Shown here one piece after another: positions 1 through 64,000 of a DNA stretch of 64,000 bases. Positions within the stretch are counted from its first letter, which is position 1. The number at the start of each line of letters is the position of its first letter. Under the pieces are notes generated by a model. It saw only the letters and a program-made list of their open reading frames with translations, made no database searches and was not told where the DNA came from. The DNA comes from Caldisericota bacterium (GTDB lineage Bacteria; Caldisericota; Caldisericia; UBA6126; JAGPKI01). The position numbers were made by a program, and so were the translations under genes. Where the stretch lies: NCBI GenBank assembly GCA_052034135.1, contig JBPOJC010000005.1, forward strand, positions 76-64,075, written 5' to 3'.

Positions 1-1
1 T

Positions 2-1030
2 ATTGATTCAATTGAAGGGTATGTTGGCAACTATAAAACAACCCTTAGCACAGGTGAAGCAATAGAACATGGTGTCGTTATTGTATCAACTGGTGCAATT
101 GAAAGCGAAATAAAATCTTTTATGTATGGAAAATCTGAAAGAATTATAACTCAAAGAGAATTCGAAGAAAAACTTTACAGAAATGAATTCACTGAACCTA
201 TGAATGTAGTAATGGTTCAGTGTGTGGAATCTCGAAACAAAGAACATCCATACTGTTCAAGAATATGCTGCCAGGAAGCTATTAAAAATGCTATAAAAAT
301 TAAGGAGAATTCTCCTCAAAGTGAGGTTTATATACTTTATAGAGACATAAGAACTTACGGTTTGAATGAACTTTATTACAAAAAAGCCCGTGAATTAGGC
401 ATTTTATTTATTAATTATGATGAAGATTGTTTACCAGAAGTTACTTTAGAAGGAGAAAATGTTTTTGTTTGTGTTAGAGATGTTCTTCTAAGAAGAGATT
501 TAGTGTTGAATCCTGATATTTTGGTCTTAAGTGCTGGAATTACTGCAGAACCAGGGAATGAAAGTTTATCAAAGTTTCTTAAAGTTCCACTAAATGAGGA
601 TAAATTCTTCTTAGAAGCTCATGTTAAACTTAGACCTGTTGAATTTGCAACTGATGGAGTATTCCTTTGCGGGCTTGCACATTCCCCTCTTACAATAGAA
701 GAAGCAATCGTTCAGGCAAGAGCTGCTGCTGGCAAAGCTTCAATAATTCTTTCAAAAGAAGGAATTGAAGCAGGAGGGAAAGTTGCAGAAGTGAACGAGA
801 GAAATTGTGTAGGGTGCGGAGTATGTGAGTCTGTATGTGCTTATGGGGCAGTTAAATTAGAAGAGAAAAAGATTTTTGGTGAAGTGAAAAGAGTATCATC
901 CGTGAACCCTTCGCTTTGTAAAGGTTGTGGAGCATGTGCAGGTGGATGTAGGTCTAATGCTATTGATATATCTGGATTCTCAAGTGAAGAGATAGTAGAT
1001 GCAATTGATGCTATTCTTGAACCAATCTAA
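2..1030 (+). CDS. HdrA-like heterodisulfide reductase subunit A, C-terminal part (5' end lies outside the window)
   Basis: The reading frame is open from position 2 with no upstream stop. Flavoprotein-like region followed by two CxxCxxCxxxC 4Fe-4S motifs (CVGCGVCESVC, CKGCGACAGGC). Immediately followed by an MvhD gene. Confidence 0.65.
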   Translation: MDSIEGYVGNYKTTLSTGEAIEHGVVIVSTGAIESEIKSFMYGKSERIITQREFEEKLYRNEFTEPMNVVMVQCVESRNKEHPYCSRICCQEAIKNAIKIKENSPQSEVYILYRDIRTYGLNELYYKKARELGILFINYDEDCLPEVTLEGENVFVCVRDVLLRRDLVLNPDILVLSAGITAEPGNESLSKFLKVPLNEDKFFLEAHVKLRPVEFATDGVFLCGLAHSPLTIEEAIVQARAAAGKASIILSKEGIEAGGKVAEVNERNCVGCGVCESVCAYGAVKLEEKKIFGEVKRVSSVNPSLCKGCGACAGGCRSNAIDISGFSSEEIVDAIDAILEPI

Positions 1031-1052
1031 GTGTGATGGATGGTGATGATTT

Positions 1053-1502
1053 ATGAATGAGTTTGAACCAAAGATTGTTAGTTTTTTATGTAACTGGTGC
1101 TCTTATGCAGGAGCGGACCTTGCAGGAGTTTCAAGGTTTCAATATCCGTCAACTATAAGAATTATAAGAATCCCTTGCTCTGGAAGAGTTAATCATCTTT
1201 TTATTATGAGAGCTCTTTATGACGGAGCAGATGGAGTTTTAATTTCTGGTTGTCACCCTGGAGATTGTCACTATCAGACGGGGAACTATTATGCTCGCAG
1301 AAGATTAGAAATATTTAAGAATTTGCTCTTCCTAACTGGAATACCCCAAAATCGATTAAAGCTTGCATGGGTTTCTGCAAGTGAAGGAGCTCAATTTTCT
1401 AAGCTTGTTACTGAAATTACTGATAATGTTAAAGAATTAGGGAAAAATAGGGAATTTAGAGCATTTAGAGAAGATATTGAGGAGTTCTGTAATGAACAAT
1501 GA
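1053..1502 (+). CDS. mvhD: MvhD-type hydrogenase iron-sulfur subunit (methyl-viologen-reducing hydrogenase delta subunit family)
   Basis: 149 aa. Conserved Cys pattern LCNWCSY...IPCSGRVN...ISGCHPGDCHY typical of MvhD. Partner of HdrA. Confidence 0.75.
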   Translation: MNEFEPKIVSFLCNWCSYAGADLAGVSRFQYPSTIRIIRIPCSGRVNHLFIMRALYDGADGVLISGCHPGDCHYQTGNYYARRRLEIFKNLLFLTGIPQNRLKLAWVSASEGAQFSKLVTEITDNVKELGKNREFRAFREDIEEFCNEQ

Positions 1503-2358
1503 TGAATTAATTACTGGAGAGATCAGAGAATTTGGTAGAAAAGCCTTTATTGAGGAAAATGTAGAAATTATTATTGGTTATGAAGCTTTGAGCGACAATA
1601 CTGTAAAGCCAGCAGTAATTTATGGTGAAAATGAAATTGATAAACTTACCTGGAATCAAACTGCATCGTTTAATCTTGCAACTCTTTTAAGGAAATTTAA
1701 AGGTAAAAAAACTGGAATAATTGCTAATGGTTGCATTGGAAGGTCATTAGTGGTCTTAATCAATGAAGGGCAAATAGAAAGAGAAAATTTAGTTATTATA
1801 GGTGTTCCCTGTCAGGGAATCCTTGACAAAAATAATGGAGAACTTTATGAAAATTGTATGAGCTGCAATCATCCTTCTCCTCCTGTTTTTGATTATATTG
1901 TACAAGTTGAGCCATTAAAAGCACAGGGGGATACATTGGGAGAAAGAATAAAAAAAATCGAAGCAATGAGTGAGAGCGAAAAACTCTCATATTTTAAAGA
2001 GCAGATGAATAAGTGTATTAGATGTTATGCTTGCAGGCAGGCATGCCCCATGTGTTATTGCGAGACCTGTTTTGTCGATATTAACTCTCCAAAATGGTTA
2101 TCTAAAGAAACAACGAACGAGGATAATACAATATGGAATATTACTCGAATTTATCATCTTGCTGGAAGATGTGTTGAATGTGGTGCATGCAGCATAGCTT
2201 GCCCGGAAGGGTTAGATCTTATGTACTTAATAGGGAAAATGAATAGAGATACAAAGAGATTATTTGGTTTTGAAGCAGGACTTAAAATTGGATTAAAGGG
2301 AAGTCTTGAGACATTTAACCCGAATGATCCTGATTTCTTCTGGAAAGGAGAATCATAA
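1492..2358 (+). CDS. FeS oxidoreductase subunit (FrhB/FdhB-like) with two 4Fe-4S motifs
   Basis: CIRCYACRQACPMC and CVECGACSIACPEG motifs. The likely start is ATG 1492 after GAGGAG at 1479-1484; the ORF track begins at TTG 1477. Confidence 0.45.
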   Translation: MNNDELITGEIREFGRKAFIEENVEIIIGYEALSDNTVKPAVIYGENEIDKLTWNQTASFNLATLLRKFKGKKTGIIANGCIGRSLVVLINEGQIERENLVIIGVPCQGILDKNNGELYENCMSCNHPSPPVFDYIVQVEPLKAQGDTLGERIKKIEAMSESEKLSYFKEQMNKCIRCYACRQACPMCYCETCFVDINSPKWLSKETTNEDNTIWNITRIYHLAGRCVECGACSIACPEGLDLMYLIGKMNRDTKRLFGFEAGLKIGLKGSLETFNPNDPDFFWKGES

Positions 2359-2364
2359 AAATAT

Positions 2365-3381
2365 ATGAAGCTCTTAAAGATAAAAAAAGATAGTTTTATT
2401 GAGGCTTTAAGAAATTTACAAAGTGAGTTTAAAATATATGTTCCAAAAAAAGAGGATGAAAATGTAGTTTTTGGTGAGATTGGCGATATCAAAGATATTG
2501 ATTTCAGGTTTGAGAGAGTCTCTCGTCCCATAAAGGAATTTGTCTTACCTCAAAATGAAACTTTATTCTACTTTTTAAAGGATGGGTCAAAAGAGAAAGA
2601 ATCTTTTGATACATCAAAAAGAATTCTTTTGGGTGTAAAGCCATGTGATGCAAAAACTTTGAAGTTATTGGATTTTAATTTTTTAGATTGCTCTTATATT
2701 GATCCATATTATGAAAAAAGGAGAAAAAATACTTTTGTTATATCCATAGCTTGCAGTGAATTTGGAGAAAATTGCTTTTGTGACGCATTAGGGGATAATC
2801 CTTATAAGCTTAATGGAGCTGATGCTATTATTTATACTATTTCTAATGAGGAGCTGAATTTATTGATAGATAACGATGTGATTTTCTCTTTCTTTAAAGA
2901 TTATTGTAACAGAATGGAAGAAGTGAATAACGAAGAAGAAGTTAGTGAAAAAGGTAAAGTAGCAGAAAGAGCCACTAAAGCTCTACCTGTAAAAGAACTT
3001 AAAGAAAAACTTCCAAGTGTAATAGGGAGTACTGATTTGTGGAAGAAAATATCAGCTACCTGCATAGAGTGTGGGGTTTGCACTTATCTATGCCCTGCAT
3101 GCTATTGTTTTGATATAAATGATATTACTTTTGGTAAAGGTGGTAAAAGATTCAGAAGCTACGATAGTTGCATGTTTAAAGAGTACACTTTGGAAGCAAG
3201 TGGGCATAACCCAAGACCAACAGGTGCTGAAAGATGGAGGCAGAGATTATTACACAAATTTCTTTACTATCCAGATCTTTACAATGAATTAGGATGTAGC
3301 GGATGCGGACGATGCATAGATAAATGTCCTTCAAAAATAGATATAAGGGAGGTTATTAATTATGCCTTCAATTATAAATGA
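2365..3381 (+). CDS. 4Fe-4S dicluster oxidoreductase subunit (AsrA/HydB-like)
   Basis: CIECGVCTYLCPACYC and CSGCGRCIDKCP motifs. Followed by an FAD/2Fe-2S partner gene. Confidence 0.45.
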   Translation: MKLLKIKKDSFIEALRNLQSEFKIYVPKKEDENVVFGEIGDIKDIDFRFERVSRPIKEFVLPQNETLFYFLKDGSKEKESFDTSKRILLGVKPCDAKTLKLLDFNFLDCSYIDPYYEKRRKNTFVISIACSEFGENCFCDALGDNPYKLNGADAIIYTISNEELNLLIDNDVIFSFFKDYCNRMEEVNNEEEVSEKGKVAERATKALPVKELKEKLPSVIGSTDLWKKISATCIECGVCTYLCPACYCFDINDITFGKGGKRFRSYDSCMFKEYTLEASGHNPRPTGAERWRQRLLHKFLYYPDLYNELGCSGCGRCIDKCPSKIDIREVINYAFNYK

Positions 3382-4210
3382 TAATCCTTACTTACCGGTT
3401 CCAGCAAAAGTCGAATCTACCTATTTTGAGAGCGATGATAGAACTCTCAAGACATTGACTTTTTCTTTTCTTGATACATCTTTGAGAGAAAAGTTTAACT
3501 TTCTCCCAGGCCAATTTATTGAACTTTCTATACTCGGCAAAGGAGAAAGTCCATTTGGAATTGCATCAAATCCAAATGAGGAGCTGATAAAAATAACAGT
3601 AAATCGAACTGGCTACGTGACAAAAGCTATTCACAATCTTTCTAAAGGGGATATAGTTGGAATTAGGGGACCGCTTGGAAATTGGTTCCCTATTTCTAAA
3701 TTTGTTGGATCAAACTTGGCTATAATATCTGGTGGTTTTGCATTTACTACGCTTGCATCTTTAACAGATTATCTCCTCGAAAATTATTCAGACAAATTAG
3801 GTAAAATTTATCTAATATATGGAGCAAGGAATCCTGGTATGCTTCTTTACAGGGATAAACTTAAAGAGTGGAGCAATAATCCGAGACTCGAAACATATAT
3901 AACTATTGATAATAAAGTTAATGGTTGGGATGGACTTACTGGATTTGTTCCAGATATTGTTGAAAAGACTGATATTGATATTCAGAATACTTACACTGTG
4001 ATATGTGGTCCGCCAATTATGATTAAGTTAACTATTCCTAAACTTCTTAATAAAGGCATAAGAAAAGACTATATTTATACTTCTTTAGAGCGCAGGATGA
4101 AGTGTGGAATAGGAAAATGCGGGAGATGCAATATAGGAAAAAATTTTGTCTGTAAAGATGGACCAGTTTTTAACTATGCAGACTTAGAAGGCTTACCTGA
4201 GGAGTATTAA
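3362..4210 (+). CDS. FAD/NAD(P)-binding oxidoreductase subunit with C-terminal 2Fe-2S cluster (AsrB/HydG/PyrK-like)
   Basis: Ferredoxin-NADP-reductase-like fold signatures. C-terminal motif CGIGKCGRCNIG...C typical of the PyrK/HydG family. Confidence 0.55.
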   Translation: MPSIINDNPYLPVPAKVESTYFESDDRTLKTLTFSFLDTSLREKFNFLPGQFIELSILGKGESPFGIASNPNEELIKITVNRTGYVTKAIHNLSKGDIVGIRGPLGNWFPISKFVGSNLAIISGGFAFTTLASLTDYLLENYSDKLGKIYLIYGARNPGMLLYRDKLKEWSNNPRLETYITIDNKVNGWDGLTGFVPDIVEKTDIDIQNTYTVICGPPIMIKLTIPKLLNKGIRKDYIYTSLERRMKCGIGKCGRCNIGKNFVCKDGPVFNYADLEGLPEEY

Positions 4211-4222
4211 AGGAGTTAAAAA

Positions 4223-4951
4223 ATGTTAAAGATTGAAAATTTATCAGTGAGTGTAGAAGATAAACTAATTCTTAAAAATGTTAACTTGGAAATTGGTGAG
4301 GGTGAAACTCATATTCTATTAGGTCCTAACGGTGGGGGGAAAACAACTTTACTTCTTACAATTATGGGACTTCCTAAATATAAGGTTTTAAACGGAAGAA
4401 TAATTTTTAGAGGTACTGATATAACAAATATGTCAATTGATAATCGGTCTAAATTAGGAATTGGATTAATGTTTCAGAAACCTCCGAGAGTAACAGGAGT
4501 TAAACTTTTACAAATTTGCGAATTGGCAAGCAATAAAAAATTAAAACCTCTTGAAATAGAAAAATTCTCAGAAAAACTTAATCTTAGAGAACATCTAAAT
4601 AGAGATATAAATGATGGTTTTTCAGGTGGGGAAATGAAACGATCTGAGCTTTTGCAGATATTATGTCAGAATCCAAGTCTTGTACTTCTTGATGAACCAG
4701 AATCTGGTGTTGACCTTGATAATCTTTCTATTGTTGGCGAATTAATAAATGAGCTTCTTGAAAAGGATAAAGTAAAAGGGAGAATACGCTCTGGGCTTAT
4801 TGTAACACATCTGGGGTATATACTTAACTTTGTCAATTCAGATAAGGGACACGTACTAATGGATGGTGAAATTATCTGTAGTGGAAATCCAAGAGACCTA
4901 TTTGAAGAAATTAAAAAGCATGGGTTTGAAAGGTGTAAAGAATGCAACTAA
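4223..4951 (+). CDS. sufC: Fe-S cluster assembly ATPase SufC
   Basis: Walker A GPNGGGKTT, ABC signature FSGGEMKR, Walker B LLDEPESG. Adjacent to a SufB/D gene. RBS AGGAG upstream. Confidence 0.85.
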   Translation: MLKIENLSVSVEDKLILKNVNLEIGEGETHILLGPNGGGKTTLLLTIMGLPKYKVLNGRIIFRGTDITNMSIDNRSKLGIGLMFQKPPRVTGVKLLQICELASNKKLKPLEIEKFSEKLNLREHLNRDINDGFSGGEMKRSELLQILCQNPSLVLLDEPESGVDLDNLSIVGELINELLEKDKVKGRIRSGLIVTHLGYILNFVNSDKGHVLMDGEIICSGNPRDLFEEIKKHGFERCKECN

Positions 4952-6189
4952 AAGAGATTATGGAAGAATTTAAAGAAAAGGCAAAAAGAGCAGAAAATAA
5001 AGCTGCCCTATATGGAGAAGATATAGATTTAAAAAAATATTCATTACCCCCAGAAGAAGAAAATATTTCTTCTCTATCCTCTCTTCCCGATGATCTACAG
5101 GAAATTGCAAAATCATCAGGAATAGATATTGGGGAAAAAGAAAGATCCGGAAGTTACATCCAGCTTGATCAATCTGCAATTTATAGCAGAGTTAATGAAA
5201 TTTACAAAGGACAACTCGAAATAACAAGTATAAATGATGCGCTTTTAAAGTATCCTGAGATTGCTAATGAATATCTATGGAAAACTATTCCCGTTGATCA
5301 GGATAAATATACAGCATTTTCTGAGCTTTATTCAAAGAACGGTTACTTTATAAGGGTATTTAAAGGGCAACATGTTGAAATACCTATTCAGGCGTGTCTT
5401 TTACTTAAAGAAAATTCTTCTGTTCAGAATGTTCACAATATAATAATAATGGAAGAGGGATCAAGTGCACAGATAATTACTGGATGTGCTGTTCACCCAA
5501 AAGTTGATGATGGTATTCACATAGGCATATCTGAATTTTTTATTAAAGATGGAGCAATGCTTACTTTTACAATGATACATAATTGGAGTGAAAATTTTCA
5601 TGTAAGACCAAGATCAGGAGCAATTATAGAAGATAATGGCAAGTTTATAAATAATTATGTACTATTAAAACCCGTTAAAAGCGTCCAAATGTTCCCAGTT
5701 GCCACACTTAAGGGTAATGATTCTCATGCAAAGTTTAATTCATTGATGTATGGACTTAAAAATTCAAAGATTGATGTTGGATCAAAGATAGTTCTTTCTG
5801 GAAACAATTCTTCTGGGGAAGCTATTTCAAGAGCAATAGCTAAGGATTCATCTATTATTAACGCAAGAGGAACTCTCGTTTCAGTTAATAATAGTACACG
5901 AGCTCATCTTGACTGCAGGGGAATACTTCTTTCGGAGAATGCAAAAATTTATGCAGTGCCAGAGCTTTTAGCAGATGGTACACCAAAAGCTGATCTTTCA
6001 CATGAAGCAGCAATAGGACCAATTTCAGATGAAGTGGTTGAATACCTTATGAGCAGAGGTATATCTAAAGATGATGCAGTATCACTTATAACCTCTGGTT
6101 TTATGGATGTAAAAATATTAGGCTTACCAGAACAACTTGAGAATTATATAAATGAACTGGTTAAACTAACAGCAAAAGAGTCTTTATAA
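4942..6189 (+). CDS. sufB: Fe-S cluster assembly protein SufB/SufD family
   Basis: 415 aa with beta-helix-like repeats typical of SufBD. Overlaps the sufC stop codon. Confidence 0.75.
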   Translation: MQLKEIMEEFKEKAKRAENKAALYGEDIDLKKYSLPPEEENISSLSSLPDDLQEIAKSSGIDIGEKERSGSYIQLDQSAIYSRVNEIYKGQLEITSINDALLKYPEIANEYLWKTIPVDQDKYTAFSELYSKNGYFIRVFKGQHVEIPIQACLLLKENSSVQNVHNIIIMEEGSSAQIITGCAVHPKVDDGIHIGISEFFIKDGAMLTFTMIHNWSENFHVRPRSGAIIEDNGKFINNYVLLKPVKSVQMFPVATLKGNDSHAKFNSLMYGLKNSKIDVGSKIVLSGNNSSGEAISRAIAKDSSIINARGTLVSVNNSTRAHLDCRGILLSENAKIYAVPELLADGTPKADLSHEAAIGPISDEVVEYLMSRGISKDDAVSLITSGFMDVKILGLPEQLENYINELVKLTAKESL

Positions 6190-6888
6190 AAGAGAATTTT
6201 ATTATATTGGTTTACTAATAGTTAGTCTTTTTCGTTAATCAAGAAATGTTACTCTATCAACTTATTATCTAAATGAAGAAGTATTCTTCCATAATAATTT
6301 CAGATTATACAAGCTAAAAAGTAGCGAGAATTAAATTTAGAGTTCATAGTGCCAGCTATAACCTTATTATACAATTTCTGAAATATTACTTATTTGAATT
6401 GATGATGGAATCAATAAGGATATTAATCCTTTCAACGTCAAGATATTTATGAAAATACTTTAATTTTTAAAATGCTTCAGTAAGCGATAGAGGCTCTTTC
6501 TAAAGATAATGTAATGTGTTTGGTAATTATATTAAGAAATTTGGTACAAGCATAAAGCTAAAAAAGCTGAAAAGTGTGACCTTTTTCTAACGCCATCAGG
6601 AATTGTCACTTATATTGATTACTAATTAAGCAGAAAAACATTTAATGTAGCGCAGACACATTCCTGTCTGTTCCTTTTAATGCAACTGGCTTAATGCTAT
6701 TAAACGCAAATAAGGAGATCCTTCAGTCGCTGAGATGATGCTTCTTCAGGAAGACGGTGAGTTGTTAGAGATCATTCGGTCGTTGTGAAGACACTTCCTC
6801 TATTTTTTTCTTTCTGAGCGTAAGCGAAGAATCTCCTCATTTAATCTTTTCGTTATTCTTGTAGCGGTGGACATACCTTTATGCCACT

Positions 6889-6962
6889 GTCATCCCCGAA
6901 ATCTTTTATCGGGGATCCAGTAGAGAAGCCGTCATCCCCGAATGTATTTATCGTGGATCCAG
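6889..6962. repeat. Two copies of a 32-bp palindromic element gtcatccccgaNNNNNttatcgGggatccag separated by 10 bp
   Basis: Stem atccccga/tcggggat (8 bp) with a variable 10-nt loop. A third copy lies at 7400-7431 and a reverse-orientation copy at 63906-63936. Confidence 0.75.
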
Positions 6963-7092
6963 ACCAATTTTTAACATTTTTTGTATTTAGGAGTGACAAA
7001 ATTGTCATTTTTACCTCACTTATATATATGGAGAGTTTATTTTTACACATTTTGCATGAGGTAGAAATATGGAACCATCCTTGGTATCCTGG

Positions 7093-7204
7093 ATTCCCGC
7101 TTCCGCGGGAATGACAAGAAGAAAATGCGGGAATGACAAGAAAATCATAGGAATGACAAGAAGAAAATGCGGGAATGACAAGAAAATCATAGGAATGACA
7201 CATT
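7093..7204. repeat. Perfect 8-bp-stem palindrome (attcccgc-ttcc-gcgggaat) followed by five tandem 20-22-bp units (gcgggaatgacaagaagaaaat / gcgggaatgacaagaaaatcat)
   Basis: Read directly from the sequence. Units at 7105-7126, 7127-7148, 7149-7168, 7169-7190 and 7191-7204 (partial). Confidence 0.8.
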
Positions 7205-8370
7205 AGGAGACCCTTCGTCGCTTTTAGAGATGCTCCTCAGGGTGATGGGGGGGGGCAGCCATCCCTTGCTCCTCCCGTCCTTCCGAAGTGCGGTATTTTC
7301 GCACAAGTCCTTAGGAATCTCAACACCCCCACACCGTCATTCTGAGCGAAGCGAAGAATCTCCTCTTTGTCTTTTGTCATCCTCGAATTACATACAATTG
7401 TCATCCCCGAACTCATTTATCGGGGATCCAGACCAATTTTTCTTATATTACAAACATTCTTGTCTGTTTATTGTAATTTCCGAATATATCTGTAAGGATA
7501 CAGAGAAGCGGAGACCCTTACGAAGCTAAATACAGATATGCCTCCTCAGGATGACTCCCAACAATACATTCCGAAGTGCGGTATTTTCGCACAAGTCCTT
7601 AGGAATCGTCTTATTTTTTTTCTGTTAATCAGAAGTCGCATCTTTTAGTGGTTGCAACAAGGTATCTATATATCTATTTTCGATATGGAGTAAAAGAAAT
7701 CTTACACACTTAACTAATTCTTTATAGAATTTTAGGATTTTCTGATGAAGATAACAAAAACATTAGAGGAAAGCAAAAGAAGCAAAACCTTTTAATTAAA
7801 TAAAGTAATTATTAAAGGCATTATAATGTCTGTAAAGCATCCTTTATAGACATACATAAATTATTATAATTTTCGAGATAAATTAAGGAGTTATTTTAGA
7901 ATAAGGCTCATAGAAAGCCTCTACTCTTTCACCTTTCCTTGTTAGAAAAGAGAGCATTCTTGTAATAATATAAGCTCTAATCATTGCTTTAATATCAGAT
8001 ATAATAAAATCCTTCTTTCTTATATTTTATTAAGCAAAGAAATAACTCTTAATTGTTATCTTTCTATTTGAGACTCATTACTATTTCTATTTTTTATCTC
8101 ATATGGTTTAATTATTTTATGAGTTTATAAAATTGAATATGTTTTTGATAAATAAATTAAAGCCTGTTGATATTCTTTTGATTAGCAGGAATATTTATGT
8201 TTAGGCAAAGGTTTATTCTTGCATATTTGAAGCTTTTATTGAAATCTTCATTCTTATATATCTTTTGATTGTTTTGAGTAAAAAATTATGAAGTAACTCA
8301 TAGAAATATGGGAGGTTTTTATAAATTATTTTTTATATTGTTAAAATTTTAATATAGGAGGAATAAGTTT

Positions 8371-8604
8371 ATGAAGATAGGAAAAACAATCAAGTTTTTT
8401 GGCATTCTTTATTTTATTAGTGGTATTATATTAGGTATTGCCTTTGGTCTTTTTCTATCAATAAATATAAAATTATCGTATAGCCCTTTATTTTTTGTTG
8501 TTTTCTGTAGTTTCTTAATTGCATCATCATTTCTCAATGCTATTAATGGTATTTTTTTTGGAAATGAAATACAGAAATTCTTAAATTCATTAAAAAATGA
8601 TTGA
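8371..8604 (+). CDS. Hypothetical small membrane protein (two predicted TM helices)
   Basis: 77-aa hydrophobic ORF. Strong RBS AGGAGG eight nt upstream. Confidence 0.3.
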   Translation: MKIGKTIKFFGILYFISGIILGIAFGLFLSINIKLSYSPLFFVVFCSFLIASSFLNAINGIFFGNEIQKFLNSLKND

Positions 8605-9248
8605 AGCTATCAAATTTGATGATAGTGGTTCCTGATAATCCTACCAACAAAGTTCCAGGAACTCTAATAATTTCTTCAGAAGGCATAAAATTGTAACTGA
8701 AAAACTTCTTTTAACTGGATTCTCCTTTATAATCCTTTACGTATTCCTTACTATGTTACTTTCTGAATATAAATTTGCTATTAAAACTAAACCAATCAAT
8801 ATCACTAATTAATGGCAGTTAGCTATAAATGTTAAAAATTTCAGTAATTTGGCAAAACTGATTTAAATGAAAGAGCTATTGCAAAAGTCAAGCCATAAGC
8901 CAATTAATTCTTTTTAGTAAAACCATCCGTAAATTATGCCTAAATTTATAAATACTTTATATTAATAAGGTTTAATCTTAACGTTGGACTTTAGCCATTC
9001 AGAATTTTATAGTATATAGATAAAAAACAAAATTTGTTTATTCCGACGAATAGGTGTTAATCCTTAAGTTTTTTTCAGAGCAGTAAGTTTTTATGAAAAA
9101 CTTTTTAGAGGGTCAGATTTTGACACTCAAAAGAATATAATTTATAAAATCTTTTAGAAAAAAGGAGGTATTTTAAATCTCTGAGAAAGTAAAGATTTAC
9201 AAATCGATTTATCCTGTAGAAGAGGTATCAGACAAAGAAAGAGAAGAG

Positions 9249-9473
9249 ATGGTTGACTATTTAATAAAGAAAATTCCACGAGATATATTCGAGAAAGTTT
9301 ATGAAGCAATCAAGAAGGATGGAGAACATTGGTATATAGCGCATCATTTCGGCTTTGGAATGAGTGTAAGAAACCTTTTGAGGGGGAAATTTGACTGGAG
9401 AGATGATACTACGCTTGATAATAGCTGGCAAATTCTTGTTAAAGAAGCAGTAAATAAACTTTTTGAATCGTAA
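9249..9473 (+). CDS. Hypothetical protein
   Basis: 74-aa ORF with no recognisable motif. Lies upstream of the cas-like island. Confidence 0.25.
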   Translation: MVDYLIKKIPRDIFEKVYEAIKKDGEHWYIAHHFGFGMSVRNLLRGKFDWRDDTTLDNSWQILVKEAVNKLFES

Positions 9474-9554
9474 ATGCATAAACTAATCGAAAATGTGAGA
9501 ATTGATTTGACAAAATATATCTTAGAGTTACAACATTATACGGAGATGTAAAAT

Positions 9555-9761
9555 ATGGCTGAAAGTAACAAGTATGAGAACAGTAAATTTGTAGAGATAT
9601 TTTGGCATCAGAAATACGATAGAATAGAATTGGATGAAAAGATGCCCATCGAAAAGCTAAATCTTCCATTTCAGACCATTGAGACAATAAACAAGCCCAC
9701 AATAAAAGACCTTGAAGTCAGACTCCACCTAAAGAAAAACTCGATAGCAGATTATAAATAA
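9555..9761 (+). CDS. Hypothetical protein
   Basis: 68-aa ORF with GGAG about 10 nt upstream. Confidence 0.25.
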   Translation: MAESNKYENSKFVEIFWHQKYDRIELDEKMPIEKLNLPFQTIETINKPTIKDLEVRLHLKKNSIADYK

Positions 9762-9821
9762 AATTACTTATAGTTAAAATTACTTATAGTTATTGAAGTG
9801 CATAAGAGAGTGAAATAATGG
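9762..9821 (+). promoter_or_regulatory. Tandem 15-bp direct repeat (aattacttatagtta, twice) followed by a sigma70-like TTGAAG ... TGnAATAAT element upstream of the RAMP operon
   Basis: Repeats at 9762-9776 and 9778-9792. TTGAAG at 9793-9798. Extended -10-like tgaaataat at 9811-9819. Confidence 0.25.
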
Positions 9822-9879
9822 TAAATGTGGTGGATTTATTTGGTAAGGACGCAAAAAAAGTTTTGAAGGTGAAAATAAA

Positions 9880-11001
9880 ATGAAAGAATTTGCAGTAAAA
9901 ATTAAACTTTTAACTCCAATTTGGACGGGGGACGCAAATAGACACAATACTACTTTAAGAGAGACTGGTATAATTGGAAGTTTGAGATGGTGGTATGAAG
10001 CATTAATCAGGGGGCTTGGTGGAACCGCTTGTGACCCAACAAATGAGAGTCTCCGATGTAAATTAGATCATGATAAATTTTATAAGGCAATAAAGAACGG
10101 AAATTCAATTAAAGATGCATTAGATGCGCAAATATGCCAGGTTTGTCAGCTTTTTGGCTGTACAGGTTGGGCAAGAAAATTTAGATTGGAAATAGTAGGC
10201 AACGGTATTACTCCTATTCAAGGAGTATGGATAGGAACAAGAGAAAAGAGAGGGAATAAATATTTAAAGCGAAATATATCAGGCTTGATGTCTAATGATT
10301 TAATAACTTTGAAATTTATCCCATTAAGAGATATTTCTCAACAAGAATGGAGTTTATTGAATATAAGTTTGGGAATAATAGAAAATTATGGAGCTTTAGG
10401 GGCACACATCTCTCAAGGAAATGGTGTAATTGAAGTTGTTGAAAATAATTTGCCTCGTAGTAATAAGCTTTGGACATTTGATTTAAAGAAAAATAAAGAT
10501 AATAGCGAGTTACCTAATTTGAATAATTTTTTCTTTTACAAGTTTCATATCAAATTTAAAGAAAGCTTAGTAAACCTAATTAATAACAATGTTTTTTGGA
10601 CTCATACTTTAGATCATAGTGAATTTAAAAATGACCTAAACTCATGGCGAGTACTTTGGACTAAATATCATTTTCTTCCAATATCATTTCATATAAGGGA
10701 TACTATAAGGTGTTTAGAGAGTGATAGAAATAAAAGGCATGAAATATTTGGCATAGGCGGGGGAAATGCTAAAGGCTCAAAAGTGTTTGCCTCTCATGGA
10801 TATAAAATTGATGAAAAAACCATAGAAGTTCGAGTTTGTGGATATAATGTGGACCAATGTATTAAAAATAGGATAAAGAATGAAATAGGCAGTATGCTGG
10901 AAGAAAAGTTATTTTCGTCAGATGAAAATAGGAAAAACTTAGAAGAATGTATTTTGACAGAAGAAAAAGAGGGTAGCGAATTACTGGAGGGGTTAAAATG
11001 A
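9880..11001 (+). CDS. cmr1: Type III RAMP protein, Cmr1-like (Cas7 group)
   Basis: GIIGSLRWWYEALIRGLGG matches the Cmr1/Cmr6 GSS.(R/K)G.LRWW motif. Inserted CxxC...CQVCQ zinc finger immediately before the LFG G-rich loop. Confidence 0.65.
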   Translation: MKEFAVKIKLLTPIWTGDANRHNTTLRETGIIGSLRWWYEALIRGLGGTACDPTNESLRCKLDHDKFYKAIKNGNSIKDALDAQICQVCQLFGCTGWARKFRLEIVGNGITPIQGVWIGTREKRGNKYLKRNISGLMSNDLITLKFIPLRDISQQEWSLLNISLGIIENYGALGAHISQGNGVIEVVENNLPRSNKLWTFDLKKNKDNSELPNLNNFFFYKFHIKFKESLVNLINNNVFWTHTLDHSEFKNDLNSWRVLWTKYHFLPISFHIRDTIRCLESDRNKRHEIFGIGGGNAKGSKVFASHGYKIDEKTIEVRVCGYNVDQCIKNRIKNEIGSMLEEKLFSSDENRKNLEECILTEEKEGSELLEGLK

Positions 11002-11843
11002 TGCATGACTATTACCTTTCAAAGGCGGAAGAATATGCGGATATTGAGGATATTGAATTAGCTAAAAATAAGAAAGATATTCAGGATAAGTTGAAAAAAG
11101 ATGTAGATGATGAACTTATCCATACCTTTTACCCTTCAAAAGATGATCTCAAAAATCTTCCTCAAAACTCCACTCTTTTAAAAATCTCCTTCACTCTAAA
11201 AAAGTCTTATACAAGCAAAGATGAAGGGGAATTTCATATTTACAATAGTAAAGATAAAAGGGATAAAATCTTTGAAAATCCGATTGTTAGGGATAAATTC
11301 ACAGGGCTTCCTGCAGTAAAGCCTTCAACATGGAAAGGACACTTGCGTTTTGCTGCAAATAAAGCTGAATGGGAAAATGAGCAAGAAAAAAAGGAAATTA
11401 TCAGAAGGCTTTTTGGTTCAGAATCAGAGGAAAAAGAAAATCCATTAAAGGGGAGGCTTTATTTTTTCCCTACATTTTTCAGAGAAGACACAGATATGGA
11501 TGTAATTACCCCCTTGAAAAGAGCCACCAGAATTCCAGCAAGAGGCCCAATAAGCTTAGAAGTTATGAAACCAGGCAAGAATGCTGATTTTTATCTATTA
11601 TACGTTCCCTATCCAAAGGGAGCGGATTTCAAGGAGGAAGATGTCAATAAAGATTTAAGATTTTTAGCTGAGGCTTTAAAACTGATGTTTTATACTTATG
11701 GCTTTTCTGCAAAAAAGACAAGCGGATTTGGGGTAATTGAGAATTTAGAAGCAGGGAATATTGATGTTTATCCTGAAGATAAAAAAGAAATTTTCTCAAT
11801 ACTATACACTAAAGTAAGCGATAGTGTTAACCATGGTGTATAA
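10998..11843 (+). CDS. cmr6: Type III RAMP protein, Cmr6-like (Cas7 group)
   Basis: STWKGHLRF is a degenerate S.KG.LR motif. RRLFGSESEE...KGRLYFFPTFF is an LFG G-rich loop followed by a G.l.F pattern. ATGA overlap with the upstream gene. Confidence 0.55.
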   Translation: MMHDYYLSKAEEYADIEDIELAKNKKDIQDKLKKDVDDELIHTFYPSKDDLKNLPQNSTLLKISFTLKKSYTSKDEGEFHIYNSKDKRDKIFENPIVRDKFTGLPAVKPSTWKGHLRFAANKAEWENEQEKKEIIRRLFGSESEEKENPLKGRLYFFPTFFREDTDMDVITPLKRATRIPARGPISLEVMKPGKNADFYLLYVPYPKGADFKEEDVNKDLRFLAEALKLMFYTYGFSAKKTSGFGVIENLEAGNIDVYPEDKKEIFSILYTKVSDSVNHGV

Positions 11844-11845
11844 AA

Positions 11846-12604
11846 ATGAGAATTAATTTAATAGACCAATTAGCATCTAAAGGAAATACTTTTACCTTTG
11901 AGGAAGCGCAAAAATTAATAGGGTCTGACTATTCTGTGACAAAAGTAATTATTTCTCGTCTTGAGAAAAAGGGATGGATTGAAAGAATTGAGAAGGGTAA
12001 ATATATGATTATTCCTCTGGGAGCTGAGAAAGGTAAGTATACTCTTAATGAGTTTGTTATTGGTTCTATGCTTATTAAGCCTTATGCAATTGCTTACTGG
12101 AGTGCTCTTCATTTTTATGGCCTCACTGAACAAATACCAAATACGGTATTTATTCAAACAACTGCAAGAAAGAAAAATCAAAATATTAAAGTTTTTGGCA
12201 TTAATTATAAAATTGTGAGAATAAAAGAGGCAAAATTCTTTGGTATTCGTAGGGAATGGATAGAAGAAACGCAGATAAATATCACAGATAAAGAAAAAAC
12301 AATAGTGGATTGCTTAGATAAACCTCAGTACTGTGGTGGAATAATAGAAGTAGCAAAAGCATTAAAAAATGGAAGCTTTGATAAGGATAGATTGGAAGTT
12401 TATGCAAATAAAATTGGAAATTCAGGTGTTATTAGGAGACTTGGTTTTCTGTGTGATTTTCTTGGAATCAAGATAAATTTACCTCAAATTAAGACAAAAA
12501 ATTATCTTTATCTTGATCCAACAATGCCACTGGAAGGGCAAAGAAATGCTAAGTGGCGATTAATTATAAATCTTGATGAGAAGATTCTGGGGGCACTTGA
12601 GTGA
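11846..12604 (+). CDS. AbiEi-like winged-helix protein (COG5340 / type IV toxin-antitoxin antitoxin family)
   Basis: N-terminal wHTH with the characteristic LEKKGWIERIEKGKYMI segment (cf. AbiEi L.K.G.L.RL.RG.Y). Its stop overlaps the GTG start of the downstream AbiEii-domain gene (GTGA). Confidence 0.6.
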   Translation: MRINLIDQLASKGNTFTFEEAQKLIGSDYSVTKVIISRLEKKGWIERIEKGKYMIIPLGAEKGKYTLNEFVIGSMLIKPYAIAYWSALHFYGLTEQIPNTVFIQTTARKKNQNIKVFGINYKIVRIKEAKFFGIRREWIEETQINITDKEKTIVDCLDKPQYCGGIIEVAKALKNGSFDKDRLEVYANKIGNSGVIRRLGFLCDFLGIKINLPQIKTKNYLYLDPTMPLEGQRNAKWRLIINLDEKILGALE

Positions 12605-15600
12605 TTTCAAAAAATGAAATACCACAGAAAGCAAGGGAAAAAGAAGTACCTGAATCTACTATTGAGAGAGACTATGTTCAGAACTGGTTACTTATGGCAT
12701 TATCATCTCTTCCTCTTGTACTAAAAGGAGGAACAGGTATAAGAAAGGTGTATGTTGAAGATTATAGATTTTCTGATGATTTAGATTTTACATTACTTAA
12801 TAGGATTGATGAAGATGAATTAAGAGAAATAATAGAAAAATCAGTGGAAAAAGCAAGAGAAGAAAGTGGAATAAATTTTAGTAGGGATATAGGGTTTTGT
12901 AAAAATGATAATGGTTTTGAAGCAGATGTCTATTTTCAGCTTATGCAAACGGGAAGCAATAGAACATCAGTAAAGATAGATATAACAAACTGTGAGAATG
13001 AGAGGATACTTTTACCAGTAGATATAAAGAAGATAATTCATCCATATTCTGATGATTTAAATGCTGAAGTAAAAGTATATGCTCTTGAAGAGATGATTAC
13101 AGAAAAGATAAGGAGTCTTTTTCAGAGAACAAGACCGAGAGATCTATATGATGTATGGTATATGTGGGATAAGGTGGATAGAAGAAAAATTTTTAAAATT
13201 CTTCCTGAAAAATTTAAATCAAAAAATGTTGAGATGGATATAAAAGATTTTGAGCAAAGGAAAAATGACTTTGAAGGTGCTTGGAAAAATTCTCTTGGTC
13301 ATCAACTTAAAGAGTTACCTGAATTTGAAAATGTGTTTTTGACCGTGTTTGAGGAGGTAAAAAAGATGCTTATTGATATAATTAGTAATAATAAAGAAAA
13401 TATCTTAATTGGTGAAATTGGGGCTTTGCTTCATGATATTGGAAAATGCCACCCAGATTTTATAAGGGTACAGTCTTTAGAGCATGAAACTAATTTTGTT
13501 CACGAAAATATTGATAAATTTTTGAAACCTGAGCTTATTGATACCCTTAAAAAGGTAAAAATAAAATTCGATAATGAAGAAAAATCAGTCTATGATCTTA
13601 TTCGTTATCACCATGATGCTAAGGGAACTCTTTTAAAATATTTAGAAAAATGTGATCGCTTAGATTCAGCTGATGATAAAGGAGTTGTGAGAAAAAAACA
13701 GTCAAAAGATGATACTATTATATGTTCACCATTTGGTTTTTCTAAAGAAAAGATTGATCTTCAGTGTTTGCAAAAAAGACTAAACGATTTAGAAAGTAAT
13801 TTGATAGGATTATTCCAAAATTATGTATCTGGTAGTTTAGATATAGTCTGTTTTAGAAAATGTTTGATGAATAACCTAAACACAACATTTTCCTGTGCTC
13901 TTGGAGAGACAAGGATCCCAGCAAATGATGTAACCCTCTGGGATCATTCACATTCTACGGCATCGCTCTTTAAGTCTGCATTGTGTGCGATGGTCCTTGG
14001 TGAAAAACCTGATAAAGACAAATTGCAATGGAGGATCTTTGGATTTTGCTGGGATGGTATTGGTTTTATAAATAAAGGTAAGGAAGTTGCTGACATTCTT
14101 CAGAGAAAAAAAATTATTGATGAGATGAAGAGAAAATTAAAAGATAAATTTGAAGAAGAGATCCCAATTGGTAATGTAATTTATGAGGATAATAATGGGA
14201 TTTATTTTACATTTCCAGCATTGAATAACAATTCAGAAGCACTTGCAAAAGAATGTGCAAAGATAGGACTTGATATTATTAGAAAAGATAGTAATGATGA
14301 GATATGGCCATTTTTCACATTGAGTAAGCCACATAGAACCCTTACAATCCTTACTGAAGAATTAAAATTTGCTTCTAAGGAAAGAGCTATACCTAAAATG
14401 ACACCAACTTTATTTATTGAAGGAAATGGAGAGATAACGTTAGATAATCCTGAAATAGATACTCCAAAAGATGGTTGGGATATTTGTCCTATCTGTAGAT
14501 TAAGAGCAAAGCTTGAGGATGATGATAGATGTGATGTTTGTAAAGAAAGAAAAAAAGGGAGATTAGATAGTTGGCTTAGTAGTAGAGAGAATACAATCTG
14601 GATAGATGAAGTTGCGGATGATAATAATCGCATTGCATTACTTACCCTAAGCTTTGACCTTGATAAATGGCTTGATGGTACGATGATTGGAACCATTTTT
14701 TCTCAAACTCTTGAGGACTGGAAAAATAGCAAAGATGCGATTAAGTTTTTCAGTAATAAACAAAACGAACAAAAGCTAAAAAGTAAAGGCATAAATATTA
14801 ATGATGCTCCTATTAATTTATCAAAAAATTGTTTGAAAATTATTACAGATGAGGATCCCTTAAAAAAGGATCCCTCAAAAGACCCTGCATTTAAAAGTGA
14901 ACTGATAAATACATTTTACGAGGATGTTAAATCTACTCAAAATGAAAAAGATGAGAATTATATTGAAAAATTTATTGATAATCTTAAAGTACGTGTAGGT
15001 CCTGAACCATTTAATTCATCTAATCTGCAAAAAGTAATTTTCACTCAAAATCCATCTCCTGCTCGTTTGTATAGAATTTGGAAAGAGACAGATGAATTTT
15101 TTGGTTTAGTTACTAAAGATATAAAAGGAGGAATCTATTCTCGTAAACGGAAAAGGCTACATTTCTCAGCAGATAATAACGCTTTAAAAGTTAAGATAGA
15201 TCTTGAGAGTATAGAAAATACTCCTTTAGAAAATACTCCTTTAATAATAAAAATAAATGGTTTAAAGCCTGAAAGTATTTTAGTCATTCATACATCAGGT
15301 GGTGAATTTTATACCATTGAATCACTTGAAAAATTTAAATACGGAGATAAATCAGGCCCTGATGTCGTTAAAGACGCTTTAAGTAAAGGGTTATATTGGA
15401 TTTCAGAGGAAGATAAACCTGATATTAATCTACTAAAGAATGGTCAAAATATAAAGATTAATGGCATTCTTTCAGAAGAAGATTATTATCCCATTATTGA
15501 AATTACAAAGTCTCCATTGTCAATGCGACTAATTGTACCAGCATCTGACTCTATATCAATTTTGAAGTCAATAGTAAAGCTATATAATCAAAGATTTGAA

Positions 15601-16284
15601 AAGGTTTTAGGGAAATTACCTTTTAATATTGGTTTACTCGTTTCAAAGAGGAAGTTTCCACTCTATGTTTTATTAGATACTGGAGAAAGATTATTTCATG
15701 CTAAAGAGTTTAAGAAGCCTGAAATGATGGATGCATGGTGGGATATAAATGATCTTAGGAATGACGAATTTTACAGTTTTTATCCAGTAACAAAATTTGA
15801 AGATCAAAAATACAATCTTGATGATTTAGTTCCATTATCTAAAGGCAAAATCTATTCTTTATATCCTGGATATTTTGACTTTGACTTAATCCTTGGTACA
15901 CAAGATAGATACAATATTACCTACAATGAGAAAAGAAGAGCTAATAACGATTACATGCTATTTTCTAAAAGACCTTGTTATTTTTATCAATTTCCACAGA
16001 TGATTGACTTATGGGAAATTCTTAATAATAATCTCTCAAGCTCTCAAATTAACTTTATTGAAGAATCATTAACAAATAAACTGCGAGAATGGCGCAATGT
16101 TAATGAACCTATAAAAAATGATGTATTCAGAAAGTTTGTAGAGGCAACAATAAAAGATGCATTTAGCAGTAACTGGGATAAATTAGAAAAGGAGACCAAA
16201 GATTTTATTTTAAACTCTGCTTACAATGGGTTTTTACTTGATACCATAGTTTTATTTAATCATACTATAAAGAAGGGAGAATAA
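12601..16284 (+). CDS. cas10: Fusion protein: N-terminal AbiEii/DUF1814 nucleotidyltransferase domain plus Cas10-like large subunit (HD nuclease, degenerate palm domains, zinc finger, C-terminal helical domain)
   Basis: aa 39-66: LKGGTGIRKVYVEDYRFSDDLDFTL (Pol-beta NTase GS and DxD motifs as in AbiEii). aa 178-188: RPRDLYDVWYM (DUF1814 R.RDLYD motif). aa 264 onward: IGALLHDIGKC (canonical Csm1 N-terminal HD motif), then RYHHDAKG and CDRLDSADD. aa 481: GFCWDGIGFI (Cas10 palm-1 D.SGIQ.FI-like motif). aa 629-648: CPICRL...CDVCKER treble clef. aa 676: IALLTLSFDLD. No GGDD; only SGGEFY at aa 899. Confidence 0.7.
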   Translation: MISKNEIPQKAREKEVPESTIERDYVQNWLLMALSSLPLVLKGGTGIRKVYVEDYRFSDDLDFTLLNRIDEDELREIIEKSVEKAREESGINFSRDIGFCKNDNGFEADVYFQLMQTGSNRTSVKIDITNCENERILLPVDIKKIIHPYSDDLNAEVKVYALEEMITEKIRSLFQRTRPRDLYDVWYMWDKVDRRKIFKILPEKFKSKNVEMDIKDFEQRKNDFEGAWKNSLGHQLKELPEFENVFLTVFEEVKKMLIDIISNNKENILIGEIGALLHDIGKCHPDFIRVQSLEHETNFVHENIDKFLKPELIDTLKKVKIKFDNEEKSVYDLIRYHHDAKGTLLKYLEKCDRLDSADDKGVVRKKQSKDDTIICSPFGFSKEKIDLQCLQKRLNDLESNLIGLFQNYVSGSLDIVCFRKCLMNNLNTTFSCALGETRIPANDVTLWDHSHSTASLFKSALCAMVLGEKPDKDKLQWRIFGFCWDGIGFINKGKEVADILQRKKIIDEMKRKLKDKFEEEIPIGNVIYEDNNGIYFTFPALNNNSEALAKECAKIGLDIIRKDSNDEIWPFFTLSKPHRTLTILTEELKFASKERAIPKMTPTLFIEGNGEITLDNPEIDTPKDGWDICPICRLRAKLEDDDRCDVCKERKKGRLDSWLSSRENTIWIDEVADDNNRIALLTLSFDLDKWLDGTMIGTIFSQTLEDWKNSKDAIKFFSNKQNEQKLKSKGININDAPINLSKNCLKIITDEDPLKKDPSKDPAFKSELINTFYEDVKSTQNEKDENYIEKFIDNLKVRVGPEPFNSSNLQKVIFTQNPSPARLYRIWKETDEFFGLVTKDIKGGIYSRKRKRLHFSADNNALKVKIDLESIENTPLENTPLIIKINGLKPESILVIHTSGGEFYTIESLEKFKYGDKSGPDVVKDALSKGLYWISEEDKPDINLLKNGQNIKINGILSEEDYYPIIEITKSPLSMRLIVPASDSISILKSIVKLYNQRFEKVLGKLPFNIGLLVSKRKFPLYVLLDTGERLFHAKEFKKPEMMDAWWDINDLRNDEFYSFYPVTKFEDQKYNLDDLVPLSKGKIYSLYPGYFDFDLILGTQDRYNITYNEKRRANNDYMLFSKRPCYFYQFPQMIDLWEILNNNLSSSQINFIEESLTNKLREWRNVNEPIKNDVFRKFVEATIKDAFSSNWDKLEKETKDFILNSAYNGFLLDTIVLFNHTIKKGE

Positions 16285-16289
16285 TTAAA

Positions 16290-17195
16290 ATGGATGTACC
16301 TAAAAAATATTTTGCAATAACTCTTGATCCTGTACATATCGGGGCTGGCGGATATAGACTTGGTTTTGTAGATAATACTATAGTAAGGGAACCAGCTACT
16401 GATATACCTAAAATTCCTGGGACATCACTGGCAGGTGTAATAAGAGCGTTTGCAGAGTTAGTTAAAACAGAGGATGATAAGATAGCTGATACAGAGAAGA
16501 AATTCAAGAATATAAATATTGAAACAGCATTCGGTGATGAAAATAAACAGGGAATGTTAAGGTTCTATGATGGACAGATAATCTTTTTCCCAGTATCTTC
16601 AATTGAGGGGACAGTCTGGATAACTACAAAAGAATTACTTGAATACTGGCTTGGAGACATGAAGGATGAACAAGGCAAGAAAATTACAATTCCATATGAA
16701 GTGCAAGATAAAGCATATGCAGTAAAAGGAGTTAATCCTGAAGCATTAAAGCTTGGATTAAATCTTGGATGGCTATTGCTGGAGATTCAGAATATTACTG
16801 GAGGGAAAGAAGTTGTACTGCCATCAGAATTAGAGAATTTCTTAAAAAGGATTGTAGTCGTTTCAGATAAGCTATTTTCTCATCTGGTAAATGACAATTT
16901 AGAAGTGAGAACATCTGTAAAAATCGATCCAAAGACAGGGACAGCATCTGAAGGAGCATTGTTTACATACGAAGCCATACCAAGAGGAACTATATTAGGA
17001 TTTGAAATGGTTATAGATACAAGAAGGGAAAATGTAGATGATATTGAAACATTAATTAAAGCCACGTTTCCTTATTTAAAGCTTCTTGGTGTAGGTGGAC
17101 TGGGAACACGAGGTTTTGGAAGGATTAATATGTTTGGAATAAATGAAAATAATGCTCAATCCTCAAAAGGAGGAAAAGTAAATGATAAATCTTGA
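16290..17195 (+). CDS. cmr4: Cas7 backbone RAMP (Csm3/Cmr4-like) with the catalytic Asp conserved
   Basis: PVHIGAGGYRLGFVDNTIVREPATDIPKIPGTSLAGVIRAF aligns with Csm3 LHIGGGG...AIDSPVVRD...IPGSSIKG. C-terminal G-rich loop LLGVGGLGTRGFGRINMFG. RBS AGGGAG upstream. Confidence 0.8.
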   Translation: MDVPKKYFAITLDPVHIGAGGYRLGFVDNTIVREPATDIPKIPGTSLAGVIRAFAELVKTEDDKIADTEKKFKNINIETAFGDENKQGMLRFYDGQIIFFPVSSIEGTVWITTKELLEYWLGDMKDEQGKKITIPYEVQDKAYAVKGVNPEALKLGLNLGWLLLEIQNITGGKEVVLPSELENFLKRIVVVSDKLFSHLVNDNLEVRTSVKIDPKTGTASEGALFTYEAIPRGTILGFEMVIDTRRENVDDIETLIKATFPYLKLLGVGGLGTRGFGRINMFGINENNAQSSKGGKVNDKS

Positions 17196-17577
17196 TTATT
17201 TATGCACAAAAATTGGTCAGGAAATAGGAGAAATGAAAAAGGAAAGAAATGAATCTACTCTTAGTACTCTTAGGAAGGCTCTTGGTATTTTACAAGAAGA
17301 TGGAGTTTATGCAATGTTTCTTTGGCTTGAAAAAGAAAATAGTGGGATAAGAAAAAAATTAACTACCGAGCTAAATGGTAGTGATATAGTTAAAAAATAT
17401 CTTTTACAAAATTCAGAGGGTTTTCGTGACGATTTTAAAGAATTTTGTAAAGACCTTAGCGAGCTTTCTCAGGATATTGATAAACTATTCTTTCTTAAAA
17501 AGATACTTGAACGTTCATTAACTTATGCTTTGTATCACGCAAAGATAAAAGGTGTCGAAAATGTGGCAGAGACTTGA
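17182..17577 (+). CDS. cmr5: Candidate Cas11 small subunit (Cmr5/Csm2-like)
   Basis: 131-aa predicted all-helical protein sitting between the Cas7 and Cas5 genes, as expected for Cas11. Strong RBS AAAGGAGGA. No sequence motif could be verified by eye. Confidence 0.4.
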   Translation: MINLDYLCTKIGQEIGEMKKERNESTLSTLRKALGILQEDGVYAMFLWLEKENSGIRKKLTTELNGSDIVKKYLLQNSEGFRDDFKEFCKDLSELSQDIDKLFFLKKILERSLTYALYHAKIKGVENVAET

Positions 17578-18499
17578 TATTGTTTTTGTTTTAAAGAGTC
17601 CATTACATATTGGTTATCTCCCATTTAGAGGTTTGGTAATATCTCCTACAAGATATTATGTCCCTGGTAGGAATTTCTGGGGTGCGATAACAAAAAGATT
17701 GAAAGAAAACTTGTATGAAAATCCTGTAGAGGAATATAAAAAAATAGGTGAACAGATTAAAGAAAACTTTAGATTTTCATATTTTTATTTATACGATGGA
17801 GAAACTATTTTTATCCCTAAATATAACGAGGAGGGATTAACTTTTGGAGATAAAAAGCAAATAGATAAATTTCAATTTGAATATAGATTTATAGGTAGTA
17901 GAGTTTTAACTGCTATAAATAGTGATTCAGGGACGGCAAAAGACGAAAGTCTTCATGAAATAGAGTTTATAAAAGATAAGTTTAGTGATGATGGAGACCG
18001 TATTAAAGATACAAAAATCATTGGTTGTATCTGGGTAAAAGAAAATTCTAAGATTCAGGATTACGAAGTTAAAATTGAAAATAATGGGATTTTTGTAAAT
18101 GAATTTAACCTTATTGAAGAATTAACTCTTGGTGGAGAGCAAGGGTATGGTTTTGGTTTAGTGGGGGTAGAGGCTATCTTAAACAAGAAATTATTTCCAA
18201 TAGACAGTTTAGACAATGAAGACGTTAAAATAAGTTTAGAAAAAGATAAACCGATTCTATCCCATCTTAAATATGATAAGAAAATTCCTTTTAAAGGTGA
18301 CTTAGAACTCTTAACTGGTAGAGGTTATTTTGATGTTGAGAGAGAAAACAGTTTAGAAAGAGGATATAAAGAAAATCCTGGTAATGTGCTTTCTAATATA
18401 AATTATTACTTCTCTCCTGGTACAATTATTAATTTTGAAAATGATAGAAAATATAGTATTGGCTGGAATGGAATTTTATTAATGAATGATAATCAATGA
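17552..18499 (+). CDS. cmr3: Type III RAMP, Cas5 group (Cmr3/Csm4-like)
   Basis: N-terminal SPLHIGYLPFRGLVISPTRYYVPGRNFWGAITKRL (P.HIG ... PG....GAI). G-rich loop LTLGGEQGYGFGLVG. The true start may be ATG 17561, which has a better RBS. Confidence 0.55.
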   Translation: MSKMWQRLDIVFVLKSPLHIGYLPFRGLVISPTRYYVPGRNFWGAITKRLKENLYENPVEEYKKIGEQIKENFRFSYFYLYDGETIFIPKYNEEGLTFGDKKQIDKFQFEYRFIGSRVLTAINSDSGTAKDESLHEIEFIKDKFSDDGDRIKDTKIIGCIWVKENSKIQDYEVKIENNGIFVNEFNLIEELTLGGEQGYGFGLVGVEAILNKKLFPIDSLDNEDVKISLEKDKPILSHLKYDKKIPFKGDLELLTGRGYFDVERENSLERGYKENPGNVLSNINYYFSPGTIINFENDRKYSIGWNGILLMNDNQ

Positions 18500-18859
18500 A
18501 ACCTACAGAACTTTTGCTTTCAAAGCAAAGCATATTTAGTTGATTAGCATTGAAGAGTAGAACATACCTTGCGGGAACAGGGTTATCCTAATAATACTTC
18601 TACAACAAAATTTTAAGGAATTTTTTTCAATCTTTAAAGACTAATAATATGAGTGAAGCAATAATAATAGCTTTAATTGAATAGTATCAGTAAATATTTT
18701 ATTATTTAATGTTTTTCACTCATATCTGATGTTTTATTTAAAAATTACGTTTAAATAATTTCAATTTTAAAATATAAAAATAAAAATTGATTTATAATAT
18801 TTAAGCATTAAACGAACAAGCTTCAAGAATTATAAATTTTAGCATAGGAGGAGATTAAA

Positions 18860-19186
18860 ATGGAGAAAACTACTTTAGGTTTAAGTGAAAATTTAGAAAG
18901 TCTTTTTTGTTACATTTTAGGTTGGATAACAGGAATAATATTCTTGATTCTTGAAAAGAACAGCAAGTTTGTAAAATTTCATGCTCTACAATCAATTTTT
19001 ACATTTCTACCCATATCGATAATAGGTGTAATATTTATGTGGATCCCAATAGTAGGAGTGGTTATTAACTGGATATTGTCGATTATCTCCTTTATATTGT
19101 GGATATTACTAATGTACAAAGCATATCAAGGTGAAAAATATAAACTTCCAATTGTTGGAGATTTTGCAGAAAAAGAAATAAAATAA
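18860..19186 (+). CDS. DUF4870-like small membrane protein
   Basis: LSFCYILGWITGIIF...FHALQS motif. Strong RBS GGAGGAG. Confidence 0.45.
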   Translation: MEKTTLGLSENLESLFCYILGWITGIIFLILEKNSKFVKFHALQSIFTFLPISIIGVIFMWIPIVGVVINWILSIISFILWILLMYKAYQGEKYKLPIVGDFAEKEIK

Positions 19187-19247
19187 TTTATATCTTTATA
19201 ATAGCAAAAAGCATGTTAAAATAAGCTTTAATCAGTGAAAAAGTATA

Positions 19248-20105
19248 TTATTTTATTTCAATTACGTTTGAGTCTTCATCAAAGGGTGGAGTCTGGTCTA
19301 CTATAAAGCCATATTTGAACTTTTCAAATCCCTCTACTTCTCTGATTTGCTCTCTTCCAGTAAGCAATGCAAGAAGTACAATTCCCATTGGCACGATCAG
19401 AAAAGTTGAATATTGGTTTAGTGATAAATTAAAAGGAGGAAATCTTGGAACTGCTCTTAAGAATTCAATAAAAAATGTTAATATGCCATAAAATATAAGT
19501 GCCCATGAGAAAGTTTTACCATAGAACTTCTTGTTAGAATCAATCCTCAGAAGTATAAAGAAAATAATAAATGCACCAATAGAAGTGAACAATTGGGTTG
19601 GGTAGCGTGGATAGTCAAAAGGACTAAATCTAAAACCAATCAATGAATTTGTAGGTAACCCAACACAGCAACCATTTAGGAAGCAACCAATTCTGCCAAT
19701 TGCATAGCCTAAAGTTGTTCCTATTGATAATACATCAAGCAATGCCCAGTAATTTACTTTTCTTCTTTTTGCAAACCAGTATGTTATAAGTACTCCAGCA
19801 ACAACTATCCCAATAAAAGATAATCCTTCACCGCCATTCCTTATTATCTCAATTGGATTACTTAAAAAATAGAAAAAGCCATTTGTCAATATATAAAAAA
19901 GCTTTGCTCCAATCAATCCTCCTATTATTAAATAGAGCAAGAGGTCGAGGAGATCGTCTTCACTTAAGCCTATTTTTTTTGCTCTTTTTATTATAGAAAG
20001 GAAACCAACAATTATACCTATGGCAATAAGTAAACCATAACTTCTTAAAACAAAAGGTCCAAAATGAGCTATTTCTGGATACACTTTTTTGTCCTCCTTA
20101 TGCAA
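19248..20105 (-). CDS. lgt: Prolipoprotein diacylglyceryl transferase
   Basis: Multi-TM protein with Lgt signature regions (GPF.LRSYGL, GRIGCFLNGCC). Confidence 0.8.
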   Translation of the reverse strand: MHKEDKKVYPEIAHFGPFVLRSYGLLIAIGIIVGFLSIIKRAKKIGLSEDDLLDLLLYLIIGGLIGAKLFYILTNGFFYFLSNPIEIIRNGGEGLSFIGIVVAGVLITYWFAKRRKVNYWALLDVLSIGTTLGYAIGRIGCFLNGCCVGLPTNSLIGFRFSPFDYPRYPTQLFTSIGAFIIFFILLRIDSNKKFYGKTFSWALIFYGILTFFIEFLRAVPRFPPFNLSLNQYSTFLIVPMGIVLLALLTGREQIREVEGFEKFKYGFIVDQTPPFDEDSNVIEIK

Positions 20106-21285
20106 TTTTAAATAGTTTATCTGCTTCTTTTAATGTATCAACCACAAAATCAATCTGCTCCTTATCCATAGATGCGGTTACATTCATTCGAAGACGAGAA
20201 GTATTTATTGGTACAGCAGGATGCAGAACAGGAAGAACGAATATATCTCTATCCTGCACAAAACGAGTAACTTTTAAGGTTTTTTCTTCTTCACCTATTA
20301 TTAGTGGGACGATAGCTGTTTGAGAATTAAGGGTATTGAATCCCGCTTTTTTAAGTTCATCAAGGAAATAATTAATATTATTAGATAATTTTTCAATGCG
20401 CCACTTTTCCTCTTCAATTACTTTAAATGAAGCTATTGCTGCTCCGCAAGCTGCTGGAGGCAAAGCCGCAGAGAAAACAAAAGCTCTTGCATTATGTTTT
20501 AGGTAATTTATAAGAATTTTGCTTCCTGCGATGTAACCACCCACCGAAGGAATAGCTTTACTGAGCGTACCCATGAGTATATCAATGTCATTATTTAAAC
20601 CAAAGTATTCTTCAACACCTTTTCCATTCTTTCCTAAGACGCCGAGTGAGTGAGCTTCATCAACCATGAGCAAAGCATTGTATTTACGTACTAAATCAAG
20701 TATTTCTGGAATGGGAGAAATATCTCCATCCATACTATATACAGCATCCACTATAACAACTCTTGTTCTATTATTAGATGTATTTTGAAGTTTCCTTTCA
20801 AGATCATTCAAGTCATTATGATTAAATCGTAAAAATGCTGCCCCAGAGAGAAGACAACCATCAACTATACTTGCGTGATCAAGTTTATCACAAATAACCA
20901 CGTCCCCTCTTCCAAAAAGCGTAGAAATTGATGTTAGATTTGTTACATATCCACTTGAAAAAACTACACAAGCCTCTCTGTTTTTGAATGAAGCAATAGT
21001 TTCTTCAAGCTCTTCATGTATTTTTTCTGTACCAGCTAATATTCTTACTCCGTGTGTCCCTGTGCCATATTTTTTAATTGCGTCGATTGCATACTTATTT
21101 ATTAATGGATGCCCTATTAGACTTAAATAGCTATAGCTTGCAAGCATAAGCATTTTTCTACCATCTACGATTACATAAGGATCCTCAATACTTTCTATGC
21201 TTCTAAGATAAAAATATAAATTCGCATTTTTAGTATTTTCATATCTTTGATTAAATTCAGTTAATTTTTTCAGAAAGTTTTCCAC
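20098..21285 (-). CDS. PLP-dependent alpha-oxoamine synthase (Kbl/BioF/serine palmitoyltransferase family)
   Basis: SGYVTNL...DKLDHASIVDG and the TLSKA PLP-Lys region typical of glycine C-acetyltransferase / 8-amino-7-oxononanoate synthase. Confidence 0.7.
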   Translation of the reverse strand: MENFLKKLTEFNQRYENTKNANLYFYLRSIESIEDPYVIVDGRKMLMLASYSYLSLIGHPLINKYAIDAIKKYGTGTHGVRILAGTEKIHEELEETIASFKNREACVVFSSGYVTNLTSISTLFGRGDVVICDKLDHASIVDGCLLSGAAFLRFNHNDLNDLERKLQNTSNNRTRVVIVDAVYSMDGDISPIPEILDLVRKYNALLMVDEAHSLGVLGKNGKGVEEYFGLNNDIDILMGTLSKAIPSVGGYIAGSKILINYLKHNARAFVFSAALPPAACGAAIASFKVIEEEKWRIEKLSNNINYFLDELKKAGFNTLNSQTAIVPLIIGEEEKTLKVTRFVQDRDIFVLPVLHPAVPINTSRLRMNVTASMDKEQIDFVVDTLKEADKLFKIA

Positions 21286-21290
21286 CTAAA

Positions 21291-22949
21291 TTACTCTCCC
21301 ATCATTGGTAGTTTTAAATTTTTTTCTTTTGCAGTTTTTATAGCGATTTCATAATTTGCATCGGCATGCCTTGCAACTCCGATTCCAGGATCAGTTGTTA
21401 GAACTTTTCTCAAGTGTTCTGCTTGCCTTGAGGAACCATCTGCTACAACAACCATTCCTGCATGTATTGAATTTCCAATTCCTACACCTCCTCCATGATG
21501 AACTGAAACCCATGTTGCCCCACTTATTGCGTTAAGTAGTGCATTAAGTATAGGCCAATCTGCTATAGCATCAGAACCATCTTTCATTGCTTCAGTCTCC
21601 CTGTAGGGAGATGCTACGGATCCAGAATCAAGATGGTCTCTTCCTATAACGATAGGGCAACTAATCTCTCCCTTTTTTACTAAATCATTTATTCTGAGTC
21701 CAAACTCTGCTCGTTCTCCTAAGCCTAACCAGCAGATTCTCGCAGGGAGACCTTGAAAGTTGACCATTTTTTCAGCTTTTTCAATCCAACTTTTTAGATG
21801 AACATTGTCTGGAAATAATTCAAGTAAAGTCTTATCGGTAGTGTAAATATCATTAGGATCACCAGATAGAGCAACCCATCTAAAAGGTCCTTTCCCTTCA
21901 CAAAATAAAGGTCTAATAAACTCCGGCACAAAACCTGGTATATCAAATGCATTACTAACACCATTTGATTTTGCCTGTGCTCTTATATTATTTCCATATT
22001 CAAAAACAATGCTACCTGCTTTTTTTAGTTCAAGCATAGCTTTAACATGTATTGCAATAGAATCTAATGCTCTTTTAATATATTCTTTTGGGTTTTCTAC
22101 TCTTAATTTTAGTGCTTCCTCTAATGAAATACCATTAGGCACATATCCATTAAGTGTGTCATGAGCTGAGGTTTGATCAGTTACAACATCCGGAACAATT
22201 CCTCGCCTCACAATTTCTGGAATAATATCGGAAGCATTACCAATTAAACCAACCGAAAGTGGCAATTTATCCTTTTTCGCCCGTTCTATTTTTATGAGTG
22301 AACTATCGAGATCTGTTGAAAGTTCGTCAACATACCCCATGTCAAGTCTCCTTTTTGCTCTTTTTGGATCAACTTCTACAACTAAGCATACTCCGTCATT
22401 CATTGTAACAGCGAGAGGTTGAGCTCCCCCCATTCCTCCTAGTCCTGCAGTTAAAACAAATTTACCCTTCAAGCTTCCATTAAAATGTTTTTCAGATAAA
22501 GATGCAAGTGTTTCAAATGTACCTTGAAGTATGCCCTGCGTACCTATGTATATCCAACTTCCAGCAGTCATCTGTCCATACATTGTAAGTCCTAAGCTTT
22601 CGAGTCTTCGGAATTCATCCCAATTTGCCCATGCCGGAACAAGCATGGAGTTACTAATCAAAACTCTTGGAGCATCTAAACTCGTTTCAAAAATAGCTAC
22701 TGGTTTACCTGATTGTATGAGTAACGTTTCATCATTTTCAAGATTTTTTAAGCTTTCTACAATTTTATAAAAACAATCCCAGTTTCTCACAGCTTTACCA
22801 GTTCCACCATATACAATTAAGTTTTCAGGGTCTTCAGCAACTTCAGGATCCAAATTGTTCATAAGCATTCTTAATGCCGCCTCTTGCAACCAACTCTTAC
22901 AACTTAGAGCATTGCCTCTATCGGCTTTAATATTATGCATCATTTTCAT
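21291..22949 (-). CDS. hutU: Urocanate hydratase
   Basis: 552 aa with urocanase-typical length and motifs ([13 protein letters not shown]-binding region). Confidence 0.85.
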
Positions 22950-23230
22950 ATCTCCTTTAAGTGCATATTTACTAATAATATTAAAATTTTGACACTCTTA
23001 ATGTCTTGTTTGTAACTGTATTGTACTTTTTTAAATTTTTGCTTCATTTCTTCTTTTGTTAAAAGCTCAAAGGTTTATATTTACTTATATTTACTTTTTC
23101 CATTTTACTTGTTCATAATCTCTTATATTTTTAATATTATACCATTTCCTATTAACTTAACTTTATATTTCTATAAACTATGATAATACATTTATATTAA
23201 AACTCTTTTCTATTAATTCTTTGAGTATAT

Positions 23231-24055
23231 TTAACTTGCAAGACGTGGATAAAGCATAGTCGCTATAATTATTGCTATTAATATCATTCCTATTAGCAGC
23301 CCAATATGCAGAAGCATATTTGTATATACACCAGTTATCAAAATAGCTCTTAATATCTCCACTACATAGCTTAAAGGATTCGCAACCGCGACAACTTGAA
23401 GCCATTTAGGCATTATAGAAATAGGATAGATTGCACTTGAAGCAAAGAAAAGAGGCATTGTTAAAACTTGTCCTATACCCATAAATCTCTCTCTTGTTCT
23501 CATTAATGAAGCAAGAATCATTGAAAAACAGCTAAAAAATGCAGATTCCAGAATAACAATAAATATTGTTCCAACTATGCCAAGCACGCTCCATCTTATA
23601 TCCACTTTTAAAATGAGTGCTAATATTAAGATTATTACAGCCTGGCTCAAACCTCTCACAGCTGCGCCCATTGTTCTTCCAACAACAAATGCACTTCGCG
23701 GAACCGGGAGAGCTAAAAATTTCTGAATTATCCCCTGATCTCTATCCCAAATAAGCGCTAAACCATAGAAAATTGAAATAAACAAAACTGATTGTGAAAG
23801 TATACCAGGTGTCATAAAAGCAATGTATGGAACACCACCAGTAGGAATTGCTTTAATTCTTGTAAATGTTTCTCCAAAAACAAGCAACCATAAAACTGGC
23901 TGAACTGCTCTTGTAAATAACTCAGTTGGGTCATGGCGTAGCCTTCTCGCTTCCATTTCACCAAGGGTTAATGAATCATTAATCCATTTCTTTATTTTTG
24001 AAGACAGGCTTTTATTGTAACCTTCTTGCTGTTTTTCGGATTCTCCTAAGCTCAT
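23231..24055 (-). CDS. ABC-2 type transporter permease
   Basis: Six-TM ABC-2 permease pattern. Downstream of an ABC ATPase gene. The start may lie at a later Met (44-nt overlap with the upstream gene). Confidence 0.65.
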   Translation of the reverse strand: MSLGESEKQQEGYNKSLSSKIKKWINDSLTLGEMEARRLRHDPTELFTRAVQPVLWLLVFGETFTRIKAIPTGGVPYIAFMTPGILSQSVLFISIFYGLALIWDRDQGIIQKFLALPVPRSAFVVGRTMGAAVRGLSQAVIILILALILKVDIRWSVLGIVGTIFIVILESAFFSCFSMILASLMRTRERFMGIGQVLTMPLFFASSAIYPISIMPKWLQVVAVANPLSYVVEILRAILITGVYTNMLLHIGLLIGMILIAIIIATMLYPRLAS

Positions 24056-24797
24056 TAAAATTACCTCCTTCTTCTACGCTATGTCCTGTGAGAATAATAA
24101 ATGCATTTTCGAGACTTTCTGTGCCTGTTTGCTTCAATATTTCCTGCGGTGTGCCAATGGTAACTATTTTACCATGATCCATTATGGCAAGTCTATCGCA
24201 AAGAGCTTCCGCTTCTTCCATATAGTGGGTTGTCAATAAAATAGTTGTTTCATATTGTTCCTGCAGAGTTAACAATACATTCCATACAGAACGCCTTGAA
24301 ATTGGGTCAAGACCCACTGTTGGTTCATCAAGTAAAAGAATTTCAGGATTATGCAAAAGTGACTGTGCTATTTCTAATTTTCTTACCATTCCTCCGGAGT
24401 ACTCTCTTACGAGTCTATGGGAAAAATCACCTAATTCCATTAAATCAATGAGTTCATTAATTCTTTTTTCTCTGCCTCTTTTATTTAATCCGACAAGTTT
24501 AGCAAAGATTAAGAGGTTTTCATATCCTGTTAGTGATCCATCACTTGATAACGCTTGTGGGACATATCCAATAAAATTCCTAACTATTGCAGCATTTTTG
24601 GGAAGCTCATAACCATTTACTTCTACTCTTCCTTTGGTCGGAGTTATTAAAGTGGAAATAATTCTAACTGTGGTTGTTTTGCCTGCTCCATTTGGACCAA
24701 GAAGCCCAAATAATTCACCCCTTTTTACATTGAATGATATACCGTCAAGAGCTTTTGTTTGTCCGAAATGTTTGAAGAGATTATCTATTTTAATCAT
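24012..24797 (-). CDS. ABC transporter ATP-binding protein
   Basis: Walker A GPNGAGKTT, signature YSGGMVRK, Walker B LLDEPT. Confidence 0.8.
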   Translation of the reverse strand: MIKIDNLFKHFGQTKALDGISFNVKRGELFGLLGPNGAGKTTTVRIISTLITPTKGRVEVNGYELPKNAAIVRNFIGYVPQALSSDGSLTGYENLLIFAKLVGLNKRGREKRINELIDLMELGDFSHRLVREYSGGMVRKLEIAQSLLHNPEILLLDEPTVGLDPISRRSVWNVLLTLQEQYETTILLTTHYMEEAEALCDRLAIMDHGKIVTIGTPQEILKQTGTESLENAFIILTGHSVEEGGNFNELRRIRKTARRLQ

Positions 24798-24934
24798 ATT
24801 AGTCCTTTCTAAATTGATTATAGCACAAAATTAATATTAAATATTCTTAAACATTGATACGTAATGATTGATTTATTATAATTAACCCTTAATTAAAAGG
24901 TTTTCAATTTAAAAAAGGAAAATGAAATAAATTT

Positions 24935-26134
24935 ATGAAAAAAAAAGAGGAGATATTAGATAAACTCAAAACAAATACCGTAGACTTTATTACTGAGGAG
25001 GAATTATTAAAAAAATTATCTTCTAAAAAAAGCTTAAAAATAAAATTAGGAGCCGATCCTACAGCTCCAGATTTACATTTAGGACATGCCGTTGTTCTTG
25101 AAAAACTAAGAGAGTTTCAAGAACTTGGTCACGAGATAATCTTTGTAATTGGTGATTTCACAGCTTTAATAGGAGATCCATCTGGTAGATCAAAGGTAAG
25201 AAAAGCATTGAGCAAGGAAGAAATAGAACAAAATGCCAAAACTTATGTAGCACAGGTATCAAAAATTCTTGATATAAGTAAAATTCAAATAAGGTATAAT
25301 AGCGAATGGCTTTCTAAGATAAATCTTTCGGATCTAATTAAAATAATGTCTCATTTCACCATTGCAAGAATCATTGAAAGGGACGATTTTTCCAAACGAT
25401 TTAAACAAAACACACCGATATTTATGCATGAATTCTTGTATCCTATTCTGCAGGCTTATGATTCAGTTGCAATAAAAGCAGATGTTGAACTTGGGGGAAC
25501 TGATCAAAAATTTAATTTATTGCTTGGGAGAGAAATGCAAACAATTTTTGGTCAGGAGGAGCAAGTAATAATTACTTTGCCTCTCCTTATTGGGACCGAT
25601 GGTTCTTTAAAAATGAGTAAATCTTTTGGTAATTACATCGGTATTACGGAAGATCCTTTTACAATGTATGGTAAGGTTATGTCAATTCCAGATAGTTTAA
25701 TTCTCGACTATTTTAAATTAGTTTTAAGTTATAACGATACTGAACTTACAGAAATTTCTAAAAGTTTAGAAACTGAAAATCCTATGAAATTAAAAATGAA
25801 ATTAGCAAAAGAAATTGTATCCAAGTATCATTCCGAAGAAGATTCTAAAAAAGCAGAGAAAATGTTCACTAAAATACACAGAGAGCGTAGTTTACCCTCG
25901 GACATAGTTGAATATATTTACGAGGGGCCATTACAGATAAAAGCCTTTGAATTTATTAATAGTCTCAATCTGTTACCAAGCAAGTCTGAAGCAAAAAGAG
26001 TAATCTCGCAAGGTGGATTAGAAGTTGATGGAGAAAATATTACTGATCCATTTTTTACATTAAATGTAAAAAATAATATGATAATTAAAATAGGTAAGAG
26101 GAAATTTGTTAAAATAAGGATTCAGAATCCCTAA
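24935..26134 (+). CDS. tyrS: Tyrosine--tRNA ligase
   Basis: HIGH-type motif DLHLGHA, KMSKS motif, C-terminal S4-like domain. Confidence 0.85.
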   Translation: MKKKEEILDKLKTNTVDFITEEELLKKLSSKKSLKIKLGADPTAPDLHLGHAVVLEKLREFQELGHEIIFVIGDFTALIGDPSGRSKVRKALSKEEIEQNAKTYVAQVSKILDISKIQIRYNSEWLSKINLSDLIKIMSHFTIARIIERDDFSKRFKQNTPIFMHEFLYPILQAYDSVAIKADVELGGTDQKFNLLLGREMQTIFGQEEQVIITLPLLIGTDGSLKMSKSFGNYIGITEDPFTMYGKVMSIPDSLILDYFKLVLSYNDTELTEISKSLETENPMKLKMKLAKEIVSKYHSEEDSKKAEKMFTKIHRERSLPSDIVEYIYEGPLQIKAFEFINSLNLLPSKSEAKRVISQGGLEVDGENITDPFFTLNVKNNMIIKIGKRKFVKIRIQNP

Positions 26135-27026
26135 ATTCTTTGTCGCTTTTACGTTTCTTTCTGAGAAGATAAAAATTTCTTATCTCGTCATATTCCTCAA
26201 GTTGAAAGAATTCAGAGATATAATAATCTAACTCATTTATATATCTAACGAAGATTTCTCTCGTTTTTAGGCGCCAATCTCTTGCCAGAAAAGGAACTTC
26301 TTTACGCATTTCGTAATAATCATAAGGAATTTCCACTGCAATAGTTTCTCCCTTCAAGTCAAGATTAATATTTGATATCTCTCTAAAAAGTAAAGCTTGT
26401 TTTATTCCTCTTGTTGTTATTGAATAAAGGATTCTAATAGTTTCGTTTGCTTTCTGAAAATATAATCTTTCTCTTAGCTTTATCTGAGGTATTTTTAAAT
26501 CTTCAATTCTTTTTCTTACCCTTTTAGTTTTGATTTTCCACTCTAAATAAAATCTATCAGCAGGGATAGAAACTCCTGTACTTATTGGCAATTCGCTATA
26601 TGCTTCAATGCAATATTTACGAATGATTCCGCCCAATTTTCTTATATTTAGATTCGCATTGATGCCAAGAAGGGGATCATAGGTCCATACAATTTTTTTA
26701 ATTCCTCTTTCGAGAGCAATTTTATATTGTTCTTGTTTTAGGCGGAAACCCAAAGACTTTTTTTGATAGGCTGTATAAATACCTGCAGTGTCACTGATAA
26801 GATAATAACCATCTTTAGGGTTATATGCTGGTAGCGCAAAATTGAATCCAATAAGTTTATTGTCAACGTAGATTCCAAGTGTTAAGCCACCATTTTCTGC
26901 GATAAGCTCCATTAAATAAGCTGGAACTATCCCCACTTCATTAAGTGGGGATAGTTCCTTTTGTATTTCTTCGCAAGCAAAATAATCTTCTTTGCTACTT
27001 ACAGGTTTTATTACAATATTATTCAA
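26109..27026 (-). CDS. Putative GNAT-like acyltransferase family protein
   Basis: 305 aa. Weak resemblance to GNAT/FemAB-like acyl-CoA N-acyltransferases. Assignment uncertain. Confidence 0.3.
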   Translation of the reverse strand: MNNIVIKPVSSKEDYFACEEIQKELSPLNEVGIVPAYLMELIAENGGLTLGIYVDNKLIGFNFALPAYNPKDGYYLISDTAGIYTAYQKKSLGFRLKQEQYKIALERGIKKIVWTYDPLLGINANLNIRKLGGIIRKYCIEAYSELPISTGVSIPADRFYLEWKIKTKRVRKRIEDLKIPQIKLRERLYFQKANETIRILYSITTRGIKQALLFREISNINLDLKGETIAVEIPYDYYEMRKEVPFLARDWRLKTREIFVRYINELDYYISEFFQLEEYDEIRNFYLLRKKRKSDKEFRDSESLF

Positions 27027-27029
27027 TTA

Positions 27030-28223
27030 TCACCTTTTAAGCTCACCAAGTTGTACTTGTACATCCATTCTTTTGCCAAGTCTATCGATTGTTAGGGTAA
27101 CAATATCACCTACCTTTTTACTTCTTATGTAAGCAATTAAATCTTCCGATTTTATTATTTCTTTTCCGTCAACTGATATTATAACATCATTTTTCTTAAT
27201 TCCAGCTTTTCTTGCAGCTCCTTCTGGGACTTCAACTACAACAACGCCTTTATCAGTTTTTAGGTTAAGTTCTTTAGCTACTGTTTCGCTATTTTCTGTA
27301 ATAACAACTCCCAATGATGGCCAAGAAACTGTACCATATTCTATTAATTCATTCATAACTTTCTTAGCAACATTAGAAGAAACTGCAAAGCCGAGTCCCT
27401 GTGCGTCCGACTCAATCATAAAATTTATACCAATTACTTCACCTTTTAAATTTATGAGTGGTCCACCACTGTTGCCAGGGTTAATGGGAGCGTCAGTTTG
27501 AATTACTCCGACCATCGGAGTAGTAGCAGTTTGTTTGGTTTCTTGATAAGGGAAAAAGAACGGGAAAGGTAATTCAGGTGTTTGGCTACTTGAAGGTGGA
27601 GTTATCTCTCTTTGAATTCCACTAATAACTCCAACTGTTACAGTATAATCATAACCTAACGGATTACCAATTGCTATAACAGTTTCTCCTACTCTTGCTT
27701 TATCTGAATCACCTAAGGAAAGAGTTGGTAAATTTCTTGCGTTAATGGCGACAACTGCAATATCTGATAAAGTGTCTGTTCCGACAATTTTACCATCATA
27801 CTTTTTTCCATCTTTAAGAGTAACTTTTATGGTATCAGCATTCTCTACAACATGGTTATTTGTGAGAATATAACCATCTTCCCTTACAATAAAACCTGAT
27901 CCAAATCCACTACTTACTATTATTCCACGGGATGATTTACTTATGTCTATTTTTACAACTGAATTACTTGCCTGTTCAGCTATAATTGGAATAATTTCAT
28001 AAGTTTCTATATTAGAACTAATTGATATGGGTGCGCTCGTTGTTGTTGATGTTTGAGGTTGTGCCTCCAGATTAATAGGTGGCGCCGGTAAAAACGATGG
28101 TTTTGAAACAAGCCAATAGGTGGAAAAAGCTCCGCCTGCAAATCCACCAATTATGAATATAATTAGCGCAACTATAATGCTTACAAACGAATTACCTTTT
28201 TTTCTCACTTTTAAATCTTCCAT
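27030..28223 (-). CDS. htrA: HtrA/DegP-family serine protease with PDZ domain
   Basis: N-terminal TM. Catalytic triad context TNNHVV ... D ... GNSGGPL. C-terminal PDZ. Confidence 0.8.
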   Translation of the reverse strand: MEDLKVRKKGNSFVSIIVALIIFIIGGFAGGAFSTYWLVSKPSFLPAPPINLEAQPQTSTTTSAPISISSNIETYEIIPIIAEQASNSVVKIDISKSSRGIIVSSGFGSGFIVREDGYILTNNHVVENADTIKVTLKDGKKYDGKIVGTDTLSDIAVVAINARNLPTLSLGDSDKARVGETVIAIGNPLGYDYTVTVGVISGIQREITPPSSSQTPELPFPFFFPYQETKQTATTPMVGVIQTDAPINPGNSGGPLINLKGEVIGINFMIESDAQGLGFAVSSNVAKKVMNELIEYGTVSWPSLGVVITENSETVAKELNLKTDKGVVVVEVPEGAARKAGIKKNDVIISVDGKEIIKSEDLIAYIRSKKVGDIVTLTIDRLGKRMDVQVQLGELKR

Positions 28224-28263
28224 AAATTTCCTCCATTAATTATCAAAATTATCTAAAAGTAAA

Positions 28264-30102
28264 TTACACTAATTCTTTTCTAAAAGTTACATTTTTTAAT
28301 AATGACCTTATAAATTCAGCTCCAAACATTAAATATATTGAAATACTGTAAGGTCTGTCATTTAAGTAAAACAACCCATTTGCAACGCTAAGAAGCCTTT
28401 GTTTGTAGAAATTAACAAATAACTCCAATTCAAATCTCAATATTTGCACTCTTTGCCTCTCCTCAGCAGAAGCATTACTCTTTTTTATACTTAATGTAGC
28501 GGTTCTTTCATCTAATTCAACTAAAAGTTTTTTTGCAAGATTTAATAATTTTGTATCTATAAACTTATTCTTTTCTAAGATAAACTTTGCAGCTTTTACC
28601 TCTTGTCCTTCTTTAAATTCATTAAGTTCTTCCAAAAATTTAAAAATTTCAGTTGCAGTAGCTCTCCACTTTAAAGAGAACTCATTACAATCTATAATAT
28701 TCCCAAAAAAAGGTCTTAATATTTCAGGAAGAACAATTTTTAAATTTCCATTAAGGCTTAAGTTGTCGAGAAAGTTTAAGCCTATTCTTATTGTTCTGCA
28801 TATTGGTATATCAATTTTCGATTTACGGAGATTTCTTATTAATGCATCAGCTGCTGGTAAATATTTTGAACCTTGCTCGGGTAATCCAATTGCATTAGGA
28901 TATAGACGCAATTCATTAATGAAGGGAACTGCTTTACCAATTATAAATCCATTTATGTTTTCATCTAATTGTTTATAACTCTCACCTGATATTTTGTAGA
29001 ATAAGATTTTATTATTTTTATCCAAAAACAATTGCACTCTCTCTATTTTATTGTTGGCATCTAAAATATTTAAATAAAATGGTATGTTGTATAAATCATT
29101 TATTAATCTAATTCTCTGAATGTCAATTTTTGCTTCATTAAGTGATTGATTATATGCCTCTATAAATGTAGAAGTTTCTTTCATAAGGATATTAAAGAAA
29201 AAATTATCTAATCCAAAATCCTTTGGAGAAGAAAATATTGTACTTGATTTTGATAGATTAAAATTAAATCTCTCTCCTAAATCTTTAGTTATAAATTTGA
29301 AAGCAAGAGTCTCAAGGTCTGTTATAGTTGTTAAAGGATTGATATTGCTTTTTATGTAATTTATTAAATGATTACTTCTACTTATTATTTCTTCTTTACT
29401 TTCTGGTAGATAAGCCTGTTCTAATAACCCTTTAAGTAAATAATCAAAATATAATGATTTTAAAACATCTTTTATGTTTGCATCACCAAGCTGGATAGAA
29501 GAGAAAAGATAGTTCTGCTCTTTTTTTGGAGCTATGCCAAATTTTCCAAAAGACTTAGTTAATAAGTAAAAAAGCTCTTGTTCATTATGATCATTAAAAA
29601 ATAATTTAAGATCATTACTTATATCATATGCACAATTATCTCCATATTCATTACTAATGCCTGATTGATTTGAAAAACTAGCAGCCGAAAGTTTTTTCAG
29701 AAAGTCTTTATCAAGTTTTTCTGCATAATCCGTATATTTTTTTGAAATTGTCCTAACATTTATTCCATAATCCTTTAGTTGTGCTAATTCGAGAGCAGGA
29801 AGATAAAATATACCATAAGAAGTATCAATATTTGTGTATGTTGCTTCTCCAAATGAATTTGAGTAATCCTCAGTTATAATATAATTATTGTCTTCTAAAT
29901 TAGTGTAATAAAAAAGGTTTTGGTCAGGAGTGCCAATTTTTTCATCATGAATAAATGGGGTAAATGATATTTGATAGTTCTTCTCTGTGAGAGCATTAAA
30001 TAATGCAACATCGGTAATAAGCGCATCCCAAAGTATGTTTTGGTCGCCCTTAAATATGATACTAATTTTTTCGTTATCTAATAATTTCATAAATAAACTC
30101 AT
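28264..30102 (-). CDS. Hypothetical protein (612 aa)
   Basis: Long ORF with no recognisable motif. Codon usage is consistent with its neighbours. Confidence 0.4.
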   Translation of the reverse strand: MSLFMKLLDNEKISIIFKGDQNILWDALITDVALFNALTEKNYQISFTPFIHDEKIGTPDQNLFYYTNLEDNNYIITEDYSNSFGEATYTNIDTSYGIFYLPALELAQLKDYGINVRTISKKYTDYAEKLDKDFLKKLSAASFSNQSGISNEYGDNCAYDISNDLKLFFNDHNEQELFYLLTKSFGKFGIAPKKEQNYLFSSIQLGDANIKDVLKSLYFDYLLKGLLEQAYLPESKEEIISRSNHLINYIKSNINPLTTITDLETLAFKFITKDLGERFNFNLSKSSTIFSSPKDFGLDNFFFNILMKETSTFIEAYNQSLNEAKIDIQRIRLINDLYNIPFYLNILDANNKIERVQLFLDKNNKILFYKISGESYKQLDENINGFIIGKAVPFINELRLYPNAIGLPEQGSKYLPAADALIRNLRKSKIDIPICRTIRIGLNFLDNLSLNGNLKIVLPEILRPFFGNIIDCNEFSLKWRATATEIFKFLEELNEFKEGQEVKAAKFILEKNKFIDTKLLNLAKKLLVELDERTATLSIKKSNASAEERQRVQILRFELELFVNFYKQRLLSVANGLFYLNDRPYSISIYLMFGAEFIRSLLKNVTFRKELV

Positions 30103-30268
30103 TCATTATAGCTATAAATTTCAGTTTTATAAAATAAATAAAAACAATCGAATAAATCTTATTCAGGAGATTTTTTAAACATAACAATTATTATTTATGT
30201 CTGTTTATTAATAAATTAAATTAATTTTTGTTAAGTAAAAATGATTTTAAGCTATAATATTTTAAAAG

Positions 30269-31270
30269 GTGAACTTGAAAGTGAAAACTGTTATTTGGGA
30301 ATTGTTTGATAAAGAGGATAAAAATATTAATTTTACTCCTTTCTTAGAAAGAGCTTTAAATGTTCTTGATCTGTCTATTGAAAGAGAAGAAATTCTCTTT
30401 ACCGTAGATACGACCAATTTGGAAACTGTTGTTCAAAAAAGAGAAGTAATTAATTTAATAAGAGGCTTATCAGATATATTAAATAAAAACAAAATAATCA
30501 TCCTTACTTCTCAAAGTGATGAAGTAATAAATTCTAATACTTTAGGCAGTGAATTTGAGGTTAAGTCTATCTTTGAAGACGGGTTTTGCTTAGTGGAACA
30601 TAAAAGGAAAATTGAAAAATTCAGTGATTATAAAACTCAAAAACCTTTTTTTCTCTCAAAGTTCTATTTTCCAAAAAGTATTGTGGATGCCAAATTTATA
30701 GTTCCAATTAATATGTTTGATACTTCTCCGATATTTGGCATTAAAGGTGTTGTATCATCATTTTTTTGGTTCCTGCCTACTTATACAAGAAGCGAAATCC
30801 TCATTCTTGAAAATATAATAAATCGTTCAACTGCTCTTTTAGAGGCTTTTTCTGAAATTAGCAAAAGAATTATTTTTGCAGTAAATTTGCTATTAAATGA
30901 AGTTAATATGGCTACAATTTCGGAGGATAGTGTAGCGACAGATGCTTTTACTTCAGCGCTTGTAGGGATAAAGGCTTTATCTATTCCTATAACAAAAATA
31001 GCGAATAAAAAAAAGTTAGGTACAGGAGATATAATGAGGCTGATTATTTCTGGAGAAAAGTTTAGTAAACCCGTTACATTTCTTGAAAGAAAAGAAGTTG
31101 ATAAATCTGTTACAATTAATTCAGCAAAATGTAATTTATGTATGAAATGTTTAGACTTTTGTCCCTTAGGAGCGATAATTATTGACGAGGAAAATTTATG
31201 TATAAATAATGATAAATGTAACAAATGCGCTTATTGTATCGAGATTTGCCCTTTGAAAGCAATAAATTAA
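30269..31270 (+). CDS. Hypothetical protein with C-terminal 4Fe-4S dicluster ferredoxin domain
   Basis: C-terminal CNLCMKCLDFCP and CNKCAYCIEICP motifs. N-terminal 270 aa unassigned. Confidence 0.45.
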   Translation: MNLKVKTVIWELFDKEDKNINFTPFLERALNVLDLSIEREEILFTVDTTNLETVVQKREVINLIRGLSDILNKNKIIILTSQSDEVINSNTLGSEFEVKSIFEDGFCLVEHKRKIEKFSDYKTQKPFFLSKFYFPKSIVDAKFIVPINMFDTSPIFGIKGVVSSFFWFLPTYTRSEILILENIINRSTALLEAFSEISKRIIFAVNLLLNEVNMATISEDSVATDAFTSALVGIKALSIPITKIANKKKLGTGDIMRLIISGEKFSKPVTFLERKEVDKSVTINSAKCNLCMKCLDFCPLGAIIIDEENLCINNDKCNKCAYCIEICPLKAIN

Positions 31271-31365
31271 TAGTTTAACAAATTTTATAGAAATAATGCT
31301 GAATTTGCGGTTATACGGATATTTGCTTTAAATTGCGAGAATGAGATAAAAGGAGATATTTGTAA

Positions 31366-32427
31366 ATGGAAAAGATATTAGTTATAAATCCAGGCTCAAC
31401 ATCAACTAAAATAGCAATTTATAATGATAAATCTAAAGTTTTTGAAACAAACTTAGCACACGAAGCTACTGAATTAAATAAATTTGAAAGAATAGTTGAT
31501 CAATGTGATTTCAGAAAAGAGCGTATTTTAGATATCTTAGAAAAAGAAAATTACAGAATTTCTGATTTTACTGCTATTGTTGCAAGAGGAGGACTTTTAA
31601 AGCCACTTTCCGCAGGTTCCTACAGAATTGATGATAATATGGTTTCTGATTTGAAGGCTTGCAAATATGGAGAGCATGCTTCGAATCTTGGTGCAATAAT
31701 AGCTTACGATCTATCTAAAGTGTATAACATTCCAGCTTTTATTGCTGATCCAGTGTCAGTTGATGAATTTACTGAACTTGCAAGACTTACGGGATTGAAA
31801 GATATTCAAAGAGTTTCTTTAGATCATCCTTTAAATATTAGAGCAATACTTAAAAAATACTGTGAAGAAGAGAAGAAAAACTTTACAGATTTATGTGCGG
31901 TTTGTGCTCATTTAGGTGGAGGAATTTCTGTTACTGCTTTTAAAGAAGGTAAATTGATTGATGTTAGTAACCCTAATGAAGGAGGACCATTTTCAACAAC
32001 AAGGGCAGGCAGCCTGCCTTCAATTGATATTGTTGAAATGTGTTACTCAGATAATTATGATATGAATAGTTTTAAAAAGCTTCTTCTGACTCAGGCCGGA
32101 CTGGTCTCGTATTTAGGGACAAATGATTTAAAGGTTGCCATTAAAATGATGGATGAAGGAAATTCATATGCTAAAGACGTGATAGATGCTCTTTGTTATC
32201 AGGTTAGCAAAGAAATAGGAGCAATGTCTTTAGTACTAAAGAAAAGACCGGAAGTTATTATATTGACTGGAGGAATGAGTAATTCGACTTATGTTGTTGA
32301 CGCCATTAAAGAACGAGTTTCTTTTATAGCTCCTGTTAAAGTTTATTCAGGGAGCGACGAAATGGAAGCACTTGCATATGCTGCATTAAATGCAAAAAGC
32401 GGTAAAGAAGAAATCAAAGTATACTAA
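31366..32427 (+). CDS. buk: Butyrate kinase (copy 1)
   Basis: N-terminal ILVINPGSTSTKIA and the acetate/butyrate kinase fold motifs. Adjacent to ptb. Confidence 0.85.
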   Translation: MEKILVINPGSTSTKIAIYNDKSKVFETNLAHEATELNKFERIVDQCDFRKERILDILEKENYRISDFTAIVARGGLLKPLSAGSYRIDDNMVSDLKACKYGEHASNLGAIIAYDLSKVYNIPAFIADPVSVDEFTELARLTGLKDIQRVSLDHPLNIRAILKKYCEEEKKNFTDLCAVCAHLGGGISVTAFKEGKLIDVSNPNEGGPFSTTRAGSLPSIDIVEMCYSDNYDMNSFKKLLLTQAGLVSYLGTNDLKVAIKMMDEGNSYAKDVIDALCYQVSKEIGAMSLVLKKRPEVIILTGGMSNSTYVVDAIKERVSFIAPVKVYSGSDEMEALAYAALNAKSGKEEIKVY

Positions 32428-32451
32428 ATTTATTAAGGAGGTAAATATTAA

Positions 32452-33363
32452 GTGATACAAAATTTTATAGAAGCAAAAGCAAAAGCCAAAAGTTTTCCTA
32501 AAAGAAGAGTTGCTGTGGTTGGAGCAGGGGACATAGATGTATTAGAAGCTGTTTTTGATGCTAAAAACGAGGGATTAATAGAACCAATTTTTATTGATTC
32601 TAAAGAGAAAATATTAAAGGCAAATTCAGATAAATTCGACTTAAGTGGTATAGAAATAATTGATGAGGGAGAAAAAATTCCTCAATGTCAGGCAGGCATA
32701 AAATTAGTTAAAGAAAATAGAGCAGATATTTTAATGAAAGGTTTAATACCAACGCCAATTCTCTTTAAAGAAGTTTTAAATAAAGAAACTGGTCTAAGAT
32801 TTGGTAAACTTCTTACCCATATAGGAGTCATAAAAACACCTTACTATCACAAAATGTTAATAATGACAGATGGTGGCATAGTAATTGCTCCAACGCTTGA
32901 TGATAAGATAGCAATACTTGAAAATGCATCTATTGTGGCAAAAGCTCTTGAAATAGAGAAGCCTAAAGTTGCTGCAATATCCGCAGTTGAGACAATTTCA
33001 ACAAATATGCAATCAACCGTTGATGCTGCAATACTGACAAAAATGTATGAAAGAGGACAACTTCCTGGTTTTATTGTGGATGGTCCTTTGGCTATGGACA
33101 ATGCAGTTTCTAAGGAAGCTGCTCTACATAAGGGTATAAAAAGTGAAGTTTCTGGAGATCCCGACATACTCCTTATGCCCAACATAGAATCAGGAAATAT
33201 ATTTTATAAAGCACTTGTTTATCTTGGCGGTGGCGCTGATACGGCTGGCATAGTAATAGGAGCAAAAGTTCCACTCGTTGTTCCTTCAAGGTCAGATTCT
33301 CCTCAAAACAAACTTAATTCTATAATAATGGCAAACTTGATTTCTTATTCGATTTCAAATTAA
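32452..33363 (+). CDS. ptb: Phosphate butyryltransferase / phosphotransacylase
   Basis: Pta/Ptb family, 303 aa. Lies between two buk genes. Confidence 0.8.
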   Translation: MIQNFIEAKAKAKSFPKRRVAVVGAGDIDVLEAVFDAKNEGLIEPIFIDSKEKILKANSDKFDLSGIEIIDEGEKIPQCQAGIKLVKENRADILMKGLIPTPILFKEVLNKETGLRFGKLLTHIGVIKTPYYHKMLIMTDGGIVIAPTLDDKIAILENASIVAKALEIEKPKVAAISAVETISTNMQSTVDAAILTKMYERGQLPGFIVDGPLAMDNAVSKEAALHKGIKSEVSGDPDILLMPNIESGNIFYKALVYLGGGADTAGIVIGAKVPLVVPSRSDSPQNKLNSIIMANLISYSISN

Positions 33364-33380
33364 AGATAGGGGTATAAAAA

Positions 33381-34454
33381 ATGAGCGAAGAATTGGCTCT
33401 TGTCATAAATCCAGGTTCCACATCCACAAAAGTAGCTATATTTGACGAAAATAAAGAAATCTTTAAAATAAATATTTCTCATAGTGTTGAGAAACTTAAA
33501 GAATTTAAATCCATAGTGGATCAATATATTTTTCGTAAAGATGCAATAATTAAAACAGTCAATGAGAATAATGTTAATTTTGAGAGTATAAAGTGTATCG
33601 CCGCAAGAGGCGGACTTCTTAAGCCTGGACCTTCAGGTGTTTATGCTGTTAATGAAAAGATGGTTTCTGATTTGAAGGCTTGCAAATATGGGGAGCATGC
33701 TTCAAATCTTGGTGCAATAATAGCTTATGATCTATCTAAGGAGTATAACATCCCAGCCTTTATTGCTGATCCAGTCACAGTTGACGAAATGGATAAATTA
33801 GCAAAATTTACCGGGCTAAAAGGCTTAGAAAGAAGAAGCATTTTTCATGCACTAAACCAAAAATATATTGCGAGGAAATTTTCCAAGGAACATGGTAAAA
33901 AATATGAAGACCTAAATCTTATTGTAGTTCATATGGGTGGCGGTATTTCAATAGGAGTCCATAAAAATGGTAGAGTGATTGATGTGAACAATGCTCTAAA
34001 TGGAGATGGTCCTTATTCTCCGGAAAGAGCTGGCACTCTACCCACTTTGAGTTTAGCAGGACTCTGTTTTTCTAACAAATATTCAAAAATGGAAATGCTC
34101 AAGAATCTTGCTGGCAAAGGTGGTTTTGTGTCTCATCTTGGAACAAATAATGCTTTAGAAGCAGAGAAAAGAGCATTAAATGGAGACAGCAAAGCAAAAC
34201 TTATTATCGATGGCATGATTTACCAAATTTCAAAAGGTATTGGTGAGGCAAGCAGTGTACTTAAAGGTAAAGTTAATGCGATAATCTTCACAGGCGGCAT
34301 TGCAAAATCAGAATTTATTACTTCTGAAATAAAGAATTATATAGATTATATTGCACCAGTGTTTATTTATCCTGGAGAAAATGAGATGGAAGCTCTATCA
34401 GAGAATGTCTTTAGGGTATTAAAGGGAGAGATTAAACCATCAGTCTATGAATAA
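33381..34454 (+). CDS. buk: Butyrate kinase (copy 2)
   Basis: Paralog of 31366-32427. Shares the long identical stretch MVSDLKACKYGEHASNLGAIIAYDLSK. Confidence 0.85.
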   Translation: MSEELALVINPGSTSTKVAIFDENKEIFKINISHSVEKLKEFKSIVDQYIFRKDAIIKTVNENNVNFESIKCIAARGGLLKPGPSGVYAVNEKMVSDLKACKYGEHASNLGAIIAYDLSKEYNIPAFIADPVTVDEMDKLAKFTGLKGLERRSIFHALNQKYIARKFSKEHGKKYEDLNLIVVHMGGGISIGVHKNGRVIDVNNALNGDGPYSPERAGTLPTLSLAGLCFSNKYSKMEMLKNLAGKGGFVSHLGTNNALEAEKRALNGDSKAKLIIDGMIYQISKGIGEASSVLKGKVNAIIFTGGIAKSEFITSEIKNYIDYIAPVFIYPGENEMEALSENVFRVLKGEIKPSVYE

Positions 34455-35154
34455 AAATATATTCTTATTTATTGGAAATATGGGTTCAGGAAAAAGCGAA
34501 GTTGCTATTAATTTCACTTTGAGGCTTACAAAAGAAGGGAAAAAACCTGTAAAGTTACTCGATCTTGATCTAATTAAACCTTACATCAGAATCAGGGATG
34601 TTTCCGAGAAACTTTTAAAAGCTGGAATTGATCTTATTGAGCCTTATGGTAAATTGAAAAACGCTGATATGCCTATAGTTCCAGCCAAGATGATGGATTA
34701 TATTATGGATGATAGATTTGATCTTGTGATAGATGTGGGCGGAGAGGAAAGAGGAGTCATAACTATTGCTCAATTTGCTAAACCGTTAAAAGAAAAAAAT
34801 CTTGAAGTAAATTTAACAATTAATACTTTAAGGCCATTCTCCAGATCCATTGATCAAATTATTTCTATAATTAATTCCCTCGAGCATAATTCGAAACTCA
34901 AGATCACAGGCCTTGTCAGTAATACTCATCTTAGATTTGAATCAACAATCGAAGAAGCTTATAAAGGCTACGAAATACTTTCTTCTGTGAGCAGAGAACT
35001 AAATATCCCTATAAAATTTGTTTGTATTTGGGAGAAATTATTAAACTCAAATTCAAGCAATGAAATTCTTGAGAAATTTAAAGGTCAGGATATTTTGCCA
35101 CTGAAGCTATTTTTGACTTTTCCATGGGAATTGGATTCGGATTCTTCAATTTGA
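34447..35154 (+). CDS. P-loop NTPase of unknown function, co-transcribed with buk
   Basis: Walker A GNMGSGKS. 8-nt overlap with buk copy 2. Confidence 0.4.
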   Translation: MNKNIFLFIGNMGSGKSEVAINFTLRLTKEGKKPVKLLDLDLIKPYIRIRDVSEKLLKAGIDLIEPYGKLKNADMPIVPAKMMDYIMDDRFDLVIDVGGEERGVITIAQFAKPLKEKNLEVNLTINTLRPFSRSIDQIISIINSLEHNSKLKITGLVSNTHLRFESTIEEAYKGYEILSSVSRELNIPIKFVCIWEKLLNSNSSNEILEKFKGQDILPLKLFLTFPWELDSDSSI

Positions 35155-37239
35155 AGGAATATAAAAGAGAAATTCAACTCCTTCATCTAAATTTCTTGCC
35201 AATATTTCTCCACCGTGGAGTTTTACAATTTCCTCAACAATGCTTAAACCAATTCCAAATCCTGGGATAGAACGTTGTTTGTTAGTAGAGGATGCATATG
35301 GAGAAAATATATATTTAAGAGAGCCTTCGGGAATTTGAGGACCATTATTTTTGACCGAGAAATAATATTTGTTTTCTGATTTATAATATGATATTTCGAT
35401 AACGCCATCGTTCTTTAAATAATTTATTGAATTTATTAACAGATTGTCAAATACTTCCTTTAACCTGAGGGGATCTGCATAAATTGATGAACTATCATCT
35501 TCAATTTTTAAATTTATTTTAATGTTCTTATCGTTTACTCTTACTAAATTGGCTTCTATAACTTCCTCTAATAATGTTTCAATATTAATAAGTCTTCTTT
35601 CGAGAGTGATTCCTTTGAATTCGATGCGAGATAGTTCCATCAAATTATTTAAAAGTAATACTAATTCGTTGGATTGTCGCAATATTAGTTCTGGTAAATT
35701 TTTCTTATCACTATTTAAAATTCCATCAGAGAAAACCAACTTTGTTGCTTCTGTTATTACTGTTATATAATTTCTTATATCATGAAGAATCTTTGCGAAA
35801 AATAGATCTCTTTTTTCCTTAATTTCGGCTATTTCTTTGTTTGCCTGAGAAAGATTTTCTAAAAGCATTAAATTTTTTAGTATTACATTAATATTTAAAG
35901 TTAATTCATTGATATAATCTAAAATTTCAGGATCTTCAATAAAAGATTCCTCTTTCACCCTTAAAAATGCTAAACAGAGTATTTCATCTTTGTGAAAAAG
36001 AGGAATAATTAGACCAATTTTTTCATTTTCTATAAATTCTTGTTCTTCACGTGTTATTCCGGTAAATTCTGGAAATATATTTATATAGGAGCTAAATATT
36101 GGTTTATTGTTTCTTTTGAAATATTCGATTAACATACTTTTTGGAGAAACTTGAAAACTTGAGTTTTTGATATCTGGACTAATATAAAGGTTTTTAGTTT
36201 TATCAAAGAGAAATAAGTAAAGGTAATCACAATTAGTTATGAATTTGAGGTCGTTAGTGAAAAGTTCTGCAAAAGAATTAATGCTATCACAGGTTAAATA
36301 TCTTTCAATTGAGGATTTTATTGAATTTTCTATTGAGAAATGTTTTTTAAATAAATTTTTTTCTAAAGTTTTTTTAATTTGTTCATAAATTAAAGTTGTA
36401 ATTATTACAAGCAAGGGGATAAATATGATTATATGGAATAAATTATTGTTATTTGTACTTAATTTAGCTGTATTGGTAATAGCTGGTATTAATACGCATA
36501 TTGAGAGGTATGTAATTAATACTGTAATTAAAACTGTTAGAAGAATTGATAGAATGTAGGTTGTTAGCTTTCTGGCAAGTCTTCTTGTTTTAATAAACTT
36601 AAATCTGAAAATAGCATATAGGATTAATAAAGAATTTATTAAATTGGAAAGTATGTCTATTGGATAAGCTCCTAAAACAGGGCTTAAATTTGCAAGCGTT
36701 CCAACCATAAGTATAAAAGAACCTATAATCACATACCTTAATCCAGTTTTTCTAAACAAGTCTTCTTCTTTTCTGTATGAAAGAAGAAGTGTTACGGTAG
36801 ATAGAATCATAATTGCGTAATCTAATCCGTATGCTACTAAGATTAATTTACCAGGCTCATAGATAAAAGAAGTTCCCTCAAACTTAGCTTGCGATACAAT
36901 TAAGCCTGAAAGATTTAAAATCTCTAAAAAGATGTATGCTAATATATTAAATATTTTTAATTTATTTTGCTTAAGAGCGTATTTACAGGCAAAATCATAA
37001 TAAAGCATCGGTATTAAGAGAAGTGCAGAAACCATGAATCTATTCCAGAAAAGTGGAGTAAGAATTGTAGAATTAAGGTGCATCATAAAGGAGCCAAAGC
37101 TCCAGATGATGTTTGCAAGGATATAATAACTTAAAGCTCTGTTTGTCCTATTTTTTTCAGTTCTAAAGAGAATAATAAAAATTACAGAGAAGCAAATAAA
37201 TGTAAGGAAGGGAACCATGCTTGTTATATTAGTAATCAT
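35146..37239 (-). CDS. Sensor histidine kinase with multi-TM N-terminal sensor region
   Basis: About seven N-terminal TM helices. H-box ILHDIRNYITVI. HATPase_c G-boxes GFGIGLSIVEEI. Confidence 0.7.
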   Translation of the reverse strand: MITNITSMVPFLTFICFSVIFIILFRTEKNRTNRALSYYILANIIWSFGSFMMHLNSTILTPLFWNRFMVSALLLIPMLYYDFACKYALKQNKLKIFNILAYIFLEILNLSGLIVSQAKFEGTSFIYEPGKLILVAYGLDYAIMILSTVTLLLSYRKEEDLFRKTGLRYVIIGSFILMVGTLANLSPVLGAYPIDILSNLINSLLILYAIFRFKFIKTRRLARKLTTYILSILLTVLITVLITYLSICVLIPAITNTAKLSTNNNNLFHIIIFIPLLVIITTLIYEQIKKTLEKNLFKKHFSIENSIKSSIERYLTCDSINSFAELFTNDLKFITNCDYLYLFLFDKTKNLYISPDIKNSSFQVSPKSMLIEYFKRNNKPIFSSYINIFPEFTGITREEQEFIENEKIGLIIPLFHKDEILCLAFLRVKEESFIEDPEILDYINELTLNINVILKNLMLLENLSQANKEIAEIKEKRDLFFAKILHDIRNYITVITEATKLVFSDGILNSDKKNLPELILRQSNELVLLLNNLMELSRIEFKGITLERRLINIETLLEEVIEANLVRVNDKNIKINLKIEDDSSSIYADPLRLKEVFDNLLINSINYLKNDGVIEISYYKSENKYYFSVKNNGPQIPEGSLKYIFSPYASSTNKQRSIPGFGIGLSIVEEIVKLHGGEILARNLDEGVEFLFYIPSN

Positions 37240-38858
37240 TTTTTATCATTTTCTCTAATAATTTCTAAAAATTTATTCATTATAGCTATAGGTGGATTCA
37301 TATGAGGTATAGATATTGGTTCGTTTTCGCTTAATTTAATTGTTTGGATAAATTTTTTGAGTTTAGAAAATGTTCCAGCAGGTACGAGAGTGAGCTTAAG
37401 AGGCTTTATGCCAATCATCTGTTCATAGTCGTTGTAGTCATGGTCTAATTCTTTTAATGCGTTGTGAACAAATTCTTCAATTTTTGATTCAGAAAGGGAA
37501 CTATCTAACATTTCAATATAAATATGAAGAAAAGCTTCACCATCTTTTTTGCTAATTTCTTTCACTGCTAACCAATCTTTAAATTGTATTTTTGTATTTA
37601 TTAGGCTTTGTAAAATTGTTCTTTCTGTTAGCCTAGTAAAGCCAGCAATATCTATTACATCTTCAGTTCTATTTTCAAATCTGATTTGCGGAAGGTTTAT
37701 TTTAACTTCATTATCACTATTTCCTAAAACTCTTATTATGTCACCAATTCTGTAGCGAACAAAGGCTCCACCGTTTAGAGATGTAATAACAATTTCATAA
37801 AGTTTATTTGGTTCGAGCTCATTTATTAAGATAGTTTTAGGTGAATAATTTGGGTTTACTAAATTTTTTTCGTGTTCTTCCCAGGGAATAAATTCAAGGA
37901 AATTTGTGTAAGGCACAAAAGTCATTCCTTTTCTGTTCCATGCCTGAAAAGCAGTTATACCTATTTCAGTACCACCGTAAATCTCTAAAGGCTTTTTACC
38001 CCAGAAATACTCAATTTTGTCAGCATATAGTGAGGAATCTATTCCTCCACAGATTATTCCTGTTAAATTCCAGATATCACGGGGCAAAATATTTCGCCTG
38101 AGTATCTTACTCTTTAGAAAAGCCTTGCTAAGAAGGAAAAATTTCTTTGGTTGGTTTAAAATAGTAGAAGGTTTTAATGTTTTAAGATAATTCGGAAAAA
38201 TACTTCCTACTTTAACAAGAACACTTGCAACTCCAAAAAAATAATCAATTCCCTTTTGAAAACCAAGCTCAAAGCCATATAAGTTTCTTTCTTCAAAAGA
38301 CAAATTTTGGGCAATTTCATAATGTGGCATATAGTCAAATTCATACTCATACTTTAATCCATATGGAATAGTACCTGTTATATATGGAAGAGGAGCCATA
38401 CCATAAAGAAATTGTTTTCCATATCCAAACTTAAATTTTCCTCTACCGTAAGCAGTAGACATTATCACTGCGCCGAGAAATGCTCTTGCATTATTAAGAA
38501 CCATTCTATATGGGTAAGGTGCCCATTTTTCATCATATTCTCCAGGTTTACCTGTGGTCATAGACCAAAAAAGTGGTTTTTCTGGTAATGCAGCTTCATC
38601 TTTTATATCCAAAATTCCTAAATAATCAGGATAAGTAGTTAAAGGAACTTTGTTTCTGAATTCTGAAACAGATTCTGGAATATAACTACCTAAAAATATT
38701 TTACCAAGTTTTGATGAATTAAGTAATTTTAATTGTTCAAGAAGAAGCACTTCCTGTAGTTTCATAAACATAGAAATATCTAAGTCAATAAATCCGCAAT
38801 ACCTATTCCATAAATCTACGAACCTATCCTGCCTTAATAACTCGGTAGCATTTAACAT
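37236..38858 (-). CDS. GH3-family (acyl-acid amido synthetase-like) protein
   Basis: IYGGTEIGIT and RYRIGDIIRV...PQIRFENR match the GH3 Y.sSE..G / RYR.GD motifs. Start overlaps the kinase gene. Confidence 0.45.
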   Translation of the reverse strand: MLNATELLRQDRFVDLWNRYCGFIDLDISMFMKLQEVLLLEQLKLLNSSKLGKIFLGSYIPESVSEFRNKVPLTTYPDYLGILDIKDEAALPEKPLFWSMTTGKPGEYDEKWAPYPYRMVLNNARAFLGAVIMSTAYGRGKFKFGYGKQFLYGMAPLPYITGTIPYGLKYEYEFDYMPHYEIAQNLSFEERNLYGFELGFQKGIDYFFGVASVLVKVGSIFPNYLKTLKPSTILNQPKKFFLLSKAFLKSKILRRNILPRDIWNLTGIICGGIDSSLYADKIEYFWGKKPLEIYGGTEIGITAFQAWNRKGMTFVPYTNFLEFIPWEEHEKNLVNPNYSPKTILINELEPNKLYEIVITSLNGGAFVRYRIGDIIRVLGNSDNEVKINLPQIRFENRTEDVIDIAGFTRLTERTILQSLINTKIQFKDWLAVKEISKKDGEAFLHIYIEMLDSSLSESKIEEFVHNALKELDHDYNDYEQMIGIKPLKLTLVPAGTFSKLKKFIQTIKLSENEPISIPHMNPPIAIMNKFLEIIRENDKK

Positions 38859-38999
38859 ATATGATAACCATTATAATAATTTTTTAACATTATGACCATT
38901 ATAATAATTTTTGACTTATGAGAAAGTTTATGATTTGTATCGAGCAAAATCTTAAATATGATATACTTCTGTGGATTAAACTATGGGAGTCATGAAGGT

Positions 39000-39190
39000 A
39001 ACTACGAATGAATATCATCCCTTCATTCCGAAAGTGTGTATCAACAAGCTTGAACTGAGGAGATTCTTCGCTACTGGGAATAGTGCTCATTAGGATGACG
39101 GCGATGGTGTGATAACTTTCGTCGTTAAAATTAAACTCCTCAGAATCACGGAAGGTTGAATCCCCAATGCCACTTACGGAATACATCTCC
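39000..39190. repeat. Copy of the dispersed repeat family seen at 6700-7620, here in reverse orientation
   Basis: gaggagattcttcgct is the reverse complement of agcgaagaatctcctc. Also contains gatgacg...cctcagaatcacggaagg related modules. Confidence 0.55.
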
Positions 39191-39496
39191 TAAGGATTAC
39201 TGTGTGATAAGAGTACATTCGTTACATACATTTCTTAAGGCAACAAAAAAGAGGTATAAAAGAGGAGAGGTTCCATCGGGTGGAAAATTGTAAGCAATTT
39301 AAAATAAATAAAAATAATTGAAATAAAAAATTTCAGTATCTAAAGAATCTGATAAAATGGAAGTATTAGCAGCTCATGTTTAGTTTTTTGATGAAGCAAA
39401 GATAATCAAAGATAATAATTTTATTAAGAAAATTAAACAAAGTAACATATTTTAAATTGTTTTTATAAGGGATATGGCATATATTAATTAGTTATT

Positions 39497-39569
39497 GTGC
39501 CCGTAGCTTAATGGAAAAAGCATCGGCCTCCGGAGCCGAGGAGTGGAGGTTCAATTCCTCTCGGGCACG
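39497..39569 (+). tRNA. tRNA-Arg (anticodon CCG)
   Basis: Acceptor GTGCCCG/CGGGCAC. D-arm GCTT/AAGC. Anticodon stem TCGGC/GCCGA with loop CTCCGGA. T-arm GGAGG-TTCAATT-CCTCT. Confidence 0.7.
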
Positions 39570-39580
39570 GAGAAAATTTA

Positions 39581-40284
39581 TGAAAAGGTTTAAGTTTATT
39601 ATATTATTGGTTCTGATTGTAGTTGTAGTTTTTTTTATAAACAAAGAATTAGTTTATCTACCTTTACTTAAAATTAATGCGTCTGATAGCGTGGCTATGA
39701 AAGTTAAAGAAGAACTTGGTAAAGCTTCATTTATGGGTTTTACTTTTAAACGGAACATTCAAAATAAAGAATTTAAAAAAACAATTAATAACTGTGAAAG
39801 TATTACTCTTACAAAAAAAGGCTTTTTGAAATGGGAGATAAACACTGTTCAGGAAGTTTATAATTATATTGTCAAACTTAATGGTTATCCTATGAGTATT
39901 AATAAAGAAGGATCTTTAATTGATGAAAACGTAAATATGAACATTAATGATAATTCTTTAGCCGTTTTTATTGTAAACGTAAAAGCCAAAAACGATGCAA
40001 AAGTTGTTTATAATGATTACATAAAACCGTTTTTACTCTATGTTAATTCAACAAAAAGTAAACTTTATCCAATGATTTCTGAAATAAATTTTGATGATTC
40101 CCTTGGACTTAGCTTTACTTGTTTTGACAAAAAAAGAATAATAATAGGTAAAAGAAAAGATTTTGAAATAATTGAAGATGAATTTTTTAAAGCTAAAAGT
40201 CTATTAACTGAAAAAAAAGAATATACTAATTATAGTGAATTGGATTTCAGATTTAAAAATAGGATAATATGTAGAAAAAAATGA
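39581..40284 (+). CDS. ftsQ: Membrane-anchored FtsQ/DivIB-like cell division protein (putative)
   Basis: Single N-terminal TM helix then a POTRA-like region, directly upstream of ftsZ. The start was moved to ATG 39581 because the ORF-track start overlaps the tRNA. Confidence 0.4.
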
Positions 40285-40341
40285 TTTATTTCTTGATTTT
40301 ATGTTTTTAATTGTTATTATTTATGAAATTACCCATCATGT

Positions 40342-41433
40342 TTGGATTTAGAAAGGAGAGAAAAAATGTTTAATGAGTTGGACCCTTGGACTCATACAAA
40401 AGCAACTCTAAAGGTTATAGGTGTAGGTGGTGGTGGAACAAATGCTGTGAACAGGATGATACAATGTGGAATTAGCGGTGTTGAATTTATAGCAGTTAAC
40501 ACCGACGTTCAAGCATTGAGTGTTTCACTTGCTCCTACAAAAATCCAAATAGGACCAAAAATTACTAAAGGATTGGGTGCTGGCTCAATCGCAGATCTTG
40601 GAGAAAAAGCTGCTTTAGAAAGCGAAGAAACAATAAGAGATGTTCTTAACGGAACTGATTTGCTGTTTTTAACTACAGGTATGGGTGGAGGTACTGGTAC
40701 GGGTGCAAGTCCTGTAATTGCCAAAATAGCTAAAGAAATGGGAATTCTCACTATTGCCATAGTTACAAAGCCTTTTTATTTTGAAGGTGAAAGAAGAATG
40801 AAGGTTGCAGAGGAAGGTATCGCGAAAATTAAAAATTACGTTGATACTCTTATTACTTTATGCAATGATAGGCTTCTTCAGATATCGACTAAATCCACTT
40901 CATTAACTGAAGCTTTTCTTTTAGCCGACGATATTCTTAGGCAAGGGGTTCAGGGCATATCTGATATTATAAATGTTCCTGGATTAATAAACGTTGATTT
41001 TGCAGACGTTAAAACTATTGTTAAAGATGCAGGAAGCGCGTGGATGGGTATAGGTTCAGCAAAAGGGGAAAATAAAGCAATTGAAGCAGCAAAAAGGGCA
41101 ATCAATAGTAAATTACTCGAAACAAATATTCAAGGAGCAAAAGGACTTCTCTTTAATATGACGGGAGGCAAAGGGCTCACCATAACTGATGTTAATGAAG
41201 CAGCAAAAGTAATAACAAATTCAGTCCATAAGGATGCTTTAAAAATATGGGGAGCTGTAATACAGGAAGATATGGATGATGAAATCAAAATAACAGTTAT
41301 AGCAACTGGTTTTGACTCTCATAAACAAATCTTTCCAGATGATGAATTTAGAGTAAGCTATAAAGAAGAAGAGAAAGAAGGAGAAAGCTTTATCGATATT
41401 CCTTTTTATCTAAAAAAGAGGATGGAACAATAA
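40342..41433 (+). CDS. ftsZ: Cell division GTPase FtsZ
   Basis: Tubulin signature [18 protein letters not shown]7 loop region. Confidence 0.9.
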
Positions 41434-41443
41434 AATTGAAACA

Positions 41444-42382
41444 ATGAAAAAAAGATTTTCAATATATAACTTAATTTTTGCATTATTTATAATTGTAATT
41501 GGTGCAGGGATTTTATTTTATGTGTTTAATGATTTTTCGCTTAGTAGAACACCAGAAACTATTTATGCAGAACTTCAGAGGATAGAAGTATCATTTCCAG
41601 CCGCAGGTTTTATAGCGAAAGATGAAAATATCTACTATGCAGAGGCAGATGGCAAAGTAAAGAGAATAATAGAACCAGGGGAAATAGTAAAAAAAGGAAC
41701 AGAAATAGCTCAAATTGTTCAAAATGATGGCAAAATTATTTCAGTAAAAGCACAAAATAACGGCCTTGTCACTTATATAATCGATAATTGTGAAGATAAG
41801 TACAATATTAATAATATTGATAAATTATTGACAACTGAAATAATAGATCCGCCTGTCAAACAAGAAAGGGTTGCAGACGGAGATACGATTAAAAAAGGCA
41901 ATTTTTTATTTAAAATTGTTGGAAATGATAAAATTAGCTATATTTTGGTATTTGATAAGGATGAGAAACAAAAGATTAGTGAAAATAAAGAATTAGTTTT
42001 CGCGGTTGAATACCCAGTAAATATGCTAATAGATGGGAAAATTGAGAGATTAGAAGACAGAGAAGATAATAAATGTTTAGCCGTTTTTTCTACTGAATAC
42101 TATATCGATACTTTGCTAAATTGGAGAAAAATTTCTGGTAGGTTTGTTTTTGGCACTGTTACAGCTTCATATTTACCAATTAGCTCATTAACTAAAAATG
42201 AAAAAGGAGAAGATGTCGTTTACATTAAGAACTCTTCTGGTTTACCTGAGGCTTACAAGGTAACTGTTCTTGGAAAAGATTATTCACGAAAGAATTATAT
42301 AGTTCAGGGGCTTAAGAAATTTGAAGAAGTGTATTTTGATGCTAACCTTGCGAAAGAGAAGATAAGCAAAGTAAGTGAATGA
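41444..42382 (+). CDS. Hypothetical membrane-anchored protein
   Basis: N-terminal TM helix and no recognisable motif. Lies inside the division cluster. Confidence 0.35.
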   Translation: MKKRFSIYNLIFALFIIVIGAGILFYVFNDFSLSRTPETIYAELQRIEVSFPAAGFIAKDENIYYAEADGKVKRIIEPGEIVKKGTEIAQIVQNDGKIISVKAQNNGLVTYIIDNCEDKYNINNIDKLLTTEIIDPPVKQERVADGDTIKKGNFLFKIVGNDKISYILVFDKDEKQKISENKELVFAVEYPVNMLIDGKIERLEDREDNKCLAVFSTEYYIDTLLNWRKISGRFVFGTVTASYLPISSLTKNEKGEDVVYIKNSSGLPEAYKVTVLGKDYSRKNYIVQGLKKFEEVYFDANLAKEKISKVSE

Positions 42383-43089
42383 TTAATATTGAAAGCAATT
42401 TTATTAAAAAAAGAATAGAATTATTAAGGAGTGACATTGTAGAAACAGCTCAAAAATGTAGAAGAAACTATCAAGATATAGAAATTGTTGCAGTGACAAA
42501 AGGAGTTGATACTTCACTGATATTGGAAGCTTTTAGTGAAGGTATCGATTTATTTGGCGAAAGTTACCTTCAAGAAGCATCTAAAAAATTAGATTATCTC
42601 TTTAATAATTCGTCATTAACTAAAGAAAACTTCCACTTTATAGGTCATCTTCAAAAAAATAAAGCAGTCAAAGCGATAAATTATTTTTCAAGCATTGATT
42701 CTATCGATTCAATTGAATTGTGTGAGTTAATTTCCAATAAAGCTTCTAAAATTGGCACCAAAGTGAATGTTATGATTGAGGTTAAGACTTCTTACGAAGA
42801 TACAAAATATGGTTTATTGCCTGAAGAAACTATTGATTTTGTTGAGAATTTAATAGAACTACCCTTTATTAATTTAATTGGTGTTATGACAATGGCTCCT
42901 CTTGATGCCTCTGAAAATGTAACAAGAAATTGTTTTAGAAAGCTTTATAATGTTTGGGAAGAAATTGATAAATTATACAATTTAAAACTTCCATATATAT
43001 CAATGGGAATGAGCGATGATTATAAAATTGCTATAGAAGAGGGTTCTACAATGCTGCGAATTGGAAGGGCAATATTTGGAAGGAGTTAA
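42379..43089 (+). CDS. YggS/PLPBP-family pyridoxal phosphate homeostasis protein
   Basis: TIM-barrel alanine-racemase-N-like protein. Conserved position next to sepF, as for ylmE in Firmicutes. Confidence 0.7.
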   Translation: MINIESNFIKKRIELLRSDIVETAQKCRRNYQDIEIVAVTKGVDTSLILEAFSEGIDLFGESYLQEASKKLDYLFNNSSLTKENFHFIGHLQKNKAVKAINYFSSIDSIDSIELCELISNKASKIGTKVNVMIEVKTSYEDTKYGLLPEETIDFVENLIELPFINLIGVMTMAPLDASENVTRNCFRKLYNVWEEIDKLYNLKLPYISMGMSDDYKIAIEEGSTMLRIGRAIFGRS

Positions 43090-43092
43090 AAT

Positions 43093-43536
43093 ATGAAAAA
43101 ACTTTTAGATTGGTTTTATAAATTATTGGGTGTTGAACAAGACGAAGAAGAAGAGGGTATAGAGGAAGAAATAAAGGTTGAGCCAGTTAGCAAGAAGCAA
43201 CAAGGAAGATTTGCTAAACAAGCACCAGATTTTAAGGCTGTTATAGTTGTATCTTTAACTCCTAAAGTTAAGGAAGACGCAAGAAGAGCTGTGAATTTTT
43301 TAAAAGAAAATAAATTGATAATTGTAGATTTTGAGAATGGCGACGCAGACAGATCGATTTTATCATATTTTGTTGCCTATCTATCCGGAGCAGTTGATGC
43401 ATTGGGTGGAGTAGCTGACAAATTTGGCGAATATGTGTATCTTTTTACCCCACCTGGCGTTAATATTTCAAGGGAACAAAAGAAGGATATTTTAAGTAGT
43501 TCCAACAACAACGAAAATCCTCCTTTCATCGAATAG
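43093..43536 (+). CDS. sepF: Cell division protein SepF
   Basis: C-terminal SepF core VIVVSLTP...IIVDFENGD...VAYLSGAVDALGG. Confidence 0.7.
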   Translation: MKKLLDWFYKLLGVEQDEEEEGIEEEIKVEPVSKKQQGRFAKQAPDFKAVIVVSLTPKVKEDARRAVNFLKENKLIIVDFENGDADRSILSYFVAYLSGAVDALGGVADKFGEYVYLFTPPGVNISREQKKDILSSSNNNENPPFIE

Positions 43537-43600
43537 AATCTAAATTGATAAAATTTTCATCAAAAATTTTTTTAAACTTTTTTTATAAAGATGTATTAAT

Positions 43601-44110
43601 ATGAGTGAAGACAAAGAATTATTTGAAGATTATTTTAGAAAATATAAAGATGATGTATATAGAGTTGCGTATTATTATACGAAAAATAGAGATGATGCAG
43701 AAGATCTTGTGCAAGATACTTTTATTAGGGCTTATAAGTTCTTTTCAAAGTTTAAAAGAAATACTAACTTCAAATCCTGGATACTCAAAATTATGCGTAA
43801 TATTTACATAACTAAAAGTAAAAAGAAGAGTAAAGAAAAAAGTATCAAGAATCATGAATTAGATTTTTCTAAGGATTATTCATTAGAAGATGATTATCTT
43901 GATAATGTTACTATTTCTGAGGTTAGAGATGCAATACTTATGCTTCCAAGAGAGTTTAGAGAAGTAATAATGCTTTCAGACATCTCTGGTCTTATGTATG
44001 AAGAAATTGCAAAGATAATTAAAGTTCCTGTTGGAACAGTCAGATCTCGCTTACATAGAGGGAGGTTGATCCTTAAGGAAAGGCTAAAAGAGAAATATGA
44101 TGCTGAGTAA
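43601..44110 (+). CDS. ECF-family RNA polymerase sigma factor
   Basis: Sigma-70 region 2 (DLVQDTFIRAY) and region 4 (EVIMLSDISGLMYEEIAKII). Confidence 0.75.
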   Translation: MSEDKELFEDYFRKYKDDVYRVAYYYTKNRDDAEDLVQDTFIRAYKFFSKFKRNTNFKSWILKIMRNIYITKSKKKSKEKSIKNHELDFSKDYSLEDDYLDNVTISEVRDAILMLPREFREVIMLSDISGLMYEEIAKIIKVPVGTVRSRLHRGRLILKERLKEKYDAE

Positions 44111-44360
44111 ATTTTTTAGTAATAAAAATTGTAAGTATTGTGAGTGTTTCGTAAATGACTATGTTGACAACAGATTATCAGGGATAAAAGAGGAAGAATT
44201 CCTTGCTTATATTGAGAATTGCTTAAAGGTTAAAGGTTGTAAAAAGTGTACTGAACTTATCAAACAATTTAAGATTATTAAAAGTTACTGTGCAAGTTTA
44301 CGTGAAAGTTTGACTATGCCAGAAGACTTAAGCATGAAGCTTTTAAAAATGATAAGATAG
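44097..44360 (+). CDS. Putative zinc-finger anti-sigma factor
   Basis: 87 aa with CKYCECF...CKKCTE Cys pairs. Overlaps the stop of the sigma factor gene. Confidence 0.4.
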   Translation: MMLSKFFSNKNCKYCECFVNDYVDNRLSGIKEEEFLAYIENCLKVKGCKKCTELIKQFKIIKSYCASLRESLTMPEDLSMKLLKMIR

Positions 44361-44407
44361 ATTAGTGCATCTCATTATAAACTTTACTAACATTTACTGA
44401 TAAAAAA

Positions 44408-45892
44408 TTATTTTATCCAGTAATTAGGCGCTTCTCTCACAATAGAAACATCATGCGGATGTGATTCTTTAACTCCAGTAGGAGTTATTTGTATGAATTT
44501 AGTATTTTTTCTAAGTTCTTCTATATTATGAGCACCAGCATAACCCATACCAGATCTTAATCCACCAACTAATTGATAAATAAAATCTTGAAGCTTTCCT
44601 CTATAAGGAACTCTTCCAACAATACCTTCAGGTACTAATTTGGCAGCAGAAACGCCCTCTTGAAAATATCTTTCCCCACCACCTTCTTTCATTGCTTCAA
44701 TTGACCCCATAGCTCTATATTCTTTGTATTGCCTTCCGCCATAAAATATAAGTTCTCCTGGGCTTTCATCGAGACCAGCTAAAAGATTGCCAAGCATAAC
44801 AGTGCTTGCACCAGCAGCAATTGCTTTTGTTATATCACCAGAATATCTAACACCACCGTCAGCAATAATAGGTATGTCATATTGATCAGCGATTTCCGAG
44901 CACATCATAATTGCTGTTAATTGTGGTACACCACAACCTGCTATTATTCTTGTTGTACAAATGGAGCCCGGTCCTATGCCTACTTTAACAGCTGATGCCC
45001 CTTCTTTTATTAATGCATAAGTTCCTTCAGGAGTTGCAACATTTCCAGCTACAACCTCGAGGTCTGGATATTTATATTTTATATTCTTTAATAGATTGAT
45101 TACCCCTTCTGAATGGCCATGAGCTGAGTCAATAACAATTACATCGACTCCGGATTTGTATAATAACTCTACTCGAGTAAGAGCATCTTTTGAGACTGAA
45201 ATAGCTGCTCCTACTCTCAATCTGCCACTATTGTCTTTGCATGAATTAGGATATTCAATCATTTTGTTAATGTCTTTTATTGTTATTAGGCCTTTAAGGT
45301 TATAATCATCATCAACTATTAATAATTTCTCAACTTTATGCTGCTTAAGTATCTCTTTTGCTTCATTGATTGAAGTTCCTTCTTTTGCAGTAATGAGGTT
45401 TTCTTTTGTCATAACATCTGATACTTTTTCAGTATAGTCTGTAATAAACCTTATATCTCTATTTGTTATTATTCCTATCAATTTTTCGTTTCTTGTTATT
45501 GGAACTCCAGAGATGTGATATTTTTCTGTGACATTTAAAACATCTTGAATTGTAGCATCTTCAGTAAGCGTAATTGGGTTTGTTATGAGGCCACTTTCTG
45601 ACCTTTTTACCTTGTCTACTTCTTCTGCTTGCATTGCTGGAGGTAGATTTTTGTGAATTATGCCAATACCTCCCTGTCGAGCGAGAGCGATGGCTAATCG
45701 TGCTTCAGTAACTCTATCCATAGCAGCGCTCACAATTGGAATATTTAAAGGTATATTTTTTGTAAATCTTGTATGCAAGTCTACATCTCTTGGAAGAATA
45801 TTTGAATAGGCTGGTATTATTAATACATCATCATATGTTAATGCTATTCCGTTTATTTTTTTATTATAATTCATAGAGCTTTCTCCATTCAA
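44408..45892 (-). CDS. guaB: Inosine-5'-monophosphate dehydrogenase
   Basis: IMPDH catalytic loop [11 protein letters not shown] and a CBS pair insertion. Confidence 0.9.
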
Positions 45893-45943
45893 AAGTTAAA
45901 GTGTGTTAATAAGTCTAAAATAAAAACATTAATTTTCAAATAT

Positions 45944-46447
45944 TTACATTATTTTCAGAGGTATATTTTTCTTTTGTATAACTTCCGTTAGTTTGCAATA
46001 TGTCTCTTCTAATGCTTCAGATATGACTCTTGTTTCCCCAATAACTGTAATAAAATTTGAATCTCCAATCCAGCGAGGAACTATATGAGCATGAATATGA
46101 TCTTCCACTCCAGCACCAGCAACCTTTCCGATATTCATTCCCACATTAAATCCTTGAGGCTCAAAAGCAGCTTTAATCAATCTAATTGAATAATCAATAA
46201 GATTAATAAATTCCAATGATGCATCATCTCGTAAATCAGATAATTGACTTATATGCGAATAAGGAACAACCATCAAATGTCCTGGGGAATATGGATATTT
46301 ATTTAGAACGATAAAATTAAATTTACCTCTATAAATTATAAAATTTTCACTATCTTTATTTTCTTTTATCATTTTACAAAAGAAACATTCTTTATCTTTA
46401 TTTCCTCTTATATACACATATCTCCATGGTGCCCACAATGTCTTCAT
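45944..46447 (-). CDS. HIT-family (histidine triad) protein
   Basis: HIHAHIVPRW histidine triad. Confidence 0.6.
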   Translation of the reverse strand: MKTLWAPWRYVYIRGNKDKECFFCKMIKENKDSENFIIYRGKFNFIVLNKYPYSPGHLMVVPYSHISQLSDLRDDASLEFINLIDYSIRLIKAAFEPQGFNVGMNIGKVAGAGVEDHIHAHIVPRWIGDSNFITVIGETRVISEALEETYCKLTEVIQKKNIPLKIM

Positions 46448-46550
46448 AAAAATCTACCTTTCTAAAGTTGTTTTCATTATAAACCTTAATACAATTGAGA
46501 TTGTCTATATAAATATTATTCTATTTTTAGTAATAAATACAATTATTTTA

Positions 46551-47234
46551 GTGAGGTGGAAAAATATGAGAAGAATGGTGAAAAGAATAGCTAATAAAAG
46601 AATATGGCTTGTTATAAGCATTGTCTTAATTATTACATTTAGTAATTCCTGTTCTAATAATATAAAACAGGTTCCACAAGAATCTAATGGAGGAATTACT
46701 TCTGAAGCTCCTTCTCAACCAGTTGATAATTCAAAAGAAAATTCTGCTAAACCTGAAGAGACCACCTCTGAAACCATGTCTCTGCCAACAGGCTTGATAC
46801 CTTCTGAGATGAGAATCTCTGCCAAAGACTTTACACTTGAAAAAATTGATGGGGGTACATTGAGTCTATCTTCGTATAAAGGAAAAATCGTATTACTTGA
46901 CTTTACAACAACCTGGTGTTACTGGTGCGATGTTCAGGCTCCACAGGTAGAAGAATTGTATAAGAATTACGCAAACAAGAATTTTACTGTTATAAGCATT
47001 GATTGCAAAGAAGAACTTCAGACTGTGAAAAGTAAATACCCTGGTGGAAAGCATATATTTCCAGTAGTACTTGATAAAGATGGCTCTGTGTCATATTCAT
47101 ATGGTATTAATGGATATCCAACATTCTTGCTAATTGATAAGGAAGGTAGAATTGCATATAAACAAGAGGGATATAAAGAGAACATGAAGGAAGTTGTATC
47201 AAAGATAATTGATTATTTACTTGAAAATGAGTAG
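46551..47234 (+). CDS. TlpA/redoxin-family thiol-disulfide oxidoreductase, probable lipoprotein
   Basis: WCYWC CxxC motif in a thioredoxin fold. N-terminal signal peptide with Cys. Confidence 0.6.
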   Translation: MRWKNMRRMVKRIANKRIWLVISIVLIITFSNSCSNNIKQVPQESNGGITSEAPSQPVDNSKENSAKPEETTSETMSLPTGLIPSEMRISAKDFTLEKIDGGTLSLSSYKGKIVLLDFTTTWCYWCDVQAPQVEELYKNYANKNFTVISIDCKEELQTVKSKYPGGKHIFPVVLDKDGSVSYSYGINGYPTFLLIDKEGRIAYKQEGYKENMKEVVSKIIDYLLENE

Positions 47235-47243
47235 CTTATTGTT

Positions 47244-48425
47244 ATGAATATATTTGAACTAATTAACTTTTCTTTTAAAAATCTTAAACGAAATAGAAGT
47301 AGAATTTTCTTAACTATTCTTTCTGTGGTTATTTCTATAACTTTTTTGATAAGTTTTCTTGGGCTTATTGAGGGCTACAATAAGGCGATTATGAAAGATA
47401 TTAATAACCTTGGAGTTCACTTATTGGCAATACCTAAAGGGTGTCCTTACGAAGCAACGGCTTTGATAATGCATGGAGGCATTATTCCCAATTATTTAGA
47501 TGAATCAGTTATACAAGAAATATCAAGTCTACCAAATATTTATGATTATTATGCAATGGTGATGGGTATTTTGCCCTCTAAGGAATCACCAGAGAGTACA
47601 GATATCATTTATGGTGTAACGGATGGAGTATTCAACCTTAAGAAAAACTGGGGAGTATCCAAAAATTTATTTTTAAATGAATCTGGGGCTGTGATTGGTA
47701 AAAGAAAAGCCTTGTCCTTAGGAGTTAAGGAGGGCGACTATATTAAGTTGGGAAATAATGGAAATAAATATAAGGTTTTGTATGTTATTCCAGAAACAGG
47801 CACAGAAGACGATAATATTATATTTCTGCCTTTAAAGAATGCTCAGGATGTACTAAATGTTTCAGGTAAAATAACGGGCGTAGCAATCTCACTAAAAGAT
47901 ATAACTAAACTAAAAGAAACATCAGATGAGATAGAGAAAATAAAAGATGTTCAGGTAGTTACTATGAATAATGTTCTTTCTGTAGTTATGGGATATATTC
48001 GTATTGTAAAAGCTCTTTTGCTCGGAATTGTAATTATAACTGTTTTAGTTAGTGGTATTCAAATTTTAAACAGTACATTAATAGCAGTTTTTGAACAGAT
48101 AAGAGAAATTGGAGTTTTTAAAGCAATAGGGGCAACAGGCAGGCAAATTGCAAGTTTTATTTTTATTCAGTCTTTTTTAGTCTCTCTGATAGGTAGTTTA
48201 TTTGCTATTCTTGTATCTTATATTATTGCTCCAATACTTAATATAATTACTAAAAGTTTTATTCCTTCGCCACCTGCTGGAAGCATTATTTCTTTTACTC
48301 CATCGATATTGCTTTATGGAGTATTGTTTTCCATAGTAGTAGGATTTATCGCAGGAATATACCCTGCATACAAGGCGAGCACTCTAAGTCCTTCAGAAGT
48401 AATTAGAATGGATGTGTTAGTATGA
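47244..48425 (+). CDS. ABC transporter permease, FtsX/MacB-like
   Basis: N-terminal TM, large extracytoplasmic domain and three C-terminal TM helices. Confidence 0.65.
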   Translation: MNIFELINFSFKNLKRNRSRIFLTILSVVISITFLISFLGLIEGYNKAIMKDINNLGVHLLAIPKGCPYEATALIMHGGIIPNYLDESVIQEISSLPNIYDYYAMVMGILPSKESPESTDIIYGVTDGVFNLKKNWGVSKNLFLNESGAVIGKRKALSLGVKEGDYIKLGNNGNKYKVLYVIPETGTEDDNIIFLPLKNAQDVLNVSGKITGVAISLKDITKLKETSDEIEKIKDVQVVTMNNVLSVVMGYIRIVKALLLGIVIITVLVSGIQILNSTLIAVFEQIREIGVFKAIGATGRQIASFIFIQSFLVSLIGSLFAILVSYIIAPILNIITKSFIPSPPAGSIISFTPSILLYGVLFSIVVGFIAGIYPAYKASTLSPSEVIRMDVLV

Positions 48426-49588
48426 ACTTCTTTAAACTTGCTTTTAAGAATTTATTAAGAAGAAAGATAAGAACAATTCTAACAATAATTGGTATCGGAG
48501 TAGTGATAGCAATATTTTTTAGTTTAATTTCATTTAATGAAGGGTATAGTCGTTCGTTAGGAAATGAATTTTTAAGTTTCGGAATTCATATTTTAGCTGT
48601 CCCTAAAGGGTGTCCTTACGAAGCAACTTCTCTTCTTCTTCATGGTGGAGAGATGGATAAAACTTTAACATATGCTCAATTTGAAGAAATTGCTAAAAAT
48701 GAATCAGTGGATATAGCTTCTCCATTACTTCTTATTAACACAACAATTAATTCTCATGAGTATAAAACTGCACTATACGGAATTTCCGATACTCTTTTTG
48801 ATTTAAAGCCATACTGGAAACTTAATGGTAATAAATTTTCTTCTTTAACTGCAAACGAGGCAATAATTGGTGATAATCTCGCTAAAGAACTAAATTTAAA
48901 GATTGGCGATAGGGTTTATCTAACCAACGATAAAATAGAAACAAAAGTTATTGGAATTCTCTCTCCCACTGGAACTTCGGATGATAACTTTATATATGTA
49001 CCATTACGGTTTTCAGAAAAATTGGCAGGTAAGAGCGATGCTTTAACCGCAGTAGCAATAAAAGTTAAACAAGGTGAAAAAATCGGAATGGTAGCAAACA
49101 CGCTTGCTCAAATACCTGATGTTCAAATGGTTACTTTTACGCAAGTTCAATCCACATTAAATGGTCTTGTTTCAACAACTCAGCAATTATTGCAGGTTGC
49201 AACAATTTTTACATTATTAATTGGATTAGTGAGTCTTGTTAATACTTTATATATGAGTATAACAGAAAGAAAAAAGGAATTAGGAATGCTAAAGGCAATT
49301 GGCGCAAGGAATAGCCAAATATTTTTCCTAATAATAACTGAAACAATTATTATTGTGCTTATATCTGCATTCCTTGGTATTATCTTGGCTGTTGGTTTCT
49401 CAGGCACAATTGAGTATATTATTAGAAAATTAATAGAGAGCGCTCCTCCGGGCAGATTAGCTTATTTTACATTTTCATCTTTGATATTGACTGTTTTAAT
49501 TTCTCTCTTAATTGGCGTGCTTTCAAGCTTATTTCCGGCTTATTTTGCTTCTAAAATTCCCCCTATGGAGGTCATAAGAAATGAATAA
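48422..49588 (+). CDS. ABC transporter permease, FtsX/MacB-like (paralog)
   Basis: Same architecture as the preceding gene. Shares the motif VPKGCPYEAT. Confidence 0.65.
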   Translation: MNFFKLAFKNLLRRKIRTILTIIGIGVVIAIFFSLISFNEGYSRSLGNEFLSFGIHILAVPKGCPYEATSLLLHGGEMDKTLTYAQFEEIAKNESVDIASPLLLINTTINSHEYKTALYGISDTLFDLKPYWKLNGNKFSSLTANEAIIGDNLAKELNLKIGDRVYLTNDKIETKVIGILSPTGTSDDNFIYVPLRFSEKLAGKSDALTAVAIKVKQGEKIGMVANTLAQIPDVQMVTFTQVQSTLNGLVSTTQQLLQVATIFTLLIGLVSLVNTLYMSITERKKELGMLKAIGARNSQIFFLIITETIIIVLISAFLGIILAVGFSGTIEYIIRKLIESAPPGRLAYFTFSSLILTVLISLLIGVLSSLFPAYFASKIPPMEVIRNE

Positions 49589-50261
49589 TAATCAGACAAT
49601 TATTAACGCAATAGATTTAAAGAAATATTATAAAATAGGCAAAGCTGAAATTGCAGCATTAGCTGGAGTAAGTCTTGATATTAAGAAGGGGGAATTTTTA
49701 GCAATTCTCGGTTCATCTGGTTCCGGAAAGACAACTTTGCTTAACATAATCGGCTGTCTCGATAAACCAAGCAGTGGGAAGTTATTTGTAGCCGATAATG
49801 ATGTTACTGATCTTCCTGAAAAGAAATTAGTAGAAATAAGAAGAAAACATTTTGGTTTTATTTTTCAGCAATTCTTTTTAATCCCTACTTTAACTGTTCG
49901 AGAAAATGTTATGCTACCCATATTCTTTAGTGGGAAAAAAGTTTCAGACAAGTTTATTGATGAGGTATTGGAGCGAGTAGGACTCTTAAATAGAAAAAAA
50001 CACCTTCCGAGTGAGTTATCAGGTGGAGAAATGCAAAGAGTTGCTATTGCAAGAGCGCTTGTGAATAACTCAGAGATTATTATTGCTGATGAACCTACAG
50101 GTAATCTTGATTCTCAAAATGCGAAAAATATTTTCGGGCTATTTTCTAACTTGAATGACGATTTTGGAGTTACAATCATATGTGCCACACATAATCTTGA
50201 ACTTGCAAAAAAGGCAAAGGGTATAATTGAGTTAAAAGATGGTATAATAAAGAGTGAATGA
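49581..50261 (+). CDS. ABC transporter ATP-binding protein (MacB/LolD-like)
   Basis: Walker A GSSGSGKTT, signature LSGGEMQR, Walker B IIADEPTG. Confidence 0.8.
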   Translation: MNNNQTIINAIDLKKYYKIGKAEIAALAGVSLDIKKGEFLAILGSSGSGKTTLLNIIGCLDKPSSGKLFVADNDVTDLPEKKLVEIRRKHFGFIFQQFFLIPTLTVRENVMLPIFFSGKKVSDKFIDEVLERVGLLNRKKHLPSELSGGEMQRVAIARALVNNSEIIIADEPTGNLDSQNAKNIFGLFSNLNDDFGVTIICATHNLELAKKAKGIIELKDGIIKSE

Positions 50262-50327
50262 AAATTAAGTGCTAATTTGGGAAATTTTAATATTAGAACA
50301 ATAATTTAAATTAAGAGGTTTTGAATA

Positions 50328-52832
50328 GTGAATTGGGATAATTTAACAGAGAGAGCTCAAAGGGCGATAATGTTATCGCAAGAAGAGGCTCAAAGACTTG
50401 GCAATGACTATTTGGGTACTGAGCACATTCTTTTAGGCCTTATAAGAGAAGGTCAAGGTGTTGCTTACAGAGCACTTTCCCTTTTAGGCGTGAACTTTCA
50501 ATACATTTATCAAAGGATTGAAAGCATTGTTAAAGAGAACAAGCGAATGAGATTTTACGATTTTTCATCTACAGAAGTAACTCTCACCCCCAGGGCGAAA
50601 AGAGTTTTTGAAATTGCTTCACTGGAAGCTCAGGAATTAGGACATAATTATATTGGAACTGAACATATACTTTTAGGATTAATCAGGGAGGGCGAAGGTA
50701 TAGCAGCCAAAGTCCTTGAAGAATCAGGAGTTGATCTTGCAAAAGTTAGAGAAGTTGTTTTAGCATTAATTGGTGAAAAGGAAAGTTTTGAACCAAGGAA
50801 GGGAGTAAAAGGAGGAGAAAAAAATACTCCTAAAGTTAAAACTTCTACTCTTGACCAATTTAGTAGGGATTTAACACAACTTGCCAAACAAGAAAAATTA
50901 GATCCTGTAATAGGCAGAGAGAAAGAAATTCAACGTTTAATCCAGATTTTAACAAGACGAACAAAAAATAATCCAGTTTTGATAGGAGATCCTGGAGTTG
51001 GTAAAACAGTAATTGTAGAAGGTTTAGCCCAAAAAATAGTTAATAATGAAATTCCAGATATTTTAAAAGGTAAAAGAGTAATCTCTCTTGACCTCTCAGG
51101 TATTGTAGCTGGAACTAAGTATAGAGGCGAATTCGAAGAGAGAATGAAAAAGATTATGGACGAAATAAAAAAAGCAAGCGGAGAAATAATACTATTTATA
51201 GATGAACTTCATACTGTAATTGGAGCAGGTGCAGCAGAGGGTTCAATTGATGCCTCAAATATTTTGAAGCCAGCTCTCGCTCGAGGTGAGCTTCGTTGTA
51301 TTGGCGCAACTACTATTGATGAGTATAGAAAACATATTGAAAGAGACCCTGCTCTTGAGAGAAGATTTCAGGCAATATATGTGTCCGAGCCAACTGTTTC
51401 AGAAACAATTGATATTCTTAAAGGTTTAAAGGATAAGTACGAAGCACACCATAAAGTAAAGATTTCTGAAGAAGCTATAAGTTCTGCTGCTAAGCTATCT
51501 GCTCGCTACATTACTCAAAGATTTCTTCCAGATAAAGCAATAGACCTAATTGATGAAGCATGTTCAAGTGTTAGACTTAAAGCTTCTATTCCTCCTGCCT
51601 CACTTAAAGAGCTCGAGGAAAAGGCAAAACAGATGAGCATAGAGAAGGAGTCTGCTATAAGAGGGCAAGAATTTGAAAAAGCTGCTCACTTTAGGGATGA
51701 GGAAAAAAAGATGAAAACTGAATATGAAAGATTAAAAGCTAAATGGGAAGAAGAAAGTACATTTAATGAACCAATAGTGACAGACGATGATGTAGCAGAT
51801 GTTGTCTCTCAGTGGACAAATATTCCTGTAGGGAAACTACTCAAAGAAGAGAAAGAAAAACTCCTACGCATGGAAGAAAGTTTAGCACAAAAGATTATAG
51901 GACAGGATGAAGTTATAAATATTGTTTCAAATGTGATAAGAAGAGCAAAAACTGGTTTAAAAGATTCCAGAAAGCCTGTTGGTGCTTTTCTATTCCTTGG
52001 TCCAACAGGTGTAGGAAAAACAGAATTTGCACGAGTTTTAGCTGAATATCTTTTTGGGACACCCGATGCGTTGATCAGGTTCGATATGAGTGAGTATATG
52101 GAAAAATTTTCAGTCTCTCGTCTCATAGGTGCTCCTCCAGGTTATGTAGGGTATGATGAAGGCGGGCAGCTAACTGAATCTGTAAGAAGGCAACCTTATT
52201 CTGTAGTTTTATTTGATGAAATTGAAAAAGCTCACCCAGACATTTACAACATTTTGCTTCAAATTTTTGATAACGGTAAACTTACTGATTCACAAGGAAG
52301 GGTTGTAAATTTCTCTAATACTATAATAATACTCACATCAAATTTATGGGGTGGACAAAAGAGTAGCAAGGCACTTGGCTTTACAACTGATAAAAATTCA
52401 AGCGAAGAAGATAAAGTTTTAAAGAAAGAAAATTTAATGAATGAGCTTAAAAAATATTTTAAACCTGAATTTCTGAACAGGTTGGATGATGAAATAGTTT
52501 TCAATTCATTAACACAGGATGACATTTTGAAAATGGTAGATTTGTTATTTAAGAAAATTCAAGGAGAATTAAGCGATAACAATATAAAACTTACTCTTTC
52601 GAATGAAGCAAAGAAACAACTTGCAATTTTAGGATTTGATGAGAAATTCGGAGCAAGACCACTTTGGAGAGTAATGGAGAAAAATATTTCCAATGCCATA
52701 TCTGAAAAGATACTCCAGGACGAAATAAAAGACGAAGACTCCATTTATATAGATTATGAAGATGGTAATTTTAAATTTGTAAAAGTTAAGTCTAATGATT
52801 TAGAAGAAGCTCCTGCTCAATTATCTTCTTAG
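50328..52832 (+). CDS. clpC: Clp ATPase ClpC (AAA+ chaperone)
   Basis: Two Clp_N repeats, two AAA modules ([16 protein letters not shown]) and a UVR-like linker. Confidence 0.85.
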
Positions 52833-53183
52833 TTCTTCCTCAGTAAAACCAAAATGGTGCGCTATCTCGTGATAAAGGACTTCTTTGATTAATTTGCTTA
52901 TTTCAATATTTCTAATTGCTGCAACTTTTTTAATGTTTTCAGAAAATAGTGTAATCTTGTCAGGGAGTGTAAAGGAATAACCTAAAGAGCCTTTTAAGGG
53001 GTTAGGGATTCCCTCATAAAGCCCTAAAAGGAGACTATCCTTGGAGGAAAACTCTTTTTGGGGATAATCTTTAATAAAAATTGCTACATTTTTAAGTTTT
53101 TCTTTAAACTCATTTGGAAGAGAATTGACAGCATCCTCAACATAATCGCGAAAAGTTTTTTCTTTTTCTTCTTCTTCAGACAT
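52821..53183 (-). CDS. Zincin-like metallopeptidase family protein
   Basis: HExxH motif YHEIAHHFG near the C-terminus. Confidence 0.45.
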   Translation of the reverse strand: MSEEEEKEKTFRDYVEDAVNSLPNEFKEKLKNVAIFIKDYPQKEFSSKDSLLLGLYEGIPNPLKGSLGYSFTLPDKITLFSENIKKVAAIRNIEISKLIKEVLYHEIAHHFGFTEEELRR

Positions 53184-53236
53184 TTACTAAAATTATAGTT
53201 AGTTTAGTATTTTTATGTAATATAAAGAAGTAAAAA

Positions 53237-53440
53237 GAGGAGACCCTTCGTCGCTTTCAGATACGCTCCTCAGGGTGACTGGTGGCTTGAGATCCTTCGG
53301 TCGTTGAGAAGACACTCCCTCAGGAAGACGGGAGGGAGTGTGAGATCCCTTCGTCGCTTTCAGATATGCTCCTCAGGGTGACGAGGGTGGTGAGCGGAGA
53401 CCCTTACGAAGTAAAATACGTTCCTTCAGGGTAACGGAGG
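53237..53440. repeat. Four tandem, diverged units of about 50 bp (ggagaYccttcgtcgctttcagatacgctcctcagggtgac type) of the dispersed repeat family
   Basis: Read directly. The same module occurs at 6716, 7205 and 7517. Confidence 0.7.
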
Positions 53441-53523
53441 TATTCCAATCTCAAAAGAATCTAATAAAATGAAAATGTTAGTAGATCAAATTTATTAAAT
53501 AAAACAACATAACGGAGGGTCAA

Positions 53524-53958
53524 ATGCTAAAAGAATTCAAAGAGTTTATAATGCGAGGAAATGTTCTTGATATGGCAATTGGAATTATAATTGGTGCAGC
53601 TTTTGGAAAAATTGTAACTTCTCTCGTCAATGATATCTTGATGCCGCCGATTGGATTATTGCTTGGTAGAGTAGATTTTTCAAACTTGTTCATAAATCTA
53701 TCAGGACATCCCTATAAAACACTTGCAGAAGCAAAAGCAGCAGGTGCAGCAACTATAAACTACGGCGTATTTCTCAATAATGTAATTGACTTTATAATAG
53801 TATCTTTCGCTATCTTCTTGCTCGTTCGCCAAATAAATAGATTGAAACGTCAGGAAGAAAAGCAAGTAACAACTAAAGAGTGTCCATATTGTCATTCTAA
53901 TATTCCAATCAAAGCAATTCGTTGTCCCTACTGTACTTCAGAACTAACAGCACCATAA
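53524..53958 (+). CDS. mscL: Large-conductance mechanosensitive channel MscL with a C-terminal zinc-ribbon extension
   Basis: [28 protein letters not shown] is the MscL N-terminal signature. The C-terminus ends in CPYC...CPYC. Confidence 0.8.
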
Positions 53959-54025
53959 AATGATAAAAATTTACTAAAAAGTTTTAAATAAAATAATAAA
54001 TAATAGGTTTTTGAATTCTTTTATC

Positions 54026-54060
54026 AAAAATGGTAATATTTCAAAAATGGTAATATTTAT
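54026..54060 (+). promoter_or_regulatory. Perfect 17-bp tandem direct repeat (caaaaatggtaatattt, twice) upstream of the peroxiredoxin gene
   Basis: Read directly. Lies about 45 bp upstream of the start codon at 54103. Confidence 0.3.
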
Positions 54061-54102
54061 TTATAAGGAATCATAAAACTTAAAAAGAGGAGGAAGAAAA
54101 TT

Positions 54103-54768
54103 ATGGAATCTACACAAGAGAAGAGAATGCCACTTTTAGGAGATACCTTTCCGGAAATGAGAGTGCAGACTACACACGGAATAATGGAGTTGCCTAAAGC
54201 TTTTGCGGGAAAATGGTTTGTTCTGTTTAGTCATCCCGCAGATTTCACGCCTGTTTGCACTACAGAATTTGTTGCTTTTCAAAATAGATACGATAAATTT
54301 AGAGCAATGAACTGTGAACTCATAGGATTAAGCGTTGATCAAGTTTTTGCTCACATAAAGTGGGAGGAGTGGATAAAAGAGAATTTAAATGTTGAAATAC
54401 AATTTCCAATAATTGCTGATACGGGATCTGTTGCACAAACTCTCGGTTTAATTCATCCTGGTAAAGGAACAAATACAGTAAGAGCGGTTTTTGTTGTTGA
54501 TGATAATGCAAAAATAAGAGTTATACTTTACTATCCTCAGGAATTAGGCAGAAACATGGAAGAGATTTTAAGAATTGTTGAAGCAATACAGATTTCCGAT
54601 AAAAATAAGGTTTCTATGCCGGCTAATTGGCCAAACAATGAGCTCATAAAAGACCGTGTAATAATTCCAGCTCCTACTGATGTGAAAGGAGCTAATGAAA
54701 GAAAAGAAAAAGCAAAAATGGGTGAAATTGAGTGTTTTGATTGGTGGCTATGCCATAGAAAATTATAA
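54103..54768 (+). CDS. Peroxiredoxin (Prx6 / 1-Cys-type AhpC/TSA family)
   Basis: Peroxidatic Cys motif FTPVCTTE in a thioredoxin fold. Confidence 0.8.
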
Positions 54769-54784
54769 AGAGTAGGAGAAAAAC

Positions 54785-55066
54785 ATGTTATCACAAATAC
54801 CTATTAACCTTGAAAAGGTAGGAAAAGATTTAGATAAGGAGATTTTAAGGGCAGGAATAATAGCTGAATTAGATGCCATAAACCTATATGAGCAAATGGC
54901 AGCTATGACCAAAAATGATCTTATTAGGAAAATGCTTTTGGATATAGCCAAAGAAGAAAAGACCCACATGGGCGAATTTCAAACACTACTATTAAAGGAA
55001 GACGAAGAGCAATTAAAGGAGTTAGAAGCAGGAAAAAAGGAAGTCATTGAATTGATGGAGGAATAA
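54785..55066 (+). CDS. Small ferritin-like/rubrerythrin-like diiron protein (putative)
   Basis: E...LYEQMA...EEKTHMGEF resembles the half-ferritin E..H diiron ligand pattern. Confidence 0.4.
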   Translation: MLSQIPINLEKVGKDLDKEILRAGIIAELDAINLYEQMAAMTKNDLIRKMLLDIAKEEKTHMGEFQTLLLKEDEEQLKELEAGKKEVIELMEE

Positions 55067-55138
55067 CACTGGTGTAAAGATTCCACTTTTGAATTAATTT
55101 ATTAGCAAAACTTAAATCATAAGAGATTTAGGTGAAAT

Positions 55139-55888
55139 ATGGTTAAAAAACAAAAAAATTTGGATTTAATCAATATTCGTAAAAATTTAGTTATAGTTAC
55201 TATATTTGGTATAGCTATGGGTTTTCTTGAAACAGTGGTAGTTGTTTACCTTAGGCAGTTATATTATCCAGAAGGATTTATGTTTCCTCTAAAATTAATG
55301 TCCTTAGATGTTACTATTATTGAATATATAAGAGAAATCTCTACTTTAGTAATGCTTTGCTGCATAGGGGCAATTGCTGGAACGAATTTTCTTGAAAAAT
55401 TCTCTTATTTCCTTTACTGCTTTGGTATATGGGATATTTTCTATTATATATGGCTGAAAGTTTTAATTAATTGGCCATCATCTTTATTGACGTGGGATAT
55501 TTTATTTCTTATTCCTGTTGTATGGGTTGGTCCTGTTTTAGCACCTGTAATTTGTTCTATAACAATGATATTTTTAGCTGGATGTGTATTATATTTTAAA
55601 GGTAAAGGGCATTCCGTGAGTATGACTTTGCGCGAATGGTTATTAATGATAGTAGGTGCATTTATTATTTTCTGTACATTTATTTGGGATTATACTAAGT
55701 TAATAATCAAAGGAGGCTTTCTTTCAAACATATGGACAATAGGGACTAATGAGGATTTTCAGCAGCTAATTTCTCAATATGTTCCTACTCATTATAATTG
55801 GTATCTATTCATTATAGGAGAAATATTTATACTTTGTTCTATAGGGTTATTTTGTAGAAGATTTAAAAAATCAACCTCTAATAACTGA
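55139..55888 (+). CDS. Hypothetical integral membrane protein
   Basis: Six or seven predicted TM helices and no motif. Confidence 0.35.
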   Translation: MVKKQKNLDLINIRKNLVIVTIFGIAMGFLETVVVVYLRQLYYPEGFMFPLKLMSLDVTIIEYIREISTLVMLCCIGAIAGTNFLEKFSYFLYCFGIWDIFYYIWLKVLINWPSSLLTWDILFLIPVVWVGPVLAPVICSITMIFLAGCVLYFKGKGHSVSMTLREWLLMIVGAFIIFCTFIWDYTKLIIKGGFLSNIWTIGTNEDFQQLISQYVPTHYNWYLFIIGEIFILCSIGLFCRRFKKSTSNN

Positions 55889-55957
55889 ATTGATTTTTAT
55901 TTGTGGAAAGTAGAAAATATAATTAATATGTTTTAGAATAAGAGGCGATAAATAAAG

Positions 55958-56506
55958 ATGGAAAAAAGAAAAGATAATTTAAAAGGCAAAATTATATTTG
56001 TATCTATTTTTTTGATTGTAATTTTTATTAGTTCTTGCAGTAAGCCTTCATCGAACAAAGTATTCTCTAATAAGTATTTTACTTTTGAATATCCAAAGGA
56101 TTGGTCTGTGAGCGCTAAAGAAAATAATGTTACAGTTACAGGACCTATTGAAGATGCTTATTTTGTCAATGTAAAATTTGATTTTAGTCCCGAAGTTAAT
56201 AGTAATCTCATTGAATTTAAAAAAACCGTTGAAACTCAAAATAGATTAGAGCTTCTTCCTGGTTTTGTAGATGGAGGAGAGAAAGAATTAACAATTTCAG
56301 GTATTCCTGCTATTAAGCATTCTTTGAAAACAGTCGTAAAGCCTACTGAATCTGCCCCATATATAACTCTCTTTGTTAATCTTATATATGTTGTATCTGA
56401 AGATCAAAAGGTTGGCGTTGTCATAACTACGGAGGTTCCTGAAAGATATAACCTTAAATATGAAGATATTCTTAATAATATAATTAATTCCTTTAAGTTT
56501 AGATAA
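55958..56506 (+). CDS. Hypothetical lipoprotein
   Basis: Signal peptide with lipobox FISSC. Confidence 0.4.
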   Translation: MEKRKDNLKGKIIFVSIFLIVIFISSCSKPSSNKVFSNKYFTFEYPKDWSVSAKENNVTVTGPIEDAYFVNVKFDFSPEVNSNLIEFKKTVETQNRLELLPGFVDGGEKELTISGIPAIKHSLKTVVKPTESAPYITLFVNLIYVVSEDQKVGVVITTEVPERYNLKYEDILNNIINSFKFR

Positions 56507-57741
56507 TGAAGAAATATGTATTAATTTTTTTACTCGTTTTATTTGTGTTAAACAGTTTTTCTGCATTTAATTTAGCTGCAGAAGATAGCTCCATACATAT
56601 TTCAATAAATGAAAGCCAATTCTTATATGTTGGAAATAACTATACAAAAAGGATTATTGCTTTGGAAAAGTATGGATATTGTATAAAAAATATTTCCACT
56701 GAAACTAAAATAAAGTATTTAGAAGATATATGCTCTTGTCCCTGCGGAGGCTATTTGTTAATTTCCGATCCATTAAATAATAAGGTGGTTTCTATTGATG
56801 ATATAGATGGTAAAACTAATTATACTATATCGGTTGAAAAGCCTGGAAGTTTAGCAATTTCTAAAAATAAAATAAGATATGAGGGAATTATCAGCGAAAA
56901 GAGAAATTCCATTCTATTATATACTGACAGTGGCAAAATTATTAGAGAGATACCTCAAAAAGGTAAATTCGATGAAGCCTCGGCAATTCTCATTGATAAA
57001 GATAACAATATTTGGGTATCTGATTCTAAAGACGGCAAGTTACTAAAGTTAGACTTAAAAGGTAATATTTTAAAGAACATAAAAAATGCTGATTTGTATG
57101 GGGCAACAGATATTGATTCAGATAAATTTGGTTACGTTTACACAATATCGAGAAATAAAGTTTTGCTTAAGTTTGGAAGTGATGGAAAATTTTTAGGGAA
57201 GTTTAATCTCAGTAATATTCTTACTTCTTCGCCTGTAAGTTTAGCGATCGATTCTGTTGATTCTTTTATTTGGATTGCTTGTAGCGATGATAATATCTTT
57301 AAGTTTGATTCAAACTTAAAACTAATTGATAAAATTACAGATATTACAAAGAAAGAAAAGAAAAAGGTTATATATCTAAAGATAGGCAGCAGAATACTCG
57401 ATTATGTTGGATTTAACCCCACTATTTTGGATGCACCACCTTTTATAGATAAGAGTTCAAATAGGACTCTTGTCCCGGTGAGAGCAATATCTGAAATTTA
57501 TGGTGCAGAAGTCGCATGGGCTGATAAGGAAAGAAAAGTAACTATAAAACTTGGTTCCAAAGTAATCAATCTTTTTATAGGTAAGAAAGAAGCCACCATT
57601 AACGGTAAGACTTTTATTTTGGATTGTCCACCAATGATTGTATCAGGCAGGACATTTGTTCCTTTAAGGTTTATTTCAGAGGCTTTAGGCGCAGAGGTTA
57701 AGTGGATTCCTTCGGAAGAAAGAATAGTTATAGCTCTGTAA
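56506..57741 (+). CDS. Secreted NHL-repeat protein with two C-terminal copper-amine-oxidase N-terminal-like (stalk) domains
   Basis: Signal peptide. NHL-like IWVSDSKDGKLLKLD. Two RTLVPVRAISE/RTFVPLRFISE modules. Confidence 0.45.
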   Translation: MKKYVLIFLLVLFVLNSFSAFNLAAEDSSIHISINESQFLYVGNNYTKRIIALEKYGYCIKNISTETKIKYLEDICSCPCGGYLLISDPLNNKVVSIDDIDGKTNYTISVEKPGSLAISKNKIRYEGIISEKRNSILLYTDSGKIIREIPQKGKFDEASAILIDKDNNIWVSDSKDGKLLKLDLKGNILKNIKNADLYGATDIDSDKFGYVYTISRNKVLLKFGSDGKFLGKFNLSNILTSSPVSLAIDSVDSFIWIACSDDNIFKFDSNLKLIDKITDITKKEKKKVIYLKIGSRILDYVGFNPTILDAPPFIDKSSNRTLVPVRAISEIYGAEVAWADKERKVTIKLGSKVINLFIGKKEATINGKTFILDCPPMIVSGRTFVPLRFISEALGAEVKWIPSEERIVIAL

Positions 57742-58354
57742 TTTTTATTGCCCCTGCTCTTAAGACATTTATACCTTCTTTTGTTACTGATATAACAGTA
57801 GAGCTCTCACGTTCAGGCAGGTTTCCATAGTCAATTGTTAACGAAACTCGTGGTTCTTGATTATTTAGAGTTTCTTCTATTTCAAAGCCATTTTTAAAGG
57901 GTGGACTACCACTAATATTTGCGCTTGTAGTCATTAGAGGTATTTTGCAATATGCAAGCAAATCAAGGATTAGAGGAAAATTTGGTATTCTAATTCCAAT
58001 TGTATCCGATTCTTCTACGGAACAAAAAAGAGAAAGGTTTTTCTTTTTCTCAAACACAGCAGTAAGTGGTCCTGGCCAGTATTTATGAAGGATTCTATTT
58101 TTTAGTAACTCTGGTTCTTCTATATATTCACTTGCTTCTTCGATTGAAGCGAGGAAAAGAATCAATGGTTTTTCTTTATCTCTTTTCTTTATTTCATAAA
58201 TTTTTTCAACAGAGTTTTTAGAAAGCCCATTTGCCCCAAGCCCATAAACAGTATCAGTAGGAAATGCTATAATTTCTGATGAGTTAAGCGCTGTTTTTAT
58301 AATTTCTTTCTCTAAGAGAGATAGTTTAGCCTTATCCCTTGCATTTATGACCAT
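57728..58354 (-). CDS. tsaC: L-threonylcarbamoyladenylate synthase (TsaC/YrdC family)
   Basis: YrdC motif FPTDTVYGLGAN. Confidence 0.75.
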   Translation of the reverse strand: MVINARDKAKLSLLEKEIIKTALNSSEIIAFPTDTVYGLGANGLSKNSVEKIYEIKKRDKEKPLILFLASIEEASEYIEEPELLKNRILHKYWPGPLTAVFEKKKNLSLFCSVEESDTIGIRIPNFPLILDLLAYCKIPLMTTSANISGSPPFKNGFEIEETLNNQEPRVSLTIDYGNLPERESSTVISVTKEGINVLRAGAIKITEL

Positions 58355-58908
58355 TATTTCTTTTTGAGGTTAAGCATTTTATTTTCTGTATGGTTTAAAA
58401 GTCTTTTTATGTTTGATGAGTGTCTTATAATTCCAAGAGCGCAAGCGATAAAACCAAAAAGAATATTCTGTGGTGATTGAGCAAATATTCCTATAAATAT
58501 AGGAACAGATATATAACCTGCAATAGAAGCTAATGAAACATACCCAGAGAAAACTAAAACAATTAACCAGACTGAAAAAACAAGTAAAGCAATTTTAAAA
58601 TTAAAAGCTGTTATTACACCTATTGTTGTTGCAACACCTTTGCCACCTTTAAATTTTAAGAAAGGTGAAAAATCATGCCCTAATATTGCAAAAGATGAAA
58701 GCAATAGTAGGTTAGTGTCGTTTATGTTAAATAACTTAAGTCCAATATAATAAGGAATAAAACCTTTAAAGAAATCAAGAATAAACGATATTATGCCTAC
58801 TACTGGCCCAGCTACCCTGAATACATTTGTTGCGCCAATATTTCCACTTCCGTGGGATCTTATATCTATTCCTTTATACAGTTTGGCTAAAATGTATCCA
58901 AACGGCAT
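58354..58908 (-). CDS. plsY: Glycerol-3-phosphate acyltransferase PlsY
   Basis: HGSGNIGATN motif and multi-TM topology. Confidence 0.85.
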   Translation of the reverse strand: MPFGYILAKLYKGIDIRSHGSGNIGATNVFRVAGPVVGIISFILDFFKGFIPYYIGLKLFNINDTNLLLLSSFAILGHDFSPFLKFKGGKGVATTIGVITAFNFKIALLVFSVWLIVLVFSGYVSLASIAGYISVPIFIGIFAQSPQNILFGFIACALGIIRHSSNIKRLLNHTENKMLNLKKK

Positions 58909-58955
58909 TGAACCAATAAGAAAAGAAACGACACAAAAGAGAATTTCTTTATTAA

Positions 58956-59810
58956 TTATAGGAAATAGCCTCCAATCACTCTTGGAATGCCAGCTAAATC
59001 TTTTCTTACAAATATATTTCTTAAACCTTGAAGATAGAATAACTCTTTAACTTTGTTCTCCTGTAAGCCTCCATCTATTTCAATAAGAAGCAAGCCATTC
59101 TTCTTTAAAAATTTATTAGCAGAGGATAAAATTTTATTTATTAATTCTAAACCTTCTTTTCCTCCGTTAAGTGCGATTAACGGCTCTGCTTTAACTTCTT
59201 TTGAAAGTTTTTTAATTCTTTCTGAAGGTATGTAAGGAGGATTAGAAATTATTAAGTCATATTTTTTACCAGTTGGTATAGGAGAGAAAAGATCTCCAAT
59301 ATATAAAGTAATCTTATCGCTTAAAGAGTATTTTTCGATATTTACTTTAGCTATACAAATTGCTTCTTCAGAAATATCAGTTGCGTCAATTTTTACATTT
59401 GGACAATTTAAGCATAGCGCAATTGACACTGCTCCACACCCAACACCTATTTCTAATACATTATTCTCGGTTGAAATATTGTTTTTGAGGAATTTTAATC
59501 CCTCTTCAACTAATATTTCTGTTTCCTGTCTTGGAATAAGCGCTCCATTTGCTACACTTAATTGTATGCCATAAAACTCTCTTTTCCCTGTTATGTAGTA
59601 TAATGGTTCACCAGAAATTCTTTTTCTAAGTAATTCTTTGTATTTAATATATGAAGAAGTGTCTATGTTATCAAAAATATTCTTGTAAAGTTCGGTTTTA
59701 CTCTTTTTTAAAACATAAGAAAGAAGCACTTCAGCTTCAGTTCTATTGGAAGAAAATTTCTTTAAGTACTTACTTCCGAAAGCTAAAGCCTCGTTTACAG
59801 TTTTTGCCAT
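58956..59810 (-). CDS. prmC: Release factor glutamine methyltransferase PrmC/HemK
   Basis: IISNPPY motif and SAM-binding GVGCG. Directly downstream of prfA. Confidence 0.8.
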   Translation of the reverse strand: MAKTVNEALAFGSKYLKKFSSNRTEAEVLLSYVLKKSKTELYKNIFDNIDTSSYIKYKELLRKRISGEPLYYITGKREFYGIQLSVANGALIPRQETEILVEEGLKFLKNNISTENNVLEIGVGCGAVSIALCLNCPNVKIDATDISEEAICIAKVNIEKYSLSDKITLYIGDLFSPIPTGKKYDLIISNPPYIPSERIKKLSKEVKAEPLIALNGGKEGLELINKILSSANKFLKKNGLLLIEIDGGLQENKVKELFYLQGLRNIFVRKDLAGIPRVIGGYFL

Positions 59811-59811
59811 T

Positions 59812-60882
59812 TTAAATGACTAACTCCTTTTTTCGTTCTTCATCATATTTAACTCTTAAATTAGAAATTAGTTCATCTAATTCACCATTCATAATATCTG
59901 TTAAATTATAAAGAGTCAAGCCTATTCGATGATCTGTAACTCTATTTTGTGGAAAATTATAAGTTCTTATCTTTTCACTTCTTTCCCCCCAACCTATCTG
60001 GGATCTTCTCTTTTTTGCTTCTTCTTCATTACTTTTTTTAATTTCTATGTCGAGAAGTCTTGCCATCAAAACCTTTAGAGCTCTTTCTTTGTTTTGTAAT
60101 TGAGACCTTTCATCCTGACAGGAAACAGTTATGCCAGTAGGCATATGCGTTATTCTTACAGCTGTTTCATTCTTCTGAACGTTTTGACCACCATGACCAC
60201 CTGCTTTAAAAGTTTCTATTTTTAAATCCTCTTGCTTAATTTCTATTGAGGCTTCTTTAGCTTCAGGCATAACGGCAACTGTAACTGTTGAAGTATGAAT
60301 TCTACCACTTGATTCGGTTTCAGGAACTCTCTGAACTCTATGAACTCCACTCTCAAGCATTAAATATTTGTATACATTATTGCCTATAACTTCAAAAATA
60401 ATTTCTTTAAATCCACCAAGACCTGTAGGGTGAGAAGATATGATATCTATTTTCCAGCCTTTAGAAATAGCATAACCTGAATACATTCTAAACAACTCTG
60501 CTGCAAATAACGCTGCTTCTTCTCCTCCTGCGGCAGCTCTTATTTCCATTATAACATTGTTTTCCTCGAAAGGCTCTTCTGGAAGCGTCTTTTCCTCATA
60601 TTTTTTTAAAAGTTCTTCCTTCTTCTTTTGCAACAATGATAATTCACTTTCAATTTCTTCAACAAACTCTGGGTCATTTGATTCTTTTTTGAGAAGCATT
60701 AAATCTGTTTCTTCTTTTATTAATTTTTCATAATCTTGCACTATATCTATTAATTCTTTTAGTTTAGCTTCTTCCTTACTATATTTTATTAAAAGATCCT
60801 GATTTGATAATATTTCGTTGGAGGAGAGCTTCTCAAGTATTTCTTTATATTTATTTTTGAGTTCAATTGAATCTACGAGCAT
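59812..60882 (-). CDS. prfA: Peptide chain release factor 1
   Basis: GGQHVN-type motif AGGHGGQNVQK and a PxT-region. Confidence 0.9.
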   Translation of the reverse strand: MLVDSIELKNKYKEILEKLSSNEILSNQDLLIKYSKEEAKLKELIDIVQDYEKLIKEETDLMLLKKESNDPEFVEEIESELSLLQKKKEELLKKYEEKTLPEEPFEENNVIMEIRAAAGGEEAALFAAELFRMYSGYAISKGWKIDIISSHPTGLGGFKEIIFEVIGNNVYKYLMLESGVHRVQRVPETESSGRIHTSTVTVAVMPEAKEASIEIKQEDLKIETFKAGGHGGQNVQKNETAVRITHMPTGITVSCQDERSQLQNKERALKVLMARLLDIEIKKSNEEEAKKRRSQIGWGERSEKIRTYNFPQNRVTDHRIGLTLYNLTDIMNGELDELISNLRVKYDEERKKELVI

Positions 60883-60885
60883 ATT

Positions 60886-62364
60886 TTAAACTTTTACACT
60901 GTCAACAGCTATACTTTCAAGAAATTTTTCATTTGAAGGGGTTTCACTTGCCCATTTGATTAATCTTTCTAAAGCCTCTGCAGAATCTAAGTTCGATAGG
61001 AATCTCCTTAAAGTCCAGATACGTTTAAGTTCATCATCGGAATAGAGAAGTTCTTCTCTACGAGTTCCGGATCTCTTAATATCAACTGCTGGGTAAAGCC
61101 TTCTTTCGGCTAACTTTCTGTCAAGCACTAACTCCATATTTCCTGTTCCTTTAAATTCTTCATAGATAATTTCATCCATTTTTGAACCCGTTTCAATTAA
61201 AGCTGTTGCTATAATCGTTAAACTACCACCACCATCTATATTTCTTGCAGCTCCAAGAACTTTTTTAGGTCCATGGATTGCAGCAGTATCAAGTCCTCCA
61301 GTTAATGTTCTACCTGTTGGAGTGACAGAAAGGTTATAGGCTCTTGTAAGCCTTGTAATGCCATCCAGTAGTATAACAACATCTTTTTTCAATTCCACCA
61401 GTCTTTTTGCTCTTTCGACAGCAAGTTCAACCACTCTTATATGGTTTTCTGGCAATTGGTCAAAAGTGGATGATAAAACTTCAGCTTTTACTGATCTTTG
61501 CATATCGGTAACTTCTTCTGGTCGTTCATCAATAAGAAGAATCATTAATGTGACTTCAGGATGGTTAATTGAAATACTTTGCGCTAACCTTTTAATTATG
61601 GTTGTTTTTCCAGCCTTAGGTGGAGAAACTATTAATCCTCTTTGTCCTTTACCCAAAGGTGTAATTAAATCGATAATTCTTATTGTTAAATTAGAAACAA
61701 ATTCAGATTCAAGCCTGAATCGTGAAAGCGGAAATATTGGAGTAAGGTTTTCAAATTTAGGGCGGGATTTTATCTCCTCAAGGCTTAAATTGTTAACCTT
61801 TTCAATTTTAAGTAAAGCAGGGTATTTCTCGTTACTTTGCGTTGGCAACCTGACTATACCATCAATTTCATCTCCCTCTCTTAAGCCAAATTTCTTTATC
61901 TGTGAAGGTGCTACGTAAATATCGGATGAGGTTGGTACATATTTACTAGACCTTAAAAAACCATATCCATCTGGATGAATATCTAAAATGCCATGACCTC
62001 TTGCAGTAGGAAATTTTGATAAAATTTCCTCTTTCGTAAATTTTGTTTCTTCATGATTTTTCTCTGTTTCAACTTTTGTTGATATTTCCTGGGTTTTTGC
62101 TGCTTCCTGGATTGGTTTAGTCTCATAAATTTCCTCTTTTACTTTTTTTGTCCTACCTCTTTTTTTAGGAGTTTTAACAGTTTCCTCTTTCGTGGGAGTT
62201 TCTTCTTTTGACTTGTTTTCGTAAGATTTAAGAATGAGTTCTATTAATTCATTCTTTTTATAGATCGTATATCGCTTAATTTTTTGTTTTTTTGCGACAT
62301 CGTAAAGATCTCTTGCACGGAACTTTTCTAATTCTTCCCTTGTATATTTTTTTTGATTTTCCAA
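60886..62364 (-). CDS. rho: Transcription termination factor Rho (with extended N-terminal domain)
   Basis: RecA-like core with Walker A PPKAGKTT. Rho Q-/R-loop region. N-terminal OB-fold. Confidence 0.9.
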   Translation of the reverse strand: MENQKKYTREELEKFRARDLYDVAKKQKIKRYTIYKKNELIELILKSYENKSKEETPTKEETVKTPKKRGRTKKVKEEIYETKPIQEAAKTQEISTKVETEKNHEETKFTKEEILSKFPTARGHGILDIHPDGYGFLRSSKYVPTSSDIYVAPSQIKKFGLREGDEIDGIVRLPTQSNEKYPALLKIEKVNNLSLEEIKSRPKFENLTPIFPLSRFRLESEFVSNLTIRIIDLITPLGKGQRGLIVSPPKAGKTTIIKRLAQSISINHPEVTLMILLIDERPEEVTDMQRSVKAEVLSSTFDQLPENHIRVVELAVERAKRLVELKKDVVILLDGITRLTRAYNLSVTPTGRTLTGGLDTAAIHGPKKVLGAARNIDGGGSLTIIATALIETGSKMDEIIYEEFKGTGNMELVLDRKLAERRLYPAVDIKRSGTRREELLYSDDELKRIWTLRRFLSNLDSAEALERLIKWASETPSNEKFLESIAVDSVKV

Positions 62365-62403
62365 AATCCATTCCTCCTTAATTTTTAATGTTACTATTTA
62401 AAT

Positions 62404-62799
62404 TTATTTTTTAAAAGAAAGGTTGCATAATTCATCTGCTCTTTTATTCTCTTCTCTTGGGATATGAATCACTATTAAAGATGAAAAATTTTTACTAATT
62501 TCTTGTATTCTATCATAAAGAGCTTTAATTTTAGCATCTTTAACTTTATAAATGCCATTTAATTGTTTTACAAGTAGCTCACTATCGCTATATATAATCA
62601 CCTCTTTTTTGTCCGAAAAGTTTTTAACAATATCTTCTAAAGCGTTAATAAGTGCTGTGTATTCAGCAACATTATTTGTAGTCCTTCCAATGAGAGAATA
62701 CTTTTCTACTATTGTTTTGTTCCCTTCTTTTATTATGTATGCGTAACTTGCTTCCCCTGGGTTACCACGAGAGGCACCATCTATGTAAACTTCAAGCAT
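62404..62799 (-). CDS. rnhA: Ribonuclease HI family protein
   Basis: YIDGASRGNPG and the DEDD-type RNase H fold motifs (AEYTAL). Confidence 0.75.
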   Translation of the reverse strand: MLEVYIDGASRGNPGEASYAYIIKEGNKTIVEKYSLIGRTTNNVAEYTALINALEDIVKNFSDKKEVIIYSDSELLVKQLNGIYKVKDAKIKALYDRIQEISKNFSSLIVIHIPREENKRADELCNLSFKK

Positions 62800-63512
62800 T
62801 ATTCAGACAGAAAAAGTATTCTACCACAATTTTCACAACATATAAGCATATTTGGATCTTTTTTAAGTTTTTGAATAATACTCAACGGTATACTCGACTT
62901 ACATACTCCACAAACATTACCTGAAACCACAGAGACAGATTTCCCCTGTCCAAGCAGCAATGATCTATCAAAAGCTTCAAGGTATTCAGGATTTATATCA
63001 TCTCTTAACATTTTACGACGAAGGTCAATTTCTTCAAGTATCTTTTTTGTTTCATTTTGTTCTTTATTAAATTCATCTTCCTTTTTCTTTAAATCTAACT
63101 CAACGTTTTTAAAGATTTCATCAAAACTATCTAACTTTTTTTTGAGTTCTTCCACTTCATCCATATAGATTAATACTGTTTCTTCGGATTTATCTTTTTT
63201 ATTTTTTAGCTCTTTGATTTTATTTTCAAGCTCTGCTAAAAATTTAGGGTTGGTAGATTTATTAGAGAAAAGCTCATTCTCGTATTTTTTAATATTATCT
63301 TCTAAAGTGCTAAGGTTAAGTTCTTCATCTTGGAGATATTTTTTCTTCTCAGTGAGCTCTTTTACTAATTCGCCTCTTTCTGATTGTAGATAATCGAATT
63401 TAGTTTTAATCTCTGAGAAATTTTTAAAGCTTTCTTTGGAAGCTTTTTTAATTTCTACTTCTTTATCTTGAAGCAACTGCAAATCATACAACAACTTTAT
63501 GTCATCGCTCAT
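62799..63512 (-). CDS. COG1579-type coiled-coil protein with C-terminal zinc ribbon
   Basis: Long coiled coil plus CGVC...CENC. Typical neighbour of RNase H-like genes. Confidence 0.6.
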   Translation of the reverse strand: MSDDIKLLYDLQLLQDKEVEIKKASKESFKNFSEIKTKFDYLQSERGELVKELTEKKKYLQDEELNLSTLEDNIKKYENELFSNKSTNPKFLAELENKIKELKNKKDKSEETVLIYMDEVEELKKKLDSFDEIFKNVELDLKKKEDEFNKEQNETKKILEEIDLRRKMLRDDINPEYLEAFDRSLLLGQGKSVSVVSGNVCGVCKSSIPLSIIQKLKKDPNMLICCENCGRILFLSE

Positions 63513-63562
63513 TTTTTCATTTTAACACTGTATTATTGGGTTCCAAAACTTAAAGGTCAAAC

Positions 63563-63635
63563 TGGGCCCTGAAGGACTCGAACCTCCGACTTGCTGGTTA
63601 TGAGCCAGCCGCTCTACCGACTGAGCTAAGGGCCC
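63563..63635 (-). tRNA. tRNA-Met (anticodon CAT; elongator or Ile-lysidine type)
   Basis: Reverse complement folds as GGGCCCT-TA-GCTC...GAGC-G-GCTGG-CTCATAA-CCAGC-AAGTC-GGAGG-TTCGAGT-CCTTC-AGGGCCC-A. Confidence 0.7.
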
Positions 63636-63905
63636 CTGCTAATAAAGCCTCCTAAATAATTTGTATAAAGTAATAAAGTGTAAATTAATCGATTAATCAG
63701 GAAAATATTAAACACAAATAAAAAAAAGTCAAGCTTGCGGTTTAGTCTAAATTATTTCACTCTAAATCGTTTTATTTTATCTCGAAAATATTATTCTTTT
63801 TATAACTATTGCTTCTCTTGCTTTTCCAAGCAATTACAGTTATAAAAATACAATATGTTTTTTCATGAAAATAAGAATTCAGAATACAGAATGTATGAAA
63901 AAATA

Positions 63906-64000
63906 TGGATCCCCGATAAAAGATTTCGGGGATGACAGTATGGTGGAGTTCGAGGATGACATTTTGGTGCCTTTGAATGACCCCTCTCTCTGTCACCCTG
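63906..64000. repeat. Reverse-orientation copy of the 32-bp palindromic element plus flanking tgtcatcctcgaa / cagggtgac modules of the dispersed family
   Basis: tggatccccgataaaagatttcggggatgacag is the reverse complement of gtcatccccgaaatcttttatcggggatccag (6889-6920). Confidence 0.7.

Follow-up and report, generated by a model that had tools for sequence, protein, structure and literature searches.

What are the short repeats that crowd positions 6700-7620 of the window (the whole stretch of 64,000 nucleotides analysed here), and do they belong to transposons, to RNAs or to some other kind of element? The host is an uncultured bacterium of the class Caldisericia with a low-GC genome (32%) that recurs in anaerobic digesters. 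A preliminary description had portrayed the region as free of genes and had proposed either a nest of MITE-like elements or a cluster of small structured RNAs. The lack of genes was borne out, as Pfam searches with the region's ORFs yielded no credible gene there. The three mechanically called ORFs (6853-7203, minus strand; 6881-7114 and 7230-7529, plus strand) had no Pfam match and are, as previously supposed, artefacts that translate the repeats, giving peptides such as WIPASAGMT and RKCGNDKK. The four module types listed earlier are all present, and none is expected by chance. Describing the region as built almost entirely of repeats was correct as to the repeats but overstated their extent, because 557 of its 921 nt (60%) belong to modules, about 14 short copies or fragments of five families named P, T, R, S and Q; the remainder is AT-rich spacer (GC 0.34, against 0.46 in the modules).

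We interpret the region, with a probability of roughly three in four, as an intergenic, NIME-like mosaic in which Ssn-related hairpin repeats, relatives of the Neisseria NTS/dRS3 repeats, occur singly and in pairs. This kind of element is already known, and the Caldisericia case is a fresh example of it, not a novel element type.

Five hairpin families and their common grammar

All five families share one grammar, a GTC(A/T) head followed by a palindrome and then a C. The head is present in P1-P4, T, R, S1b, S1c, S2a, S2b, S3a and Q1, the exceptions being S1a, which begins with ATC, and Q2 and a decayed R copy, which are devoid of GTC(A/T); the C stands directly 3' of the palindrome in all full modules (...AT-C, ...GT-C, ...AAT-C). 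Two classes can be distinguished. The NTS class (P and T) has a perfect 8-bp Watson-Crick stem and the tail ATCCAG. In the GA class (R, S and Q), an outer stem of 4-5 bp encloses a tandem 5'-GA/5'-GA mismatch and an inner hairpin that varies, and the tail is TCTCC. A loose scan for GTC, a 5-bp stem and C was dropped, as its 21 matches were no better than random (15.5 ± 4.4), and class-specific grammars were therefore used instead. The GA-class grammar gave 90 matches against 0-2 in shuffled sequences, with inner stems that covary.

P is a 32-nt palindrome, GTCATCCCCGAA-N9-TCGGGGATCCAG, found at 6889, 6931 and 7400 on the plus strand and at 63905 on the minus strand; shuffled sequence yielded no P match. 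P1 (6888-6920, plus) is the hairpin TGTCATCCCCGAAATCTTTTATCGGGGATCCAG, and both P2 (6930-6972, plus), which carries one stem mismatch, and P3 (7399-7441, plus) include a ACCAATTTTT extension. A head-only copy of a variant named P' (7375-7398, plus; TGTCATCCTCGAA...) belongs to a 56-nt unit that is found again at 63906-63961. In a related species (L101), the P' hairpin is complete (GTCATCCTCGAA..TCGAGGATC), and a P' variant of the related species shows a compensatory stem change. P2 forms the left end of a composite in which an AT-rich spacer of 117 nt (6973-7089), likened to the RS element of NIME, leads to T (7090-7117, minus; TGTCATTCCCGCGGAAGCGGGAATCCAG). By alignment, this composite recurs at 1-145 of L043, a stretch from the same organism. 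T is followed at 7118-7200 (minus) by four head-only half sites, GTCATTCCCGC / GTCATTCCTATG, with a period of 20-22 nt, inside a perfect twofold 42-nt tandem (7108-7191). Both the NTS/dRS3-type hairpin at 7090-7117 and the four head-only copies had been overlooked in the preliminary description.

The GA-class modules lie on either side of this composite. The three S copies of the region (ggagaYccttc...ctcagg), at 6714-6759, 7205-7247 and 7507-7556, represent three sub-families with a mutual likeness of only about 60-75%, and their better counterparts lie at 53238-53440. S2a (6714-6759, minus) reads GTCTTCCT-GA-AGAAGC..GCGACT-GA-AGGATCTCC on its own strand and has a relative at 53287-53333. It is followed by S2c (6767-6801, minus), a truncated S2 that has lost its head, as seen by alignment to an intact S2(rc)-R pair at L043:140-245, and by the decayed R copy (6806-6841, plus), with its head mutated to TTTC, a 1-nt insertion and the shared 3' flank CTCATTTAATCT. 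The intact R (7335-7365, plus) is cgtcattctgagcgaagcgaagaatctcctc, which resolves into CGTCATTCT-GA-GCGAAGC-GA-AGAATCTCCTC.

S1a (7205-7247, minus; ATCACCCT-GA-GGAGC..GCGAC-GA-AGGGTCTCC) forms a heads-in pair with Q1 (7277-7319, plus; GTCCTTCC-GA-AGTGCG..CGCAC..TA-GGAATC), and such an S1(rc)-Q pair recurs at L043:5760-5850. L043 also contains a Q variant with the full GTCAT head and the GA..GA arrangement. A second heads-in pair joins S3a (7507-7556, minus), a GA-class variant reading GTCATCCT-GA-GGAGGC..CTTCG-TA-AGGGTCTCCGCT with a relative at 53393-53440, to Q2 (7569-7607, plus). The 39-nt Q unit is 100% identical between 7281-7319 and 7569-7607; its first copy had previously been placed about 3 nt off. 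A run of T follows Q2.

The hairpin potential claimed for the modules differed between families. P and T fold at -7.7 to -9.8 kcal/mol (z -3.2 to -4.7), including P1 at -9.8 kcal/mol (z -4.7) and P3 at -8.4 kcal/mol (z -3.6); the mutated P2 reaches only -3.0 kcal/mol. Q has a moderate potential (z -1.8). Under nearest-neighbour Watson-Crick DNA parameters, R and S show none, being no more stable than shuffled sequences (z > 0); with tandem G·A pairs admitted, both do form a hairpin. Sheared G·A pairs and the GCGAAGC mini-hairpin are known DNA structures, and together with the covariation of the inner stems they suggest that the folding of R, S and Q depends on non-canonical G·A pairs.

The modules are not unique to this locus, as further copies occur elsewhere in the window and in other genomes. 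A decayed nest with an R/S-like module lies at 39054-39103 (minus), upstream of tRNA-Arg; a second nest, lying between a zincin-like gene and mscL (53238-53440, minus), is a tandem of S1b, S2b, S1c and S3b; and a third (63905-64000, minus), with P4, two head-only copies and more, runs about 230 nt past the window end (L043:5690-6060). All four nests of the window are intergenic, and the head octamer is 49-fold enriched in them (13.3 versus 0.27 per kb). Nest size also differs between relatives: the syntenic gpsA/tRNA-Met interval holds one module in a related species (L100) versus at least seven here (L043).

Likeness to the Neisseria NTS/dRS3 repeats

NTS-type hairpins flank the gene of the small GIY-YIG nuclease Ssn in Neisseria and in many other bacteria, and are cut by Ssn as single-stranded DNA (Chenal et al. 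2025, PMC11893778). Repeats of this kind are called Ssn-related motifs (SRM), inverted repeats of 20-50 nt that can fold into a hairpin as ssDNA. Cutting depends most on the three bases that precede the palindrome on its 5' side, and binding on the C that follows it immediately; among genomes with more than 200 SRM, 81% have a gene for an SsnA homolog (PMC11893778). T is a perfect dRS3 of the Neisseria type (ATTCCC-N8-GGGAAT) and shares 26 of the 28 NTS consensus positions, and its exact 25-mer was found in six IMG/VR contigs. The T copy at L043:117-144, in the same organism, fits the published SRM pattern and is identical to a gonococcal NTS at 27 of 28 positions. An unbiased blastn search with the region picked out N. 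gonorrhoeae, where the match lies in the NTS and half-site array directly upstream of the ssnA homolog; window positions 7086-7157 are about 80% identical to this hairpin/half-site array. The half-site layout of 7118-7200 recurs upstream of ssnA in N. gonorrhoeae, and likewise in Gallionella; it is also present in the related Caldisericia species (L101).

The published SRM pattern, HGTCWYN(0-2)YYVSBRHN(0-5)WNVSBRGN(0-2)RNCYNB, had no match in the window and one in the same organism (L043:117-144), compared with eight in a control of 3 kb from N. gonorrhoeae. The causes of this mismatch could be traced: the P loop, at 9 nt, is 2 nt too long, the T loop begins with G, and the GA-class R, S and Q fall outside the pattern altogether. 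Once the loop limit was set to 12, the four P copies matched. Repeats that surround the ssn genes of L019, L022, L082 and L094-L098 likewise escape the pattern, and both variants that it misses, the long-loop P and the GA class (R, S, Q), are abundant and flank ssn-type genes in other genomes. Therefore, censuses of the repeats, and of the nuclease specificities proposed as ssDNA tools, are probably underestimates.

The arrangement of the modules resembles the Neisseria arrays in several respects. GC-rich hairpins alternate with AT-rich spacers and produce a GC wave, dRS3-type inverted repeats surround spacers of 50-150 nt as in NIME (here the 117-nt spacer between P2 and T), array length at syntenic sites varies between relatives, and variable or acquired genes adjoin. 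The differences are that the host is a member of the Caldisericia and not a proteobacterium, that at least five hairpin families are mixed here versus one in Neisseria, with most copies belonging to the GA class and not to the NTS class, and that the spacers are mostly not repeated RS families as they are in NIME. In 2007, NIME arrays were presented as specific to Neisseria (Bentley et al. 2007, PMC1797815); NIME-like arrays of Ssn-type hairpins now extend to the Caldisericia.

Small GIY-YIG genes between the repeats

The link between the modules and Ssn came from other genomes. The exact P pattern had 14 matches among GTDB genomes from several phyla and 19 among metagenomes; by our own estimate, about 0.07 would be expected by chance. 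In Gallionella and Paraglaciecola (L019/L036, L022), P lies within 120 nt of 95-aa single-domain GIY-YIG genes, and the Gallionella protein shares 65% identity with the gonococcal SsnA homolog. The exact 25-mer of R was found in 35 IMG/VR stretches, and R brackets a GIY-YIG gene in six of the six contexts fetched (L082, L094-L098), with conservation around the gene that begins and ends exactly at the two heads; the protein encoded there is 46% identical to the gonococcal homolog. A T-like NTS flanks an ssn gene in L099. Assignment of the flanked genes rests on PF01541 and on the 46-65% identity to the gonococcal homolog, cd10448 being the published class. S1 and Q are tied to ssn by grammar only, because their patterns had no match in IMG/VR. 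Altogether, the modules agree with the SRM that flank cd10448 nucleases in the GTC(W) head, the hairpin (for R and S one that would need tandem G·A pairs) and the C immediately after it, in the inverted copies that bracket a single-domain GIY-YIG gene of about 95-111 aa, and in the spread of the motif across phyla.

In the host itself, unlike in Neisseria, a search of about 76 kb, covering the window with 5 kb ahead of it and 6 kb beyond it, detected neither ssnA nor any other GIY-YIG gene; regular expressions, phmmer with consensus sequences and tblastn with three homologs were all negative. A 22-aa tblastn match in L043 was rejected as chance, as it sits inside the gene of a CCA-adding enzyme. 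A PDB search with an Ssn homolog returned spurious WD40 matches only.

On this basis, the modules would fold whenever the DNA is single-stranded, during replication, uptake or repair, and a small GIY-YIG nuclease of the Ssn family would bind the folded modules and cut a few bases 5' of the head. In Neisseria, such cutting restricts incoming DNA bearing the repeats. Elsewhere the repeats double as the inverted ends of a compact hairpin-ssn-hairpin unit. The nest is therefore best read as piled-up solo ends, end pairs and decayed copies, which would grow and shrink by recombination.

A bolder, tentative extension, to which we give limited credence, is that the hairpin-ssn-hairpin unit is a mobile element with the GIY-YIG ssDNA nuclease acting as its transposase, and that the nests are its solo ends. 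Several observations fit: R is identical over 25 of 25 positions in hosts of 37-64% GC; the NTS is identical at 27 of 28 positions between Caldisericia and Neisseria, and roughly 70 nt ahead of ssnA are about 80% identical; target duplications are lacking, and the ends lie in a T|...|A context; and head-only copies recur 5' of full copies. If this were true, the head-only copies would be footprints of ssDNA insertion targeting existing hairpins, and the GA class would be a second substrate class, with tandem sheared G·A pairs, that is read by a distinct Ssn clade.

RNA, transposon and CRISPR alternatives

The modules could instead act as RNA, in the form of small structured RNAs, terminators, or hairpins in untranslated regions that stabilise or regulate mRNA. 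P, T and Q do form stable hairpins, the nests lie in promoter-bearing or 3' intergenic regions (e.g., upstream of mscL and after the suf operon), and Q2 has a T-run after it. The data nevertheless make this reading unlikely. The Rfam 15 scan gave no match in the region, be it rRNA, tRNA or riboswitch, at E <= 1 or at the gathering threshold, and it recovered two tRNAs elsewhere in the window, the only ones there, at 39496 and 63563. Orientations are mixed within a single nest, promoter-like and terminator-like sites occur at chance level, and both the conserved non-palindromic heads and tails and the linkage to a gene for a DNA nuclease speak for recognition as DNA. In addition, SsnA binds and cuts NTS as ssDNA only and has no action on RNA (PMC11893778). 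The earlier suggestion of a cluster of small structured RNAs found no support.

The MITE-like reading survives in part, in that the modules are non-autonomous, multi-copy, intergenic hairpin repeats. They share with Correia elements and other MITEs a short, non-coding sequence, inverted ends and the possibility of nesting; they also break assemblies, and inverted pairs of 60-110 nt with GTCAT...ATGAC ends occur in other genomes. That they are classical MITEs, i.e., deletion derivatives of DDE-transposase insertion sequences moved in trans by cut-and-paste as dsDNA, is very improbable. Unlike such elements, 15 of the 18 composites show no target-site duplication, be it TA or other, the ends themselves form hairpins, and many copies are solo ends or heads-in pairs, which does not resemble a TIR element. 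Pfam identified no transposase, integrase or Y1 transposase among the window ORFs of at least 80 aa, the sole gene type found bracketed by module ends is the GIY-YIG nuclease, and we know of no DDE parent for the modules.

REP/BIME-type elements, maintained by a RAYT (a REP-associated tyrosine transposase from the IS200/IS605 Y1 family), follow the same logic: a short conserved head and then a variable hairpin, recognised on one strand. As in E. coli and Pseudomonas, the modules here form mosaic clusters of alternating orientation and lack target duplications, and the gene is flanked by its own repeats. The head is GTCA here, and REP elements begin with GTAG. The enzyme also differs, as the flanked gene is GIY-YIG (PF01541) in eight independent contexts and not the HUH-type Y1_Tnp, and neither a RAYT nor another Y1 transposase was detected among the window ORFs by Pfam. 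A REP/BIME origin is accordingly just as improbable as a MITE origin, and the likeness has been drawn before, since the Ssn paper itself compares the Ssn repeats with REP (PMC11893778).

Finally, the region could be what is left of a CRISPR array, or its leader, that went with the type III (Csx11) cas genes nearby. This idea is suggested by 32-nt palindromic repeats about 2.3 kb upstream of an operon near which no array was found in the window. The copy distribution, with the same modules at three loci far from cas genes and beside GIY-YIG genes in other phyla, effectively refutes it, and the irregular repeat spacing (42 and 469 nt) and the five unrelated families on both strands also speak against it. 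To say that the region directly borders the cas-like island was loose wording, because the first cas gene starts at 9880.

The preferred reading, a NIME-like mosaic of Ssn-related hairpins, also bears on the assembly of this digester organism. On both sides, each of the assembly contigs that were fetched terminates in a nest, and all Logan contigs stop at window position 6838, inside the decayed R copy; the repeat nests explain the assembly breaks at these loci. They also account for spurious 'hypothetical proteins' with the peptides WIPA.AGMT or RFAQNDG.

Hairpin modules and their layout

The largest non-coding stretch of the window, which is otherwise gene-dense at 32% GC, lies at 6190-9880. 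Within it, region 6700-7620 is a real feature, which we take, with a probability of about 75%, to be a nest of Ssn-type hairpin repeats similar to the NIME arrays of Neisseria. The repeats of the preliminary description are present here. Family P, a 32-nt palindrome (GTCATCCCCGAA-N9-TCGGGGATCCAG) that was not seen in shuffles, occurs three times on one strand (6889, 6931, 7400) and once on the other (63905); Q is a 39-nt unit whose copies at 7281 and 7569 are 100% identical; R (CGTCATTCTGAGCGAAGCGAAGAATCTCCTC) is found at 7335, with a decayed copy at 6806; and the three S units (GGAGAYCCTTC...CTCAGG; 6714, 7205 and 7507) represent three sub-families with their nearest relatives at 53238-53440. 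The T hairpin, on the minus strand at 7090-7117, had been overlooked; after it come four head-only copies (the GTCAT head and 5' arm without the rest of the hairpin) in a perfect 42-nt x2 tandem. Modules take up 60% of the 921 nt and have a GC content of 0.46, versus 0.34 for the spacers. Three mechanical ORFs lacked Pfam matches and encode translated repeats, in agreement with their earlier dismissal as artefacts.

Some modules recur as composites, both in this nest and in L043, a stretch of the same organism that runs past the window end. These are P-ACCAATTTT-AT-rich spacer-T(rc) (6930-7117 and L043:1-145; rc, reverse complement), S2(rc)-R (L043:140-245 and, in decayed form, 6767-6846) and S1(rc)-Q (7205-7319 and also L043).

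On the appropriate strand, all modules follow a common layout of a GTC(A/T) head, a palindrome and a C. The head octamer GTC[AT]YYCY was counted 20 times in 1.5 kb of nests versus 17 times in the remaining 62.5 kb, the latter being the random expectation. P and T form perfect 8-bp stems (ssDNA folding -7.7 to -9.8 kcal/mol, z -3.2 to -4.7), P2, which is mutated, folds more weakly (-3.0 kcal/mol) and Q lies between P/T and R/S; with Watson-Crick parameters, the stability of R and S did not exceed that of shuffles. A second, GA-class layout is common to R, S and Q, GTCA-YYCY-GA-[inner hairpin]-GA-RGRR-TCTCC, found 90 times in the 680 kb examined versus 0-2 times in shuffles, and its inner segment covaries (GCGAAGC, GCGTAGC, ACGCAGT, GGCTGC-TTT-GCAGCC, GGCCCGC-TCG-GCGGGCC, G-GA-GC...GC-GA-C). 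Given the general properties of Py-GA-Pu steps and of the stable d(GCGAAGC) mini-hairpin, we read the conserved 5'-GA/5'-GA steps as putative tandem sheared G·A pairs.

Relation to Neisseria repeats and GIY-YIG genes

The Neisseria NTS repeat (CGTCATTCCCGCGMAVGCGGGAATCYRG) includes the older dRS3, and the small GIY-YIG nuclease SsnA, which has a single domain, binds and cuts it solely in the form of ssDNA; cutting is governed by the three bases 5' of the palindrome and binding by the C just 3' of it, and related SRM (Ssn-related motif) hairpins flank ssn genes across phyla (Chenal et al. 2025, PMC11893778). T contains an exact dRS3 and matches the NTS consensus at 26/28 positions. Its sister copy at L043:117-144 conforms to the SRM pattern as published and shares 27 of 28 positions with a gonococcal NTS.

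A blind blastn search of 6700-7620 against PLSDB led to N. gonorrhoeae, in records that are chromosomes labelled as plasmids; NZ_CP119142.1 (fetched at 1880076-1883122) and NZ_CP119140.1 are 2.17-Mb gonococcal chromosomes. The match lies within an array of inverted NTS and half sites that immediately precedes a gonococcal ssnA homolog, itself flanked by NTS copies on both sides. In both records this homolog has no in-frame ATG ahead of the GIY-YIG motif, which could mean a pseudogene or an unusual start. One arrangement is common to window 6930-7200, N. gonorrhoeae and Gallionella: a left hairpin, a spacer, an inverted NTS-type hairpin and tandem half sites.

Such head-only copies are found repeatedly in this organism as well as in unrelated phyla, and ssnA of both N. 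gonorrhoeae and Gallionella has them upstream. Each comprises 8-13 nt of the head and 5' arm; they are spaced at 19-25 nt and lie next to full hairpins, on the 5' side (window 7118-7200, 7375-7398 and 63940-63961; L043:5695-5985; L101:1108-1190, from a related Caldisericia species; and comparison stretches L036, L057, L068 and L085).

The exact P pattern was also found in Coxiellaceae, Gamma- and Deltaproteobacteria, Omnitrophota and Gallionella, where it mostly forms the left member of an inverted pair spanning 60-110 nt. A 95-aa GIY-YIG gene (PF01541, E ~4e-15) lies right beside it in Gallionella and Paraglaciecola, the Gallionella protein being 65% identical to the gonococcal one. The exact R 25-mer was present in 35 IMG/VR stretches (host GC 37-64%), and inverted R copies bracketed a GIY-YIG gene in all six fetched contexts of one clade, including a Verrucomicrobiae MAG. 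The encoded protein and its gonococcal counterpart share 46% identity, the downstream R copy overlaps the stop codon, and the unit is a conserved block bounded exactly by the two heads. Most close homologs of this gene (list P0001-P0120) lie on contigs <2 kb, as expected if flanking repeats routinely break metagenome assemblies. S and Q would be tied to ssn through the shared GA-class layout only.

The published SRM pattern had no match in the window and also overlooks the repeats around ssn genes in the P-flanked (L019, L022) and R-bracketed contexts (L082, L094-L098); it is therefore narrower than the real diversity. The nest places a recently defined kind of repeat in a new phylum and adds two classes of variant that the published motif does not cover.

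Nests in this organism and its relatives

Further nests are located at 39.0 kb (decayed, upstream of tRNA-Arg), 53.2 kb (53238-53440; four S copies, upstream of mscL) and 63.9 kb (near tRNA-Met, running past the window end). The four S-type modules at 53238-53440 share one orientation, occupy most of the intergenic space that separates mscL from a divergent zincin-like gene, and stop ~80 nt short of the mscL start, where they could affect its expression. Identical contigs occur in many anaerobic-digester assemblies, and all those fetched stop within a nest, as multi-copy repeats cause assemblers to do.

NIME arrays consist of dRS3 hairpins between AT-richer spacers, which produces a GC wave; they hold syntenic positions, differ in length between strains and, as of 2007, were unseen beyond Neisseria (Bentley et al. 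2007, PMC1797815). The same behaviour, a syntenic site with variable length, is observed in Caldisericia nests. RF1 of the present organism shares 88-90% identity with proteins labelled 'Caldisericia bacterium', which assigns it to this class. The gpsA/tRNA-Met interval holds one S2-like module in a related species (RF1 89% identical) versus at least seven here. Another nest of that species contains T(rc) and three half sites, and its P' variant carries a compensatory stem change (CCCCGA/TCGGGG to CCTCGA/TCGAGG).

In two relatives (L105:5864-6763; L103:8706-10031), glnA comes directly after sufBD, whereas in the window ~100 nt of glnA remain after sufBD (6186-6282; 78% identical to the glnA start of a close relative); next come the nest, 2.3 kb of AT-rich DNA and then a type III cas operon. 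The loss of glnA places the main nest and the cas island at a synteny break. The first cas gene starts at 9880, ~2.3 kb from the nest, which makes the earlier description of a direct border a loose one.

Possible roles, alternative explanations and the cas operon

An Ssn-type nuclease would, we infer, cut the modules, which may serve in restriction of incoming ssDNA, act as a recombination hot spot or be neutral passengers; their mode of spread is likewise conjectural. No ssn gene was found in the window and the 11 kb of flanks examined. This absence, together with recurrent head-only tandems and identical sequences across phyla, leaves room for the tentative idea, to which we give a minority weight, that the hairpin-ssn-hairpin unit constitutes a mobile element, with the GIY-YIG ssDNA nuclease as its driving enzyme. 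It is improbable that the modules act as RNA, since nothing favoured the small structured RNAs suggested earlier: an Rfam scan found no match in the region and promoter/terminator scans were at chance level. In their logic, REP/RAYT elements come closest, but the gene that accompanies the modules belongs to the wrong family; we consider this assignment slightly less probable still. Equally unlikely are classical MITEs, the other early suggestion, given that 15 of 18 composites lack a target duplication and that no transposase was found in the window. A CRISPR remnant was ruled out by repeat spacing and distribution.

CRISPR arrays were detected neither upstream (7600-9900) nor downstream (18400-19300) of the type III cas operon. 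The 2.3 kb upstream of the operon have 24% GC and contain small ORFs only, without family matches. Csx11 (TIGR02682, E 1.6e-225; 11846-16284) combines an N-terminal AbiEii nucleotidyltransferase domain (PF08843) with an HD domain, and an AbiEi-like gene lies just upstream within the RAMP operon (9880-18499); the arrangement resembles a toxin-antitoxin module fused to a type III effector. Within csx11, a stretch of 16 nt is duplicated in tandem (15212-15243). Elsewhere, a perfect 16-nt inverted repeat with a 4-nt loop (26923-26958) is located in the 5' part of an ORF without a family match, and paralogous acetate/butyrate-kinase-like genes (31366-32427 and 33381-34454), sharing a 185-nt stretch of 83% identity, lie either side of a phosphotransacetylase/butyrylase gene.
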